Assembly (NCBI GenBank): GCA_964187785.1 | Contig: OZ076409.1 | Location: 13,704,001-13,768,000 of the forward strand | From: Amphiscolops sp. MND2022 | Lineage: Eukaryota | Length of the DNA stretch: 64,000 nucleotides | Direction of reading: 5' to 3' | Part shown: piece after piece, positions 1 to 64,000 of the stretch | Layout of the letters: every line of letters begins with the position of its first letter | How positions within the stretch are numbered: the first letter of the stretch is position 1 | Made by a program: the position numbers and the translations under genes | The notes under the pieces: model-generated | Seen by the model: the letters and a program-made list of their open reading frames with translations, nothing else | What the model was told of the DNA's origin: nothing | Database searches by the model: none

Positions 1-420
1 AACATCAAAAAAATGCAGGGGGGACCCTTTGAGGAAAAAAAATTTCGAAAAAAAAATTCCGAAAAAAATGTCTCGCAGTGCCGAAAAAAATTGAAAGGGG
101 TGACTCTTTGGTCTCTCCCGGTATGGTATGTTACGCGGAAAAACAGGTAAAACCATTTTGGTCCAGTTCGCTAGGCCAAATGGTGCAATTTGACACCATA
201 ATATTTTGTAGAACTTTTAAGAACTATTTTGGTCAGTTCGTGTGGATAGAAAAAAAAGAGTCACTATAATAGTCGCGTTTCACTTCATGAAGCGCCGACT
301 AAAAATGAAGGTAAGGGGACCCTTCGCACTAACTTAGATGCGTTTTCGAGGCATTCGTTTGGTTGAACAAACAGCAAATTTTAGAATTCGTTGCATTCGC
401 ATCCGTCTTAAAGAAAAACA

Positions 421-994
421 AGCCGGGACCGGCCCAAGTCGGCGTCATATCTAAGGCTCAAAAATAGCAAAAGGACTTCCAAGTGTCAATTTACAGTACT
501 CGAAAGTCGAAAAACCAAAAAATGGACCGAGTGGCGCGCCGGGGCCCGCTAGGCGAGCCCCTGGCGCGCTAAAAGGGGTACACTTCCGAAATTGTCAACA
601 TTTTTGTCGCACTTGAAGGGGGCCTTTGGAGAAAAAACAAATTTTAGAAAAAAATCTCAGTGCCGAAAAAAACTGAATGAGGGGGACCCTTTGGGATTTT
701 TAAACACCCAATCTGTTGCAAAATATCAAAGAAAATGAAGGGGGACCCTTTGGTGAAAAAAACTCCGAAAAAAGTCTCGCAGTGCCAAAAAAATTGTAAG
801 GGGGACCTTTTGGTCTCGCCCGGTATGGTGTTACGCGGAAAAACAGGAAAAACCTTTTTGGTTCAGTTCGCTAGGCCAAATGGTGCAATAATATTTTGTA
901 GAACTTTTAAGAACTATTTTGGTCAGTTCGTGCGGATTGAAAAAAAAAGAAAAGTCACTATAATAGTCGCGTTTCACTTCATGAAGCGCCGACT
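421..994 (-). mobile_element. Non-autonomous Helentron/HINE (DINE-1-like), family A
   Basis: Subterminal IR AGTCGGCG..CGCCGACT, terminal hairpin GCCGG-GA-CCGGC at 422-433 and T/A-run flanks. A further partial copy lies at 1-300. Confidence 0.65.
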
Positions 995-1895
995 AAAAAT
1001 CGAGTGACTGTATGACTGCCTTTTTTATTCCAAAAGCGCCGACTAAAAATTGTCAGCCACAAAAGTTTCTTGAAATTTTATCTAGTTTACAAGTTCGTTT
1101 GAATTATCTACGACCTATATTGAGAAAGTTGGAAATTGCAGATTTTTGGGAATATATAATTGAAATTTGAGTTTATCGATATTTTAGAGGCCTAATTTCA
1201 GTTGTTTGGAAATTAAAGTTATTCGGAGATTCCTTATAATCTCCAGAACCTAGTAAATTGTCCTGATCGAGAGTTTGGTTTGAATTTTAAAAAATGCATC
1301 ATATTTTGTGTATGAGCACTGCAATATATGTATTAAGGTGGGCTATATGAATGGCATTTAGAAAATTGATGATTCTGATTTGAAATCGAAAAGGTTTTTC
1401 AATCAAATCATATCAGCTTCTTCCGGTAATTTGGGGGCAAATGATTGACTGAAAATTTTTCTAAAATACTTTTTCAACTGAAAATCGAGAAAACGTGCAA
1501 ATTTGATGAAATTTTTCAAAATTCACAATTTCTAACTTTTGTGATTTTTGTCGCAGGAAATCCAAACAAAAAAGCTACAAAAAATTGTAGGAAATTTTTC
1601 TAGTTGACAATTTTTGTATTCGTGACAGTTTTCAAGTTATTTGGATTTGAAATTTGTTTTTTTAAGCAATGGAGTTTGGAACGCTACTGTTTTCTAACGA
1701 AAGCTTCGACTGGAAGTTTGAAAAGTCTAGGTCAGAAATGAATCCATCAAATACTTATCAAATAATAGAAAATAATTATCAACTGAAATTATCTCTCGAA
1801 AAAGTTTTGAAAACAGTCATTGCTCGACATAGGTTTTCACAGTTTTTGACTTCCATTAATGCCAACTAATTTTCTGAAAAGTATTGATGTTTTAG

Positions 1896-2711
1896 GTGAG
1901 AAAGGCTTCGGCTACAAAAGTTGTCCTTTCCACAGAATTATCCCCGAATTCATGTGCCAAGGAGGCGACTTCACGAACCACAACGGAACAGGCGGAAAAA
2001 GCATCTACGGAAAGAAGTTCGCCGATGAAAACTTCGAGGTAACGTTTGCTCATCAAATTACTGACAATTTTACATGGTTTTTTCTTGAAATCCACGGTAT
2101 CCATTGTAATTAAAACACCCTGCCTGATTGATGTAATGCTGAAATAAATCCATTAGACCTCCTATTAAGCGTAATTAAATATTTGAACTCTTCGACTAAG
2201 TTCAATACTGAAAGACCAACGACCAAAACCATCGAATAATTCGAACTTTTCTGACTCATTTATCTGCCGTTTAGCTGTTACAGTTATATCCGCCTAATTC
2301 GTATCGCTAGGGATCGACTGAAATAGTACAAATAATGAGGAATCACTGATGATATTACTGTGGTCGTCGCGAAATGGGGATCTCAGATACAAAAGAATTA
2401 AACGAAGATCCGAGTTATCCGGATAGGAATGAACCGGAGTTGACTGTATAAGCATTGACGAAATGTTCTTTTGTTTACAGGTCAAACATACAAAGCCATA
2501 TTTGCTTTCCATGGCCAACTCGGGCCCCAACACGAACGGAAGTCAGTTTTTCATCACGACTGCAGTCACCTCTTGGTTGGACGGGAAGCACGTGGTCTTT
2601 GGCGAGGTCATTCAGGGCAGTGACGTAGTGAGAAAGATGGAGGCCGTGGGAACCAGTAGTGGCAAACCCTCCGAATCTGTTTCTATCGCCGAGTGTGGAG
2701 AAATTAAATAG
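1896..2711 (+). CDS. Cyclophilin-type peptidyl-prolyl isomerase (PPIA/PPIF-like), last two coding exons 1896-2038 and 2481-2711; 5' exon(s) not seen in the window
   Basis: [39 protein letters not shown] joins in frame to [39 protein letters not shown] across a GT(2039)..AG(2480) intron. Confidence 0.95.
2281..2446. mobile_element. Tc1/mariner/pogo-type MITE in the cyclophilin intron
   Basis: TA-CAGT..ACTG-TA with imperfect TIRs. Similar elements lie at 37151-37316 and ~41233-41388. Confidence 0.6.
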
Positions 2712-3197
2712 CTGTGGACCTCATGCAGTTTGGATAGCGCTTTACCTGGGTTGGTCGCGGTAAAGAACCATTAGCCTCCGCGAAAGTTTTGATTTTCGAC
2801 GGGCAAAGCAGTGTTTGTTGCGTAGAACGCCAAAACTAATCCAGTTCTTTAAACTGAGATACAAACTATGATGAGTTGAACTTATTTTTGAAACTTGAAT
2901 TCTTGTTTGAAATTATCAGACGTTTCAATTTATTTTCATTTTCGTATTTGTGAATAGCTGAATTTTTTATCCAAGAAAACTTAAAATGTGTGGGAACGCT
3001 GAAAATTTCACTAGTTTTTGTTATTTTAGGTGGAATATTCGAGGCTTTGAGATGTTAAGCGGAAAATGAATTCATGATCTAGAATAAAATAGATGTTGAA
3101 TTTTATCTATCATAGTGTCAATAATTCGTTTCTTTGATGGCAGTTTTTTTATGCCATTCATTTCTATGAATTATTATTTCACCTGAGCCGAACCTTG

Positions 3198-4063
3198 GGC
3201 TCTTTTCTGTACCCCCCCACCGCCAAAATTTTTGAATATAAATTTCCTTAAAAAAAGATTAACCTTATTAAAAGTAAAACCTTCTTTCATAACAGGAAGT
3301 TAACTTCTATTAGAGTAGTTTTCCGCTTGAACAAAACATTGTTCACACATTTTCACTGTGATTATGTTCGTATCAAGTGTTTATTGATGACTCAAAACAG
3401 GAAGCTGTTGATGGTTACATGACATTTCGTCCTATGCAATTTCAACCTATGCACTTTCAACCGTTGCCATTTCAACCGCTCACAATTTCAACCTATTGCA
3501 TTTTCAACCGTCCGCCATTTCGACCTAAACTAATTTTGGCTATTTAGTCTTAATTTGGGTTGAGCTATTCTTTCAGTGTAATAATTACTAATGAATCAAA
3601 CAGCCTTAATCAATTGTAATTATTCATGAAGAAGCCAAAACGTATCAAAACTGGCGTAAAAATTAGCACATTTGAATTTAGAAATGTATGAAAGTTAAAA
3701 CCACCAAAATAATTATGTGACTAATTAGGATCCATTACCTAAATTAGTTTAGGTCGAAATTGCGAACGGTTGAAAATGCAATAGGTTGAAATTGTGAGCG
3801 GTTGAAATGGCAACGGTTGAAAGTGCATAGGTTGAAAATGAATAGGATGAAATGTCCTGACACCGCTGTTGATTTCTTCATCAAAAATGCGTAGCTACAT
3901 AGGGAAAAAGTGTGAACAAAGTTTGTATCTGAATCCTAAACTATCACCCTTAGAATAAATTTAAAACTGAAGCTTTCTTGTTTCTATCCAAGTCCATTTG
4001 TTATAAGATTTTCACTAATTTTCCAAAAAAAATTTGGTGGTGGGGGGGAAACAGAAAAGAGCC
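3198..4063. mobile_element. MITE with ~35-bp TIRs and 8-bp TSD GAACCTTG
   Basis: GGCTCTTTTCTGT.CCCCCCCACC..GGTGGGGGGG..ACAGAAAAGAGCC; TSD at 3190-3197 and 4064-4071. Confidence 0.8.
3413..3864. mobile_element. Foldback/Mutator-like MITE nested in the previous element
   Basis: ~125-bp TIRs built from TTTCAACC subrepeats; 9-bp TSD GCTGTTGAT at 3404-3412 and 3865-3873. Confidence 0.85.
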
Positions 4064-4390
4064 GAACCTTGGACTCAAATTTGAACATAAAATTTTTGTG
4101 ATGTCTTTCGTTGAAAAATTTTTGTCGGTGTGCGGGTTTTTTGAGAGTCAATGAATAAAATGTTTTTCAAATGGTTCGGTTATATATCAAGCAATGCAAG
4201 CGTTCATTCGAGGTATTTTTTTGGACGCACGTGCGAAATTCAATGTATTATAAATGGCAGCTGCGTCGTGTGCAGTTTGTTTTTGAACAGCAAGAGAATC
4301 GTCAATCTTCTGTTGTACAATCTCAGCACGGAAGCAGTTATCTAGCATCCAACCCACAAAGAGCGGCCTCACCTTTTTGTGGAGCAGGCC

Positions 4391-7300
4391 ATGACCAGGG
4401 CCGAAGACAAGTATGACTTGCAGCTTGTGCATACCGTTACAGACAAACCCATCAAGCACCAGCCGTGGTTAGTCTCACGCTTGGCAAAAGCGTTTTTTTT
4501 TCTTTTAAATTCAAAAACATCTAACGTGGGATCTTTTATCCCAAACGTGTTTCATTGATAAACAAGATGGGAACGTCTAAAGTCGGCGCTATATCTAAGG
4601 CTCAAAAAGCGGTTTTTAAAATATGCCCAGGATGTTTTCAGGAAAAACTCAGAAAAGTTTCGAAACACCGTAAAGGCGCCTTTCGTGCTCGGAAAACGCT
4701 TCAGCCTGTGCGAATTTGAGCTGAGCTCTCTTTCGAAGTTAGGCCCAGTCCCAATTTGAAGCAAAATTTAAATTGACGAGGCTCAGATTTCTCTAGAATT
4801 TCAAGGCAGGTTTTGCGTGATTTGAGACTGAGTGAAGTCGGTTTCGCTAAATTTGTCAACGGCCAAGACTGTAAGCTTAGGAGTGAACTGTGTAATTTGT
4901 AGTCTCTTCGAAATTCGCACTATGAATAATTTTCGTTACAAGATCGGCTACTCAGAGTTTCAAAAATTTGCACTGTAGTAGCAAGCCACTTTTTGCTCCA
5001 ATATTTGTTTGCTCCATAATTTATACCAATTCGTCTTTATGTTGTTCGTTGCTTTAATCAGCTTACGATTGTTTGTAAATTGTTTGGCATTTTCAGGTTA
5101 GGTTGCCTATAGAAGGGATTATTACACGTCAATGGTTTTTTCACCAAAATCTTTTTTCACCATCGAGAAATGTAAACTTCGATTGGCCAGCATTGGGGTT
5201 GTGCGTTATTCAGGTATAAAGAGAGGCTGAGAGAAAAGCGCATCAAAGAAACACCGGGTCACAATCCGCACCCCCATCTGGTGGGATCAGAATGGACGTT
5301 TGTCAAAGACGGATTGGACGACTTCAGAGACGGCTATCCCCCAGAACCCACTGGCGGGGGACTCATAAAAGTGAGTGAGTCCCAACAATCATTCCATGAA
5401 ATTGTTGCTCGAAATGGTGCCATTAACCTCGACAATACACCGAGATGTTGAAAATTTACAAAGCTTTCATCCACGAATAGCTTCGTCGGGTCTTTCAAAT
5501 ACCGGTCGTACTCATAGCTGAAGCTTCATTGAAAAAACTTACGTATGCGTTTTCAATGGTGGCCTACTGTGTTACCAGAGTGGGACGGTAACTTAGCAAG
5601 CATATGCTCAGTTATTGAGAAAAGCAAAGCTTCTGAAATGAATTTTTTGCAAACTTCAATTTTTTTCCATATACTTTTTTGCCTGTGGCTCGGAAAAAAC
5701 TAATATTGACCCAAATAACAACTCACTCCAGTTAGTCCAATAATTTGTCGATAAAAAAAGACAATGTTTTGTTTTTCCTATATGCTTTCTGTGTTTCGCT
5801 GTCCTCATTTGAAGACGAAATCACTGTTGAGGTTATATAAAACAATTTTACCAGTTTTTTTACATTTTCAGGCGTTATTCTGAAATGAGCAATGATAAAA
5901 GTGCAAGTGTTTTAGAAATTACATCATCTTGGAGCTGCCATGTTTCTTGATGTTTCAGCCCATGAATGGAGTGGCTCCTCAATTGCAGTCTTATCACAGA
6001 CAACCTAAGCAGCAGGTCAAACCTAACTTAACTAAACATCAGGTGCTATACAGCAAAACGCTCCCTGGACAAGAAAGACGGAGAGCGTACCTGGATTCTT
6101 TAATCGATGGCTTGAAGCAGCATCCTTTAGCACTCTATTCTCACATAGAGGAATCCGTTCCACCCGAGGTTAGACCCCCCATCGCCCAATTAATATGCAA
6201 GGTGCTCTCTGGCTATGATCTTTGATTTTGTTCAATTTCGTTGGAGCAATTGAGAAACGAGACGTTTCTTGATGATTTGCTTGAAGTTGATTGGGAAAAT
6301 TGTTTTGCTGTATTCCCAAATTAGTTTTTGGTTGATTTCCAAAAAGCATAAAAGCACATCAAAAATAGTGTTCTCTGCTGTCGCGCAGCGACGTGCCACT
6401 GCTATTCCAGCAGCTGGTTTTGACAAAGGCCAACCCGTAGGGGCCCCGGAATGAAAAAGGCCGAGTCATACAACCAGTTTGCTGTGAACATAAATTTACG
6501 ATAAATGATACTAATTTCATTTTCATGTTATTTGCTTTTATGCTATTTGGTACGCAATGTTCAATTTTGCTTGTGTGGTTTTGCCCTAAATGGACGAGGC
6601 AATTTTCTCCGTTGGCATTTTTTTCGCCACACTGGCTCAGGACTTTGCGCTAAAACCTTGCACGCCTCCTGTCTCTGATTGCATTTCAGCGTGTTTCAAA
6701 ACATGCTAGGGCCGCTTTGACCCAATTAGAGGTGCACCGGACAGGAAAATTTTCGTACGGCCGGACAATCAGACAGGACAAAATTGAGCCGGATACCGAC
6801 CAGACCGGACATTATCCTCAATTGTAAGCTTCAGAATTGGGCAATGCGAATTACGAAAAACGAAGCAGGCTTTTACCACCGAGCGTTGAAAAACTATTTT
6901 CCCTCCGCCATAATTTAATGAATTTTGATTCACAGTCACAAATTCAATTTTTCGATGCACATACTCTTTTTCTAAAGTAGATATTCCATTTTTTAGGATT
7001 TTTATTAAGATGATATCCGGCCGGACATTGTAAAAAGTCCGGTCGGAATCCGGACAGGACATTTTCCTGAAATCCGGCCGGATACCGAACCGGACTTAAT
7101 GTCCGGTACACCTCTAGACCCAATCATGATACCAGTGGGAAACTGGATACCACAAACGGAAACTGGAAAAACCGAAAATCTGCGCTCGTTTTTCGATTTT
7201 TTGGTCAAGTTTTCTTGATTTCGGAGACATCAAGTCAATATTCCATGAAAAAACGTGCAATGCTATGTAATATCATCTGAAAATCGTATTCAAGAGTTTT

Positions 7301-10300
7301 CTGTGCATACGGTCAGCTGGCGCCTTCAGAAGTTTGCAGGAACTAATTGGTACGAGAGCGTACCATCGTCCACTTAGGATTAAGTGGTTTTGAAGGCTCT
7401 AATTTGAGATCGGACCATGAAATAGCTTCGCTAGCAAAGACGATAGTGAAATAATTACCATAATTTTTGGGTTTCAGTTGTTTGAAGACCTGATAGATGT
7501 CTTGGACAAAGAGATGAAGCTGGGCGATGTAGTCACTGATGAGTACAACCAGGTCCACTACCAAGAAGAAGAAGAGGACGACGAGGAGGAAGAGCAGGAG
7601 CAACAGGACGGGGGTGCAGATGCAGACGGGGAAGAAGATGGCCCCAATGCTGGCCTCACCCACCAACAGATAGAAGAGGCAGACATGTGAGTTTATTCAT
7701 TCCCTAGTGGGGGTGTTTTTCCCAACGAAAACTGAGAAAAATCTGGGGTCTTATCTGTTAATCCAACACATTAGGCGCCGAAAATTTAATGCCTACCCCA
7801 ATATGAGCGATGAATTTCAGCTGCAATTAGATTTACCAAATACTGCAATTTGATTGGTTGTTACTATTAATTCAATGATAATTTTACTTGACCGCTCAAC
7901 TGGGGGGATTAACAGGAAAATCCAAAATCTGTATCTCTTGTCCGTCATCATTAGGTTCCTTTAAAATGAAAATATTTCATGAGCGAGTAATATTGCGAGG
8001 GTTACAAAAAGACGTTCAATTAGCTCAATTAGCATGTGCAATAACTTTCGACGGAGCTAGTGATAGATCGTTTGTTTCTTTTCCTTTTGCATACAAATGA
8101 AGTGGTGCAAATTTGAAAGAGTTTTTGAATTTCAGTGGCGTAACTCATGAATCTGTGAGGATACATGGCGAAGACAGGTTGGCGGCAGGTGTGGCCACTG
8201 ACGACGCCTCAGTTCCGGCCTCTGCTTCGGCCAGAAACGACTCTGCCACTGAGAAGACAGAGGAGGCCGACATCGATCTGTGAGTAGCCAAAGTTTTCAT
8301 TTCTGCGATGGTAACCGTGACTTTAGCCGCTCGATAATATAACCGAATGGTAATATAGAAGAATTTGCATGCATTGACTTTCGTTTACTCTGGTCGATTG
8401 CAAACTTATATAATAGTTTCATTTAAAGATCACTGTCGACCAATCACAATTGAGAATCCTATTCGTTTCTGCTATAAATTGTTTCTGCATTATTATCGAC
8501 CGGCTATACTCCCTATCACCTTCTGCGATATCAGGAATAATTTAGAATATGGAAGGAGGAGTTTTTTCAGCCAGTATCAGACGAGTATGTTCCTTACCTA
8601 CTGAAAAAGATTCAGATATTTTGTTCGGCAGTGAGTATGAGCGTGAGATTTAAATTTATCGTTCTCGAGCTGCCGACGACAATCTTTGACAAAGCGAACG
8701 TCCGCCGCCGCCGCATCAATTAAGCGAACGGGTATTAACTATCTGTACGCCGAGAGCTTCGCCTCTGTTCAAATACGATTGCGAAACGTCATATACACCT
8801 GGTAGTTGTGTTCTTTTGTTCAAGTAATGAAGCATATTGTCCGGGAAAACCAAAAACAGTGGAAACTGGTAGAATGATTGATTTTGCGTTTTACAATGAA
8901 TTGACCGGAGTGTAAACTTATTGAGACAATGTATGTTTTTGTTTATGAACTTTGAAGTTAATGAAAATTGTAGCCTAAAGCAGAAATAATACTGAGCCCC
9001 GCAGTAAATTTTTGTAAATTGCAAATCTATTGAATTCTTTTTCAAAGTGAAATACATATATATTGGACATATACAACAGGCCAAACTGTTGAGGAAAATT
9101 GAATTGTTTTTTTGAAACTTCTGAAACTTAATCTCTCTGAATTTTTTAGAAGAATTTTTTTGTATGGAGATTTGAATACATGTAAGTTAGTGAATCGGTA
9201 TATGAAAATATATATTTCGTTACATTTAAAAGGGTAGATATGTAAAAAAAAATCGGTATACAAAAATATGCTTCATTGTAATCCTTCTCTGAAAAAGAAC
9301 GCAGGCCCGGACATGCTAGGGATATCTGTGTATTCCATATACAGAATTTTTTGCATAAAGTGGGTTTCAAATGAATTTGATTTGTATGATCATGGTGTAG
9401 GTTGGCTAGATGTGATGACGAAGAACTGAGACAAGCGGCTCTCAGACAAGAGACCACAGAACAAGTGTTCAACTGGCCCAGTCTCGCCAGGGCCAAAGAA
9501 CTCTGGTTTGTTGCTCTTTTGCGCCAAAAACTATCTGTTCTGTTCTACTGTCTCTCTCTCTCGCTCTCTATTCGAACTAACGCATCTGTTGTTTGGTGTT
9601 TGGCCCTGTTTTGTTTCAAAAGCCATCCAGACATATAATGTTTGAACTAAATTTCGCAAGCATCATAACCTATTTGTTCTAACGATAATATGAAAAATAA
9701 TTTCAGTAGCTCATACTTAACTTCAGTTCTGAACAATTTCTGACTGCAAAATATTCGATGTGAGCTTGCCAACTTGGTCCGTAACATTTTTGTTTTCTTG
9801 AATGATTGTTTGAACAGATTAACATAGCATTCAGGTTAAGTCATAGCTCTCCGTTAGCCGATGATACCATTGTCAAGCATATTTTTAATATTTTTACGCG
9901 ACTTTAAATTTTAAAACGGGCAACTTTTCCGACTAGAGTGTCTTGACAAAACTCTCTAGGAGCTAAGGTTTTTGCACAAAGCGAACTAGTATTCGCTAAT
10001 CAATCGTCCACAGAGAGCTCCACCCGTATTCAATTGTAAAACAAAAGCCATCAAAGAGTACTACGAAGCTTATAGTGCACAACACAGTTTTGACGTCGCT
10101 AATTTTTTTCGCTAATGGCTAAACCGCTATTTTTAATATTTCTGCTTTAGCAGGGATATTATTGTAACCTCAAACTTTCTACTTTTTTTTCAGTACAAAT
10201 TTTTCGGACGATCTGAATAATTCAGATATTTTGTTCGGCAGTGAGTGTAAGCGTGGGAAAGCTGCCGACAACAATTCAATTCTAGTGCGATGGAACGAGC

Positions 10301-13300
10301 GAGTGGTAATTATCCATTCGTATGCTGACGTCATTGAGATGAAGCGAGCGAATGTTCGTAATTGTGCTTTCGTTGCCCCGAGTTATTGAGATGAAGCGAA
10401 TGAGTGTTAATTATTCGTTCGTTGAGAGCTTCGCCTGCATTCAAATGCGAATGCGAAACTTCGTCTACGCTTAGTAGTTATATTGTGACGTCATGATGCA
10501 TGACATCAAGAATTTTATATTTGCTAAACTTCGTGACCTAATAGCATGACAGATGTCATTCTAATCAGAAGTTAATACTTCATTATCAAAATGCTAATAT
10601 TTCATTATAAATGTAATCCCTCCAAACTTCATCCTATAATGATTTGAAGTCTATTTAATCTTATTATTGATTGATGTACTAACTAATTCTGTATAATCAG
10701 AGTAACTCGAATGTTGTAATCAACCAGTACTCTCATCTTGAAGAGAAAGTAAATCTGAGATCTCAGTCTAAGTAGTACTCCTCAGTTCAGTGAAAGTATA
10801 GCTAGCTAGACGGTATTCTGTTAAGACTTAGAAAAGAACTTCTTATGTACTTCTTAAATGAAATAACATCTAACATAAGACAAGTCTTAAACAGCTCAAT
10901 TGGTGCGACCACGAAAATTCTCTTCTCTCTTCCTCTCATACCTCAACTTCATTCTTCTTGTACACAATTTCTTAACTTTCTCATACGCTATTTCTTCGTT
11001 CGACACACTGTTTCACCTCCTCTTTCTATTGTATATCGATACTAACTTCTCTCATGGTTCTGACTACGTCTTTTCGTAATTCCTGTCAGTTACAAATTTT
11101 CGGTTCTGACTGCGTACTATCGTAATTCCTGTCAGCAAAATTTTTGGTTCTGACTACGTTCACACGTAATTCCTGTCAGTTAATTTTTCGTTCCAACCAC
11201 TACAAAGTGAATTCGTGTTGGTTTCCTTTTCATTTCCGTTCCAACCGCAGACGTGCGATTCGTGTTGGTTTTTCAATCGTGCTATCCGGCGATTCCTGCT
11301 AGTTAAATACTCTGGTTCTAGCCGCTTGGATCAACTCCTCTCAGAGTTGGCACATAACATAACATTTTCTCTCATCTCATAAAATAACATCTTTCCTCCT
11401 TTCAACTCTTACAATACTCATAACTATCTTTTTCTCTAACTCTCTAATACACTATAAATTTTCTCCTTTCTTAAACACTGCCGCGGATCAATAATACACA
11501 TTTCACCTTTAGAACTTTTAATAGTACACATTTCACTTCTAGAACTCTATAATTAACCTTCAGTACAAAATTTCAGTATAACCTTTTAGTACAACATTTC
11601 AGTATAACACATACCAAAATACAATCCAAAAATTTCATATAATTATAGTACATTATTTCTTTTGTTAATGCCTTCAGCTGATAAAATAGTACACTTCTTA
11701 ATTCTTCTTTGGTTCTCTCTTGGTATCCTTGCTGGTATTGCACTTTTCTTTGACAGATTTTTAGTCCCTTTTATACCAAGATTATAATATTTTACATTAA
11801 TATTTTACAATAGAATAACAAAATATTAACCCAAACTTTATATAACTCTTAAGAATTATTACCCTATATAACTCTTAAACCACTCTTATTTTCTATGATA
11901 CAAGCTATAATACTTCCTCTTTTTGGCATTTTTGGAATATATTACACAATTTGTACCTTATTATCACTGACATCCAATAAATTCCTGCTCTTACCTTTAA
12001 CCCTAATCACTGTTTTCCTACAAATAGCATTCGTAGATATAATACTTCCATACCCCATCAATTTTAACACAAAACACATTTTCACCCAATATCTATTTCC
12101 TATAGTAAACAATTTCTACTATGATTTGTAACGAAATTACATAATGCTTCCAAATCCATTCACATTTTCTTCACAACAAAGATCTTTTCGCTCAACCACC
12201 CATGATATAACACCCTTTTTACATAACCTAATCTATCAGTACACCAATCCACTTCCATTTGAAACAGAAACACATTCTATTCATACAATATCATTGCTTC
12301 GAGAACACTTAGATGCATACCTTTATTACTTTAGATACAAAACATTGGAAATCACACAATCACAACAACCCTTCCAAGTCATTTTCAATCCAATACCAGG
12401 TATTAACAATGGAACCTTCTATAGAACTATCCATCCTCGAAACTTAATTTTACCAATTCAAAATATTTTCACAAGCTACATTAACCAACTTATTGAACAT
12501 AATGAAAATTTAGACACACCTATATACAGACCATCTCTCCTCGAAGAATTGAAAGAAAAGGTAGACCTTTTTGAAGTCCCAGATTTAGATACAAAAATAA
12601 TACGCCACAACAACCCTCACTACTGGCTTCAACAAGATATTTTACAAGTAACAACTTTTCAATACAAATTCTTCAAAAATATTACACTAGATGATGATAC
12701 AATACCACAAATTAAAGTCTTCTCTCACTTTCTTTTGAAATTCTTCAGATTTAATTATCAACTGATATGGGAACCAAAAGACCAGAATGCATATATACAT
12801 TTTCCTCAAATACTAAATAAAACTGAACTTTTACCATTTATCATTCAAAACAACTCCAAACATCCTTATTACAAAAACTTCACTACACTCCATCCATCTC
12901 ACATTGAAGCTATAGAACTTAATACCGATTTTCTTATAGAACAATCTGAAACTTCAGATAGCCGACCTTATACAAACTTATTTCAAAACAACACAATGGA
13001 AGAAGAAAACCAATCTTCTGAAATTTCTGATAATCCACACTATACGCACTCAACACAAGACCACAACATTACCGATGAAAACGTAATTCAACATCAACCA
13101 ACAACTCCAAGACATACATCCCAAATAACACATGATCCAACAGAATCAGTACAAGACACAATTACAAACCCACCTAATACTTCTAGTACAACTACGGACT
13201 CCAATGCTCTTCAAGTACCTACTCGAAATATCACAGAAACTAACACTCATCTTTTCAATCAAGAAAACCCTTCTACTATCTCTATGACTAATGACACTGA

Positions 13301-16300
13301 AACACAATCATCTTCAATACACCAGACAATAACACGAAACTATGATCCACCACCTCCCCCATCTATTCACTCCACTCATAGTACCCCACACAACTCACCA
13401 CAACAAGGATCATCTAACACCTTTTTTACTCAACAACCTCCCTTAAACGAAACCCAATTTCAAACAACCACTCCCCCAATACAATCACCTCAAACAATAC
13501 CATATATTCCTGCTCAAATACCCGTACAATACAATAATCCTCCTACATTAACTATTAACACTCTACATACTAACCCTATATCAAACGTTACAACTTCTAG
13601 TACATTATCAAGACCTCCTTTACCATTAATTCAGAATAACCCACTTATGTACAACCTCACTAGTACCAATATACAATCACAACTTAACACAAATAATACA
13701 CAAACAAACTTAAATGTATTACACTCTAATACCCATCATCAAACTCATCTTCCTTCAACTATTACACATCCACCTCCACATATACAATCAGTTCCAATAC
13801 AACCTCAAGTCAATGTCCTAAATATCCCACCTACTTCTTCCAACCCTTCCACTTTACACACTATACCTCCAAATACAATACCTCCATCTACCATTAATAC
13901 ACCTACCTATATTAATTCTGCTACATCAATTTCAGAACCCATTAAACCTTTTGATGGTTTAGACCATAATTATACACCAGAGGAATACTTACAGCATATT
14001 GAGGCCCGCGTTACATTTTCGCTAGGCTTACAACCTCATACTACTCATGAATACAAATTTTGGCATGCTCGCCGAATGGCTTTTATACAATGCTCACTCA
14101 CTGGAACTGCCCTCAGTTGGTATATCCGATTAAATGACACTTACAAACAAGATTGGCACGCTTTTGTACAAGCTTTCAAAAAACAATTTTCATCACAAAA
14201 GAACGCTTATTATGCACAAGTTGAAGCTCTTAGTTTAACAAAGAAGGACAACGAAACTGTTCGTCATTTTGCCCTTAGAGTTCAACAACTTGTTGAAAAA
14301 GGATGGTGCAATGAGAACGCATCAACTATAAATCTCAAATGCAATGAAATTTTTACAAAAGGACTACCCAAAAATCTTAAAGATTTTGCAAACAAACGAC
14401 AAGTTAAACATACTTCTACTGTTTTAGAACCTTCGATACCTTTTCATACACTTGTAAAACTTGTAGATGCTGAAGACATCGCAAATGACAAGATACGTAC
14501 ACATGATCTCACTCTTGAAGTTAATAACCTTACAAAACAACTACAATCTCAATCCTTAAATCAACAACAAACTGACCAAATTATGTTTACACAACCACGA
14601 GACCCAAATAATAAAACAAAACCCGCTTACAAAAAATACTGCTCCTACTGTCATAGAACAAATCACTCTATCTCTGCCTGTTTCAAAAAACAAAGAGATG
14701 ATGAAGACAAACGCGATAGATATGCAAGATCAAAATCCCCTCAAAAATCCTTCGTACAATACTTTCGTTCATCCTCCAATGATAGAACACAAAGATATGA
14801 CACAAGACCAAACGAATATCACACTAGATACCGTAGTCGAAGTACATCTCGTCATGAGTATCAAAAACCTAACAGACAACGATCTATTTCTAGAACTCGC
14901 TATAACTACGATAGAACAACTACTCCTCCACACTATACCAGATCTCGCTATGACAACTACCAACGTGATTCACGTTCCCATCGTTCACCATATAGATCTT
15001 CCTATAGATCACCCCACAAACGTGATTCACACTCCCGTTATAGATCACGATCATACTCAAGAGACAACAACTTTTCACGCTATACTTCTTCTTATAGACC
15101 ACCATCTAGACCTAGGGATTCTCGATATTCTCGGTCCCGCTCACACTCTCAGACACGAAACAAAATAAATACCATACAACAACAAAACTCTAACGATCCA
15201 ATCAATTTCGAAATCCACATGTATCATCCAACCGAAATGGCAAATGCTTTAACACCTACAAGCTGGTTCTACTCTTTATATACACATACACCTTCAAACC
15301 AAATTCATCGTGACTTCCCTTCAAGACTTGAAATTTCCTTCCTCCTTGATAGTGGTGCGTCAATTTCTGTCTTAAACCACCCTACCTATATTACTATTGC
15401 AAAGCTTCTTAATATTAAACAGACTTCTTCTCATAATTCATCTAAAACACTTACCGTTGCAAACCAAACAGAAGTCCCTATTTTACACTATATTACCATT
15501 ACCTTAAATACAACTATTGATGATAATTCACGTCAATTTACAATTCCATTTGCAGTAGCTGATATAAAATACAACATTCTTGGAACACCCTTCTTTGAAG
15601 AAAACATTCAAAATATCAATATACAAGATTTTACATTACATTTCAAAAACCACTCAAGAGTATACCCAAACTATGCTAAATTCACTTCTTTACTATCCAA
15701 AGACTATCCATACTTTTCTTACATTTACAGAATAAACTCCAAAACACAAATCCGTTTAAAACCAAATACTTCCAAAATTGCACATTTTCCTATAAATAAC
15801 TATTATAACCTCCATTTCTCAACAACACCACAAAAACAATTTTTTCCCACAATTCCACACACTTACTTTTCCTCCAAATTTCGTACAACCTTCAATTTTA
15901 TTGAAGTCTTCACAGACGACAAACCAGACACTTGTGCTACAATTATACAAAACTCTACAAATCACATTGCAACACTACCTACAGGACACATTGGTTATAT
16001 TGAAGTTCCAATAACAAATGAAAAACCCAAATATTATCAAGTCAATGACATTAACACACTTATTCATAATGTTACTCATACTTACCATCCTGAAATTACA
16101 GAAATTATTCCACCCACTAATTATTCAACAACTACAGAACAACAACCAATATCTCCAACACAATTTTCATTAAATCAAGTATTAATGACTGACGCTGATT
16201 CATTGCCACATTCACCTTCTCTCTATAACGTACAACCTACTTCTCATTCCTCAAAACCACGAGTGTTTCCTTCATTACCATATTCACCAGAGAATCTAAA

Positions 16301-19300
16301 ATTCATAAATAAATTCAACTTTCAATTCTCTGACCTTACAGACACCGAGTATATCACACTTTGCAACTTATTACTCAAACACAAAACCTGTTATGCTACT
16401 CATAAAAACGATGTTGGTAAAATTGCTACTCCTTTCCGCATTCGTCTTAAACCCAATGCTCAACTACTTACACAACGTCCATCTAAAGTACCAATTCATT
16501 ACCGTGACAAACTTAATACTCTTCTCAAAGATTTAGAAAAACACAACATTATAAAACAAATTGGTTCCTCACCTCAAGACAAACCTGTTTATGGTACAAC
16601 GTATTTAAATCCTCTTATCATTATACCAAAAGGTGACTCCATAAAATGTGTACTTGATGCACGCCACCTCAATTCCAATACAGAACAATCCGACGAATCT
16701 TGGCCTATTGAACCTCTTGCTCCACAACTTGCACGAGCAAATAAAAAGTACAAATCAGCCATAGATCTCATGTATGCATATGCACACACACCTCTTGACG
16801 AAGAAACAATTAAACTCACAAGTTTCTCGTCAGGTGACAAACTCTTCGCCTTCATACGAGGCTTCTATGGTCTTAAAGGCCTTCCAAATTTTTTTACCAA
16901 ACAAATGTCCTCATTCTTCAAAACACTTATTGAACAAGGTTTTGCCCTTGTATACATCGATGATATTTTACTCCTTTCAAACTCTAAAGAACACATGTTT
17001 CAACTCATTGAACAACTACATAATATTAGCACGAAAAACAATCTTAAACTTGCTCCAGAAAAATCCTTTTTCATGCTCCTCAAAGTCAAGTTTTTAGGAC
17101 ATGAAATAGGTTATAACACTATCAAACCAATACACTCCAAAATTTCAGCTATACACAAAATCCCTTCACCAACAGGCAAAGTTGCTCTTATGAGTTTCAT
17201 AGGTGCACTCAATTTTTACACAAAATTTATAGACAAACTCCATATTAATCTTAAACCATTTTATGATTTATTACACGAAAATACCCCTTGGAAATGGACT
17301 GATGACCATGAACGTTTATTTCAAACCTTAAAAAACTCTCTCACTGCAGATACAGAACTTACAATTCCCAATACAAAACATCCTTTCTTTATTACCGTAG
17401 ATGCTTCCCTTATTGGATTAGGTGCTGTCCTTTTCCAATTAAATGACCACAATCAAATGAAAGTAATATCCTACAATTCTCGAATATTAAACCCTCAAGA
17501 ACAAAAACTCTCTACTCTTGAACGCGAACTTCTTGGTATAGTACACGCCCTTCAAATCTATGAATTTATTATAATTGGATCACCACATCCTATCCATGTT
17601 TTTACAGATCACAAACCTCTTTTACATTGTTTCACAAAAAAAGGAAATCTTAGTCCTCGCTTTTATAGAGCACAAATGCAACTTACAAAATTTTCAAAAC
17701 TCAAAATAATACATACTCCAGGAAAAAATCTTTCTGTTGCCGACCTACTTAGTCGATCTTTTACAAAAGAAGAATTGCAAATAAATCAACTCAAACACAA
17801 ACACCTTCCACCCCAGATTGACTTCACAATACTCCAAAACAACAAACTTCAACCTGTACATTACTTAATTAAACACGAAGAAGTTTTACCACATCAAAAA
17901 CATGACTCTCACCCTATTCTTGCTGATTATGGTACAGACCAATTTTCATTACGTATTAATGACAAAGGAAACGACATTATAGTTAAACCTTTAAACTCAT
18001 TTTCTTTCAATGCCATCACTCCTTTTCAAACAAAATTTAAGGCTCCTGCCAAAAAACATAACAAATCCCTTCACCAACAATCTCTTCTTCTCAATGATAC
18101 TGACGTTACTAGTGATGATGACGATCACATATATACTCGTATTCCAAAAACCAATTCCTCTTTCACACATGACACCAAATTAAAAGAACAAGAAACATTC
18201 TCTACCATAACCAAACCAAAACCTACCATCACACCAAAATCTAACTCCGAAACTACTTCTGCTATAGATGTACAGACAAATTCCACTTCTATGACACATT
18301 CTTCTCAATTAGTACCTTTTTATGACCCTTCCTTCTTCAAATATAAACTATATTTTCAAGGTTTCTTTCTTCCAGATGATTACTCCTTAGACCTCAAAAC
18401 ACTTCAAGTACAACAATCTCAAGACCCAGTTCTTCGAACTGTCCATTCTTGGATAATTAATAATGAAAAACCTGAATTTCTCACACCTCTTATTACTGGT
18501 AATCTCTTTTTACACGCTTATTACAAAAGATTCACACAACTTTTCATTGATACCACTACAAACCTTATAAGTCTTCACACAACACACCCACTTCCTCCTG
18601 AAACACACCCTATTTCTATCCCACACATTCTACACGATACTATCAGAATTTGTCTTCCTTTTAGAATGTTTCAAACAGTATTTAACAAGTTACATGACCA
18701 TTCTCACACCGGTATCAAAATCACGTATAACACTTTTTCTCAATATTATTACATCCCGTATCTTGAAAAATGGCTTTCTATTTTCATACATGACTGTCTC
18801 GAATGTCAGAAAAATAAACACTTTAACATGAAAATTCAAACTGCTCCTACACAATCATTTTCAGAACACGCTCCTTTCTTCAATTACAGAATCTCCATGG
18901 ATACAAAAGGACCTATAAACCCTCCTTCACAACACAAATCTTACATTCATGCCATTGTTGACACTTTCAGCCACTTTGTCGTTACAGTACCAATTAAATC
19001 CAATAACGCAAAAACTGCAGTCAAAACTTTATTACACCACTGGATTACAAAATATGGTCCTCCTATTTACCTTGTCACTGATCGAGGTACCGAATATGTT
19101 AATCAAGACATAGCTCACCTTTGTACACTTATGGGTATTAGACACTCCCCCCGAACAGCATACTCTCCTTGGGCCAATGGCCTTGTTGAAGTACAAAATC
19201 GAAATCTTGGCACACATCTTCGTATGTTTCTCCATAACACTCCTGAAAATTGGGCTTTCCAAGTACATATGTATGCCTATGCCCACAATTCACAACCGAT

Positions 19301-22300
19301 TTCAGAACTTAATGTTTCCCCTTACGAAATAGTTTTCCACACAAGACCCCGAATTCCACTTACATTTGATCTTAACCTCAATCGTAACACATCCAAAACT
19401 TGTATCTCACAATATTGTTCACAACTTCCAGAACACTCACACTACGATAAAACTGATTTAAACCCCTTCTTCTACAAAACACTATCCAAACCTATTCCAC
19501 AATGGTTTCTTGCTGTCGAAACTGCAATGCTTCAAATTTACTCAACTGTTTACTACTATACTCTCAAAAAACTCAATTCTCACGCTTATATTACCAAAAC
19601 CTACCATGAAGGTAAACCCCTTCCTATTGGTACTTTTGTTCTCAAACGTCATTTTGCACACGTTCACTTTTCAGACAAACTTAAACCCCTTCGAATTGGT
19701 CCATACAAAATTCTTGACCGATTATCCGATGTTACATATGAACTTCTAGCACAAGATGGTTCTACATTACATGTTCACCGAAATCATATAATCCCTTATT
19801 ATCCAAAAGAACCACTACTATACCCACACCTTCGTAATTTTATGCGTTTCTCTGATTCAATTAAATTGGACATTCCAAAACCCATTCAATATGCTAATAG
19901 CGACTCATCACCTTTTAATTCCGATGAATCCCTTTCTGACGATACATCAGTTTCGGATAATGACCAACTCTTATCACCAAACAACATTTTTCCACAAACT
20001 CCATCAAATACTAATCCATCATCAACAATTAACCTACCTTTTCAATCAATTCCTCAAACCCCTAGTACTAATCACTCCCGTGACAGAACTCGTCACCAAT
20101 CTCAAAATCAATCTCCATCACCTTCTTTTACAAATAATAGAGATACAAAAACTCATTATAACTTGAGACAACAACCAAAAATGGATTATCGTATTTTTAT
20201 ACCACCATCGAAATTGTAAAACATCCATTCACTTTCAAATCACCACTCCAATCAGTCACATAAAATTTGCAAATTTCTGATCAAACTGGCCTACCAATCT
20301 GGATTCTTCATCTGAAACATCTCCCTCTGCTCCTAATATACCTTCTCCATCTGAATCCTCTGTTTCAAACACAACTACAAATAGTAATGTAACACCAATA
20401 ACTCCTTCAAAACGACCAAGATCTCATATTATAACTACCTCTCCAACACCATCTTCTCATACACATTCAACTCATATTAGTAGACCACCTATTGCTGAAA
20501 TACCTTATACTCCTCGCTCTCGATCTCAACCGTCATTTGTCCACATACCACACCCTCATACTGTAGCACATCTTGTAAATTACAAACAACCAACTGCTAT
20601 TAAAACAGCCCGTGTTTCACCTAACCTTCCATCTAAACTAGATATTGTACCACTATCTGATATTGAATACACACCTCTACCTACATTACACTTACCATCT
20701 GAATCTTCAAACCCATCTCAACTTTACCCTCCTTTAAAACCACTTAGACATCCTTCCACTTCTCTTTCTAACTTAATAGACTCTCCTTCAGAATATCTAC
20801 CACAAACTGATACTTCAGGTTCTGATATAGTACCACATCATAGATATAATCTCAGACCTCTTCCCAATAGACGCCTGAGTGCAACCGACTCATCCACTCT
20901 TAATTTTTCAGCACTTTCTAGCAACTCAGCATTACGCCTTCTTAGACAACACGCTCAACCTTTATCTTCTGATACAGCACACTCTTCTGATTTTGTTCCA
21001 CAATCCTATCTCACTTCTGGATTAGACACAGCTTCATTACTTTCGTCTGACGTACAAACTGCATACTTATCTGGCAACCTCTTCTCTGAAGTCTTAGTAC
21101 CTACACCTGTTGCTCCTCACGTACGAATACCTGAATACTACACATATGATCAATCAAGACCGCCTACTCCTAATTTCGCAGACTACCCTTTACGTGTAGA
21201 CGGTGTTACTATATATGACCCACAAAACGATCCCCGTTTCCCTCTTTTAGCAGAACGATTTATTACCACAAATAACTCTCTCTCACATAAAAGAAAAGAA
21301 ACTGAATTAAAACGACTTCAAACTCCAAATCTAGAAATAAAATTTGAAGTCAAAGTTAAGTTTCAAGGTCTTAATCCACATCCCATATTTCACGTTGCAA
21401 AAATTGAACACAAAACCACTCCTGCCCCTTTTGAGGTAATATTCGTCGATTTCAACCGTGATCCTGAATTAAATGACCTAGCTTATGGCAAAATTGTTTT
21501 CTACAACCCCTTCTCTGGTCTCAAATATACAACTTCCTTTTAAAACACATGTTCTACTTATTATAACTCATGTTTTTCTCTTTTCTATCAACCCTTATAT
21601 TACATCTTCCATTCCTATCAAACCAACAGATGATGACAAATATCTTCCATCTGATGACCCAAATATAACAAATCTCATGGTTTCGCATTATGACTGTGCA
21701 AAACAACATAATCTTCGTCAATTTAACCTTCTCAATGTCAAACAATGTACCGAAGCTCCTTCTAACATACAACATGCAAACATTCAAGCTCGAGTTTATG
21801 TTAGAGCAAAAGCTAAACGTATTCGCGCTTTCAAATGTGAAGCATATGCAAAAAAAAGAACGAAAAATCTGCTTCCAAGGTAATGTTAAATACAGACGTG
21901 TTGACAGAACTGTTTGGAATCACAATACAATGCCACTACCTATCACACTTGATCCTCTTGAATGTAAAAATATTATTCGACACCTTAATGGAACTGATAA
22001 TAAAATATTGAACAATCTTAACTATAACAAAACTTTTACATTACTTGAAGACCACTACTTTCAAGAACAATTAGAACGATTTCAAACTCCTTTCACTGTT
22101 TACCAATTCAACAAAATGTATACAGGTACATTTACCTATATGCCCGCTGACAAAACTTGGATATATGATCCACTTCGAAACCCTTACCATAACTGTCCTG
22201 CTCATCACCAATTTGAAGTCAACTTAGTAAGTTGGCGTCTCGCTATATCTGAAATTGAACTAACATACGATGATACACAAAATGTTATGATCATTGATGG

Positions 22301-25300
22301 TCATACTCTTCCATGTTACTTTGCTGATGGTTTTTGCAAACCTACCACAAAAACTCCTTTCACACTTGTATGGTTTAGTGATGACTTTTGTCTTATCTTT
22401 ACTTTACAAGACTTTATTGGACGCATGACCAAAATCGATGATCGATACTGGATAGAAACTGATTCTTTCGTACACTCTGCTACTCCGAAGAAATCACCTT
22501 CCTTTGATGGTATCAAAGGTACTTCTTATCCGCACGTCCGTGCTCCTCATACTGAAACTCCACATAACCCAAGTCTTTCTCGTTTTGAAATTTTTCCTAC
22601 CGCTAACACCTTTTGTGGAAAACCTGAACCTCTATATTCTACTCAATATTCTGACCTTTTTGTTACTTACACAGAAGGATTTAACATGCATACAGGACAA
22701 CCAAACCCCACTTCTATAATTAATGAATACATCTCTGGTAAAATTGTATTAGACAAATCAAATTCTAATAATAAATATATCTTTCCTGCATTGAACGTTT
22801 CTAACAATTTCGCTACCATAGATTACGATGCACATATAAACACTAAAATTGACTACACGATTAACCATGTATTTCGCTCAATGACTGTTCAAGAACTTAA
22901 TACCCTTCATACAGTATGTGAATTAGAACGCAACCAACTTCTTACAATACTTGCAATGTCGGTACAAAATCCTCAACTTGCTGGCTTTCTTCTAACAGGA
23001 AATCGCAGTAATTTCCTTTACGTTGAAGGATCTACTGCTTGGTTATATGACTGCCCACACTTTCTTTCACCGTTATACATTGCTGATCGTTGTTTCGATC
23101 GAATTCCTATTCATTTCAAGGATACTCTTATGTACGTTGACCCAATTACAAGACAAACATATGACTATGCCACTCCTATTACATGTGACAATAACCCGAA
23201 TAACATTATTGAACTCGATCCTGATTCTGATGACCAAGATTTTTATATTCTTGGACCCGAACCTATAAAACGAAAACCTCCACTTATGTTTACTCCCTCT
23301 CAAATTAAAACTACAATACGCCCTAATACTTTTACAGCTCAAGATGCTGGTATATACTCAAATGCAGAACTAAATCAATTTTGGAATCGAATTCTATTTT
23401 CAAAACACTCTGATACTACACTTCAACTCTTAGGAAAAGCTCTTAGCTATTCCTTTATTTCTTCTAATACACCTGATTATGATGCAAATGAACCACATGG
23501 TAACCCATATAATACACTTCGGATTGGACTCCATGATAGATTAATTAACCTAACTCCCCTTTTTACTCCTACATGGTTCTCTGATGCCTTCATCGCTTTA
23601 TTTGGATATCCATGTTACATTTTGACACAATGTGGAATTTATTTTTCCACATATCTATTCATACAAACAATGTTAACTCTCATTGTTAAATTATACAAAA
23701 CTATTTCCATAAAGTACAATCTTAAACAAAATATTACACTTTTGAACTCTATTGCCCATGGTTTTCTTAATATTCTTACGGCAGACATGCTCCATGACCT
23801 AAAAAATGCTCGTTCAAAATCAACTTCTAAAAGTTCACAACAAATGTCAAACATTACTGACAACCCATTAGATGAATCTTCCTATAATCTAAATGATCCA
23901 AATGGTACTACTCCAAATCCAACTGGTATTACTTCACCACCACCTTTTTATACAAAACGTCCAAATCGGATTTCCAAAATGACTCGTTTTAAATTCCTTC
24001 CAAAACGAAAACAATATAATGTTCATTCCAAATCTAATCCTCAATCATCTTTACCACATTATTCTTCAGTTACCACAAATCCAAATGATTACACATCACC
24101 TGTCAATGACGAGATCGACACTCCTGTCCGCATATATTCAAAAACAAATTACTCCTTCACTCCGCCATCTTTTCAAACTAATCATTCTGACTTTTTCACT
24201 CCTCCGACATAGCTGCCACCTACTACTCTTCGATACAATTTCCTCACATAAACAATCTCTCAAAAATTTCATCTACCTTCTTCCAAAATAGAACAAAAAA
24301 TTGAAATAAAATTGCATTTGAACCAACCCGTCAATATTAAAATCGACATTTCGACTCCAAAAAACCTTTGATAAATCTACACGTTAGTGTTTTGTTTGAT
24401 ATAATACTTTCAGAAAACATTTCTTCAAATGACTCAAGCACAACTAGATTTCCATAATATGACTCCTCAAGTCACGCAAGAACAAATCGATCTCCAAAAC
24501 CAACTTGAAATACATACTGCTGATCTTATAACAAAACCTCTTTCAAATGACTCGCCTATTCTCTTTCTTGATACCAAAGAAACCACTGATGATCCCATTC
24601 AAGATCAAATGGAACACCAAAATATTCCAGAACAACAAAATATATCTACAATACCTACAAAAAATAAAACACCTTCAGACCCTGATCAATCTCCTGATAC
24701 TCCTCCGCCAACAAAAAAGAAATATGAAATTATGAAAGACCCTGCTTTTCTTTCATCACCCATTTATCCACCTATAATACCTACAAAACCGCAACTCTCT
24801 ACAACTCGTGATGACTATCTAGTACCAATTCTCTCTAATCATCGTTTCTCATTCAAATCACAACTAACTTCTCTCTACATGCATCCTACGGACTATACGT
24901 TCAAACTTTATGATAAAAATCAAGATTTCTTCACATCTATTGCCTCCAAAATCATGGCTCCCTACCACTATTGGCTTCATAATGGAATCAAAATATTTTC
25001 TCTACAATTCAATTTTCTTCGCCCATCAATATATGATCTCAAAACAGATGAAAATGATCCATCTTTTCTATCTACAGCACAAAAAGCTACCCATCATTTA
25101 ACGTATACTCGCTTTCTTCAGCATTCAAAACCTCAAAACTATATTTTTGCGAACTACAAATATACTTCTCCTTTCACAATGACAAATTTATACACGATAG
25201 ATCACTCGAAGATAACTGGCTATCTTCGCAACTATGACCCAATCAAACAATACTTTTGTCTGCTACCTCATAATGATACGTCTCGTCCTCTTATCGTACC

Positions 25301-28300
25301 TCAAGAGTATCTCATCCATTTTGATGACTTTCTGTTGCCTTGCAACATTCCAACCCAAATTGTCAAGCCTTTGACAGTTATCAAACACCTTGTTTCTACG
25401 CCGCTAGATGATAAAGATACGTCACATTATACAGCCTTGTATAAACAGTCCTACTCTTATAATGAACTTTTGTTTATAGCTGCAAAAGTCATTTCTTACA
25501 TGGTTCGCGCTGAACAAAGTCTCGAAATTCAAACTGAACACCAACGCCAAAATAAAACTCGTAAAACTCCTCCACCATCTCCTATAAAACAAACTACCAG
25601 CGAAAAACTCGCCACTATCCTCAATAATCGTACTCTGAAAAATCTAACCCAAATGTTGGATCCATATAAACGAAACTCTTCAGATTCTCCAATCACTACT
25701 CTTAACCATCTCATTCATTGCCATAACCGAACCTCACAACTCCTTCAAACTCTAGATCTCGATTCGCAACGTATCACACAATCCTCTCAAGCAATTCAAT
25801 CGGCGCTTGAATCTATGAATACTCTTTTTAATACTCTTAATATCAACTAAATCATCTCTCAGGTAATACAAATTTCTTTAATTTTCCCACAATATTGGAC
25901 ATTTTTGGACACCTTTTTCTGTTGTACACTTTCATTCCCAAATACAGGTAACATTCTTCATTTATTTTCACACATTTTTAGTACAAAAACTCTCCTTTTA
26001 TTATTTTACTTGGTCTCTCTACTATGGCATTCTTTAAAAATCTCTTTTGCAAAAACCTAACTACTATCCATAATATAGCACCAACGTATATTACAAATTC
26101 TAGCACCCAATTATAGAACAAAGAAATTTTTGATCAGTATCTCCAAAACTCAGACTCCTTTTGTTTTAGAAACTTCTCTTCTTCCTCCTGTTGGACCTCG
26201 TTCCACTTCCGCAACATCCAAATTTTATCAGGATTTAACTGTTCATTCTTATCCAAATGGCTCCGACCCAGCAATCTGAAATAAAAAAACTTGTTCAGTC
26301 CACAGAATCTAAGGTCCACAGTCTTAAGGCTGCAATTTTTCACACGATGGCATACAAAATGTCACTGGAGATAAACAAAGGCGATATTACTCTCCCCACC
26401 CGCCGCTCCTTTCTCAAGGTCTTATACAACGTTTGCCAAATTCGCAAGAAGGATATAACTTTCGAACAATATTACCGTATCCATGTCCATGGCCCGAAAA
26501 TTGCCATTTGTGAAATAACTTCCGATACAGTATTTGTCTTGAATTCTGCCTTCACTGCGAAGGACAACTATTTTCGCGTCGCCATCGATGAGGCCATCGA
26601 TGCATTCAATGCCGTTCTTTTGGACTTTGGGTACACCCAACAACTCCAAAAATACGACCCAACAACCCATCAAGTCCACCCGCAGCCCAAACACCCGTTC
26701 TGGCCAAAACCTCATACGTCAAACAAATCAACTTAATCAACTCTTACTCACCTCCACTTCTTCAAACTCCTGCTTCTCGATGACTTCACTTTCTCCAATT
26801 GCTGCTTCTTGATGACTTCACTTTCTCCAATTGCTGCTTCTCGATGACTTCACTTTCTCCAATTGCTGCTCCTCGATGACTTCACCTTCTCCAATTGCTG
26901 CTTCTCGATGACTTCACTTCCTCCATGTTCTAGATGACTTCACTTCCTCCAATTGCTACTTCTACATGACTCCACTTTTCTCAACTGCTTCTTCTTGAAG
27001 ACTTCCTTTTCAAACTTGTATTCGTATTTAATGAATTTTAACGAATCATTAACCTATTTACGTCTATTTAACCTCTCTATACTCAACCATGATTCTAATC
27101 ATTTAATAATAATCATTGTATAGTTCCTATTACTTTAGTTTAGTTACAATATTGGATGTAAAATCTATAATCACGTATAATCTTCTAATATTCATTAGTG
27201 CTTAATGTGTAAAATACAACAATTCATCCTATATTACTGAACCTCATCATATATTCTCCAATATTTAACACAATATATTCTTGAGTTCTTTCCTTTTTTA
27301 CAGTACAAGATCTCTTCTTATTGTACGACTGTTTTACTCTAAGAATTTGAACTGAAAATTTGAAGTTTGATTCCTTTTTTTGATCGTTCAATATGTCTCT
27401 AACTTTGAATGAAAAATGAACTCAACCTTTGCAACTTTTAGACTTCTTCACACTTTGTTCACAACCCGCCAATGTTTGTTCACACCTCATTGACAACTTC
27501 AACTATCGTTCTTCAATACCAAAAAGTTTTCATTTTGACTGCTCTTTTGAAGAACACCGAGAAAATTTTTAACAAAGCCGATGGAGCTTTTCACAAACAA
27601 TATATAAAATAAGTTGTCAATCAATAACTCGAACTCCAAATGTCACATCCATAGATTGACAGAACGTTGCACCAATGTGAACCGTCATACGATTAAGAAG
27701 TTCTAACCGTCCTAGGTTGTTCTCACTCCTTAAGTATGGTACTCTTATATCACATGAAACACCCAACACCTATAATACAAAAAACATTCAACACCTCTAA
27801 TGTAAAGTACAAAACCCAAAACCCTCAGCACACTTGGATATATTTTTCAAAACCCGGTCGATTGTGACGTCATGATGCATGACATCAAGAATTTTATATT
27901 TGCTAAACTTCGTGACCTAATAGCATGACAGATGTCATTCTAATCAGAAGTTAATACTTCATTATCAAAATGCTAATATTTCATTATAAATGTAATCCCT
28001 CCAAACTTCATCCTATAATGATTTGAAGTCTATTTAATCTTATTATTGATTGATGTACTAACTAATTCTGTATAATCAGAGTAACTCGAATGTTGTAATC
28101 AACCAGTACTCTCATCTTGAAGAGAAAGTAAATCTGAGATCTCAGTCTAAGTAGTACTCCTCAGTTCAGTGAAAGTATAGCTAGCTAGACGGTATTCTGT
28201 TAAGACTTAGAAAAGAACTTCTTATGTACTTCTTAAATGAAATAACATCTAACGTAAGACAAGTCTTAAACAGCTCAATATTTTCTTTAGTCCGAGAAGA

Positions 28301-31300
28301 ATTAAAGGCGGTGTAAACTTGTACAGTGATTACATGTAATTGTGCGCTAAATAATGATTGAACAGGAGTTTATTGATATTCCAGAAATGACTTTATTATT
28401 GAAAATAAAAAAGGAGTGTAGCGAACATTCTACGTCTGATTGGAAAATTGTTTTGAATAACCGGCTTTTTACCATTGTCAACTTCCATAGGGGATAAGTT
28501 CTCTCAGTTTGAAAAATTGTTGATTATTTCCTGCATTTTAGCTTTTCAAATGTCTTTAACTCTCAAAATGGCTTATTTCAGTATACTTCCATAGGGGATA
28601 AGTTCTTTCGGTTTGAAAAATTGTTGATTATGTCCAGCATTTTAGTTTTTTATTTGCCTTAGTCTCAAAATGGCTTACTTTAAGTGTACTTCCATAGGGA
28701 ATAAGTTCTGTCGGTTTGAAAAATTGTTGATTATTTCCAGCATTTTAACTTTTCAATTGTCTTTAACTCTCAAAATGGCTTACTTTAGTGTACTTCCATA
28801 GGGGATAAGTTCTGTTGGTTTGAAAAATTGTTGATTATGTCCAGCATTTTGGTTTTTTATTTTTCTTTAACTCTCAAAATGGCTTACTTCAGTATACTTC
28901 CATAGGGGATAAGTTCTTTCGGTTTGAAAAATTGATTATGTCCAGCATTTTAGTTTTTTATTTGCCTTAGTCTCAAAATGGCTTACTTTAAGTGTACTTC
29001 CATAGGGAATAAGTTCTGTCGGTTTGAAAAATTGTTGATTATGTCCAACATTTTAGTTTTTTATTTGTCTTTAACTCTCAAAATCGTTTACTTTAGTGTA
29101 CTTCTATATGGAATAAGTTCTCTCGGTTTGAAAAATTGTTGATTATTTCCAGCATTTTAACTTTTCAATTGTCTTTAACTTTCAAAATGGCTTACTTTAG
29201 TGTACTTCCATAGGGGATAAGTTCTGTTGGTTTGAAAAATTGTTGATTATGTCCAGCATTTTGGTTTTTTATTTTTCTTTAATTCTCAAAATGACTCACT
29301 TTAGTGTAATTCCAAAGGTGATAAGTTCTGTCGTTTTTAAAAATTGTTGAATATTTCCAGCATTTTAACTTTTCAATTGTCTTTACCTCTCAAAATGGCT
29401 TACTTTAGTGCACTTCCATAGGGGATAAGTTCTCTCGGTTTGAAAAATTGTTGAATATGTCAAGCATTTTAGGTTTTTTTATTTGTCTTTAACTCTCAAA
29501 ATGGCTTACTTTAGTGTACTTCCATAGTGGATAAGTTCTCTCGGTTTGAAAAATTGGTAATTATTTCCTGCATTCTAGCTTTTCAAATGTCTTTAACTCT
29601 CAAAATGGCTTACTTCAGTATACTTCCATAGGGGATAAGTTCTGTCGGTTTGAAAAATTGGTGATTATGTCCAGCATTTTGGTTTTTTATTTTTCTTTAA
29701 CTCTCAAAATGACTCACTTTAGTGTAATTCCATAGGTGATAAGTTCTGTCGTTTCTAAAAATTGTTGAATATTTCCAGCATTTTAACTTTTCAATTGTCT
29801 TTAACTCTCAAAATGGCTTACTTTAGCGTACTTCCATAGAGGATAAATTCTCTCGGTTTGAAAAATTGTTGATTATTTCTAGCATTTTAACTTTTCAAAA
29901 GTCTTTAACTCAAAATGGCTTACTTCAGTAAACTTCCATAGGGCATAAGTTCTGTCGGTTTGAAAAATTGTTGTTTGGTCCAGCATTTTAGTTTTTTATT
30001 TGTCTTTAACTCAAAATGGCTTACTTTAGTGTACTTCTATATGGAATAAGTTCTGTCGGTTAAAAAATTGTTGATTATGTCAAGCATTTTAGGTTTTTAT
30101 TTGTCTTAACTCAAAATGGCTTACTTTAGTGTACTTCCACGGGAGATAAGTTCTCTCGGTTTGAAAAATTGTTGATTATTTTCAGCATTTTAACTTTTCA
30201 AATGTCTTTAACTCTCAAAATGGCTCATTTTATTGTACTTCCATAGGGGATGAGTTCTGTCGGTTTGAAAAATTGTTGATTATGTCCAGCAATTTAACTT
30301 TTCAAATGTCTTTTACTCTCAAAATGGTTTACTTCAGTATTCTTCCATAGGGGATAAGTCCTCTCGGTTTGAAAATTTGTTGATTATTTCCAGCATTTTA
30401 ACTTTTCAAATGTCTTTAACTCTCAAAATGGCTTATTTTAGTGTATTTACATAGGGGATAAGTTCTGTCGGTTTGAAAAATTGTTGATTATGTCCAGCAA
30501 TTTAACTTTTCAAATGTCTTCTACTCTCAAAATGGCTTACTTTAGTGTACTTCCATAGGGGATAAGTTCTTTCGGTTTGAAAAATTGTTGATTATTTCCA
30601 GCATTTTAACTTTTCAAATGTCTTTAACTCTCAAAATGGCCTATTTTAGTGTACTTCCATGGGGGATAAGTTCTGTCGGTTTGAAAAATTGTTGAATATG
30701 TCCAGCAATTTAACTTTTCAAATGTCTTTAACTCTCAAAATGGCTTACTTCAGTATACTTCCATAGGGGATAAGTTCTGTTGGTTTCAAAAATTGTTGAT
30801 TAGGTCCAGCATGTTAGTTTTTTTGGTTTTAACTCTCAAAATGGCTTACTTTAGTGTACTTCCATAGGGGATAAGTTCTCTCGGTTTGAAAAATTGATTA
30901 TTTCCAGCATTTTAACTTTTCAAATGTCTTTAACTCTCAAAATCGCTTACTTTAGTGTACTTCCATAGGGGATAAGTTCTCTCGGTTTGAAAAATTGTTG
31001 AATATGTCAAGCATTTCAGCTTTTCAAATGTCTTTAACTCAAAATGGTTTACTTCAGTATACTTCAATAGGGGATAAGTCCTCTCGGTTTGAAAATTTGT
31101 TGATTATTTCCAGCATTTTAACTTTTCAAATGTCTTTAACTCTCAAAATGGCTTATTTTAGTGTATTTACATAGGGGGTAAGTTCTGTCGGTTTGAAAAA
31201 TTGTTGATTATGTCCAGCAATTTAACTTTTCAAATGTCTTCTACTCTCAAAATGGCTTACTTTAGTGTACTTTCATAGGGGATAAGTTCTCTCGGTTTGA

Positions 31301-34300
31301 AAAATTGTTGATTATTTCCAGCATTTTAACTTTTCAAATGTCTTTAACTCTCAAAATGGCCTATTTTAGTGTACTTCCATGGGGGATAAGTTCTGTCGGT
31401 TTGAAAAATTGTTGAATATGTCCAGCAATTTAACTTTTCAAATGTCTTTAACTCTCAAAATGGCTTACTTCAGTATACTTCCATAGGGGATAAGTTCTGT
31501 TGGTTTCAAAAATTGTTGATTAGGTCCAGCGTTTTAGTTTTTTGGTTTTAACTCTCAAAATGGCTTACTTTAGTGTACTTCCATAGGGGATAAGTTCTCT
31601 CGGTTTGAAAAATTGATTATTTCCAGCATTTTAACTTTTCAAATGTCTTTAACTCTCAAAATCGCTTACTTTAGTGTACTTCCATAGGGGATAAGTTCTC
31701 TCGGTTTGAAAAATTGTTGAATATGTCAAGCATTTCAGCTTTTCAAATGTCTTTAACTCAAAATGGTTTACTTCAGTATACTTCCATAGGGGATAAGCTC
31801 TGTCGGTTTGAAAAATTGTTGAATATGTCCAGCATTTTGGTTTTTTGTTTTTAACTCTCAAAATGACTCACTTTAGTGTACTTCCATAGGTGATAAGTTC
31901 TGTCGTTTCTAAAAATTGTTGATTATTTCCAGCATTTCAACTTTTCAATTGTCTTTAACTCTCAGAATGGCTTACTTTAGTGTACTTCCATAGGGGATAA
32001 GTTCTGTCGGTTTGAAAAATAATTGATTATGTCCAGCATTTTAGTTTTTATTTGTTTTTAACTCAAAATGGCTTACTTTAGTGTACTTCCATGGGGGATA
32101 AGTTCTGAAAAATTGATTATATCCAGCATTTTAGTATTTTAAATGTCTAACTCTCCAAAGGTATTCGTTTCGAGTAATTTTCTAAGGGACCTGCTATGTT
32201 CGATTGAAAAAATATCGCTTATTTGCGGCATTTTGGTGAATAGTTTGTCTTTGTCTTATAAAATGGTTTTGTTTAGTATTTTTCAGTTTTTATTGATTAT
32301 TCTTTTGGTTCCTTGTGCAAATTTTGTCTTCCTCTGATTTGCTATTTGGTAATTTCACTACTCCCATGATGTAGACACAATTTACTGGGTAAGACGGGCC
32401 TAACCCAGCCTGCACAGTACGAGTGTCTACTGGGTTCTTAGTATTGGTTGACCTCTCTTGAAGCAGGTAGACCGTTACAGTTCTACTCTTCAAGAATCGG
32501 GTTGAGGTTAACCCTAGACTCCAGTAGACACTCAAAATCTCTTGCACAAGTACTGATTCGATTCGATTCCAATCTTCACTTTTCTTCCCTCTTCGATTTA
32601 AATACCTCTACACTGACTATATGGCGGTATCACATGTAAATTGTACAATTTCTCTACGTGGTATGGAATTACTGCAATATTGTTTTAATCAATTGTTCTT
32701 GAAATTAACTAGCTTGCTCCGTCATTATTTTTTACTTTTGCTGACTTCTCTTTTGTCTTGGAAATAGTTTTTCTGGCTAATGTTTTTTTGCTTCTGAAAG
32801 GGTATAAAAGCAGAAATAATCGTGTGCCCCGGAGGGGCCTATTTTTCACATCGCTTTTTCGCTGAAAAACTTTTTCATCAAACTATTAAATGTTTGAATT
32901 CAAGAATTTTGAAGAAGTTTTAAAATAATAACTTGATTCATTTTTTTCAACAAAATTGAATTTTTCATACTATGTGGGTTTTACCAGGGTAAAATAGAAA
33001 TTTCAGGAAACTCGGAGGGAATTTTGAATTTAAACAGTTTATTAGTTGGCTCTAATTTGAATCACTAATAAAATCGCTGAAAAATTATGCGCGGCCGCTA
33101 AATCGCTAATTGGCAGTGTCAACATTGGTGCAAAATTGGACTAAGTCCGCCTTTTCGTAAAATTCAAAAATTAGAAATTTTTTCGAGACATCTGCTTGGA
33201 ATTGGAAGATTTACTTCCGGCCATTTTTATAAATGATTTTATCCCGTTAAGTTATGTGTTAACAGAAGACGAACTTTTGAAATTTTTTGTAGTTGCAGTA
33301 GCATATGTGAGCTCCGAAGGGGTCGACGTTCATGGCCATGTGTGAAAGCGAAGTACTGATCATTCTTGCCCGAATGATTTTCAATCATTGGAAGTTTGTG
33401 TTTGATTCGAAATTTTGATTCAACACTAGCCAATTGGTGCTAACCAGTAACTGTTTGACTTAATTTTTCCAATGACCAATGAGTGTGATGATTACTGATG
33501 ACTTGGAAGTTTAATTCCAGGGACCAAGTTGATGAGAATGAATTGAGACACAGGACCACTGCGACTGGCACCGAATTCACCCCCAATGTAAGCGGGGGAG
33601 GGGGTCAGTCGGGATTCAAGTGGTATCCCAACGCCATCAAGCCACAACATTCTACCATCGGGAGCTCCATGAAACCTCCTGAGGTATGACAATGCCACTG
33701 GATGATAGTCATTCACTGTAATATATTTTGTCAATTTTTTGGTTTTTGAAGTTCCCAAACTTTTGAGACATTCACCGTCGAAATGTACTTTTTTTAGTCG
33801 GCGCTTCATGAAGTGAAACGCGACTGTAATAGTGACTTTTTTCAATCCCCGCGAACTGACCAAAGTAGTTCAAGCTCTACAAAATTTTAAGGGGGCCAAA
33901 TTGTACCATTTGGCCAATAGAACTGAACTTTTAATGTCTCCAAAGGGTCCATGCAATTCTTTGATATTTTGCAACAGAATGGATGTTGAAAAAGCCTAAA
34001 GGCCCACCTTTTTTTTACATTTTTGGGCATGAGACTTTCAAAATTCTCTTTCCGTTTTTTTTTAAAAGTTTTTAATGTCTCTAATAAAACTCGCCGAAAA
34101 TTCTCTGGCGGAAAATTTGTCGCATATACAGAAAATCTCAGCCAAATATTGTGCCAACTTTGTGATCGTACTATGTTATGAAGTTATAAAGTATTACACT
34201 GTAAACTATAGAAGTGCAACATTTCAAGCTATTATATAACTAAAAAAGGTTTCGCATGCCTTGTGAACGTACATTCAGTTAAATTTTTTAATTTAAAAAA

Positions 34301-37300
34301 CGGAAACTTTTGACATTTCAATTGAGTCGAAAGAGTTAACTTTTAATTTTGTGTTTCGTCTAGGATGAGCATATCCAAAAAGTGACCAAAAGTTTCTGCG
34401 ACTGGGTCGCTGAGCTGGGAGGCGAGTCCAACAACATTGACGAGTCCACTGTCACGGGCTTGTTCTCTGGGGGGTATGAGAGCAAACCTGCTTTATCAGG
34501 TCTGTTGATCATGTGCATCATTCGAATATGTTGATTTTGTTCTTATTGTTTCTTCATGAGTTGTAATGGATTGAAGAGTCACCAGGTTTGGAAAAAGTGT
34601 TTTTTTATTGAAGAAAAATACGTTTTACACGTTTAAAACCAATTAAAAACTGTTCGAAAGTTTTATTCGTTCAAAACACGGAGACAAAAAGCCAGTTTCG
34701 AAACTTCAATCCGGAGTCTGTTCCTAAGATCAAAATGAACAAAACACATGATTGAAAATACTTGCTCTAGACCCCAGCCACTGGGCGCTATGGCCAGTAG
34801 ATCTAGCGCGAACTCCGGAAGTGTAGGATATGCTCCCAAAATATTCTGGGATTTGATAAAATTGACGATCTATAATCTTAGATAGGATACATGTACTTCA
34901 GTCAAAATTAATACGTTGAAAGATTTAGTCCCGAAAATTTTTGTAAATTGATTTAATTCCGAAAACTCATGTACATTAACAAATTGAATTTTATTAGCCA
35001 ATTTTTACAAGTGCAGAAACAGTGAGCCCCAAAGGGTAAAATTTGGATGATTAAGGTTCTGTTGTGATTGCCGAACTTACTAATTCGTATGTAAGTTGAG
35101 TAAATAATTAAGTTGGGTTCAATTTTAGTTCCTATTCACGTTGTGGAGTTGACGAATGTTCCGCCCGAGCTGAGAATGAATTCCGCTGCCCCTGGAGTCA
35201 GCAGATCAGGAAGTTCAAAATCTGGTTACTCGGACTCGAAGCTTGTGAGTTAAAAAACGTTTTTTTTTACGAAAGCACCTGATGACTGCTGATAATGGAA
35301 TATTAGGCGGTTTTCCATTTCAGTTGAACCCTGGATACATCCACACCAAACCAGTGAAGCCTGTGAGATACGGTGCCTGGTATTTGAAACCGAAACAATG
35401 GAAAGCTCTGAAGCCTGGAGAAGTAAGTTGGTCCATGAGGTTTAATTATATTGTCTTGCAAATATTTAATTACGGCGAACCGAAACGTCAACCGTTAGAA
35501 GGCGAGAGTCCTTCGTTCAAAAGTCAACAACCACTGAAAACGACGCCAGGTTAGACATCAAAGCATACGGAATGTGAAAATTTTCAACCCTCTCGGGGGC
35601 TCATGTCCAAAAGAGATCAAAAAAGCATACAAGATTCACGAATGACAAAAAAATATGAACCGCGAATAGTCAATATCGAAAATAGTACCGTCAACCCTCT
35701 CGTTTTTGCAACCACTGGCGGGGCAGGACCTTCAGCGTCGAGTGATCTCAAGAATAGCGAGAAAACGTCCGAACCCTACACATGTGGATACGGCGTATAG
35801 CCGCTCGATAATAATGCGGAAACAATTTATAGCAGAAACTAATTGAATTCTCAATTGTGATTGGTTGACAGTGATCTTTAAATGATGAAACTATTATGTA
35901 ACTTTGCAACCGACGGTAGTCGTGATTTTTACCGAACAGGAGAGTCTACTTCAACTGGCCGACTGATCAACTGAACGAAAGCGCAACTGACCGACTGATT
36001 GAATGATGAAATTGAATTTGATTGGTTATTGGAAATACGAGACGGTTTCGGTAATTTCATCATCTTGTCGGAGAATTTGATTGGTTAATGGAAATACGAG
36101 ACGGTTTCGGAAATTTCATCATCTTGTCGGAAAATAAACAACGTTCGAAAAACGCGTCGAAAAATTCCATATCGGCGATTATTTTCAGGTTGTTATTTGA
36201 AGTGGTTAGCATATTTGTTGTATGGCTCGGTCGCTTCGCTCCCTTCGCCAAGTAGCAACATTGAGGCATGGCCGTATGGCACGTCGCTCCGCTTCGCTTC
36301 GCTCCTGCATTTAGGGCACTAGGAGTATGTGAACATATCTGACTACGTTATCGTAATTTTCTATTCACGCATTCGGCTAGTTGCACATTCTTCCAATTGA
36401 ACAGTCGGCCAGTTGCACGGTACCCCGAACAGGATTATAGCCGCTTGTGCTTTTAACCGAATCTACATGCCTTAACTTTAATTTTTCTGACTACATGTAA
36501 TTGTTACATAATAGTTACGGAATTGAAGCTTCTTAAGTGGTTTAGCTAATTACAATTGAGAATTCAATTCTATTCGGCTTTAATACTATTCGGCGTTAAT
36601 CTCGTTCGGCTATAGTCCATACCACCGCAACCGACTAGAGTAAATGAAAGTCAATGCATGCAAATTCTTCCATATTACCATTCTATATTATCGAGCGGCT
36701 AAATTCACGACTACCGCAGATGTTATTTACCGGTAGCGAGTAATTTTTAAACAATTTTGTTATACCTTCAGCTTACCTTTTCGACGAACCAATGAATTGT
36801 CTTGCAATGAAGTTGATTTTCATTACTGATGTTTGGTGTTTCCCAGGATATACCCGATCCTAATCAGAAAGAAGGAACTTTTTCGGATGCCAAGAAGAGG
36901 AGCGCTTCTTTGGACGCAGAGTTGGCTAACATGCACGGAGCTAAAGAGTTCATCAAGTTCATCAGACAGAAAGGAAACACTGTGCCCGATGTTAGTTGTT
37001 GTTAAAAATGGTCATTTTCATCATAACCAGTTTGATCGATATATAATTCTAGAGAACGTTGGTACTAGTTTTCAGGAATTCATTATTTCTGTGAAAAGTT
37101 GGTATTACTCACATAGCAATTTCATAAGCGATTAAAATTAGCAGCAACTACACTCCACACCGTTTATAACGATTACGTTTATAACGATATTCCGGTTATA
37201 GCGATAGAGTTTCACGGTCCCGGCCACGATGCTAGTATATAACATTTTCGCCTATAACGATATTCGGATAAAACGATTAAAAAACCCTGGGCAATCGCTA

Positions 37301-38156
37301 TAAGCGGAGTTGAGTGTATTGAAATGTCCAAAATCAAAACTCTGATGGTATACACGGGGTGTCAAAATACACTTTGTAAAACCCTCACCAAAAATTTTTT
37401 ATTTTTCGTTGAAAAACTAAAGCAAGTTATGATTTGATTTTAAATCTTTCTTGAAGTCCAGCATTTAATGGTTTGACGAAAAACTTTTTCAGTGAAATAG
37501 CGAAGTTGAAATTAGCGGTTTAGCGATTAACGAAAAAAGCTAGCGATGTCAAAACCCTGCCCTAGTTAGTCGGCGCCTCATGAAGTGAAACGCGACTATA
37601 ATAGTGACTTTTTTTCAATCCACACGAACTGACCAAAATAGTTATGCAAAGTGCTACCAAAATTTAAGGGGGCCAAATTGGACCATGTCTCCGAAGGGTC
37701 CCCCCTTCAAGTTTTTGATATTTCCTTCGAGTTTTTGATATTTTGCAACAAAATGGATGTTAAAAAATCCCAAAGGGTCCTCCCTTTTAGCGCGCCAGTT
37801 CGGGGTCCCCCTTTGGGTTTTTCGAGTACTTTTGAAAAGCATACTTGACACTTTGAAGTGCTTTTGCTATTTTTAAGCCTTAAGTGCGGCGCCGACTTAT
37901 GCCGTTCCCGGCTTATTATTTACTAAGTGTATTGAGTAAGTGATCCATGGCGAGGAAGTGCTTGTCTCGTTCGTGGTTTCAGTTTTTGTCTCGTGTGGCG
38001 GCCATGCAACAGCAAAGCGAAGAAATTCAGCAGCAGCAGCACGGTGGGGGTGGGAGTGCGAGTTTGGGCGTGAGAGCCGACAGGAAGAAGACAGCCGGCA
38101 CCACTTCCAGAGGCGGCACCGTCAGCGAACACAACACTACCAAAACGGGACTGTGA
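4391..38156 (+). CDS. FAM47-family protein, ~542 aa, 11 exons: 4391-4467, 5214-5370, 5959-6168, 7478-7686, 8136-8279, 33521-33683, 34364-34499, 35129-35244, 35324-35422, 36847-36990, 37983-38156
   Basis: All exons are bounded by GT/AG with compatible phases (1629 nt total). FAM47-like motifs are PWYKERL, FVKDGLDDFRDG, QHPLALYSHIEES, FCDWVAELGGESNNIDES, YESKPALSVPIHVVELTNVPPEL, YGAWYLKPKQWK and HGAKEFIKFI. Confidence 0.85.
6727..7116. mobile_element. hAT-type MITE
   Basis: TIR TAGAGGTG.ACCGGACA; 8-bp TSD GACCCAAT; many subterminal CCGGA motifs. Confidence 0.85.
10484..10898 (+). repeat. 5' LTR
   Basis: TGTGACGTCATG...AACAGCTCA; direct repeat of 27863-28277. Confidence 0.97.
10901..10914 (+). 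promoter_or_regulatory. Putative primer binding site (tRNA not identified)
   Basis: TGGTGCGACCACGA begins 2 nt after the CA end of the 5' LTR. Confidence 0.7.
11056..11325 (+). repeat. Array of 5-6 bulged stem-loop units in the retroelement leader
   Basis: GTT-CTGAC-stem/loop-ATTCCT-GTCAG occurs three times, GTT-CCAAC-stem/loop-ATTCGT-GTTGG twice, followed by split GCTAG/CTAGC half-units. Confidence 0.8.
11668..11787 (+). CDS. Small hydrophobic upstream ORF, 39 aa (MPSADKIVHFLILLWFSLGILAGIALFFDRFLVPFIPRL)
   Basis: ATG..TAA read manually; one ~20-residue hydrophobic stretch; below the ORF track cutoff. Confidence 0.45.
   Translation: MPSADKIVHFLILLWFSLGILAGIALFFDRFLVPFIPRL
11895..12131 (+). 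CDS. Small hydrophobic upstream ORF, 78 aa, two putative TM segments
   Basis: From the ORF track; ends 12 nt before the gag ATG. Confidence 0.45.
   Translation: MIQAIILPLFGIFGIYYTICTLLSLTSNKFLLLPLTLITVFLQIAFVDIILPYPINFNTKHIFTQYLFPIVNNFYYDL
12144..20219 (+). CDS. Gag-Pol polyprotein, single ORF, 2691 aa
   Basis: Capsid-like IKPFDG..LTGTALSWY (~13941), CSYCHRTNHSISAC zinc knuckle (14640), RS-rich tract, protease LLDSGAS (15348), RT YIDD (16953), RNase H VDAS/TDHKPL/ADLLSR, integrase HHCC plus D-D-E (MDTKGP, TDRGTEY, NGLVE) and GPY. Confidence 0.97.
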   Translation: MLPNPFTFSSQQRSFRSTTHDITPFLHNLIYQYTNPLPFETETHSIHTISLLREHLDAYLYYFRYKTLEITQSQQPFQVIFNPIPGINNGTFYRTIHPRNLILPIQNIFTSYINQLIEHNENLDTPIYRPSLLEELKEKVDLFEVPDLDTKIIRHNNPHYWLQQDILQVTTFQYKFFKNITLDDDTIPQIKVFSHFLLKFFRFNYQLIWEPKDQNAYIHFPQILNKTELLPFIIQNNSKHPYYKNFTTLHPSHIEAIELNTDFLIEQSETSDSRPYTNLFQNNTMEEENQSSEISDNPHYTHSTQDHNITDENVIQHQPTTPRHTSQITHDPTESVQDTITNPPNTSSTTTDSNALQVPTRNITETNTHLFNQENPSTISMTNDTETQSSSIHQTITRNYDPPPPPSIHSTHSTPHNSPQQGSSNTFFTQQPPLNETQFQTTTPPIQSPQTIPYIPAQIPVQYNNPPTLTINTLHTNPISNVTTSSTLSRPPLPLIQNNPLMYNLTSTNIQSQLNTNNTQTNLNVLHSNTHHQTHLPSTITHPPPHIQSVPIQPQVNVLNIPPTSSNPSTLHTIPPNTIPPSTINTPTYINSATSISEPIKPFDGLDHNYTPEEYLQHIEARVTFSLGLQPHTTHEYKFWHARRMAFIQCSLTGTALSWYIRLNDTYKQDWHAFVQAFKKQFSSQKNAYYAQVEALSLTKKDNETVRHFALRVQQLVEKGWCNENASTINLKCNEIFTKGLPKNLKDFANKRQVKHTSTVLEPSIPFHTLVKLVDAEDIANDKIRTHDLTLEVNNLTKQLQSQSLNQQQTDQIMFTQPRDPNNKTKPAYKKYCSYCHRTNHSISACFKKQRDDEDKRDRYARSKSPQKSFVQYFRSSSNDRTQRYDTRPNEYHTRYRSRSTSRHEYQKPNRQRSISRTRYNYDRTTTPPHYTRSRYDNYQRDSRSHRSPYRSSYRSPHKRDSHSRYRSRSYSRDNNFSRYTSSYRPPSRPRDSRYSRSRSHSQTRNKINTIQQQNSNDPINFEIHMYHPTEMANALTPTSWFYSLYTHTPSNQIHRDFPSRLEISFLLDSGASISVLNHPTYITIAKLLNIKQTSSHNSSKTLTVANQTEVPILHYITITLNTTIDDNSRQFTIPFAVADIKYNILGTPFFEENIQNINIQDFTLHFKNHSRVYPNYAKFTSLLSKDYPYFSYIYRINSKTQIRLKPNTSKIAHFPINNYYNLHFSTTPQKQFFPTIPHTYFSSKFRTTFNFIEVFTDDKPDTCATIIQNSTNHIATLPTGHIGYIEVPITNEKPKYYQVNDINTLIHNVTHTYHPEITEIIPPTNYSTTTEQQPISPTQFSLNQVLMTDADSLPHSPSLYNVQPTSHSSKPRVFPSLPYSPENLKFINKFNFQFSDLTDTEYITLCNLLLKHKTCYATHKNDVGKIATPFRIRLKPNAQLLTQRPSKVPIHYRDKLNTLLKDLEKHNIIKQIGSSPQDKPVYGTTYLNPLIIIPKGDSIKCVLDARHLNSNTEQSDESWPIEPLAPQLARANKKYKSAIDLMYAYAHTPLDEETIKLTSFSSGDKLFAFIRGFYGLKGLPNFFTKQMSSFFKTLIEQGFALVYIDDILLLSNSKEHMFQLIEQLHNISTKNNLKLAPEKSFFMLLKVKFLGHEIGYNTIKPIHSKISAIHKIPSPTGKVALMSFIGALNFYTKFIDKLHINLKPFYDLLHENTPWKWTDDHERLFQTLKNSLTADTELTIPNTKHPFFITVDASLIGLGAVLFQLNDHNQMKVISYNSRILNPQEQKLSTLERELLGIVHALQIYEFIIIGSPHPIHVFTDHKPLLHCFTKKGNLSPRFYRAQMQLTKFSKLKIIHTPGKNLSVADLLSRSFTKEELQINQLKHKHLPPQIDFTILQNNKLQPVHYLIKHEEVLPHQKHDSHPILADYGTDQFSLRINDKGNDIIVKPLNSFSFNAITPFQTKFKAPAKKHNKSLHQQSLLLNDTDVTSDDDDHIYTRIPKTNSSFTHDTKLKEQETFSTITKPKPTITPKSNSETTSAIDVQTNSTSMTHSSQLVPFYDPSFFKYKLYFQGFFLPDDYSLDLKTLQVQQSQDPVLRTVHSWIINNEKPEFLTPLITGNLFLHAYYKRFTQLFIDTTTNLISLHTTHPLPPETHPISIPHILHDTIRICLPFRMFQTVFNKLHDHSHTGIKITYNTFSQYYYIPYLEKWLSIFIHDCLECQKNKHFNMKIQTAPTQSFSEHAPFFNYRISMDTKGPINPPSQHKSYIHAIVDTFSHFVVTVPIKSNNAKTAVKTLLHHWITKYGPPIYLVTDRGTEYVNQDIAHLCTLMGIRHSPRTAYSPWANGLVEVQNRNLGTHLRMFLHNTPENWAFQVHMYAYAHNSQPISELNVSPYEIVFHTRPRIPLTFDLNLNRNTSKTCISQYCSQLPEHSHYDKTDLNPFFYKTLSKPIPQWFLAVETAMLQIYSTVYYYTLKKLNSHAYITKTYHEGKPLPIGTFVLKRHFAHVHFSDKLKPLRIGPYKILDRLSDVTYELLAQDGSTLHVHRNHIIPYYPKEPLLYPHLRNFMRFSDSIKLDIPKPIQYANSDSSPFNSDESLSDDTSVSDNDQLLSPNNIFPQTPSNTNPSSTINLPFQSIPQTPSTNHSRDRTRHQSQNQSPSPSFTNNRDTKTHYNLRQQPKMDYRIFIPPSKL
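20281..21543 (+). CDS. 420-codon stop-to-stop ORF with no ATG, between pol and env; S/T/P-rich N-terminal part and globular-looking C-terminus; function unknown
   Basis: Manual translation is open from after TGA 20278-20280 to TAA 21541-21543. Codon style matches neighbouring viral ORFs. There is an in-frame CTG at 20299 in an AAT-CTG-G context. Confidence 0.75.
   Translation, partial: SNWPTNLDSSSETSPSAPNIPSPSESSVSNTTTNSNVTPITPSKRPRSHIITTSPTPSSHTHSTHISRPPIAEIPYTPRSRSQPSFVHIPHPHTVAHLVNYKQPTAIKTARVSPNLPSKLDIVPLSDIEYTPLPTLHLPSESSNPSQLYPPLKPLRHPSTSLSNLIDSPSEYLPQTDTSGSDIVPHHRYNLRPLPNRRLSATDSSTLNFSALSSNSALRLLRQHAQPLSSDTAHSSDFVPQSYLTSGLDTASLLSSDVQTAYLSGNLFSEVLVPTPVAPHVRIPEYYTYDQSRPPTPNFADYPLRVDGVTIYDPQNDPRFPLLAERFITTNNSLSHKRKETELKRLQTPNLEIKFEVKVKFQGLNPHPIFHVAKIEHKTTPAPFEVIFVDFNRDPELNDLAYGKIVFYNPFSGLKYTTSF
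21485..24212 (+). CDS. Envelope glycoprotein, chuvirus/herpes gB-like class III fusogen type, ~908 aa if the A8 run at 21850-21857 is read as A7
   Basis: Hydrophobic signal region, HYDC..C..FKC..C, CYFADGFC, FCGK..LYSTQYSDLFV, HINTKIDY, CELERNQL, DRCFDRIP..VDPITR, AGIYSNAEL, C-terminal TM region and N-glycosylation sequons. ORFs 21485-21883 and 21690-24212 join at AYAKK/ERKICFQG. Confidence 0.85.
24429..25850 (+). CDS. Accessory ORF, 473 aa, unknown function
   Basis: Intact ORF inside the LTRs, preceded by acceptor-like TACTTTCAG (24413); C-terminal heptad-like helix. Confidence 0.8.
   Translation: MTQAQLDFHNMTPQVTQEQIDLQNQLEIHTADLITKPLSNDSPILFLDTKETTDDPIQDQMEHQNIPEQQNISTIPTKNKTPSDPDQSPDTPPPTKKKYEIMKDPAFLSSPIYPPIIPTKPQLSTTRDDYLVPILSNHRFSFKSQLTSLYMHPTDYTFKLYDKNQDFFTSIASKIMAPYHYWLHNGIKIFSLQFNFLRPSIYDLKTDENDPSFLSTAQKATHHLTYTRFLQHSKPQNYIFANYKYTSPFTMTNLYTIDHSKITGYLRNYDPIKQYFCLLPHNDTSRPLIVPQEYLIHFDDFLLPCNIPTQIVKPLTVIKHLVSTPLDDKDTSHYTALYKQSYSYNELLFIAAKVISYMVRAEQSLEIQTEHQRQNKTRKTPPPSPIKQTTSEKLATILNNRTLKNLTQMLDPYKRNSSDSPITTLNHLIHCHNRTSQLLQTLDLDSQRITQSSQAIQSALESMNTLFNTLNIN
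26257..26736 (+). CDS. Accessory ORF, 159 aa, unknown function
   Basis: Intact ORF inside the LTRs with good start context (CAAATGG) and globular composition. Confidence 0.7.
   Translation: MAPTQQSEIKKLVQSTESKVHSLKAAIFHTMAYKMSLEINKGDITLPTRRSFLKVLYNVCQIRKKDITFEQYYRIHVHGPKIAICEITSDTVFVLNSAFTAKDNYFRVAIDEAIDAFNAVLLDFGYTQQLQKYDPTTHQVHPQPKHPFWPKPHTSNKST
26771..27005 (+). repeat. 32-bp tandem repeat, ~8 copies, in the 3' non-coding region of the retroelement
   Basis: Unit TGCTTCTCGATGACTTCACTTTCTCCAATTGC; TGAC at 26781, 26813, 26845, 26877 and 26909, then degenerate copies. Confidence 0.9.
27863..28277 (+). repeat. 3' LTR
   Basis: Matches the 5' LTR apart from one substitution seen by eye (TAACATAAG vs TAACGTAAG). 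Confidence 0.97.
28481..32155. repeat. ~104-bp tandem satellite, ~35 copies
   Basis: ACTTCCATAGGGGATAAGTTCT..GGTTTGAAAAATTGTTGA..CTCAAAATGGCTTAC repeats, with unit starts at 28481 and 28585. Confidence 0.97.
35798..36701. mobile_element. TIR element (TAGCCGCTCGATAATA) containing a nested insertion at 35941-36424
   Basis: Inverted termini; the nested element is flanked by the 9-bp direct repeat CCGAACAGG. A short relative lies at 8323-8506. Confidence 0.65.
36222..36350. repeat. Short interspersed repeat with GCTTCGCTC motifs; second copy at ~41731-41856
   Basis: TATGGCTCGGTC..GCCAAGTAGCAACATTGAGGCATGG..GACTACGTTAT is shared between the two sites. Confidence 0.8.
37568..37913 (+). mobile_element. 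HINE family A copy
   Basis: AGTCGGCGCC..GGCGCCGACT followed by the imperfect hairpin GCCGTTCCCGGC. Confidence 0.65.
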
Positions 38157-38630
38157 CGTCACCACATTGCTCATTCGATAATTATTACTCAATTGCTACT
38201 CTTCCACTTAATTGATAGTTACACTCTCAGAAATATTCTTGCAACCAATCTCGTTTTCCTCCTTTTTTTGAAAAAAACTATTATTGAGATGTTATTTCAC
38301 GATGTGAGTGGGTTTAGGCGGGAAGGGCGTTCTACTGCGCAGATTATTTTAATGCTCATATGTTCATCTGGTATGTGATCAGTACAAATTTCGAAGTGGT
38401 GATAGTAAACAAAGTCAGCAGCTTCAATACCTGTTGCATTTAGAACGCCAGCTTCCTTTCGACCATGTATTCGACCCAAAGCAATAGGGACATGGCGACT
38501 TGTTTTGTTGCTAATATTTTCACCGTTATTTCTTACACTCTTTGCACCAAAGTCCTGGACCTCCCTATAGTAATGATCCCTTTCAAGTTAGAGAATTTGC
38601 TCAGACAAAAACATAGACTCATACCAAACA

Positions 38631-39152
38631 AGCCGAGAACGGGCAAAGTCGGCGCCATATCTAAGGCTCAAAATTGAAAAGGGGGACCCTTCGGGCTTTG
38701 TGAAACTCCAGCTGGCTGCAAAAAATGAAAAAAAAATTGAAAGGGGGACCCTTTGGGGACATGAAAAAAATTCCCAAAAAAAAAATTTTTAATGAGATTT
38801 TTGAACAGTGTCACAGTGCCGAAAAATGTAAAAGGGGGGGACCCTTTGCAATTTTTCGACATCCATTGTGTTGCAAAATATCGAAACAAATGAAGGGGTG
38901 ACCCTTTGGTGCAATCCAAAAAGTTTCAAAAAGTCTCATAGTGCCGAAAAAAAGTGGGGCTATGTGGGGATTCTTAGTGTGTTTTTGAGGTTCTGGACGT
39001 CTGTTTTGTTTTTTCTTTTCGTTTTGGACGCGCTTCTGAGGTTGGAGTTGTTGAGGTTTGACGTTGTTGAACAAATGAACAAAAAAGTGGACCTTACGCG
39101 TCTAAAAAAACTACCCGCTGTAAGAGTCGCCGACTACTAAAATGCGCCGACT
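38631..39152 (-). mobile_element. HINE family A copy
   Basis: Same termini (AAGTCGGCGCCATATCTAAGGCTC..GCGCCGACTAAAA) and internal GGGGGACCCTTT repeats. Confidence 0.6.
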
Positions 39153-39889
39153 AAAAACAGGCATCGATCAGAAACGTTGTAGTATCAGAATCACACATTG
39201 AGAAACTTATACCGCGTCTCACTTTTTTGGTTTATTTCAAATGAACCTACGGATTAAGCTCGAATATTTCAAAGTTTTTGATCTTTTTATGTTTTAGACA
39301 TACGTCGCTAAGCTGTTAGGATTCGCTTGGATCCCTCTGTTTTAGTTTTGAATCCCTCCCGAAATTTTACACCAAAGAGTGATTTAAAAAATATCATAAG
39401 GATAACGGAATCTTATCACTGAATGTTTCTACTTATGACATTTCGACTGGTTGTTCTGTTTGAACACAATTCATTCGAATTTATTTTTCTCATGCAAGGT
39501 ATAGTTGGTAATGTTCTCGCTCAACCAAGTACGTCAGTTCCCGTTTTCTAACAAAAATTACTGGATAGTAAAAAAACGGGGGGGGGGGGGGAGGTGTGGC
39601 TTCAGTCAGAAAACATGTTTTTCATTTGAATCTTTTGGGCAACTGTGAGGGTGAAAAATTTTTGACGCCTTGATTATTTTCTCGGTCACATTTTGAAGTT
39701 GTTCTGAAATACTCTTGCAGGAAAGTATCTGAGAACTTATATTTTTATGATTTCTGCGATAGCAGGAATAATATTGATATCTGAACTTAGTAAATTTTTT
39801 GTGCATGGGTAATTATGCATTCGTACGCCGAATTCATTGAGATGAAGCGAGCAAGTGTGCGTAATTATGCTTCCGTACGCCGAGTTATT

Positions 39890-40893
39890 ACACTTGCGAT
39901 AAGCAAGTGTTATGGGAAAGTGTGGGTGCTTTTCTTTCCGCGCGACAAATCTCGTTTCAGCCCGCAAGTCGCATAGTTCAGGCGTTCGTGGTCTAGTGGT
40001 AAGATGCTTGCTTTTCAACCCAGATGGTTCGTGTTCGAACCCGTGAGTATGCGCTAATTTTTTTACAAGTATTCCGAAGCAAAAGGTTCTCACTTTTTCG
40101 GCATTATTAGACTCCTCCCTTTTTTCGGCTTTGTGATACTTTTTTTTCGAAAATTATTTAATGTCCTCAAAGGGTCCTCCCTTCAATTCGTTTTGATATT
40201 TTGCAACAGAACGAATGTTAAAAAATCCCAAAGGGTCCCTTCTTTCAGATTTTTCGGCACTATGAGACTTCTAAAAATTCTTATTTTTTTTGTTTTTTTT
40301 TTCGAAAATTTTTCAAAGACTACAAAGGTTCCCCTTCAATTTTTTGAAATTTTGCAACAGAATGCTTGCTAAAAAATCGCAAAGGGCCTCCTTTCACAGT
40401 TTTCGGCATTCTGAGAAATTTCAAAATGAATAATTTTTGTCTTAAAATTAGGTTTTCTGAGGCCCAGCACGCTATATACGAATTTTGTTTATTTTAAAGA
40501 CCGGCGTTTTTTGTATGCTACTTTTTTCTAATCTGTTTTCATCGAAGCGCCCCCTCAATTTTTACTTAAAATGAAACGTTTTGCGAGCATAAAGGACTGC
40601 TCTAGGTTTTCGGCACTATGCGACTTACCGGAGACCTTCAAAATTTTTTTCGAAAAATTTCGATTTTTTTCCTTTTAAAAACAATGTTACCTGTTGAGAG
40701 AGATGGTTTTTTTGCTGTTTACAGTTGGGGAAGAATGGTTTTCGAGATTTATGCGTATCCCTTCGGGTATTTTTGGCGCAGTAAAATTGATGAAATTTTA
40801 ACAATGTCCTTTCACACTTGGTTCTCCGTATGATTTTGCTTATTTGGTTTTCTTCAAAAGTTCGCAAGTGTTTGCGAAGCACGGCTTCGCCTC
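39890..40893 (+). mobile_element. Non-autonomous Helentron/HINE, family B, carrying a tRNA-derived segment
   Basis: 5' ACACTTGCGA with local IR GCAAGTGT; 3' TCGCAAGTGT (40862-40871) followed by hairpin GCGAAGC-ACG-GCTTCGC. It interrupts a repeat that is continuous near 10381-10420. Confidence 0.7.
39982..40053 (+). pseudogene. Degenerate tRNA-like sequence, probably Gly(TCC)-derived
   Basis: GCGTTCG start, A-box TGGTCTAGTGG and B-box GTTCGAACC; acceptor and anticodon stems pair poorly. Confidence 0.65.
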
Positions 40894-42435
40894 TGTGTTA
40901 ATTATTCGTTCGCCGAGAGCTTCGCCTGCATTCAAATGCAATACGAAACTTCGTCTACGCTTAGTAGATATATTTTCTTTAGTCCGAGAAGAATTAAAGG
41001 CGGTGTAAACTGGTACAGTTATTAATTGTGCGCTATATAATGATTGAACAGGAGTGTTTAGTCATTCCAGATATGCTTCTACTTTGAACATGAAAACCTA
41101 AAAAGCAGAAATATACCGTGCCCCGCAGGGGCCTATTTTTGAAAAGTGAAATTGGTTGTTCTGTGACAAAAGACGGGAACGCTTCACAAAAAGCGCCGAC
41201 TAAAAATAGCACTTCAGATAGTTTATCAAGCACAGTGGATCCCGGATATAAGACTCCTGCTTATAGTCAATGCGCATCTTGGCCCCGATTGCCAATTTGA
41301 TTCCTTTTTGAACCCGCATATAAGAGTTCGATTATAAGAAACACCACTAGCTGTTACGCTGACGTTGATTATATCCGGGATCTATTGTATTTCTATGAAA
41401 AATGAGGTTTTCATCTATTTTTCTAGAATTATCTTTTCAAAACAGATAGCTAGTACATGTATGTGCCCTTCAGTACTTTGGCCCAATCTTTTCTGCTGTA
41501 GACAATTCCAGTATTTTGCTGATTATCGAAAATTAGCACGGAGAGCAACTGAAAAATAGGAGTCATCTACTACAGACATAATGTAATACACATATAATTT
41601 CTGGTGACTATTCATACAACGGAATTTACAAAAAGATCTCGAACAGCAGAATTCAAATTAGTAGCTTTTAGTGCTGTTGCAGCCAAGACGTATGGAATTT
41701 GACTTATTGAAGAGCTTAGCAAAATTGTTCTATGGCTCGGTCTCTTCGCTCCCTTCGCCAAGTAGCAACATTGAGGCATGGCCATATGGCACGTCGCTCC
41801 GCTTCGATTCTGTATTTAGGGTACTAGGGGTATGTGAACATAGCTGACTACGTTATAATAATAATTCCGACAAAATCAGACGCGTTTTCAGCTTAGTTTT
41901 GCTGTTTGAAAATTAGATGTGTATTACATTATGTCTGTATGACGTTCCCCAAAAATAGTATTGGAAATTTTCAAACGATATTAACGTTTATACTACAACA
42001 TATGTAGAAACTTGTTGCATATCCTTCAATAGAAGAAAAGTTCATTGTTGAGATTCAGAGTTTCCAGATCTTCAGAGCTCATTTTCTCTACCTTCTATCT
42101 TCAACAACCACTTTCTCTAGATGTTGCATGAAGCATTATTTTTGCCCGCCCGGGGTTGACGATAGGAAAGATGACTAGGTATTTTGCGCTCCTTTCTGAG
42201 AATTTTTGATGTCTTAGGTAAACCTTCGATCGAAAAAAGAAGTTCATAATTTAATTGTCATAATCTTAAGAATCTTATCTCCCGGAGATCTTTCGCTGAG
42301 GTGGCGCCCTTTAATAGCACCTGTGAATTGTGAATTTTCAGATGAGTGGCTTATATGGATAGACGAAAATGAATTAGAAAATATATATACATATTCGAGA
42401 GCCCTACTCAATTGCCAATCAACTATAATTCACCG

Positions 42436-45400
42436 ATGGAAGAATCCTCCAGAATTCAAAATGGTGCTAAACAAACTTTGCCAGATGCTCCGGAGCATTG
42501 CCCTGGCGTGAAGAGCGAGAATGCTGGCAAGGCAAGTCCCTGTGCCGGATGTCCCAACCAGAAGATATGCTCCTCTGGACAGGCGGCGAAAGACGGAGAG
42601 AACAATGCGCAAGAAATCAGAGACAAGTTGTCCGATGTCAAGTTCAAAGTGCTTGTCATGAGTGGGAAGGGGGGCGTGGGAAAAAGCACAATCACCGCTG
42701 CTCTTGCCAGGTACTGCCGAATTGATGATGTGTATATAGACATTTTGTCGTGTTGTGCTTCTTATGAAAATGATGTAGCGTAGTTAGTGTTGTTAGATAA
42801 AAATCAATTGATAAATATCAATGATAAAAATCAAGATAATTATCACCCTCAGTTTTCATTATCACTGATTAAAATCAAATACGACGCTTGCAGGCCTGAT
42901 CGGGTCTAGCTCAATTAGACGAACGCTCAACTAACCGATTAATCAATTGGAAGACTATCAGCTGTTTCTATAATTTTATTGGTTTATTCAACTTCGCTGA
43001 CATACTCCGATTACGTAATCATTACCAGCAGTGAGCGGAACTGTAATAGGAATGCGGTAGCCGTGATTTTAACCTTACAGGATTATAGCCGCTTGTGATT
43101 TCAACCGAATCTTTGATCGCTCTTTAATGTCATTCGGCTATATTCCACGCCACCTAGGAATGCTCGCAAAATTGTTCAACTGCACAGTCGTCTAACTGAG
43201 CGGGCGTTCAATTGCACGGTACCCAGGCCTGATCAAGTTTACGTAATCTGAGCGTCGGAGAGTGTGTTCACAAAGCGGGAAAACTTTGTTTTCTGTTTCA
43301 AAGTTCTGAATGACTAACGAAGTTTGTTGATTTTGTCATTGACTTACGTATAATTCAATCGTTTCTGCCTGACCCTATTTTGGGGTACGGAAAACTCAAC
43401 ACATGAAAACTCAAAACAAGAAAACTCAACACAGAAAACTCATCACAAAGTAGAAAACAGAAAACTCAACACAAGAAAACTCAACACAGAAAACTCAACA
43501 CAAAAACAACACATGAAAACTCAACACAAGAAAACTCAACACAGAAAACTCATCACAAAGTAGAAAACAGAAAACTCAACACAAGAAAACTCAACACAAG
43601 AAAACTCAACACAGAAAACTCAACACATGAAAACTCAACACAAGAAAACTCAACACAGAAAACTCATCACAAAGTAGAAAACAGAAAACTCAACACAAGA
43701 AAACTCAACACAAGAAAACTCAACACAGAAAACTCAACACAAAAACTCAACACATTTCAACACATTTAATTAATTTTAGTTAAAACCTCAATTGAGTTTA
43801 ATTTTCCGAAATCTAACTGATTGTTAAATCCGGATTATTTCTGTTTACACTTAGTCACAGTTGCGACTCATTTCAAGAACATATAAAGCCGTATAATTTC
43901 CTTTACACCTAGTCATGATTGCTACTTTTTCCAATATTAAACTGTTTTTCACGTTGAAACGTTTACATTGGCCCAACCCATAAAACAAAACGATAGAAAA
44001 AATTTAATTGCAAACACAAATATTTTAGAAAAACTGTGTCAAATGCATAAATTATGAGTAGTACTACTCATAATTTATGCATTTGACACAATTTTTCTAA
44101 AATATTTGTGTTTGCATTTAAATTTTTTCTATCGTTTTGTTTTATGGGTTGGGCCAATGTAAACGTTTCAACGTGAAAAACAGTTTAATATTGGAAAAAG
44201 TCGCAATCATGACTAGGTGTAAAGGAAATTATACGTCTTTATATGTTCTTGAAATGAGTCGCAACTGTGACTAAGTGTAAACAGAAATAATCCGGATTTA
44301 ACAATTAGTTAGATTTCGGAAAATTAAACTCAATTGAGGTTTTAACTAAAATTAATTAAATGTGTTGAAATGTGTTGAGTTTTTGTGTTGAGTTTTCTGT
44401 GTTGAGTTTTCTTGTGTTGAGTTTTCTGTTTTCTACTTTGTGATGAGTTTTCTGTGTTGAGTTTTCTTGTGTTGAGTTTTCATGTGTTGAGTTTTCTGTG
44501 TTGAGTTTTCTTGTGTTGAGTTTTCTTGTGTTGAGTTTTCTGGTAATCCCTATTTTCATCGGATTTTTTGATAATTATCCGATTTTAATAAAAGAAATCG
44601 GTTTTTTTTTGATTTTTTAAATCAAGATTTTTAACAACACAAAGCGTAGTTGATCGGATGAAAAATTGAAAAAAATGAAAGATAATTTGGAATGAAGTGA
44701 TTTTGGTTCTCATCTTACCTTGAGTATCCGCAAACTAAAAATAAATTAGTGAAAGTAAAATAAATTTGGAAATGAGACGTTATTGAAGAAATCATGGTTT
44801 GGATCAGGCATTTGACAGGGCTATTTTTTGGCTAATCGCTAAAGCGCTAATTTCAAATTCGTTATTTCGCTGAAAGTTTCTGCAAACTATTAAATGTTTA
44901 ACTCCAAGTTTATTTCAAACTTAAAGGATTACTTGAGCCACTTTTTTTGAAGAGAAAGACTGGAATTTTCATACTATGCGGGTTTTACGAAAGTAAAAGT
45001 TTGAATTTTTCGAGTATCCTTTTGGAACTCCGTGTATACTCTGAGGAAATTTTGATTTTGGATATTCTATTAGTTGCCGCTAATTTGAATCACTAATGAA
45101 ATCGCTGAAAATTCCTGCGCGATCGCTTAATCGCTAAGAAGCGGTGTCAAAACTCTGGTTTGGATTGTCTCTGATTATGTAAGCTGAAGGACCTTTCGGA
45201 ATTTTGTTCTTGTGATATTCCAACACGACCTATCATCGTTGACTTGAATCATCGTCTGGAAATATTGCAAACGTGCAGTTAATTTACTAGGTATCTGGCT
45301 TCTGACGGTGAATCGCAAGTGGGCGTGCTTGATCTGGACATCTGTGGACCCTCGCTGGCCACCATGTTCCACGCCGAGGACGAGTCGGTGCACCAGAGTA

Positions 45401-47171
45401 ACGACAGCTGGTGTCCCGTCGTGGTCGACGAGAATCTCTACCTGATGTCAGTGTGGTTCCTCCTATCCAGTGTCGACGACTCGGTCGTCTGGCGGGGACC
45501 TCGCAAAAATGGCCTCATCAAACAGTTTTTCACCAAGGTCAAGTGGGATGACCTGGATTACATGGTAGTCGACACTCCTCCAGGCTAGTGATGTCTGTCA
45601 ATTTGAATAACTTGAAAGCAGTTTTAAACCAAGAGTGATTGTAGAGTTTTAGACCAGAATTAATTGAACCTCATCGGTTCAAACGGCAACTTTAGCATAC
45701 ATGAAAATTGGAACTTTGATTAATTTATGTAATGTTTCAATTCTAGAACTTCAACAATTCAAAGAAATTTGTACTTATGCTGTAAAGACAGCAAATAGAA
45801 TAGAGTTTGGTTTCTCGATTTTTGTTTATGGAACTGATTCCAATTTATCGCTTTCTTCCGACGAAGGGTGTCCGAATGACATGACAAACCGCTTATCTCA
45901 GTTGACGATATCTTCCAAAAAAATTCTTGTGCCCAAAACCAGTTGTCCCGGAAATTGTTTCCTTGGGTGTATGCCAAAGCATTTTGATTCTTGTTCTTAT
46001 CCGTCAAATTTTTCAAAATTCGAAAAAAAATGATTGAATTTTTGTTCAACCTTTTCATTTTCTCGTGATTGTTCTGGAAAACATCCGATATCAAGACGTA
46101 GATCTGTTTCATCACGGTCCTCAAGGTCGGTCAAATCCTGTCTCTAATAAGTAAAGATCCGTCATTCGGCGGTTCGCTCAATGAGTAAGAAATATGTCGA
46201 CATGGTTAGTTTGCTTCTCTTTAAACCTATGACTCAACTGTTGTTGGTTTAACTGAATGTGACTGCTGCAGGCACCTCAGACGAGCACCTCTCCATCACG
46301 CAGTTGCTTCACCAATCAGTGGGTGTGGATGCTGTCATTCTGGTCACCACTCCCCAGGAAGTGAGCTTGTTGGACGTCAGAAAACAGATCAACTTCTGCA
46401 GGAAGATGAAACTTCCCGTCGCCGGAGTTGTGGAGAACATGGCCTACTTCAGGTTATCATCATTCTCCCATCGATCCTCCCTCTCATCCTACAGGTGTAG
46501 TTTCATGAACTGTTTGGTGGGGGATTAATTTGTTGTGTTTTCTTGATACCACATTTAGAGAGCATCTTAGGCCCGCTAGAAACATCGTTGCGAAAACGAA
46601 ATCGCAGATTAAAACGAAAATTACGAATTGAAGGTTTTTCGAAGTTTTTGAGGTTCTTAGGTTTTGCTGCTAAAATGAAATTGATACGCCCATGTGGGAT
46701 TATTTCAGATCATGCAAGCGAGTTTTGATAGTCATTATTAGACTTTCCAAAAGTTTTGTGTGCTATTCTCAGTTCACGGATATCGCTTGCTTCAAGAAAG
46801 AAGCACATTAGTGTTTTATAGTCTTTCTGATTGCAATGCTGATTTTTTGCTTGTATTACAAAATATATTGAAACGAATTGTTTGTATGATCGATTGAAAC
46901 TAATATTGAAAAAAATGTTTTTAGTTGTCCGAATTGCAGTCAGCTGACGCAGGTGTTTCCACTCACGACTGGGGGCACTAAAAAGATGTGCGAAGAAATG
47001 GGGGTGGAGTTCTTGGGCTCAATCCCCCTGGACCCCATAATAGGAAAGGCGTGTGACACTGGAATCCCTATCGACAGTCCTGTTACCAACGACACCATCG
47101 CTTTCATATCAAGTGTTCTGAAGAAAGCTTCCCAGAATTTAAACTCACCTGAAAATGGCAATTCTACGTAA
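42436..47171 (+). CDS. NUBP1: Cytosolic Fe-S cluster assembly factor NUBP1/Nbp35, ~331 aa; exons 42436-42710, 45291-45583, 46272-46452, 46925-47171
   Basis: N-terminal CX13CX2CX5C ([24 protein letters not shown]), Walker [50 protein letters not shown] and CPNC. Exon phases are consistent. Confidence 0.95.
42902..43224. mobile_element. Mutator-like MITE in NUBP1 intron 1
   Basis: GGGT..ACCC imperfect TIRs; flanking direct repeat AGGCCTGATC. Confidence 0.7.
43382..44547. mobile_element. Spacerless palindromic foldback element
   Basis: Centre at 44062/44063 (TGAGTAGT|ACTACTCA); arms end in AAAACTCAACAC tandem arrays; direct repeat CCCTATTTT at 43373-43381 and 44548-44556. Confidence 0.9.
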
Positions 47172-48157
47172 TATTCTTTGTATTCCACATTATTTTTGCT
47201 TACACTAGAGAGTTGATCTTTTATTGTTCCTAAAGTTTTTGATGAAGTTGTGACATGAAAGACATCTGCATCCTTGATTGTATACCATATTCTACTTTTT
47301 CGTTTTCTTTCGAAATAATATATATATTTTAAAAATTACCAATCTAGTATATTGTTAATAATCCAATATTAAACGCAAAATCCAAGTAAACGCAAAGTCG
47401 TATCGCTTGGGTACGAGTGAAACCAATACGATAATAGGAACAAGATTTATGAATTGATAGAATAATACATTTCCTGTGATAGCCTTCCGTACACATAGAC
47501 AAATTAGCTGGCTACAAATTGACCGAATTGTATGTAGTATGAATACTCCAGCCTAAGAACTACCTTTCACAGCTCCCCAGATGCCTTCATTTCAATCCAA
47601 AAAAAATCCACATTGTACACAAGTTTTTTTTCCTACGATTGTCTAGTCTGGACTTGAAAACATTGATGCTATCACTGTTGACAGCATTTTTGGGTAATCG
47701 TTTCAGTTCCTCCAATCGTTGACAGACAAAAAGTTTTTCCTAAGAGCAATTATCGAGTCTTTACCCTTGAGCTTACATGGGTTCCTTATCTTTTATTCAC
47801 GCAGAAAATCTCCAGTAACAGCTGAATCAGAGTCCTTTGACAATTTTAAAGAATTCGACCATTCGTAAGCGTCCTCTCATACTCCAGGGTCAGTAGATTG
47901 AGAATCTTGGGCCAACCAATGTAACTCAGGCTACTCAAATGTGGTATGAGCTTGGTTGCTCGACTGTATATTCTCGACTAGGACTTCGTGCTTCTTCAGG
48001 TAAGGGTTCTCAGTTTGATTAGCATACTCTAGGTGCGGTCTGACTGGCACCTACGAATGGCGAGGGAAAACGACCAATCGACGCATTTTGTTAATGAACA
48101 CTTTTTCGCACCTCGTATTTGTTTGGGTCAGTTTCGCTGCAGTAAGTCCGTTTCTTC

Positions 48158-48762
48158 GGTGTGCGTTCATTTCACCCCAAAATCATTTCACCCCATATCA
48201 CTTCACCCCATATCACTTCACCCCATATCATTTCACCCCACATTCATTTCACCCCACATTCATTTCACCCCACGTTCATTTCACCCCACAATCATTTCAC
48301 CCCACGTTCATTTCACCCCATTTTCATTTCACACCATATTGTAATTATACAAAAGCGTCTCGCCTTAGTTAACCAATTAGCAATTAAACTTTGATGCCTA
48401 CTGTCTTTGAGTCAGCTTTGATTTGGCAGATTTGGCAAATTTTGATTAACAGAAGAAAAATGATTTTTTTCAGCGCTTTGTTCAGAAGTATTACAGCTCC
48501 GATAAATGAAACTATTCGGTTCCGATTTTGTGGTTCACATAGAAAGCATCGTTTGCTTATCTAATCTAAACTAGTTAGATTCAAGACGCTTTTCTATTAC
48601 CGCTGAGATTGAAATTGGGTCGCTTTAGTAATTAATCTGAGACGCATTTGATAATTTAAATGTGGGGTGAAATGAACATGGGGTGAAATGAACCTGGGGT
48701 GAAATGAATGTGGGGTGAAATGACATGGGGTGAAATGATATGGGGTGAAATGATACTAAACC
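48158..48762. mobile_element. Foldback/Mutator-like MITE with 15-bp ATTTCACCCC subrepeats
   Basis: Inverted arrays at both ends; TSD (C)GTTTCTTC. Confidence 0.85.
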
Positions 48763-49510
48763 GTTTCTTCGACATATTGCTTTGTCAAAACTTTTCAAAG
48801 ATGCTAGTGTATTATTCGAAAATTTACATTCGTACTCCGAGAAACTCACTCATGGCGTCGTGGTATTCACTTTAAAATAGAAGTGATGATATTTAAGTTA
48901 TGGCAGAAATCAGCGAAGTCAAGCAAGTGAAAAATTGTCAGGCTTTTCGATTCTTCAGAAAACGAAAGATAAAAAGTGCTCTTGATAAACGCTGTAAGCA
49001 AACTACGAGATTTTCCATTAAACATGTTAGGACTGAAATTGAACGCTAGGACATTGTCAATCAAATTTACTGAAATAAGACGGTAACGTCTCAAAAAGGC
49101 GTCATACCTAAGGCTCAGAAAACAAAAGTTTTTAAAAATGTTCAGGACGTTTTTTCATGAGAAAGTCACAAAGAGGTTTCGAAACAACGTTTCAGAAATT
49201 CGGATATAGCGTGCTGAGACAAATACGAGCGCTTTTTTTTGATCCTACAGCTCCTCTGTAAAAGACTACTTACTTCGGATATAACGTCCAAAGTTCGGAT
49301 ACAGCGTGCTGGGATGAATGGGTTCGATTGTTTTCGAACCTCCTCCTCCTTTTTCTGCGCTTCAGTAAAACGCAATATAATTCGGATATAACGTCAAAAA
49401 ATCGAAAACTGTTGGTTAAAATTATTGGTAGATGTATATTGAGGAAACCTAATATCAGACGAAAAATGACAATTTAGAACAGACTCATAAAGCCAAAAAA
49501 TGTAAAACAA

Positions 49511-49992
49511 GACGAGAACGTCTAAAGTCGGCGCCATATCTAAGGCTCAAAAAGCGTAAAACACTTTTTTTGGAAAAAAATTGAAATTTTTGAAAAAAAT
49601 TTTTCTTTCAAAAGAAGTCGCATAGTGCCGAAAAATGTAAAAGGGGGGGCCCTTCTGGATTTATTAACAAACATTCCGTTGCAAAATATCAAAAAACTCA
49701 AAGGGGGGACCCTTTGGGGACATAAAAAAATTTTCGAAAAAAAGTCGCACAGTTCCGAAAAAAATCCAAAGGGGGGACCCTTTGGGCACGTCCGGTTTTG
49801 TATTTTCCTTGAAAAAGTAAAAAATGATAGGGGGGACCCTTTGGAGTACGTTTGCGTTGGGCGGACTTGGCCTCAGGTGCTCTGCGCAGAATTGTAAAAA
49901 GTGGACCGATCAGTGTGAGGATTGTAGTCTGAAGAAAAAAAAAGTCACTGCTATAGTCGGGCATTTTTCCTTAAAAGGAAAACGCGCCGACT
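49511..49992 (-). mobile_element. HINE family A copy
   Basis: Same termini; further fragments at ~4563, ~33796 and ~51255. Confidence 0.6.
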
Positions 49993-52133
49993 AAAAGCGA
50001 CCCTTTGAGAAGTTTTAACATCCATTCTGTTGCAAAATATCAAAAAAATGTTGGAACTTTTGGAAACTTGAAAAATTATCACTTTCTCAGTGCGGAGAAA
50101 AACCCCAAAAGATTCGCATAAGACTAGGAAACCCATTTTCGCCAACTGGAAACAAAAAATCCGTTTTTCCATTTTCTTCGGAAAAATCTTATAGTGCCGA
50201 AAAGGAACTTTCAGCTCCAAAAACTGTTCTGCTCGAACAATTTCATCAGCTTCGCATTGGGGAAAAGACTGTAGTTATCATCTCAACAAGCTTGTACTCT
50301 GTCAAGCGTTCAGGAGCAAGTACCAAAGCAGTTTGTCGGTAGTAAACACTCCGGGGTTTCTTCCATGTCTGTTTTGCAACTGTGTGATCCCCATCTCAGG
50401 CGTCACCGTCAAGAGATGTAGCGAGACATTTTTCTGCTTCTAACGTTGGTTGCCTTGTTTTCTCAGATCCTCCGTCACGAAAAACGGTCATATGTTAAGA
50501 ATAGTTCCATGATAAAAATGTTCTTGCCATTCATAGACGAGCGCTAAAACTCTTTTCACGAAGCTTGGGCTCCGACTACAAAGACGTGAATCTTTTTCTC
50601 TACGACAAAACCTGTTTCAACAAAATACTTAGTAATTTTAGTTTTTTTTTCAGTTTTTCAATTTTAGCATTAAAAGAATGGCTATCTTTTTTGCTAACAT
50701 ACAGCTTTGAAACAGGTTTGCTTTTTTACTTGAGTTTCATGCAGTCTTTCTCAATTCCTTGACGCAGCTCGTTTTTCCTCTTGTTAACTAATTGAAGTCA
50801 TGCTCTGCCTGAGGGCTATCGCCTAATTAAATAACTCCACTAACTGAAGATTCTCCTTTTCTTTCAGCGTGTCACTGCTTTAGTAACAACACCTCTAGTC
50901 CAATATCAGTTACATGCAAGAAGAACAACGCAATAAATCTGCATATTTCAAATCAGCGAAACTGTGGGCATCCTTGGAAAGGATCAAGTTCATAATTTTT
51001 CCTTCGAGGAACCAAAATCCTGCGTCAGTCGGAGTTACTGACGAGAATTGTTCGCAGAATTTTCGCACGGTTGAGAGAAACAGAATGGTACATTGTCCAC
51101 CAAAACTAAATTATCGGCGAGATCAACTATTACCATTCGTCAGACAATTACTTCCCACGCAATATCATGGAGCCCCAGTTATGATGACGTTCATTAGTTT
51201 GGTGGAACCTGTTAGAAATTTTTCAAAAATTCTAACCAGCAGACAAAATAAAAAACCGGGACCGGTCCAAAGCGGCGCCTCTCAAATTTCTTGAATTTAC
51301 AAAGAACATTGTTTTTGAACTTTTATCACTTTCTCAGTGCCGAAAAGAACCCCAGAAGATACGCATAAGACTAGGAAGCTACATTTTCTTCAACTGGAAA
51401 CAAAACAATCCGTTTTCCGAAGTGCCGAAAAAGGTACTCTTTGCTCAGAAAACTACCTTTTCTGAAACCGAAGTCCGCTATGCAAGTGGGAGGGTACCCT
51501 TTGACCAAATGAAAGTTTCGAAGGGAGAAAACGCACAGAGCCAAAAAAGTTTCAAAAAAATATGAAAATGTTTTGAGAGAAGAACAGCTGTTCTATTCAA
51601 AGAATAATGTCTCACAAAATTTTAAGAAATCCAAAGGGGGACACTTTAGGTTGAAGTATATATTTTCCAACTTTAAATATGCTAAAATTCGAAAGGGGGC
51701 CCTTTTGTAACATTGAAAAATTCTCCAAGAAACTTTGTATCCGGTATACGTTATATCCGGAATTCGTAATTTCCGGTGTGCGTTAAATCCGGTATGAGTT
51801 GTGTTATTGTCGAAGTGGACTCCTTTTTCGATCAATCGTAGTATGTAGATTCCCAAAAAGGACATTGCCAAAATTGTAGGGTATATCTTTTGGTAGAACT
51901 ATTTTGGACAATTCAGGTGTACTGAAAAAATGACGAAAAGCTACGATTAAAGTCGACTATTCGGTTAAGTAAAGCGCTGACTAGAAAAGGGGAAGTCTCA
52001 TAGTTCGGAAAAAAAGAAAGGGGACCTTTTTGCTGTAGAATGGTCTTGTAATTCATGTTAGAGGCTCTGGATGCTTTCAAAATCAAAAACTAAGTACTTA
52101 TGGTAAGAGTGCACAGTGCACCAAAAGTGGACC

Positions 52134-55100
52134 TGTTACTGACCTCGCATAATAGATGAATTCGTCGTATCAGTCGTGGGGACAGTGGCCAAAAAATGAT
52201 TGGTCAGGAAATGCCCGGAAACACTGACTAAGATTAGCAAAAGGTTGAGACCAGTAAAATAACTGATATTATAAAAAGTATATTTCTGATATAAGAGTAT
52301 ATAGAAAAGAGGAGGGGTAACACAGAGGGGACAGTTTCGAAATATATTTACCTGAGGAATTGGTTTCCTCTTTCGCTTTTGTTTTGGCTATTGCCAATAC
52401 AACATTGGCTATTGTTCTTTCAGAAGCATCGTTGAAAACGTGTAATTCTTTATGAACTGGTTGTTTGGAAGCTTTTAAATATTGTCGCTTGATGTGAACT
52501 GTCGAAAGGTTGGCTACATCTTCGAAAAAAAAATTTTAGCTCAGGATAATTTTCAAGCGCGATTGGACGATCCCAATGTAGGTTTCCCTTCTAAATTTGC
52601 TGAAGAGAGGTGCGAACGCGAAATTGAATAGGTCACGACATACCAAGAGAGTCGAAAATTGAAGAAACGTACTTCAGTAGAGTTCTTTGTGTTACCTTTT
52701 TTGGAGTGTCTTGAAAATTGTTAGGTTGCAAAAGATAGCAATCGTCAATCGGATTCCATTTCACACCTAATACTCTGTCGATACTTTTCTTGTTTGTATT
52801 GATTGGTGCTGAATTCGACCTGTCGGACTCCGGAATGGTTTGATTGACTTTAGGAAATTATCGAGACAGCTGGCTCCGATGATGAACATAATGAAAGACG
52901 TAAAAGATGATAATAATGTAACAAATGCGAAACATAACGAAACGAATGAAAAAGTAGGTGAAACAAAAGTTTATTCTCCTCAAAGTTGTTTGAATTGATC
53001 AAATAAAACAAAAGCGACGGATGAACAAGAGACGTAACGAAGATTGGAACAAGTAGAAAGAAGAATCCCAGAGACGAAACGAATTGGAACCAACGTGATA
53101 ACAGACACGAAGAATGGGATCGACTTTTCACGTTGGGCGCCAAAAGCATGTTACTGACCTCGCATAATGGATGAATTCGTCGTAGCGGTCGTGGGGACAG
53201 TGGCCATAAAATGATTGGTCAGGAAATGCCCGGAAACACCGACTAAGGTTAGCAAAAGGTTGAGACCAGTAAAATAACTGATCTTATATAAAGTATTTTT
53301 CTTATACAAGAGTATATAGAAAAGAGTAGGGATAACACAGAGGGGACAGTTTCGAATTATATTTACCTGAGGAATTGGTTTCCTCTATCTTTTCTTTTCT
53401 TTTCTTGAACTTCGTTTATATATCTTGCAAAGGCCCAAAGTTTAATTTTCGAATAATTTCATTCAGGAGAACTTGCAATGAGCAATACGAAGTAACAACA
53501 TTCAAAACTATTCAAAAGATTTCACGTATGAATCACAATCAAAGAAAATCATCAATCGAAAATGTTCAGTCACAACATATTCCGACCCCGAGAAAAGGTT
53601 TGGATGAAAGTTGATATCACTATTCAGGTAAAATTATGGTGAAATTTCATGTTTTGTTTACGATTTCGACAGGAATTTTTGACAACTTTACGACTGTGAA
53701 TGTAGCCATGGGTCGTTTTGAGTCTGCAAGATCGCACGACTCCATCCGCCCCCAGAAACACTTTGTCAACCCTTGCCGTTGGCCATATCCCACGTGGCGT
53801 AAAATCTTCTAGTACCCAAACCAAGTCGCCAGACTGCAAATTTTGGGTTGGAGTGGACCATTTACCACGGTTGAGGAGAATAGGCTTGTTATCTTTCAGA
53901 AAACGATTCTAAAACTGATCAGAGATCTGATGTGCTTGCTTCCAACTGCTGGAGATAGTAACTGACTTATCCAAGAAAATGTCGGGTGGAAAGTTTGGCT
54001 ATGGACGGCCCAGTAGGAAAAGGTTTGGTGTGATTGGTTCCACATCTCAGAAATCGCTGGAAACTTGAGTTAGAGTCGACCATTCATCATACCAGCAACT
54101 TCGCACACAAATGTCGAGAGGGTGTCATAAGTCAAAGTTCGAGAACCAATTAAACGGTAAAAGGCTTTCTTGAACACATTTACCAAACCCTCCCAAGAGC
54201 CACCAAAATGAGGCGATGATGGGGGGATAAAGCGCCAATCCAAATGGAGTAGTAACAAGGCGTCGCGAAAGGAATTGTCCGTTCGAAGTTTCTCATTGCC
54301 ATTTTTCAGTTCTTTACTAGCTTTGATGAAAATTGTTGCATTGTCAGAGTAACTTTGGTTTGGATTTCCACGCAAAGAAACGAAACGACGTAATGCCATG
54401 AGGGTTGTCTCTGTCTTAAGATCAACACAAGTATCGATATGAACAGCCCTTGTGACAAGGCAAGTAAATAGCAAGCAATATCGTCTCTCGAATTGGCTAT
54501 TGTCTTTGATGGGAAACGGACGAACGAAATCGAGTCCTGTTGTAAGAAATGGAAAGTGGTTCGCAGAAGGTAAGCGACAATCAAGTAGATCAGCCATGAT
54601 CGGATAGTCAACGTGCTGGGTTATTCTTCTGCAAGGAATACATCGATGGATGATGGTCATGAGTGCAGACCGACAACGCAGAACCCAAAACTGCTCTTGA
54701 ACAATGCTACGAGATTGTTCGAGACTAGCGTGGGAATTGTTTTTGTGGATATGGAGGAAAAACAGTTTTACTGCCGGATTTTTCGAATCAAGAATGATTG
54801 GGTAACGAGCCACAAGCAGATATTTAGCTTTGGAAAGCCTGCCACGAGAGCGAAAAAGACCTTGACGATCAAGAAATGGAGAGAGTGATGACATTCGTGA
54901 GTTAGATGCAGGAGGTGTTTGATTCCTTAGAGCGTTGATTTCTTCCGGAAACGAAGTTCGTTGAGTCTCCGATAAGATCCATCTGAACGCTTTCATAAGG
55001 TGAGCAACACCCAGTCTATCGTTGATGCGACGGTGTTTGTCCAACAATAAATAACAGAATGCAACTGTTTTGAGGAGACGAATCCATTGACTAAAATTTT

Positions 55101-56785
55101 GAAATGATACGATTGCGTCAATCGGGTGCAGAGGGAAACAAGAATTTGACAATCCGGTGCGATGTTTGGTCTTTTTGGCCGAGCTTCTGGATTTTTCAGA
55201 AGAAAATTGGGTCCTTTGAGCCATCGTGACTCGGATGTAAAATTTAAAACCGGTTTTCTTCTAGTACCATCGTCCGCCGGATTCAAGTCTGTGGGAACGT
55301 AACGCCACTGCAACACAGTCGAAGTTGAGAGAATGACGGATATACGGTAGGCTATGAAAATTTTGTGTCCGCTTTCGGATGAGTTGATCCAAGATAGAAC
55401 TGTAGTGCTGTCTGTCCTATATACAATTGCGTCAAAAGAAAAGTTTTGCTCTTCTTTGATGAATTGAGCCAGTTTGGCCCCGTTCGTTGGTTCGTTGCTG
55501 CCAATAGTTCGAGATTGGGGGTCGTCATTCTTTTGATTGGTGCCACTCGAGCTTTTCTTAGAATGAAACTGAGACTCATGGATTTGTCGGAGAAAACTGT
55601 ACGCAGAAATACAACATTGGCTATTGCTCTTTCAGAAGCATCGTTGAAAACGTGTAATTCTTTATGAACTGGTTGTTTGAAAGCTTTTAAATATTGTCGC
55701 TTGATGTGAACTGTCGAAAGGTTGGCTACATCTTCGAAAAAAATTTTAGCTCAGGATAATCTTCAAGCGCGATTGGACGATCCCAATGTAGGTTTCCCTT
55801 CTAAATTTGCTGAAGAGAGGTGCGAACGCGAAATTGAATAGGTCACGACATACCAAGAGAGTCGAAAATTGAAGAAACGTACTTCAGTAGAGTTCTTTGT
55901 GTTACTTTTTTTGGAGTGTCTTGAAAATTGTTAGGTTGCAAAAGATAGCAATCGTCAATCGGATTCCATTTCACACCTAATACTATGTCGATACTTTTCT
56001 TGTTTGTATTGATTGGTGCTGAATTCGACCTGTCGGACTCCGGAATGGTTTGATTGACTTTAGGAAATTATCGAGACAGCTGACTCCGATGATGAACATA
56101 ATGAAAGACGTAAAAGATGATAATAATGTAACAAATGCGAAACATGACGGAACGAATGAAAAAGTGAAACAGAAGTTTATTCTCCTTAAAGTTGTTCGAA
56201 TTGATCAAATAAAACAAAAGCGACGGATGAACAAGAGACGTAACGAAGATTGGAACAAGTAGAAAGAAGAATCCCAGAGACGAAACGAATTGGAACCAAC
56301 GTGATAACAGACACGAAGAATGGGATCGACTTTTCACGTTGGGCGCTAAAATTATGTTACTGACCTCGCATAATGGATGAATTCGTCGTAGCGTTCGTGG
56401 GGACAGTGGCCATAAAATGATTGGTCAGGAAATGCCCGGAAACACCGACTAAGGTTAGCAAAAGGTTGAGACCAGTAAAATAACTGATATTATATTAAGC
56501 ATATTTCTGATATAAGAAAATATAGAAAAGAGGAGGGGTAACACAGAGGGGACAGTTTCGAAATATATTTACCTGAGGAATTGGTTTCCTCTTTCTCTTT
56601 TGTTTTCATTTCTTGAATTTCGTTTCTATATCTTGCAAAGGCGCAATGAATAACTTTCGTAAAATTTCAATCAGGAGAACTTGCAATGAGCAAAACGAAG
56701 TAACAACATTCAAAACTATTCAAAAGATTTCACGTATGAATCACAATCAAAGAAATTCATCAATCAAAAATGTTGAGTCACAACA
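52134..56785 (-). mobile_element. Internally deleted BEL/Pao LTR retrotransposon with three LTRs (56355-56785, 53149-53577, partial 52134-~52385)
   Basis: TGTT..AACA LTRs; 5-bp TSD GGACC at 52129-52133 and 56786-56790; minus-strand PBS TGGCGCCCAACGTG (tRNA-Lys type). Pao motifs KARVAP, WRYVPTDLNPADDGTR, FTCLVTRAVH, PHFGGSWE and PRGIWPTARV are broken by frameshifts. Confidence 0.9.
53640..55700 (-). pseudogene. BEL/Pao RNase H-integrase remnant
   Basis: ORF fragments 55352-55579, 54993-55316, 54070-55224 and 53624-53839. Confidence 0.9.
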
Positions 56786-59244
56786 GGACCGATCGCGTTG
56801 AACTGACAAAAAAACTAGCCACTGTAAGGGTCGAGTCTTTTCTCTTAAACTGCCGGCTAAAAATTCTAGTTCCCGGCTCCAATCTAAAGATCGTTTCGTA
56901 AGAGGAAAAACAATCGAAGACTTTATTATCTTCCTTCGAAAATCAAAGGGTTTTACCGTCACTGCCTTCGATTGTTTCAGCAATAACTAACAATAAAATT
57001 ACAAGTACAAAGTTTTCAAATTAGCTTTCACTTAAGACAAAAAAACATGTCACATTTTTGAGATACTAAATCTTATTTTCCACTTCTCCAAAAAAGGATA
57101 TGTTTTTAGTTGGTGCTTTTGAATAAAATGTGCAAGATTCTTCTTACAGTTGCAGTTTTCTTCAATTCACTCATTTTATATTGAATTTTGAATGGAACTT
57201 TGAAGGAAGGGGTCCCGTTTTTTGTCGCGGTGGTTAACGACAATTTCCAGGCCTAGTGATGGGGACTGAGAAGTAGAATAAACATGGGCTAGAGTTTCGC
57301 ACTAAACTATATTTTTTCATGTTTGTAAAGGTAGACTGGAGATCCAAATGTCCCGTTTTGGGATTTTTTCGACATTATGCGGTATTGTTCTCAAGTTTTT
57401 TCAACCGAAGTGCCTTTTTGATTTTTAGAAGGAACAAAGCCTTTTTTAGAAGGAACATAGCATAGAGTAGGCTTCCTCTGCGCAATGCGACATCAGCAAA
57501 TGTCTAAGCAACAATTTCAACACATTTAAACCATTTCGAAACAATTCTTCAAAACTTGAGAACTCGAATTGCAATATTTAAAAAAAATTAATTTTAAAAA
57601 AGTTTCCAGTTGTGAAAAAGTTTTTTTGCGCGGTAAAAATGAAAAAAATCAACAAAAGTATCCTTTGCATATGTCACAGTCCGCTCCCGGACTGGAATGC
57701 GGATGCGGACGAATTGGTTACGGCAGAGGTCATGGCTGTACAGCAAAATTTTCAAAAAGGTACTTTGGATGTTAAACTCTTGCGAAAATAAATAAACTGT
57801 CACCAAAATATAGGATGTACGAATATATTACGCAAATCACAGCTGAAAAAGAGAATAGGAAACTAATTAAGCCAAAAATGATTTCATGCATTTCCGGCAA
57901 GACGCGTTTGCCACGTCAAAATAAAAATATTTGTCACCTGGAAACTAGGATAAAACCTGCTTTAAAATTGAAGATCATAAACTAATCTAAACAAAAACAT
58001 ATCCAAAATCATATCCAAGAAAGAACATCAATCAGATCTAAAACAAAATACATCGAGATGGCACGCCGGGGAAATTAACTTTTTTCTAAGAAAGGCAGCT
58101 TAACAGCACTTTGAACAGCAATTAATGTGATTTAGGACGGCAATACTGCGGTAAGTAAACATGGTGGCGGTAGAAATAAGAATACATGTATATTTGTCGT
58201 TAGTAAGACGCAGACAAGTTTTGAAGGTATACCAATTGACGTCACTGCCTCGTCCTTGCATACCAGAAAATCATCCCGATTAACCGCCTATATTAATAGC
58301 CTTATTAGAAGTCATTCCAATTTACCGCCAGTGTGACGTCACGATTCCGGCCGCTAGTTAGAAACTCATTTCTAAAATGCTCGTCAGGGTTGCGTCAAAC
58401 TAGTCAAAATCTCAGTTCTGCCAAGAAAACTCGTCAACATGACGTTGACAAGTTTATGAAATTAGATGATTTAGATAAATCCGCTCAGTTAAGTTAAGGA
58501 AAATACGCTAATATTACGTCAAAAATCTACCGAAATAGGCTGTTTTAACCTTTCCAGGGTAGTAAAATGAACGCCCAACTTAACGAGATTAGTATGAGGG
58601 AAACGATTGTTCTAATTCAGCCTCAATTAAAAGGGTAAGGTTCAGCGAATTGCGTCCATTTTTCGTCAACTAAAATATTTTTTTCACCTAAAATTACACT
58701 AGGAAGCAATTTTAAATGAGACTTTTCGGTATTTTCTGGAAATGAGAGTCACAGTTTATATTCTTGTTGTTAAATAAGCAGCAATGTTTTATTACATGAA
58801 TTTTTTTCCACATTAACGGCGTTGTGAATTTTAGATTTGCTATTCGGTAATTTGTACCAGCTCATTTTTGTATGACCTTGTGACCATGTTGTCTCCGTCT
58901 GAAGAATTCATGAACCCGCTAATTTTGTCGAGAGCCATTTTCAATTGAGTGGTATTTCATGAAAATGATTATTAACACCGAAGTGCATTCATATCATAAC
59001 GCTACTTTTGAAGTTTCTTGTTACTGTTGAAGGTAATCTAAAACTTGTCGCACTTGTCGCGTCAAGCTGAAATTGTTGATATTGTATGTTTTCAAACATT
59101 AAAGATCACGAACTAAATTTCATTCTAACACAAGGATTGAGTCCGAATCCATCCAAAACATTTTCCTAGCATCATTCAGATAATCGTAATTTGGAAGTTA
59201 GTCATCACTTTTGATCAAGCTGAATTTCAAAATCAAGAATTAGT

Positions 59245-62200
59245 TGTTCACGTCAGCGTCATCTCAGCGTCAATTTCCTGCGAACCAAAGCAGTGAAACA
59301 GGGAATGACCTCCGGTTTGACAGACTGAAGTAATATCTACTTCCTGCTTAGGAGGAACCAAAAGGACGCCGGAATGAAATGATATGTTCGTGATAAGTGA
59401 CTAATATCGAAAATTGTAGTCGTGTCTTAAAATCTGACAGAATGTCGACGCAAAATTGGGATCGTAATGATTTTTTCACCAATAAAACAGGAAATGACTG
59501 ATTGTTCAAGGGGAATTAGGGTTTTAGTCTTTATCAAATGATGATAGAAGGGTATAAATACGATGCAATTTGTCGATTAAGGGACTCAGTCTTTTCTAAT
59601 TGCGAAAATTAGTTGTTCGATATCTTGTTCAGTTTCTGAATCAACCTCCTTCAACTTTGTTGAAACATAATCAGAGGATAAATTGAATTCATCTGAAACA
59701 AATCGTTCTTCATCGAAAAGTCGACTACAAGGAGCCAAAAGAGAAGAAACAAGCAACAAGAAGCTATTGAAAGCGTAAATGAAGGTTTTGTCTCACCAGT
59801 TGTAGTGGAAAATTCTTGTCCTCTAGATCAGGACGTAAGCATTGCGGGCCCATCTAAACCAAAACTCCCAGGATGGAATGTAGTTTCTTGGAAACTTTGA
59901 GGGCTTCTTTAAAAGAAGAGATTACTTTCGAAAATAAGAATCTACTTGTAGAGTCTCAGAGAGAATTGCTAAGAATTCCTAAACCTGAAACAAGAGAAAA
60001 CGTAAGAGAAAACGTCGAGGAAGGAACGGAGAACGAAATGAAGAGCTTTTACACTCCTACAAATTTAGTTAGAATTAATTCTACTCAAAATAACGACCCG
60101 TGCAGTAGTCGTAACATGGTGACAGGAGTCCTAACCGACTCCGCCAATCAACCAAAAAGACCAAAAATAAGGTCCCAGAGCCAACCGGCGTCAAAAGAAC
60201 GTCCTGCGGTAGCCAGAACACTTTTTGGTGCGGAAAAGAACGAAAACCCCTTGCTACCTATGCCCAAAGCCCTAACGGCATCACTCCCAACGTTTGACGG
60301 GAAATCCGAAAAATTCGAATTTTTTGAGGATCTTTTACGCAACAATATCAAAATGTATCAACACCTCACGGAACTCCAAAAAAGTAACTACTTTCATTCC
60401 CTACTCCATGAAAACGCACTACAAGCGTTTTGCAACATAGAAGATACGAAAATGACTCGTTAGAGGAAATCATGACGATTTCCAAACGCCGTTTTGGCGC
60501 CTACTTGTCAATGGCAAAATTAGATGCGAATGGGACGCACTCAAATTTGATCCCTCCACGCAAAAACTACATGAATTCTTGGACGTCCCCCGAAAAACCG
60601 CCAAGGTGGCCTTCGGATCAGAGGCCCAACAATTCATTGACAAGGCCATATAAGCCATGATGCCCGATCACGTTAAGAAGATATTAAACAGGGCATACCT
60701 CGAAGACAAACCGTACAATGACATCGTACTCCACCTAGAAAGAGAGATGCGACTCAATGGCCTTGGAGCACCAGATGAGGTCACCTTGGTCCCTCTGAAT
60801 AAAATTGAATCTGCTCAAACAAAACCTGAGATCAAGGGTAGCTGAAACTGCTACCCAAAATACCACCCAAAATATTAAAAAAGGTTACTGTTTCTACTGC
60901 AATAAATTCGGCCACTTCAAAGCAGAATGCCTAAAACTGAGAAGAGATAAATGGCGACAGACACGGAGAAACAACGGCGAAACCAAAAACAGTGCAGACA
61001 CCACGATTAAATGCGATACCTGTGGCAAACCTCATAAAACGGAAGATTGTTGGAATGGAGCCAACTCAGCCAATGATCCGAGGCCTAAGCGACACTTCCA
61101 ACAAGAAAGGAAGACGGATACCTCCGCCCAACAAACGACAGCTAAATTCGGAGATGAGTCAAAAAACTAATTACGCCGCGCCTGCGCTTTGGGGAAACAG
61201 TAGACGCGATGGCGTATTCACCAGAGGATCCCCCTACCACATACGCTAACGACACAACAATAGAATGCAATGCTACACCAACTGAAGACTGATTAGAACG
61301 ACAAGCACTCACCTCAATAAGAAGACCACTACCACAATCAGAAAAAGAGGAAAGCTATTCCCAAGATAAAGACTATAGAGGCAACCGAATACATCACATA
61401 AACCCTCCCGTCCAGTCTCATCTCAATACCAAAGACCAACCCGTTGCAACACAAGTAGAACAAAACGAAAACGCCCCTGACGACCAACTATCGTCACAAT
61501 CGACAGAGGAAGATAATTACGGCTCCATAAAAAAATCCATCTTCCCAGACAATTTTCCCGCCTCACTCAATTCAATCAAAGAGTAATCGAAAAAGATGAA
61601 AGCACCTACATACCACTCCACTCCACAATACCGCTCAAAAACGACGACGGATGCTCTATCTACCACTTGAGTTTGGCGAAATCACAATGGACGGACTTGT
61701 CGACTCAGGAGCAATCATCAACGCAATGTCATGGTCATATTACAACGCAATCAAAATGAGCAGCGACAACTGCATCATAAAGGAGTATCCCCAACCTCCT
61801 TTCAAAATTGAATGTGCAAACGCCCAGCTAGACCAACCAATAGCCACTGCCGATATACAATTCAACATAGGGACGTACACATTCACAGACACCTTCGTCA
61901 TCCTCTCAAAGACGTCTTTCCCAATAATAGGGCTGAATTTCATGAGAAAGCACCAAGCGGTACTAGATACGGCAAACGGTACCGTCAATTTCTCCCACGT
62001 CGAGATGAGGATAGCCATGACAGACGAAATGAAAAACTGTAATCCGAAACCACTCCGAATAATGGCAGAGGGAAACCAAACGCTATCGCCGAACGGAACA
62101 ACAACAGTGAATGCAATAGTGATCACCACGAACACAAACGACGTCACTGGGACGGTAGAGACCTTGCTACAATTCGATGAGACAGCTACCATCATCGTCG

Positions 62201-64000
62201 CACCAGCGTTGGCAACAGCCCACAACAAAAGAATCAATATCCGAATAGCCAACTTGACGGATTTCCCACATACAATAAAAAACTACACCAAACTGGCAGA
62301 AACACAAATCCTTGAACCTGAAAAACAAAACAAATACGACCCATTGACGCGGTCGCACTCAAACTGATAAGAACCTGATAATACCCACATGTATGTAAAT
62401 GAACTCACGAAATCCAGCGAAAATGAACGAAGCGATGAGAATTCTTGGTTCCCTACACCTGAGAATCCAGGGAATGAGGAAGGACATACACCAATCCAAT
62501 GACGGTATTGAAAGAGATCCGGAACTCATCAAAAAGGAGGAATTAGACCCAACAAAAGACCAAGAGTCAAGAAAGAAATTCCTTGACATGTTTCAATGGG
62601 AAGGATCACAAATTGAAGGAAACGATAGAAAGCAGCTTGAACAAACGATACTTGAAAATAACGACATTTTTGCGCGTCACCGACTCGACATCGGCATCTA
62701 CAGCAGCTTCAAAGTGAAACTAACGCCGAAAGAGGAGCGTCCAATCTGCAAACAAGGTCTTCCCGTACCAATGAACTTGAAAGAAGACCTAACAGTCGAA
62801 TTAGCACTAATGCACAGATACGGCATAATAACGACCCTACCATTTTCAAATTATGCAAGCCCAATTTTCTTACAACGAAAACCAAATGGCAAAATACGTC
62901 TACTTGTCGACCTACGGAAAATCAACGCATTGATATCAGACGACTATATCAACAGCAATCACCCAGTCAGCACATTGTCAGATGCAGCTCAACACCTAGC
63001 TGGGAAGAAACTGTTTTGTAAATTAGACTGCTCCCAGGCCATTGCCTGCAAATGGCAGATCAGAGATCAATAGAAATGCTAGCTTTCAACTTCGCAAGCA
63101 GGACATTCGCATACAAGCGCTTAGCACAAGGACTGAGCAGGGCTTTATCAGCATTTTCGAGCTTCATGAGAGAATATTTGGACGAAGTACTTAAGGCCGA
63201 CAAGTGCGCGCAATATGTGGATGACATTGGAATAGCTGCCAATACGGTGACGCAACTGATACGAAATTTCCGAGCTGTCTTCGAATGCAGCAGACAAGCG
63301 GGACTCAAACTATCCATCGACAAATTCCATTTTGGAGTAACCGAGGTCGAATTTCTTGGAAGAACCATAACACCACAAGGGATCGCCCCAAGACCATAAA
63401 ATCCAGAAAATCTTAGCAAACGTGCGAATCCCGAAATCAAAGAAACAAGTGCAAAGATACATAGGCTTTGTAAACTACTATCGCAAATACGTCCCGCGGT
63501 TGTCAGAAAAACTACTTGGCTTCTACGAACTACTGAAAGCAGACAAACAGATCAAAGTAAGAGAAGAATTGCTAGACAACTACAAAGCAATCAACGCAGC
63601 GCTAGCAGAAGCATGCGGATTGGCCCTCAAACAACCCAATCACAGGACGCGAATACGTCCTAATGACGTACGCTAGTTTTCGTCAATCACAAATGACAAA
63701 AAAACTCAATTCCAGAAAGAAAACTTTTGCCCCTGTAGCATTCGGTTCAAAGGTGTTTTCACCAGCGCAACTGAAAATGTCAATTTACTGCAAAGAATTC
63801 TTGGCAATCTACCATGCTTTCAATCAACAATACAGCCATATCTTGTGGGAAACAACTCTACCAACTCTTGTAATGACCGACAATAGATCGGTAACGAGGT
63901 TTTTCTAAACAAAAGCAATTCCCTCCATACTATGCGCCTCCTAGTCCACGAAAACAGACTCATAGTCAAAGACGGAGTACTAATGCGCAAATACTACGAA
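59245..64000 (+). mobile_element. Decayed Ty3/Gypsy retrotransposon running off the window end; putative 5' LTR ~59245-60116
   Basis: Frameshifted gag (LPTFDGKSEKFE; CFYCNKFGHFKAEC and CDTCGKPHKTEDC), protease LVDSGA, RT YVDD and RNase H fragments. TGTT at 59245, a TATAAA near 59554 and AACA-TGGTGACAGGAGT at 60113-60129. The LTR limits are inferred from a single copy. Confidence 0.85.

Follow-up and report, generated by a model that had tools for sequence, protein, structure and literature searches.

A high-copy Ty3/Gypsy retrovirus-like family in Amphiscolops sp. with conserved accessory genes and a candidate CUG-started ORFX-env mRNA

A very long LTR element in Amphiscolops sp. MND2022 raises two questions: whether it belongs to an active, envelope-bearing lineage with accessory genes of its own, and how one of its open reading frames (ORFs), which lacks any in-frame ATG, would be translated. 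We analyzed a window of 64,000 nucleotides (contig OZ076409.1, positions 13,704,001 to 13,768,000). Direct repeats lying 17,379 bp apart marked a pair of LTRs with TG...CA ends, identical at 414 of 415 bases with the single mismatch at 10875, and thereby an element of 17,794 bp (window 10484-28277) with the following features.

10480..10483 (left) and 28278-28281 (right), no strand assigned: 4-bp target-site duplication ATAT, read from the sequence
10484..10898, forward strand: 5' LTR, 415 bp, TG...CA
10899..12143, forward strand: leader, 1,245 nt, with short tandem repeats
10901..10914, forward strand: primer-binding site, a TGG-initiated 14-mer, 2 nt past the 5' LTR
11668..11787, forward strand: sORF39, unsupported as a gene
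11895..12131, forward strand: sORF78, hydrophobic upstream ORF ending just before the gag ATG
12144..20219, forward strand: fused Gag-Pol, 2691 aa, from Pfam matches and motif reading
20299..21543, forward strand: ORFX, 414 codons from a conserved CTG, no in-frame ATG
21485..21850, forward strand: 5' part of env, with the true start codon, an N-terminal hydrophobic segment and the first ~124 codons
21851..24212, forward strand: remainder of env in a different frame, with the PF24664 match, a C-terminal hydrophobic stretch and a long tail
24429..25850, forward strand: ORF473, conserved accessory gene downstream of env
26257..26736, forward strand: ORF159, accessory gene, only in lineages A and B
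26770..27009, forward strand: array of 7.7 tandem 32-bp units within the 3' untranslated region
27863..28277, forward strand: 3' LTR, from the direct-repeat comparison

Every long ORF is encoded on the same strand, and this coding strand is very poor in G (GC skew -0.2 to -0.6). The primer-binding site reads TGGTGCGACCACGA; ARAGORN found no tRNA genes within the 64-kb window. A clear polypurine tract was not found upstream of the 3' LTR: on the coding strand, the last 30 nt ahead of 27863 show no purine enrichment. An earlier note on this DNA had described about 17.8 kb between near-identical LTRs. The measured length, the one mismatch in 415 bases, the target-site duplication and the primer-binding site bear this out, and the order and sizes that it gave for sORF39, sORF78, Gag-Pol, the Met-less frame, ORF473 and ORF159 were confirmed.

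Gag-Pol comprises a long N-terminal extension, Retrotrans_gag, a CCHC knuckle, an RS-rich region, a DSG protease motif, reverse transcriptase (RT), RNase H and integrase. Pfam matched Retrotrans_gag, RVT_1 (1531-1655) and RT_RNaseH_2 (1718-1813, within RNase H at 1718-1850), and in the integrase part Integrase_H2C2 (2175-2226), rve (2247-2342) and SH3_Tf2-1. Pfam returned no protease match in Gag-Pol, and the protease is seen only as the DSG motif. The Pol order of protease, RT, RNase H and integrase, matched by Gypsy-type models, occurs together with a TG...CA LTR pair, a 4-bp target duplication and an adjoining primer-binding site, as in Ty3/Gypsy elements. The element at 10484-28277 represents a single recent insertion from a high-copy, recently multiplying family of Ty3/Gypsy (Metaviridae-type) endogenous retrovirus-like elements.

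The 1.07-Gb genome contains at least five diverged sublineages of this family (A-E), each with many near-identical copies. Lineages B-E share the gene order of the window copy, their Env proteins are 53-80% identical to its own, and the four largest ORFs are open, with homologues in all four. Forty of 40 scored LTR matches, out of 1060 first-look candidates, were 99-100% identical. Among scored matches in the same genome, ORFX was open in 100 of 100, and stops were absent from ORF473 in 87 of 90, from ORF159 in 146 of 150 and from env in 48 of 50 (open over 909-912 aa). In five full-length A copies ORFX, ORF473 and ORF159 were each open in all five, Env in four, and Gag-Pol was a single ORF in three.

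Selection was measured between lineages as omega (NG86), and within A as pN/pS pooled over four comparisons, which all include the window copy and are not independent. For A-B and deeper pairs dS exceeds 1.3 and is near saturation, and the weight is carried by the D-E pair and the within-A values. Gag-Pol gave a pN/pS of 0.11 among A copies, and the A-B comparison gave omega values of 0.08 (pol) and 0.13 (gag). Together with the values given below for the other genes, this pattern of substitution indicates that gag-pol, ORFX, env, ORF473 and ORF159 are under purifying selection, both between lineages and among near-identical copies, and strongly so for ORFX and ORF473. The test proposed earlier, whether every ORF is conserved with dN/dS below 1, gave values below 1 for these five and no support for sORF39.

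The stop-to-stop frame of ORFX spans 20281-21543 (420 codons) and contains no in-frame ATG in any of the five lineages. In all five, an in-frame A-N-N-CTG-GAT stands at the onset of cross-lineage similarity, and the CTG (20299 in the window) has a strong context, with A at -3 and G at +4. Upstream of the CTG, the 6-44 codons that follow the preceding stop show no conservation across lineages. Omega for ORFX was 0.11 (D-E) and 0.15 (A-B), and pN/pS among A copies was 0.03 (78 synonymous and 6 nonsynonymous differences). AlphaFold2 predicted disorder over the N-terminal ~290 aa and a folded domain at the C-terminus (~292-414). The disordered arm is rich in Ser, Thr and Pro and carries basic motifs, and the C-terminal domain is small and beta-rich. 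With low confidence, we suggest that ORFX may act as a regulator or adaptor that is produced along with Env.

The segment separating the pol stop from the env start codon contains 4, 4, 5, 4 and 2 ATGs in the five lineages, compared with means of 13.1, 10.7, 12.0, 10.1 and 11.2 in dinucleotide shuffles of the same segments; as few ATGs occurred in 0, 4, 6, 13 and 0 of 1000 shuffles. The depletion is 2-5 fold and affects all three frames, whereas gag-pol, env, ORF473 and ORF159 have ATGs at or above expectation. Conservation of the CTG and depletion of ATGs suggest a bicistronic ORFX-env mRNA translated by leaky scanning. A minority of ribosomes scanning this putative subgenomic mRNA would start ORFX at the conserved CUG in its strong context, and the others would scan ~1.2-1.3 kb, largely cleared of AUGs by selection, and start env at the AUG at 21485. 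ORF473 and ORF159 would have to be expressed from other (spliced) mRNAs, because both lie behind the AUG-rich env. After the CTG 0-4 ATGs remain, all out of frame and opening mini-ORFs of 1-17 codons (29 in E).

Two observations concern the ATG counts themselves. Residual AUGs in a stretch proposed to be scanned count against leaky scanning, and the Met-free, Ser/Thr/Pro-rich composition of ORFX could explain part of the ATG deficit.

ORFX could instead begin by splicing, a short AUG exon, taken from the leader or from the beginning of gag, being joined to it in frame, with the scarcity of AUGs a side effect of composition. This would account for an ORFX without ATG in all five lineages, and env and accessory mRNAs of retrovirus-like elements are commonly spliced, as is the mRNA for CERV in the cited account of Cer1 (PMC10309623). 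However, similarity across lineages begins exactly at the CTG and not in the 6-44 codons before it, and the CTG is retained in all five lineages even though CTG makes up only 1.2-2.5% of Leu codons in their elements and comparisons between lineages are close to saturated at synonymous sites. There is no AG acceptor at the CTG, no convincing splice donor was found in the leader, and no GTRAG donor turned up in A, B or D, either in the leader or at the beginning of gag. We therefore consider a spliced start unlikely.

Translation of Env by termination and reinitiation after ORFX, rather than by leaky scanning, appeared more doubtful still. The env AUG lies 2-3 nt past the ORFX stop in C and D, and since it is so placed reinitiation could contribute in these two lineages; in A and B it lies 58 nt upstream of the stop. 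Special signals are normally required for reinitiation after an ORF of 414 codons, and we identified none here. Such coupling would also leave unexplained both the depletion of ATGs in all three frames and the weak, non-AUG start of ORFX. Leaky scanning from a CUG-started ORFX, in an Env-dependent, high-copy Ty3/Gypsy family, is the joint reading that we hold to be probable, with transcripts, splice sites and start codons all inferred from the DNA.

The env gene was previously delimited as the ORF at 21690-24212. This ORF proved to be a downstream remnant, with the true ATG at 21485 and a frameshift near 21850. The 5' part matches residues 1-127 of the intact Env P0006 (911 aa) at 123 of 127 positions, and the remainder matches it from residue 123 at 782 of 789. 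The one-nucleotide length difference near 21850 is shared with none of the four sister copies compared, and sister copies encode an Env of 909-912 aa. With env frameshifted, the window copy is not an intact element, and judging from its reading frames it would need Env from another copy to complete an Env-dependent step.

Pfam matched Env to a single family, PF24664 (Monjiviricetes_fusion; E=1e-19 for the window Env and 3e-22 for the intact P0006), and to no F-type family. A relationship to the baculovirus/paramyxovirus F protein, as in a strict insect errantivirus, was rejected on this basis. A PF24664 Env adjoining a gypsy Pol, in multiple near-identical intact copies, is the arrangement of the gB/Chuviridae-type elements. 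Omega for env between lineages was 0.06 (D-E) and 0.09 (A-B), and pN/pS among A copies was 0.08-0.12. Such selection on env implies that propagation of the family depends on Env, and hence a membrane-fusion step, which may be cell-to-cell or particle-borne.

It is very improbable that the family is a purely intracellular retrotransposon in which env and the additional genes arrived recently as passengers and contribute nothing to spread. The window copy itself, with a broken env between near-identical LTRs, suggests that env-defective copies can insert, but its frameshift may date from during or after its own insertion. Moreover, env is constrained (omega 0.06-0.09) between lineages that have each multiplied, and 48 of the 50 scored A copies retain an open env. 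The claim of an active lineage is supported for the family, given its many near-identical copies, open frames and selection on env and three further genes, but not for the window copy with its frameshifted env.

ORFX and ORF473 were found in all five lineages and ORF159 in two, and from the open frames and homologies the family gene set is fused gag-pol, ORFX, env and ORF473, plus ORF159 in A and B. Omega for ORF473 was 0.075 (D-E) and 0.11 (A-B), and pN/pS among A copies was 0.09 for ORF473 and 0.18 for ORF159. The C-terminus of ORF473 is helical, and the protein may, with low confidence, be a structural or RNA-handling factor. Pfam and further searches with ORFX, ORF473 and ORF159 gave no match to a known family or fold and no activity-linked motif, which makes the accessory proteins candidates for new host-interaction or RNA-handling activities. 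Chance open frames or decaying passengers, as might be proposed from the lack of family matches and from a G-poor strand in which TAG and TGA are rare, have next to no probability for these three ORFs, since this composition does not make TAA rare, the ORFX and ORF473 frames stay open and can be aligned across five lineages (35-87% identity, omega 0.03-0.15), and hundreds of scored copies of the three have no stops; the non-gene reading is contradicted for them and stands for sORF39.

Insect errantiviruses such as Drosophila gypsy and ZAM are likewise LTR elements with gag, pol and env whose spread needs Env, but they have an F-type Env, separate gag and pol and a length of ~7-9 kb, and to our knowledge no accessory genes. 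The present family differs in its PF24664 Env and fused Gag-Pol. Conserved genes beyond gag, pol and env recall the complex retroviruses, as a functional analogy only. The rice tungro bacilliform virus (RTBV) and the badnaviruses are plant pararetroviruses, and HIV-1 is a vertebrate lentivirus. The proposed ORFX-env design resembles theirs (for HIV-1, the vpu-env mRNA) in placing upstream an accessory ORF that starts weakly or at a non-AUG codon and has been cleared of internal AUGs, so that ribosomes reach the next gene by scanning (PMC5902531); here 2-5 ATGs are observed against 10-13 expected. Leaky scanning is proven for RTBV ORFs I-III, with an AUU start and a scanned stretch of ~900 nt (PMC5902531); the present case, known from sequence alone, would involve a CUG and ~1.2-1.3 kb.

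An accessory-bearing env element, first taken to be unprecedented, appears less so beside four reports (PMC13524379, PMC5408684, PMC6431247, PMC10309623). Env-carrying Ty3/gypsy elements with a gB/Chuviridae-like Env have been described across metazoans as 'ancient errantiviruses' (Chary & Hayashi, eLife 2026, PMC13524379), their chuvirus-like glycoprotein being linked to Chuviridae and gB. The present family shares their Ty3/gypsy Pol, gag-pol-env order, kind of Env (here from the PF24664 match) and many copies of >98% identity in an animal genome. Unlike them, as there described, it has a coding stretch of 1.27-1.69 kb (ORFX) between pol and env, two more genes after env and a gag-pol-env of ~12 kb. 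The non-insect prefilter of that study allowed a POL-ENV gap of <=1000 nt and a total of <=10,000 nt, limits by which the present family may have been passed over; the word 'accessory' is absent from its main text. Screens for env-Gypsy elements that limit the pol-env gap and total length may thus miss families with a gene between pol and env.

Cer1 of C. elegans, a Gypsy-type element, also has an extra novel protein beyond gag-pol, CERV, needed for genomic RNA export (PMC10309623). The likeness is by description alone, and CERV comes from a spliced mRNA whereas ORFX is proposed to be CUG-started. Burro of planarians is similarly a very large, very abundant Gypsy-like element with env homology and accessory coding capacity, but it exceeds 30 kb and carries extra domains and env in one polyprotein of >4,800 aa (PMC6431247), in contrast to separate ORFs without recognizable domains here. 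Bdelloid rotifer LTR elements are further invertebrate elements with extra ORFs besides or instead of env; their varied ORF3s, as reported, are recognizable enzymes (GDSL lipase, DEDDy exonuclease, dUTPase; PMC5408684), unlike the extra genes here.

We propose only tentatively, and with some doubt, that an invertebrate Metaviridae clade has become 'complex': it would have fixed three lineage-specific proteins that match no known family or fold, express one of them together with Env from a CUG-started bicistronic mRNA, have reached thousands of copies in a 1-Gb animal genome and still be spreading by a route that requires Env. If true, the CUG-started, AUG-cleared design would extend beyond plant pararetroviruses, where it is proven, and lentiviral vpu-env, where it has a parallel. 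Retrovirus-like complexity, with accessory genes and dedicated translation, would then have a testable case outside vertebrate Retroviridae. As a sequence-level prediction the ORFX-env design is clean, and the family is abundant enough for study from natural copies.

The earlier note had counted up to five accessory ORFs, of which ORFX, ORF473 and ORF159 are well supported and sORF39 and sORF78 are not. For sORF39, a counterpart was not detectable in the lineage B leader, and A copies differ by 2 synonymous and 4 nonsynonymous changes. An ATG-started ORF in the place of sORF78, ending <=60 nt from the gag ATG, occurs in lineages A to D (78, 79, 37 and 78 aa, respectively) and is absent in E; A and B share 38% identity (pN 0.41, pS 0.68), and A copies show 9 synonymous and 3 nonsynonymous differences. 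At best sORF78 is a small upstream ORF, possibly with a regulatory role. The first ~480 nt of the leader are 75% identical with lineage B. The leader also contains a 44-bp repeat unit at 11056-11190, and the array of 32-bp repeats near the 3' end differs in length from copy to copy.

The element is bracketed by a pair of direct repeats with a spacing of 17,379 bp, which we extended to two LTRs that each start with TG and end with CA.

10484-10898, + strand: 5' LTR, extended direct repeat, TG start and CA end, 415 bp
Two bases 3' of the 5' LTR, + strand: primer-binding site TGGTGCGACCACGA, initiated by TGG
27863-28277, + strand: 3' LTR, extended direct repeat, TG start and CA end, 415 bp

A single mismatch in 415 bases, at position 10875, separates the two LTRs, and ATAT is present on either flank of the element. 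All the ORFs of at least 100 codons that we accepted as real lie on the + strand, confirming the near-identical LTRs and one-strand coding described in the earlier note. The 2691-aa ORF matched Retrotrans_gag (647-719), RVT_1 (1531-1655), RT_RNaseH_2 and RT_RNaseH (1718-1850), Integrase_H2C2 (2175-2226) and rve (2247-2342) above the curated Pfam cut-offs, with two weaker Pfam matches to the integrase C-terminus, and a CCHC knuckle, an RS-rich stretch, a DSG protease motif and YIDD could be read in its translation. The domain order of Gag-Pol is that of Ty3/Gypsy.

We searched the host assembly (1.07 Gb, 1,929 contigs) for further copies. These searches scored the best candidates only, and the counts that follow are not copy numbers. 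The LTR was 99-100% identical in 40 of 40 matches scored (the best 40 of 1,060 first-look candidates), which bears out, at the level of the family, the recent multiplication proposed earlier. ORFX, the Met-less frame between pol and env, was open in all of the best 100 of 8,965 first-look candidates, and the accessory ORFs 3' of env were without stops in 87 of the best 90 of 8,796 first-look candidates (ORF473) and in 146 of the 150 best candidates scored (ORF159). Five full-length copies of the lineage of the window element (lineage A) are ~2% apart; ORFX, ORF473 and ORF159 are open in all five, Env in four and Gag-Pol is one ORF in three, with all five long ORFs open in two of the copies.

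Diverged sister lineages were present in the same genome. Env clusters 79%, 65% and 54% identical to the window Env each comprise many copies that are 97-99% identical, and 49 of 50, 47 of 63 and 31 of 50 scored sequences, respectively, were without stops. One locus was fetched per cluster (lineages B, C and D), together with lineage E from a group 90% identical to D. The B, D and E loci have LTR pairs that are 99.0-99.5% identical and a length of 18.1-18.8 kb. The C locus (L012-L014) has a more complex, tandem arrangement and looks like rearranged or tandem elements. A 2.9-kb stretch of this locus, in which pol ends and ORFX starts, is found again 12.1 kb further downstream (98.9% identical), and 172-bp repeats lie 3' of its truncated post-env ORF. 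In the B copy (L009-L010), a single stop divides gag from pol in the same frame and may serve for readthrough or else be a defect peculiar to this copy; A and D have one continuous ORF. A 202-codon frame (14560-15168, + strand) that overlaps gag out of frame, at its RS-rich part, is probably a by-product of the biased base composition; comparable frames occur in B, C and D, the one in B having 246 codons and 43% identity.

The Env ORF of the earlier note, which matches PF24664 (Monjiviricetes_fusion) in Pfam at E=1e-19, proved not to be an intact gene. P0006, a 911-aa Env that represents the commonest Env cluster of the family (603 member sequences), aligns through residues 1-127 to a frame opening at ATG 21485 (123/127 identical) and from residue 123 onward to the reported Env ORF (782/789 identical). 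Alignment revealed a one-nucleotide length difference near 21850 in the window copy that is found in none of the four other full-length A copies. Thus, env is broken by a frameshift in the window copy, and its true start is ATG 21485. Among the 50 best-scoring matches to P0006 in the host genome, 48 were without a stop and open for 909-912 codons. The two most hydrophobic stretches of the intact Env (residues 17-41 and about 702-742), along with its 11 N-glycosylation sequons and 16 cysteines, fit a type I membrane glycoprotein. No match to Env was seen among PDB sequences at E<=1.

The order gag-pol, Met-less ORF (418-488 codons), env and post-env ORF is common to all five lineages, with a post-env ORF of 449-528 codons that is truncated to 204 in the C copy. 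The ORFX protein is 66% identical between A and B, 83% between D and E and 35-39% in the remaining compared pairs, while the corresponding values for ORF473 are 70% and 87%, with 36-43% when A or B is compared with D or E. Among lineages B to E, a homologue of ORF159 was found only in B (65%); in D and E its place is taken by another ORF (313 and 283 codons, respectively), which is 57% identical between the two.

Nei-Gojobori estimates of omega for D-E, where dS is about 0.8-0.9, were 0.11 for ORFX, 0.075 for ORF473, 0.06 for Env and 0.26 for the D/E 3' ORF; those for A-B were 0.15 for ORFX, 0.11 for ORF473, 0.09 for Env, 0.08 for Pol and 0.13 for Gag, and are rough, since dS exceeds 1.3 in A-B and deeper pairs. 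ORFX and ORF473 are therefore conserved across sister lineages with a dN/dS below 1 (0.075-0.15). For ORF159, the A-B comparison gave a pN of 0.24 and a pS of 0.81, the latter saturated. Within the set of five A copies, comparison with the window copy showed overwhelmingly synonymous changes, with a pooled pN/pS of 0.11 for gag-pol, 0.08-0.12 for env, 0.09 for ORF473, 0.18 for ORF159 and 0.03 for ORFX (78 synonymous and 6 nonsynonymous differences). Most of the 2% by which the copies differ thus accumulated while the lineages were replicating, with selection acting on every gene, namely gag-pol, ORFX, env, ORF473 and ORF159.

From the set of up to five accessory ORFs listed in the earlier note, ORFX, ORF473 and ORF159 are well supported, but sORF39 and sORF78 in the leader are not; selection on the set holds at the family level, with the ORF159 homologue confined to B, but not for sORF39. 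The leader stretch with sORF39 has no detectable counterpart in the B leader, and the A copies show 2 synonymous and 4 nonsynonymous differences, given which we did not count it as a gene. The very hydrophobic product of sORF78 is 38% identical between A and B (pN 0.41, pS 0.68), with 9 synonymous and 3 nonsynonymous differences among the A copies. Lineages A to D have an ATG-started ORF (78, 79, 37 and 78 aa, respectively) whose end is no more than 60 nt from the gag ATG; the E copy lacks one. sORF78 is thus a weak candidate for an upstream ORF that could possibly act on gag translation.

The most distinctive and most testable feature of the family is the apparent design for translating ORFX and env, which we infer from sequence. 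No in-frame ATG occurs in ORFX in any of the five lineages. Between the pol stop and the env ATG there are 4, 4, 5, 4 and 2 ATGs in all frames (A to E), against means of 13.1, 10.7, 12.0, 10.1 and 11.2 in dinucleotide-preserving shuffles, and as few were seen in 0, 4, 6, 13 and 0 shuffles per 1000. ATG shows no such depletion in gag-pol, env, ORF473 or ORF159 of copy A, where its count equals or exceeds the shuffle mean. Similarity of ORFX across lineages starts at Leu-Asp, and in each of the five this is CTG-GAT preceded by an A at -3; CTGGA occurs in frame once per ORFX, and the 6-44 codons from the upstream stop to this CTG are unconserved. CTG encodes only 1.2-2.5% of leucines in these elements and synonymous sites between lineages are near saturation, so that its retention five times points to selection on the codon itself. 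An A at -3 and a G at +4 are described as a context favouring initiation, near-cognate codons included (PMC5902531).

None of the ATGs left 3' of the conserved CTG (4, 2, 2, 1 and 1 in A to E) is in frame, and the mini-ORFs that they open measure 1-17 codons (29 in E). In A and B, the env AUG precedes the ORFX stop by 58 nt; in C and D, it follows the stop by 2-3 nt. Frameshifting or readthrough from pol into ORFX was rejected, since the two frames have no overlap and there are stops between them. Scanning the leader and the start of gag for GTRAG splice donors yielded none in A, B and D and one in E. The simplest reading is that ORFX and env would be carried on one bicistronic mRNA, where a portion of the ribosomes would initiate at the CUG to make the ORFX product and the remaining ribosomes would scan the AUG-poor stretch and initiate at the env AUG.

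This scheme is the design of rice tungro bacilliform virus, in which leaky scanning is described over 900 nt, with ORF I starting at AUU and neither ORF I nor ORF II containing an AUG, although here it is deduced from the nucleotide sequence; badnaviruses are said there to retain the same layout, and env of primate lentiviruses to be translated from dicistronic mRNAs, rev-env or vpu-env (PMC5902531). Term searches of open-access full texts found no description of leaky scanning, or of the same gene organisation, in env-bearing retrotransposons. Env-carrying Ty3/gypsy elements are reported from most metazoan phyla, with an F-type or gB-type Env, and a Chuviridae-like, gB-like glycoprotein is described beside gypsy POL in several arthropod groups (PMC13524379). 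The prefilter given in that report for non-insect genomes is a POL-ENV gap <=1000 nt and a total <=10,000 nt, whereas in the Amphiscolops family the pol-env gap is 1,265-1,686 nt and the span of gag-pol-env is about 12 kb. That screen may therefore have missed the family. LTR elements are known to acquire ORFs between pol and env or 3' of env, and the planarian Burro elements are giant and Gypsy-like, with env homology and accessory ORFs (PMC6431247). Varied ORF3s are described in rotifer LTR elements (PMC5408684), and Cer1 of C. elegans encodes CERV, required in genomic RNA export (PMC10309623).

Searches of IMG/VR viral contigs for ORF473 and Env revealed no relatives. Metagenome contigs yielded six loci with an Env 27-31% identical, including one long locus (L029, 13.2 kb) that encodes gag, pol and integrase along with an Env of PF24664, which shares 29% identity with that of the Amphiscolops family. 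Two ORFs of 368 and 312 codons (L029 9651-12095) lie 3' of its env, with no detectable similarity to ORF473 (hhalign probability <1%), and no large ORF was seen between its integrase and env. This suggests that post-env genes may be common in the wider group, and that ORFX looks specific to the clade in the Amphiscolops genome. The two post-env ORFs gave sub-threshold matches only, to KIF21A_4th and YabA, which we take to be coiled-coil families.

Pfam searches at E<=0.01 gave no match for ORFX, ORF473, ORF159, sORF39, sORF78 or a 66-aa leader ORF at 10845-11045, and member-by-member scans of the accessory proteins at E<=10 gave scattered sub-threshold matches only. Against PDB sequences, the ORF473 profile had one match (E=0.17) and the ORFX profile none. 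In the ESM Atlas, the best score for ORF159 was 0.75, ORF473 was without a usable match and no accessory protein was matched to a cluster. Homologous proteins at E<=1e-3 numbered 222 for ORFX and 279 for ORF473, and the best 120 listed for each were all unnamed, of the same family and without Pfam domains. The ORF473 profile found 676 matches at E<=1e-3 among 1.84 billion representatives, most of the best 150 being fragments <300 aa that had neither a name nor a context, and clusters looked up for 6 Env relatives carried no names.

ORFX contains 36% Ser, Thr and Pro, has basic motifs and lacks a hydrophobic segment. Its AlphaFold2 model (mean pLDDT 48.2), confident only at residues ~292-414, predicts about 290 disordered residues and then a folded part, made up of two helices and a sheet of five strands, where 10-residue blocks mostly average a pLDDT of 70-88. 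Comparison with 48,161 PDB chains by VIA-align gave a best Z of 3.1 and no assignable fold, and no BFVD entry was matched by Foldseek at E<=0.001. ORF473 also lacks a hydrophobic segment and has a conserved central block; its AlphaFold2 model, built on a 17-row alignment, predicted a helical C-terminus, with the rest unreliable, and was set aside (mean pLDDT 36.1). Glycine makes up only 0.4-2.7% of the element proteins (window 12144-26736), because the coding strand is G-poor, and this scarcity may be one reason for the poor performance of predictors on the accessory proteins.

GC skew of the element ranged from -0.22 to -0.62 (2-kb windows, 10001 to 28000), making the coding strand strikingly G-poor, and that of the flanks from -0.08 to +0.14 (up to 60 kb). 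Singleton differences among the five copies, per source base, were 0.0214 for T>C against 0.0070 for A>G, 0.0083 for C>A against 0.0011 for G>T and 0.0070 for A>C against 0.0018 for T>G. Unlike these strand-asymmetric classes, G>A (0.0253) and C>T (0.0248) were equal. Gains and losses of G and C are roughly balanced, so that the unusual base content looks to be an equilibrium under a one-strand mutation bias of the reverse-transcription type. The coding strand is ~10% G in window 10484-28277 and in the sister copies L021-L028.

Repeats were seen in both untranslated regions. A 44-bp repeat occurs three times in the leader (11056-11190), and a similar repeated motif is visible in the translated leaders of B, D and E. 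The 3' untranslated region (26700-27600) exists in two forms among the five copies, one in the window copy, A3 and A5 and the other in A2 and A4, which differ by many indels, some of which fall in a tandem repeat of 32 bp; ORF159 also differs at its C-terminus according to the form (158 vs 165 codons).

A 104-bp satellite (28481-32107; 35 copies, 85% match) starts about 200 bp 3' of the 3' LTR. Further downstream, a retroelement fragment at 59858-63643 (+ strand) has a DUF1759 match at 5e-05, a weak aspartyl protease match and an RT 24-25% similar to the Gypsy Pol, and is probably BEL/Pao-like. An open frame at 42373-42780 (+ strand) encodes the start of a P-loop NTPase of the NUBPL/ParA kind (PF10609, 2.6e-07) and is likely a NUBPL-like host exon.

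Follow-up and report, generated by a model that had tools for sequence, protein, structure and literature searches.

A repeated bulged-hairpin array in the 5' leader of an env-carrying Ty3/gypsy retrotransposon: a putative RNA docking platform

An array of six hairpin units was identified in the 5' leader of a young Ty3/gypsy retrotransposon of Amphiscolops sp. MND2022, between the primer-binding site (PBS, ending at 10911) and gag (starting at 12144). It occupies positions 11057-11353 of the window, the 64,000-nt stretch of contig OZ076409.1 analyzed here, and all features below lie on the forward strand unless noted. Covariation among related leaders makes it very likely that the array is a selected RNA structure. 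Its position, repetition and family specificity suggest a packaging site: the array may act as a multivalent docking platform for an element-encoded protein that marks full-length RNA for packaging, a reading that could go either way. The array varies on the structured leaders of LTR retroelements in being modular and family-specific; its binder is a candidate and its function putative. A literature search, with most subscription papers and preprint supplements outside its scope, returned no description of such an array.

The retrotransposon and its genes

The array-bearing element is a full-length LTR retrotransposon of 17.8 kb (10484-28277) with a class-III env-like gene. The 5' LTR (10484-10898, 415 bp, TG...CA) has one mismatch to the 3' LTR (27863-28277), and the insertion is flanked by a 4-bp target-site duplication (ATAT). 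These termini and this duplication, together with the order Gag, RT, RNase H and integrase, are those of Ty3/gypsy elements. A Troyka identity was rejected on the same features, as that group is defined in the accessible text of its description by CG...CG termini and a 3-bp duplication (PMC12440569). The 1.07-Gb assembly contains 2,601 first-look candidates for the leader, and the 40 leader candidates that were scored show 98-100% identity. A 104-bp satellite (35 copies, 28481-32107) begins about 200 bp past the element. Fragments of other retroelements lie at 54070-55224 (reverse strand) and 59873-63399 (forward strand), with an integrase zinc finger and DUF1759, protease and weak RT matches.

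The PBS (10901-10911) adjoins the 5' LTR directly, and its first 9 nt are common to families A-E (the labels A, A2 and B-F are our own; the window element belongs to A). A primer tRNA search found no tRNA gene among the fetched loci. The local fold predicts that a conserved word at 10995-11006 pairs with the PBS, and the core of this word is present in 82 of 86 A/A2/D/F leaders. Near the other end of the element, about 190 nt 5' of the 3' LTR, 11 nt (27666-27676) form a complement of the LTR-end/PBS junction. Others like it are located about 220 nt (family D, the best duplex in 2/3 loci) and 240-260 nt (family C, 2/2) before the end of the tested stretch, and none is clear in B or E; 5'-3' circularization or primer mimicry is possible. 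The stretch ahead of the 3' LTR (27849-27862) is not a typical polypurine tract, and a similar one occurs in D.

Three upstream ORFs are present in the leader. The first (11054-11125, 23 codons) spans the first two hairpin units and holds the sole ATG between the LTR and 11667. An ATG precedes a CTGAC unit in 83/86 leaders; past the first codons, length and sequence vary by subfamily, and a peptide reading of the array was rejected since the ATG is kept and the frame is not. The other two are hydrophobic and encode candidate small membrane proteins: one of 39 aa (11668-11787), with counterparts in the leaders of D (40 aa) and B (48 aa), and one of 78 aa (11895-12131), with a similar ORF in D.

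Gag-Pol (12144-20219, 2,691 aa) carries a single zinc knuckle with an Arg/Ser-rich stretch after it, and its Pfam domains appear in the order Retrotrans_gag, RVT_1, RT_RNaseH, Integrase_H2C2 and rve; the protease was recognized solely as a DSG motif in the translation. It is followed by a Met-free open frame of 420 codons (20281-21543) with homologous frames in B, C and D (L107:547-1782, L108:561-1802, L103:421-1890, L099:327-1685). These frames span 412-490 codons, with zero Met in all five copies from four families. ATG is rare across all frames of the region (4 in the window copy against about 11 expected, and 0-2 in three other copies). This scarcity points to expression that is non-AUG, spliced or recoded, or else to scanning that carries on to env. 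A Y-N-L-R word occurs both in the Gag-Pol C-terminus and in the Met-free frame; in foamy viruses, such a word forms the core of the motif by which Gag binds chromatin.

The class-III fusion (env-like) gene (21485-24212) is split in this copy into overlapping frames (21485-21883 and 21690-24212) that match PF24664, Monjiviricetes_fusion (E 1.2e-19 and 0.0054). Downstream lie ORF473 (24429-25850) and ORF159 (26257-26736), neither assignable to a known family, with two strong splice-donor-like words between them (25860 and 25945). A 32-bp tandem repeat of 7.7 copies (26752-27015) occupies the 3' UTR directly past ORF159.

The element resembles the gB-type env-carrying Ty3/gypsy elements described as 'errantiviruses' in its GAG-POL-ENV order, class-III fusogen and multicopy young insertions, as far as the accessible text of that survey describes them (PMC13524379). 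The criterion of that group, a class-III fusogen gene after pol, is found here in two frames. The element differs in its extra ORFs and in LTRs that stand 17 kb apart, beyond the 5-14 kb limit of the survey. The accessible main text contains no UTR or stem-loop term, and the PBS word is absent from the seven supplements in the one orientation searched (PMC13524379).

Anatomy and covariation of the array

The first five units share one layout: a 5-bp lower stem, a 4-5-bp upper stem with a free loop, and a 6-7-nt bulge on the 3' side. U1 (11057-11091) and U3 (11147-11181) are plain examples. U2 (11103-11137) has a G-U pair in its upper stem, in a haplotype found in 66 leaders, and U4 (11190-11223) has the 7-nt bulge. 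U5 (11238-11270), with a GACG loop, is the commonest unit and is identical in 58 leaders. U1-U3 repeat with a period of 44 bp. The sixth unit (U6, 11289-11325) is circularly permuted: it retains the same bulge (11292-11297) and both helices, closing on the opposite side, and forms the P2 arm of a three-way junction (11279-11353). This junction consists of P1 (11279-83/11349-53), P2 (from 11284/11331) and P3 (11333-37/11344-48), with a single junction base, C 11332. The array starts 158 nt past the LTR, and neither LTR contains a unit by covariance model.

Among 29 shared units, loops vary and bulges are few (24 middle parts against 5 bulge types). The bulge is G-free in 16 of them, and an invariant unpaired GUU stands ahead of each stem. 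A sequence-only reading had placed the array at 11056-11325, and every stem and bulge that it named was found at its position. It had described the bulge as a fixed ATTC(C/G)T; each unit does have the bulge, but that of U4 is 7 nt long and the third base varies in relatives. The split CTAGC/GCTAG unit that it listed is present, but it is really the permuted U6, and the junction around it continues past the proposed end of the array, which cut it off. That reading missed the junction, as well as the replacement of hairpin type between families.

A covariance model of the bulged unit, which had been proposed as a check, scores U1-U5, the units on which it was trained, at 41-50 bits, and no other place in the 64 kb exceeds 11 bits. 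In 68 loci totaling 503 kb, which comprise leaders from B, C and E as well as twenty 3' regions, it gave one weak match (E 1.8). The Rfam check gave no match: in Rfam 15, the best hit in the window reached 18.8 bits (E >3) with none over the array, and five leader loci (B, C, D, F and E) had none at E <=1. Relatives were also sought beyond the source genome; an exact 22-nt pattern had 0 occurrences in metagenome contigs, and 0/20 candidates from query P0010 in viral contigs were confirmed.

The covariation analysis draws on 158 loci fetched from the same genome, using baits from protein searches; these are the best-scoring copies per bait rather than a random sample, de-duplicated by locus id only. 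Sequence anchors alone were used to extract 418 units from 86 leaders (A, A2, D and F), and about 4 mis-parsed units were kept in the counts. Each leader carries 3-6 units. All 7 stem haplotypes present in at least 3 leaders are fully paired, against 17/44 of the rarer ones (Fisher p = 0.003). Where a rare haplotype lies one base off a common one (n=29), a pair is broken in 21 and becomes G-U in 8, the pattern expected of decay after insertion. Of the five that lie two bases off, three, each from subfamily F, alter one pair on both sides. Common haplotypes include fixed G-U pairs (in 66 and 6 leaders).

An alignment was built from 38 distinct units of four subfamilies, comprising 29 found in at least 2 leaders and 9 singletons from two F copies, with other singletons excluded. 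Both-side changes occur in 7 of 8 pairs, a result reached by 2/500 shuffles. Paired cells amount to 93.4% (79.0 +/- 1.2 when shuffled), and 18 of the 20 unpaired cells are accounted for by six 7-nt-bulge units that MAFFT placed one column off. The covariation score of 0.513 was reached by 0/500 shuffles, and slid controls were at most 36% paired. RNAalifold recovers the same structure unaided, with 8 of 9 pairs compensatory. Because the units are related by duplication and the shuffle ignores relatedness, significance is overstated; about 10 independent double changes were counted by eye. The selection on pairing that had been proposed from the window sequence gains support from this family-wide covariation.

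Thermodynamics alone would not show the structure, and the case for it rests on covariation. The 281-nt array region has z = -0.84, with 38/200 shuffles folding as well; its reverse strand folds about as well, and neither strand has a global folding signal. Single units score z = -0.66 to -2.71 and the junction z = -2.57. Each of U1-U5 folds alone as a lower stem, an upper stem and a 3'-side bulge. In the predicted ensemble of the region, P1 of the junction has a pair probability of 0.97, and the within-unit lower stems of U1-U5 have 0.01, 0.91, 0.00, 0.09 and 0.09. This predicted arm swapping arises because neighboring units share identical arms. A between-unit register as the selected structure was rejected, since the upper stems of U3-U5 covary within units and not between them.

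A branch-point or 3' splice-site reading (CTGAC...CAG) was also rejected, as units of the U4/U5 type lose both words yet stay paired. No conserved splice donor was found 5' of the array, and a donor-like word in the 3' LTR of the window is private to this copy (34/34 other matches have A).

Sister families and candidate binders

Gag-Pol identity to the family A element of the window is 78% for F, 67% for D, 55% for B and 53% for C; A2 was found via an ORF159 relative, and E via a bait 36% identical to A. A pairing-based descriptor found the junction core 81 times in A/A2/D/F leaders and 22 times as the C type, with 4 stray matches in 2.2 Mb. The core is common to A/A2/D/F, B (3-5 copies) and C (one). 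Between families, the pairs of P1, P2 and P3 change while the junction bases stay, and the junction is the more widely conserved part. In B, 3-5 tandem junction units occur in 15/15 leaders (20/21 distinct units fold accordingly), with no bulged hairpin. In C, 24/25 leaders carry 5-8 hairpins of another type, whose covariation is weak taken alone (1/7 pairs with both-side change among 12 units, upper stems not counted). The distant family E has neither junction nor hairpin. The P3 loop and stem of the C junction share a word with the bulge and lower 3' arm of A, and the bulged unit may for this reason derive from P3.

Two of 79 insertion flanks (L064 near 2391 and L120 near 4315) lie within the array in a sister element's leader, and the orientations agree. 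Nine of the 79 lie in a related element. The binomial p is about 0.02, with detection bias. In family E the last ORF encodes a TRAF/MATH-domain protein (L113:5807-6706 and L116:7060-8061; PF22486, E 8.9e-12 and 3.9e-10) with a weak PAM2-like N-terminus, possibly a captured immune-signaling domain.

Three element-encoded proteins were considered as binders. The Gag zinc knuckle does not change among A, D and F, and B and C show modest differences. ORF473, like the Met-free frame, is found in A, B, C and D and not in E, a distribution like that of the junction; it has no Pfam match and no usable Atlas match. ORF159 is clear in A, A2 and D (61-63% identical in D), leaves a weak trace in C (HHalign 40%, 28 columns), and has no homologue in B (HHalign 0.3%) or E. 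A six-frame scan of twenty 3' regions agrees with this distribution, the 3' LTR being reached in 5/5 B, 2/4 C and 4/5 E regions. Among 50%-cluster representatives ORF159 has 224 relatives, all unnamed. Its structural models are of low confidence (pLDDT 58 and 62) and thus uninformative rather than negative. The best VIA match had Z 6.4 and covered a helical hairpin only; Foldseek against PDB and BFVD gave no match at E <=0.001, sequence comparison with PDB gave none, and there was no usable Atlas match and no match to a recognized or RNA-binding fold.

The type of hairpin parallels the last ORF: A, A2 and D have the bulge and ORF159, C has the other hairpin and a faint homologue, and B and E have neither. 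This parallel covers four lineages, with the 3' end of F outside the comparison, and a terminal ORF that diverges fast could give the same appearance. We infer that ORF159 is the leading candidate binder of the hairpins, with Gag as the alternative.

Bulged hairpins read by one protein include HBV epsilon, HIV TAR, IRE arrays and lambda boxB/N; IREs occur as five-copy arrays, and boxB/N pairs are phage-specific. TAR is a single hairpin at the transcript 5' end, inside the LTR. Hepadnaviral epsilon is one long bulged hairpin with a conserved apical loop that primes P protein. In contrast to these systems, the array has no conserved apical loop, lies outside the LTR and belongs to an element with a PBS. 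The TAR/epsilon likeness put forward from the sequence therefore stands as an analogy of shape and goes no further, the array being repeated and outside the LTR. TAR identity was rejected on the start of the array beyond the LTR and the lack of units in either LTR, and epsilon identity on the short repeated stems, free loops and presence of a PBS.

A putative packaging platform and its alternatives

In the proposed mechanism, the hairpins would form in the RNA, and each would display, between two stacked helices, a pyrimidine-rich bulge of 6 nt, along with a free apical loop. The bulge-helix shape would be what the reader protein recognizes, because U6 keeps this shape in reversed connectivity. 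The three-way junction would represent an older, clade-wide site, most simply for Gag with its zinc knuckle and Arg-rich stretch, and the hairpins would be added, family-specific sites for ORF159 or, alternatively, Gag. Several proteins loaded 150-450 nt past the PBS could hinder scanning and so shift the RNA from translation to assembly.

The position of the array matches that of retroviral packaging regions (PMC5035971, PMC7395439). The psi-like, multimeric binding site for a protein that had been put forward from the sequence is compatible with this position and with the anatomy of the units. In the accessible parts of these sources, the leader signals of retroviruses (the HIV-1 core encapsidation signal and RSV psi) are likewise structured, 3' of the PBS and 5' of gag, and contain many protein sites and three-way junctions; the array is alike in the latter by predicted structure. 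It differs in repeating one small module in variable copy number, with free loops, a G-poor bulge and swaps of module between sister families. The covariation, the free loops, the fixed G-U pairs, the junction that recurs in B and C and the parallel of hairpin type with the last ORF count for the platform; the array also tolerates a copy number of 3-6 units, and sister families differ in hairpin type. The unremarkable overall fold, the arm swapping and the G-poor bulge count against it, the last being unlike typical nucleocapsid sites as described in the accessible text of PMC7395439.

The strongest alternative, unlikely in our estimate, is an element akin to Rev/RRE or CERV, in which ORF159 or ORF473 would oligomerize on the array and export or stabilize unspliced RNA with no direct role in packaging. 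The ORF159-hairpin parallel fits this too, and the several downstream ORFs require separate expression. Ty3/gypsy elements offer a precedent in C. elegans Cer1, whose CERV is required for genomic RNA export (PMC10309623, accessible text); the window element is likewise of the Ty3/gypsy type and has an extra gene, of no known family, that might act on genomic RNA. CERV is described there as large and ORF159 is small, a comparison by description rather than sequence. That text has no stem-loop, tandem or bulge term and so offers no cis element to compare (PMC10309623). Against export stand the lack of similarity of ORF159 and ORF473 to known proteins and the young copies of family B, which has neither hairpin nor ORF159 homologue.

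A site for a host protein, such as a CTE/MTE-like export element or an RNA localization signal, is distinctly less probable. The musD MTE and MLV PTE are structured elements that use host machinery (PMC5767303, in its accessible part), and repetition raises avidity for any binder. A single host factor should however conserve a single motif, and co-resident families differ in their hairpins, although the junction that they share might still play this part.

It is very unlikely that the array is a DNA-level tandem regulatory repeat, an insulator or enhancer like those of Drosophila gypsy, ZAM and Tirant. Their 5' UTRs also hold tandem leader units, 19/49 Drosophila LTR-element 5' UTRs being tandemly repeated and some active as insulator or enhancer, and the 44-bp period of U1-U3 would suit this. 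Those repeats are described, in the accessible text, as DNA motifs (PMC8872304), whereas what is kept in the array units is pairing and not sequence. Recognition by a DNA-binding protein depends on sequence; here the arms vary yet stay complementary, include G-U and in one unit are permuted. The words of flank and bulge are conserved as sequence.

Equally improbable is a neutral by-product, in which tandem duplication and template-switch correction of imperfect inverted repeats mimic covariation with no selection: the units are clearly duplication-born, number 3-6 and fold weakly as a region, but correction of this kind would wear away the bulge and the G-U pair, and both persist; pairs are broken in rare copies (21/29 single changes) and not in common ones, and the junction is still present in families with 53-55% Gag-Pol identity.

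For LTR retrotransposons, even Ty1 and Ty3, packaging sequences still lack a precise definition, according to the accessible text of PMC4974528. The array amounts to natural mutagenesis, a 35-nt module repeated, permuted and swapped among families, so that the recognized shape can be read from sequence and is open to tests with short RNAs. A further, tentative and rather doubtful possibility is that each co-resident family has its own RNA-protein pair, a leader hairpin type with a matching small accessory protein, serving as a self barcode. Such pairs would be the bulged hairpin and ORF159 in A and D, and the internal-loop hairpin and a diverged 158-aa protein in C; B would have neither, the junction being multiplied instead. 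If true, these barcodes would keep the genome of one family from being packaged or exported by another, and a eukaryote would be the source of natural orthogonal RNA-tag systems. Should the accessory gene be the reader, the question of how dozens of related elements within a single genome separate their own RNA becomes open to test.

Follow-up and report, generated by a model that had tools for sequence, protein, structure and literature searches.

The window, i.e. the whole stretch of 64,000 nucleotides from Amphiscolops sp. MND2022 (GCA_964187785.1, OZ076409.1:13704001-13768000) that was analysed, contains a 17.8-kb Ty3/gypsy-type LTR element with the layout LTR, gag-pol, ORF X, env, ORF Y, LTR. 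The features are listed below by their positions in the window.

10480..10483, + strand: target-site duplication ATAT (4 bp, found by flank alignment), 5' copy; the 3' copy lies at 28278-28281, and the two flank the TG...CA LTRs
10484..10898, + strand: 5' LTR, 415 bp, TG...CA, direct repeat with 27863-28277
10901..10920, + strand: primer-binding-site-like stretch of 20 nt with TGG start, two bases past the 5' LTR
12144..20219, + strand: gag-pol, a single open frame (ORF 12132-20219, 2695 aa; first Met at 12144)
20281..21543, + strand: ORF X, between pol and env, 420 aa from one stop to the next, without a Met or a Pfam family
21485..21849, + strand: N-terminal part of env in frame 2, with start codon, signal-peptide-like segment (21485-21613) and the first four cysteines
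21850..21857, + strand: run of eight A, env frame switch, break of the window copy
21858..24212, + strand: remainder of env in frame 3 to the stop, covering the ectodomain beyond the break, the transmembrane segment and the tail
22824..22961, + strand: long central helix (Env residues 447-492; 404-449 of the ectodomain model), of the domain III type seen in class III fusogens
23589..23696, + strand: transmembrane segment, residues 702-737, from hydropathy
23697..24209, + strand: cytoplasmic tail of 171 aa; PPFY (PPxY) motif at 23940-23951
24429..25850, + strand: ORF Y, 473 aa from the first Met (ORF 24405-25850), after env, no known family
26752..27015, + strand: tandem repeats of 32 bp, 3' untranslated region of the element
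27863..28277, + strand: 3' LTR, direct repeat with 10484-10898

The two LTRs are identical in 414 of 415 bases, the sole mismatch being at 10875. A tRNA 3'-end pattern derived from the primer-binding site is absent from the host genome. The gag-pol frame encodes gag, zinc knuckle, protease, RT, RNase H and integrase domains, the pol part in the gypsy-type order PR-RT-RH-IN, with Pfam matches to Retrotrans_gag, RVT_1, RT_RNaseH_2, RT_RNaseH, Integrase_H2C2, rve and SH3_Tf2-1. The gypsy class of pol was thus assigned by Pfam families, whereas Chary & Hayashi used Gypsy Database profiles. An assignment to the BEL/Pao (Anakin) elements was rejected, since no BEL/Pao family was among the Pfam matches at E ≤ 1e-2. 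Nor does the element correspond to an exogenous virus of the Jingchuvirales: env is part of chromosomal DNA, flanked by pol (RT/IN) and an LTR, and no RdRp family was found in the ORFs of the element.

The element belongs to a young, many-copy Ty3/gypsy-type endogenous retrovirus family. In the host genome of 1.07 Gb, identity is 99-100% for all 75 env copies that were scored. The same genome contains two sister families, referred to as B and C, with at least 50 copies each.

The env gene has its start codon at 21485 and its stop at 24210-24212, exactly the borders given in the earlier note, which had also spoken of a frame-corrected protein. Such a correction is indeed needed: the first frame ends at a stop at 21881-21883, the second is open from 21669 to 24210-24212, and the switch falls within the eight-A run at 21850-21857. 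The window copy is therefore unable to make the full Env, as the frame breaks near codon 122; this frameshift may be either a real mutation or a homopolymer assembly error. Cysteines 71, 88, 118 and 129, numbered after an unbroken copy, lie around the break, and in ten of twelve copies compared the frame continues through it.

The unbroken Env comprises 908 aa. Its hydropathy profile shows a hydrophobic N-terminal segment (residues 17-43, approximately), a transmembrane segment and the tail, so that the transmembrane region and cytoplasmic tail noticed before are both present. Between the two peaks lie 14 cysteines and six N-x-S/T sites, and the topology is that of a type I protein, with a signal-like segment, a large ectodomain and one C-terminal transmembrane segment. 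An R-x-K/R-R furin motif does not occur anywhere in the 908 residues. All motifs that had been named are found in the translation (SHYDC, CYFADGFC, FCGKPEPLYSTQYSDLF, NTKIDY, CELE, CFDRIP, DPITR and AGIY/CGIY), although two spacings had been given slightly wrongly and really read C...DG.C and CG....L..T....LF.

The assignment of Env to the chuvirus G / herpes gB class III family is supported by sequence and by the predicted fold. The Pfam family PF24664 (Monjiviricetes_fusion, curated gathering cut-off 27 bits) matches an unbroken natural env copy with E 8.8e-23 (80.6 bits) and the C-terminal frame of the window itself with E 1.2e-19 (70.2 bits), while the N-terminal frame gives a weak match to profile positions 25-79. 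The best stretch covers Env residues 440-657 (window 22803-23456), and 31 of 32 aligned Env homologues match the same family; a cluster look-up of ten distant homologues yielded no names. At E ≤ 1e-3, 2189 library proteins match Env. In the 32-sequence alignment, most rows of which are only 23-35% identical, each of the 14 ectodomain cysteines is kept in 23/24 to 30/30 non-gapped homologues, W296 in LVWFSDDF is identical in 29/29, and most near-invariant columns lie around the long central helix. Judged from these sequences, the motif and cysteine pattern is far beyond chance. In the ESM Atlas the neighbours of Env are clusters of PF24664, of gB and of rhabdovirus G (0.93-0.96). The Pfam family Glycoprotein_B does not match Env, PDB sequence searches with the single protein and with the Env profile returned nothing relevant, and a scan of viral contigs for Env relatives yielded eleven pattern matches, none of which is a relative.

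The Env ectodomain was modelled by AlphaFold as a monomer, with moderate confidence (pLDDT 72.2, pTM 0.51). Class III fusogens (gB, rhabdovirus G and gp64 type) have an elongated fold of several domains, namely PH-like, beta-rich fusion and crown domains, with a long central helix, and the following matches place the model in this class. YFADGF and LVWFSDDF are candidate internal fusion-loop segments. Foldseek returned 177 matches at E ≤ 1e-3 in BFVD, where glycoproteins of chu-like, xinmo-like and qin-like viruses are at the top (E 2.8e-25 to 1e-21), the chu-like ones leading (E 2.8e-25 to 4e-24) and the first gB following at rank 33. In the PDB there were 95 matches at E ≤ 1e-3, and the best 32 of the 95 are all herpesvirus gB (best E 1.3e-11). 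The earlier note had proposed this very check, and its outcome agrees with the expectation: the best matches are chu-like glycoproteins and gB, with no F-type or class I protein among the matches listed. In VIA-align, where a best Z of 7-8 is possible without true kinship, MHV68 gB reached Z 9.0 (404 residues aligned, rmsd 12.8) and HSV-1 gB Z 8.3 (387 aligned); eight chains reached Z ≥ 5, each of them a gB or a rhabdovirus G, and a coronavirus S2 chain stands at rank 20 with Z 3.6. The global TM-scores of the model to its matches are low (0.27-0.45) and the rmsd is high (12-17 Å), so that the fold match rests on domains and topology and not on one rigid superposition. F proteins do not occur among the listed matches of VIA-align, BFVD and PDB, an absence that by itself excludes no family. 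An F-type (class I) envelope was nevertheless rejected, since the furin motif is missing and the top fold matches are of class III. The initial suggestion of a class III fusogen rather than an F protein is thus borne out by the sequence profile, the language-model neighbours and the predicted fold.

Taken together, we consider it probable (roughly 85%) that 21485-24212 is the env gene of the 17.8-kb Ty3/gypsy-type retroelement and encodes a type I class III glycoprotein predicted to mediate membrane fusion and likely the entry into neighbouring cells. Env, which was folded here as a monomer, would presumably form trimers and expose internal fusion loops in domain I, a candidate for these being LVWFSDDF with its invariant W296. 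Priming by furin would probably not be required. By analogy with the Env of Drosophila gypsy, it may serve the spread from cell to cell, namely from soma to germline.

One could also assume that the family spreads inside cells only, like an ordinary gypsy element, and carries an env that no longer works. The frameshift of the window copy and the shortened frames in ten of the 75 scored copies would fit such a decay. However, the other 65 are fully open, in frames of 909 aa or more, and env is free of stops in 49/50 copies of family C and 31/50 of family B. The ectodomain has a dN/dS of 0.053 between two families, an approximate value because dS (1.37) is near saturation, whereas the tail evolves faster (0.30). 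These rates indicate that the Env ectodomain is under strong purifying selection, and relatives that are only 23-35% identical still keep all 14 cysteines, which makes a decaying env very improbable. Still harder to uphold is the idea of a viral glycoprotein domesticated by the host, or of a solo endogenous viral element next to retroelement debris. Solo insertions of chuvirus-type glycoproteins are known from arthropod genomes, according to the available parts of PMC7642597 and PMC10084718, but the present env is enclosed, after pol and before the 3' LTR, in a single element that has near-identical LTRs (414/415) and a target-site duplication. Moreover, the gag-pol-X-env-Y layout is repeated in a second family, and copies with 99-100% identity are dispersed in dozens. 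Both the solo and the domesticated glycoprotein were therefore rejected.

A functional env of a retroelement might still have been acquired recently, if a gypsy element of the host took it from an exogenous Jingchuvirales-like RNA virus, so that env would have no long history with pol. The chu-like virus glycoproteins as best structural neighbours and the origin of PF24664, which was built on Monjiviricetes viruses, are in line with this, and a similar event has been proposed for mosquito BEL/Pao elements (Anakin) in the part of PMC7642597 available to us. However, env and pol diverge in parallel in three comparisons: the ectodomain is 90% and PR-RT-RH 88% identical to family C, env is 54-59% and pol 58% identical to family B, and at an outside metagenome locus (L026) the values are 33% for env and 32-36% for pol. 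L026, the only one of six loci from a metagenome scan with a smaller Env alignment that has a readable context, carries gag, PR-RT-RH, IN and env of its own and is again of the gypsy type. Since the divergence is parallel and L026 is also gypsy, a recent capture from a chuvirus is unsupported. The identity of Env to viral glycoproteins in the structural BFVD alignments amounts to only 12-15%, and the scan of viral contigs gave no relative. We therefore regard recent capture as improbable, and long co-inheritance of env and pol is favoured by the sequence comparisons. Shared ancestry of Env with Jingchuvirales-like glycoproteins is supported; of the two origins offered in the earlier note, this one stands, while a capture of the fusogen from such viruses, if it happened, was probably not recent.

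The env gene of this fusogen-bearing retroelement is accompanied by two further ORFs. The layout gag-pol-X-env-Y recurs in family B, the counterparts there sharing 37% (ORF X) and 36% (ORF Y) identity, and dN/dS of ORF X is 0.13 in comparison with family C. ORF X has no start codon and would need splicing or fusion to be made. ORF Y has 546 homologues, none with a Pfam domain; PDB sequence searches with the ORF Y profile and with ORF X returned nothing relevant, the ESM Atlas gave no usable match for ORF Y, and its AlphaFold model (pLDDT 33.8) is too poor for use. By tblastn, neither ORF X nor ORF Y was matched in the six outside metagenome loci, and the 3' region of the window contains nothing that corresponds to the third ORF of family B (318 aa).

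The sense strand of the element contains only 10% G, and a literature search found nothing specific on a G-poor strand bias in LTR elements. This composition, the size of the element and the two conserved unnamed ORFs around env are out of the ordinary.

Herpes gB depends on gH/gL and a receptor-binding protein. By analogy, it is conceivable, if rather doubtful, that the element represents a "complex" invertebrate retrovirus lineage overlooked for its size, an 18-kb, still-spreading gypsy-type provirus in which the class III Env and the products of ORF X and ORF Y act together. ORF X and ORF Y might then encode entry cofactors or regulators, comparable to the partners of gB, and the 10% G might possibly result from editing or restriction pressure by the host.

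The combination of gypsy with a chuvirus/gB-type env is already published, and the element described here adds another family, very young and abundant, with at least 65 open env copies of 99-100% identity and two sister families. Such families are good test material for the role of class III Env in cell-to-cell or soma-to-germline transfer outside Drosophila, and they bear on the question whether envelopes are inherited together with pol or captured from RNA viruses. The main survey searched within limits that both the size of this element and its pol-env gap surpass, so that comparably large elements carrying additional genes may be under-counted.

In the following comparison, statements on published retroelements refer to those parts of the papers that were available. 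Gypsy elements with gB/chuvirus-type env occur across animals (Chary & Hayashi, eLife 2026, PMC13524379; preprint 2023). The present element resembles these HSV/gB-type ENV "errantiviruses" in having a class III env behind gag and pol of the Ty3/gypsy type, LTRs and many near-identical intact copies. Of the features that define this group, it has the Ty3/gypsy POL with full RT and integrase, the GAG, POL and ENV ORFs, the LTRs and the near-identical copies, ENV being interrupted once in the window. It differs in the two conserved extra ORFs around env and in its dimensions, the span from gag to env being about 12.1 kb and the gap between pol and env about 1.27 kb, whereas the survey was limited to 10 kb and 1000 nt, respectively. 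Two Env peptides and the primer-binding-site string were not found in seven supplementary files of that paper, nor was the 12-nt reverse complement of the primer-binding site in its supplementary file 2; long cells are incomplete in these files, and both absences are weak evidence.

Anakin comprises mosquito BEL/Pao elements with a glycoprotein derived from Chuviridae (Dezordi et al. 2020, PMC7642597). It shares with the present family the organization as an LTR retroelement whose pol is followed by a class III glycoprotein of the chuvirus type, the young copies and the similar LTRs. However, pol is of the gypsy type here (RT_RNaseH_2, Integrase_H2C2, SH3_Tf2-1) and not BEL/Pao, and nothing points to a recent capture. 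In the Drosophila errantiviruses gypsy, ZAM and Idefix, Env is a class I fusogen of the F type that bears a furin site and a fusion peptide (PMC13524379). They agree with the present element in the gag-pol-env layout, the 4-bp target duplication and the proposed soma-to-germline role of Env, but differ from it in the type of fusogen, as the Env studied here has a predicted class III fold and no furin motif. What the earlier note had stated as background about the BEL/Pao elements, about some gypsy elements with a chuvirus-type glycoprotein and about the F protein of Drosophila errantiviruses agrees with these papers.

With the glycoproteins of Jingchuvirales and other Monjiviricetes, which are its best structural neighbours, Env has PF24664, the cysteines and the central helix in common, and its ectodomain is of similar size. 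In contrast to these, which are encoded in negative-strand RNA genomes together with L and N, it is DNA-encoded between an RT/integrase gene and an LTR; it is only 12-15% identical to them and has a long tail of 171 aa with a PPxY motif. With herpesvirus gB (PDB 2gum, 9uv4, 5cxf), the Env model shares the five-domain class III fold, about 390-400 of its 657 residues being matched. The similarity includes the crown domain IV, where 155/175 residues of PRV gB domain IV are aligned with an rmsd of 3.8. Sequence identity to gB is about 10%, without a match to Pfam Glycoprotein_B, and partners of the gH/gL or receptor-binding type are not recognisable in the element.

The env protein is predicted to be a class III fusogen rather than a protein of the baculovirus F type, as the earlier note had proposed from its cysteine spacing and motifs. 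The query for the family and fold work was L003, a natural open env copy from the same genome, which was used unchanged. It matched PF24664 (Monjiviricetes_fusion) with an E-value of 8.8e-23 and 80.6 bits (cut-off 27) and no other Pfam family, Glycoprotein_B included. An exhaustive HMMER search returned 2189 library proteins at E ≤ 1e-3, of which 258 reach E ≤ 1e-30, and 31 of the 32 homologues that were taken from this search and aligned also match PF24664. The nearest neighbours of env in the ESM Atlas are PF24664 clusters (0.95-0.96), followed by clusters of gB and rhabdovirus G (0.93-0.95), while sequence searches of the PDB with env found nothing.

The AlphaFold2 model of the ectodomain (pLDDT 72.2, pTM 0.51) has a 46-residue central helix flanked on both sides by beta-rich domains, with another long helix close to the membrane. 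The comparison of such a model by Foldseek, which had been suggested as a check, pointed in the same direction. Among predicted viral structures there were 177 matches at E ≤ 1e-3, the best of them being glycoproteins of chu-like viruses and their allies (E 2.8e-25 to 4e-24; Soybean thrips chu-like virus 4, Tacheng tick virus 4, dermapteran chu-related virus 142 and a xinmovirus). These are followed by rhabdo-like glycoproteins, and the first herpesvirus gB appears at rank 33 (E 1.1e-11). Against the PDB, herpesvirus gB accounts for all of the best 32 of 95 matches at E ≤ 1e-3 (top 1.3e-11). VIA-align, which is independent of Foldseek and was run on 48,161 representative chains, is led by gB of MHV68, HSV-1 and HCMV with Z-scores of 9.0, 8.3, 7.6 and 6.9, of which values of 7-8 are by themselves middling according to the method's own caution. 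Eight chains reach Z ≥ 5, each of them a gB or a rhabdovirus G, and Gp of Thogoto and Bourbon virus comes next (Z 4.1-4.5). Since 384-404 residues align at an rmsd of about 12 and TM-scores are low (0.27-0.45), it is the domains and their topology that match, and not a single rigid conformation. No F-type protein is among the structural matches listed. Taken together with the PF24664 profile match, these modelled fold similarities make the class III assignment secure.

The env gene belongs to a complete LTR retroelement in the window, the long features of which are:

10484-10898, + strand, 5' LTR (415 bp, TG start, CA end)
12132-20219, + strand, gag-pol, one ORF (2695 aa)
20281-21543, + strand, ORF X, accessory ORF between pol and env (420 aa)
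21485-24212, + strand, env, in two frames in the window copy
24405-25850, + strand, ORF Y, accessory ORF after env (481 aa)
27863-28277, + strand, 3' LTR (415 bp, TG start, CA end)

The two LTRs differ by a single base and are bordered on both sides by a 4-bp ATAT duplication, and a primer-binding-like stretch starting with TGG follows the 5' LTR. The interior has four long ORFs in the standard code. The Pfam matches of gag-pol (Retrotrans_gag, RVT_1, RT_RNaseH_2, RT_RNaseH, Integrase_H2C2, rve and SH3_Tf2-1) form a gypsy-type set without any BEL/Pao family, which identifies pol, by its predicted domains, as Ty3/gypsy-type. ORF X and ORF Y have no Pfam match. The 3' non-coding part contains a 32-bp tandem repeat of about seven copies (26752-27015) upstream of the 3' LTR, and a long array of a satellite of about 104 bp begins 77 bases past this LTR (28354-32000 and beyond). 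Remains of other retroelements are found at 54070-55631 (- strand; integrase-like and RNase H-like frames) and at 59858-63073 (+ strand; gag, protease and RT-like frames) in a region of higher G+C content (0.43-0.45).

All the env motifs named in the earlier note are found in the translation, although the spacing of two is slightly different. The frame opened by the ATG at 21485 closes at 21883 and the remaining protein lies in the next frame. Since the switch falls within a run of eight A (21850-21857), the window copy is broken once, either by a genuine mutation or through an error in the assembly. The protein starts with a hydrophobic segment, followed by an ectodomain of about 657 residues that contains 14 cysteines and six sequons for N-glycosylation, a single transmembrane segment (residues 702-737) and a tail of 171 residues; the furin motif R-x-K/R-R was not found in it. 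The tail carries a PPFY motif of the PPxY late-domain type (23940-23951). In a nine-row alignment, three further sequences (P0007, P0026 and P0029) read PPFY or PPKY at this site, and 6 of 31 homologues contain a PPxY within their C-terminal 250 residues. A PPHY is found in gag as well, at residue 932 of the gag-pol ORF.

A search of the 1.07-Gb genome with a 581-aa env piece revealed at least 75 copies that are 99-100% identical (75 scored of 10,434 first-look candidates), and none of the 75 matches contains an internal stop. At 65 of them the frame is open over 909 aa or more, at five it measures 847-850 aa, as in the window copy, and at the other five 730-789 aa; 10 of 12 fetched loci have an ATG-to-stop env ORF of 908 or 911 aa. 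There are also two sister families, C (env 86% identical; at least 50 copies, 49 of 50 scored without stop) and B (56% identical; at least 50 copies, 31 of 50 scored without stop). Between the window's family and family C, the ectodomain has a dN of 0.072 and a dS of 1.37 over 655 codons, giving a ratio of 0.053 that is approximate because dS is near saturation, and the tail has a dN/dS of 0.30. At each of the 14 ectodomain cysteines and at W296, nearly every non-gapped row of the 32-sequence alignment keeps the residue.

With regard to origin, the earlier note had proposed that the fusogen was captured from, or shares ancestry with, Jingchuvirales-like viruses. Env and pol diverge in parallel: relative to the window's family, identity is 90% in the ectodomain and 88% in PR-RT-RH for family C, 54-59% in env and 58% in pol for family B, and 33% in env and 32-36% in pol for L026, a distant relative outside this genome. 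The latter is a 13.2-kb contig (13,166 nt) that combines gag, PR-RT-RH and IN with a PF24664 env (E 7e-38); in five other outside loci of 1-4.3 kb, env alone is visible. A scan for relatives of env in viral contigs found none. Given the parallel divergence, the gypsy context in L026 and this lack of a viral-contig relative, the evidence supports common ancestry with Monjiviricetes glycoproteins but not a recent capture, while any ancient transfer may have gone in either direction.

Family B likewise has ORF X and ORF Y on either side of env, at 37% and 36% identity. ORF X is 418-477 aa long across the three families (window, 20281-21543; L023:303-1556; the family B copy L019-L021) and lies in frame +1 relative to pol, with env in frame +1 relative to ORF X, in both families checked. 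It contains no cysteine and, in any of the three families, no methionine, yet a dN/dS of 0.13 over 380 codons indicates purifying selection. It may be translated by way of splicing, fusion or a non-AUG start. For ORF Y, the database contains 546 homologues, of which none carries a Pfam domain, and there is no Atlas or PDB match; its AlphaFold model is unusable (pLDDT 33.8). By tblastn, neither ORF has a match in L026. A class III env may recurrently be followed by additional genes. L026 has two nameless ORFs after env (9651-10757, 368 aa; 11157-12095, 312 aa) without Pfam match. Family B (G000:C3:82488001-82516000) also possesses a third ORF downstream (318 aa), which the window lacks, and its gag and pol occupy two overlapping frames, in contrast to the continuous ORF of the window's family.

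Strand bias is extreme over the entire element (10484-28277): its sense strand has 10% G (A 34, C 25, T 31), falling to 2-5% at third codon positions of gag-pol, ORF X and env, against about 20% in both flanks and 16% in L026. Conceivable causes are an editing pressure exerted by the host or an avoidance of G-rich RNA structure.

Across metazoans, 1512 env-carrying Ty3/gypsy elements with ENV of the F or HSV/gB type have been described; gypsy POL genes, too, adjoin the chuvirus-like glycoprotein known from mosquito BEL/Pao elements, and an ancient co-divergence of env and pol has been argued (Chary & Hayashi, eLife 2026, PMC13524379). Anakin was described by Dezordi et al. 2020 (PMC7642597) and Jingchuvirales-derived glycoproteins in arthropod genomes by Dezordi et al. 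2023 (PMC10084718). In the visible content of the seven supplementary files of PMC13524379, where long cells are shown in part, there is no match to two env peptides or to the PBS string, and in that of supplementary file 2 none to the 12-nt reverse complement of the PBS. In view of the published elements, a gypsy element with a class III env is an already known type, to which the window's element adds one member. It is set slightly apart by this absence and by dimensions beyond the limits stated in that survey, its gag-to-env span being about 12.1 kb (limit 10 kb) and its pol-env gap about 1.27 kb (limit 1000 nt).
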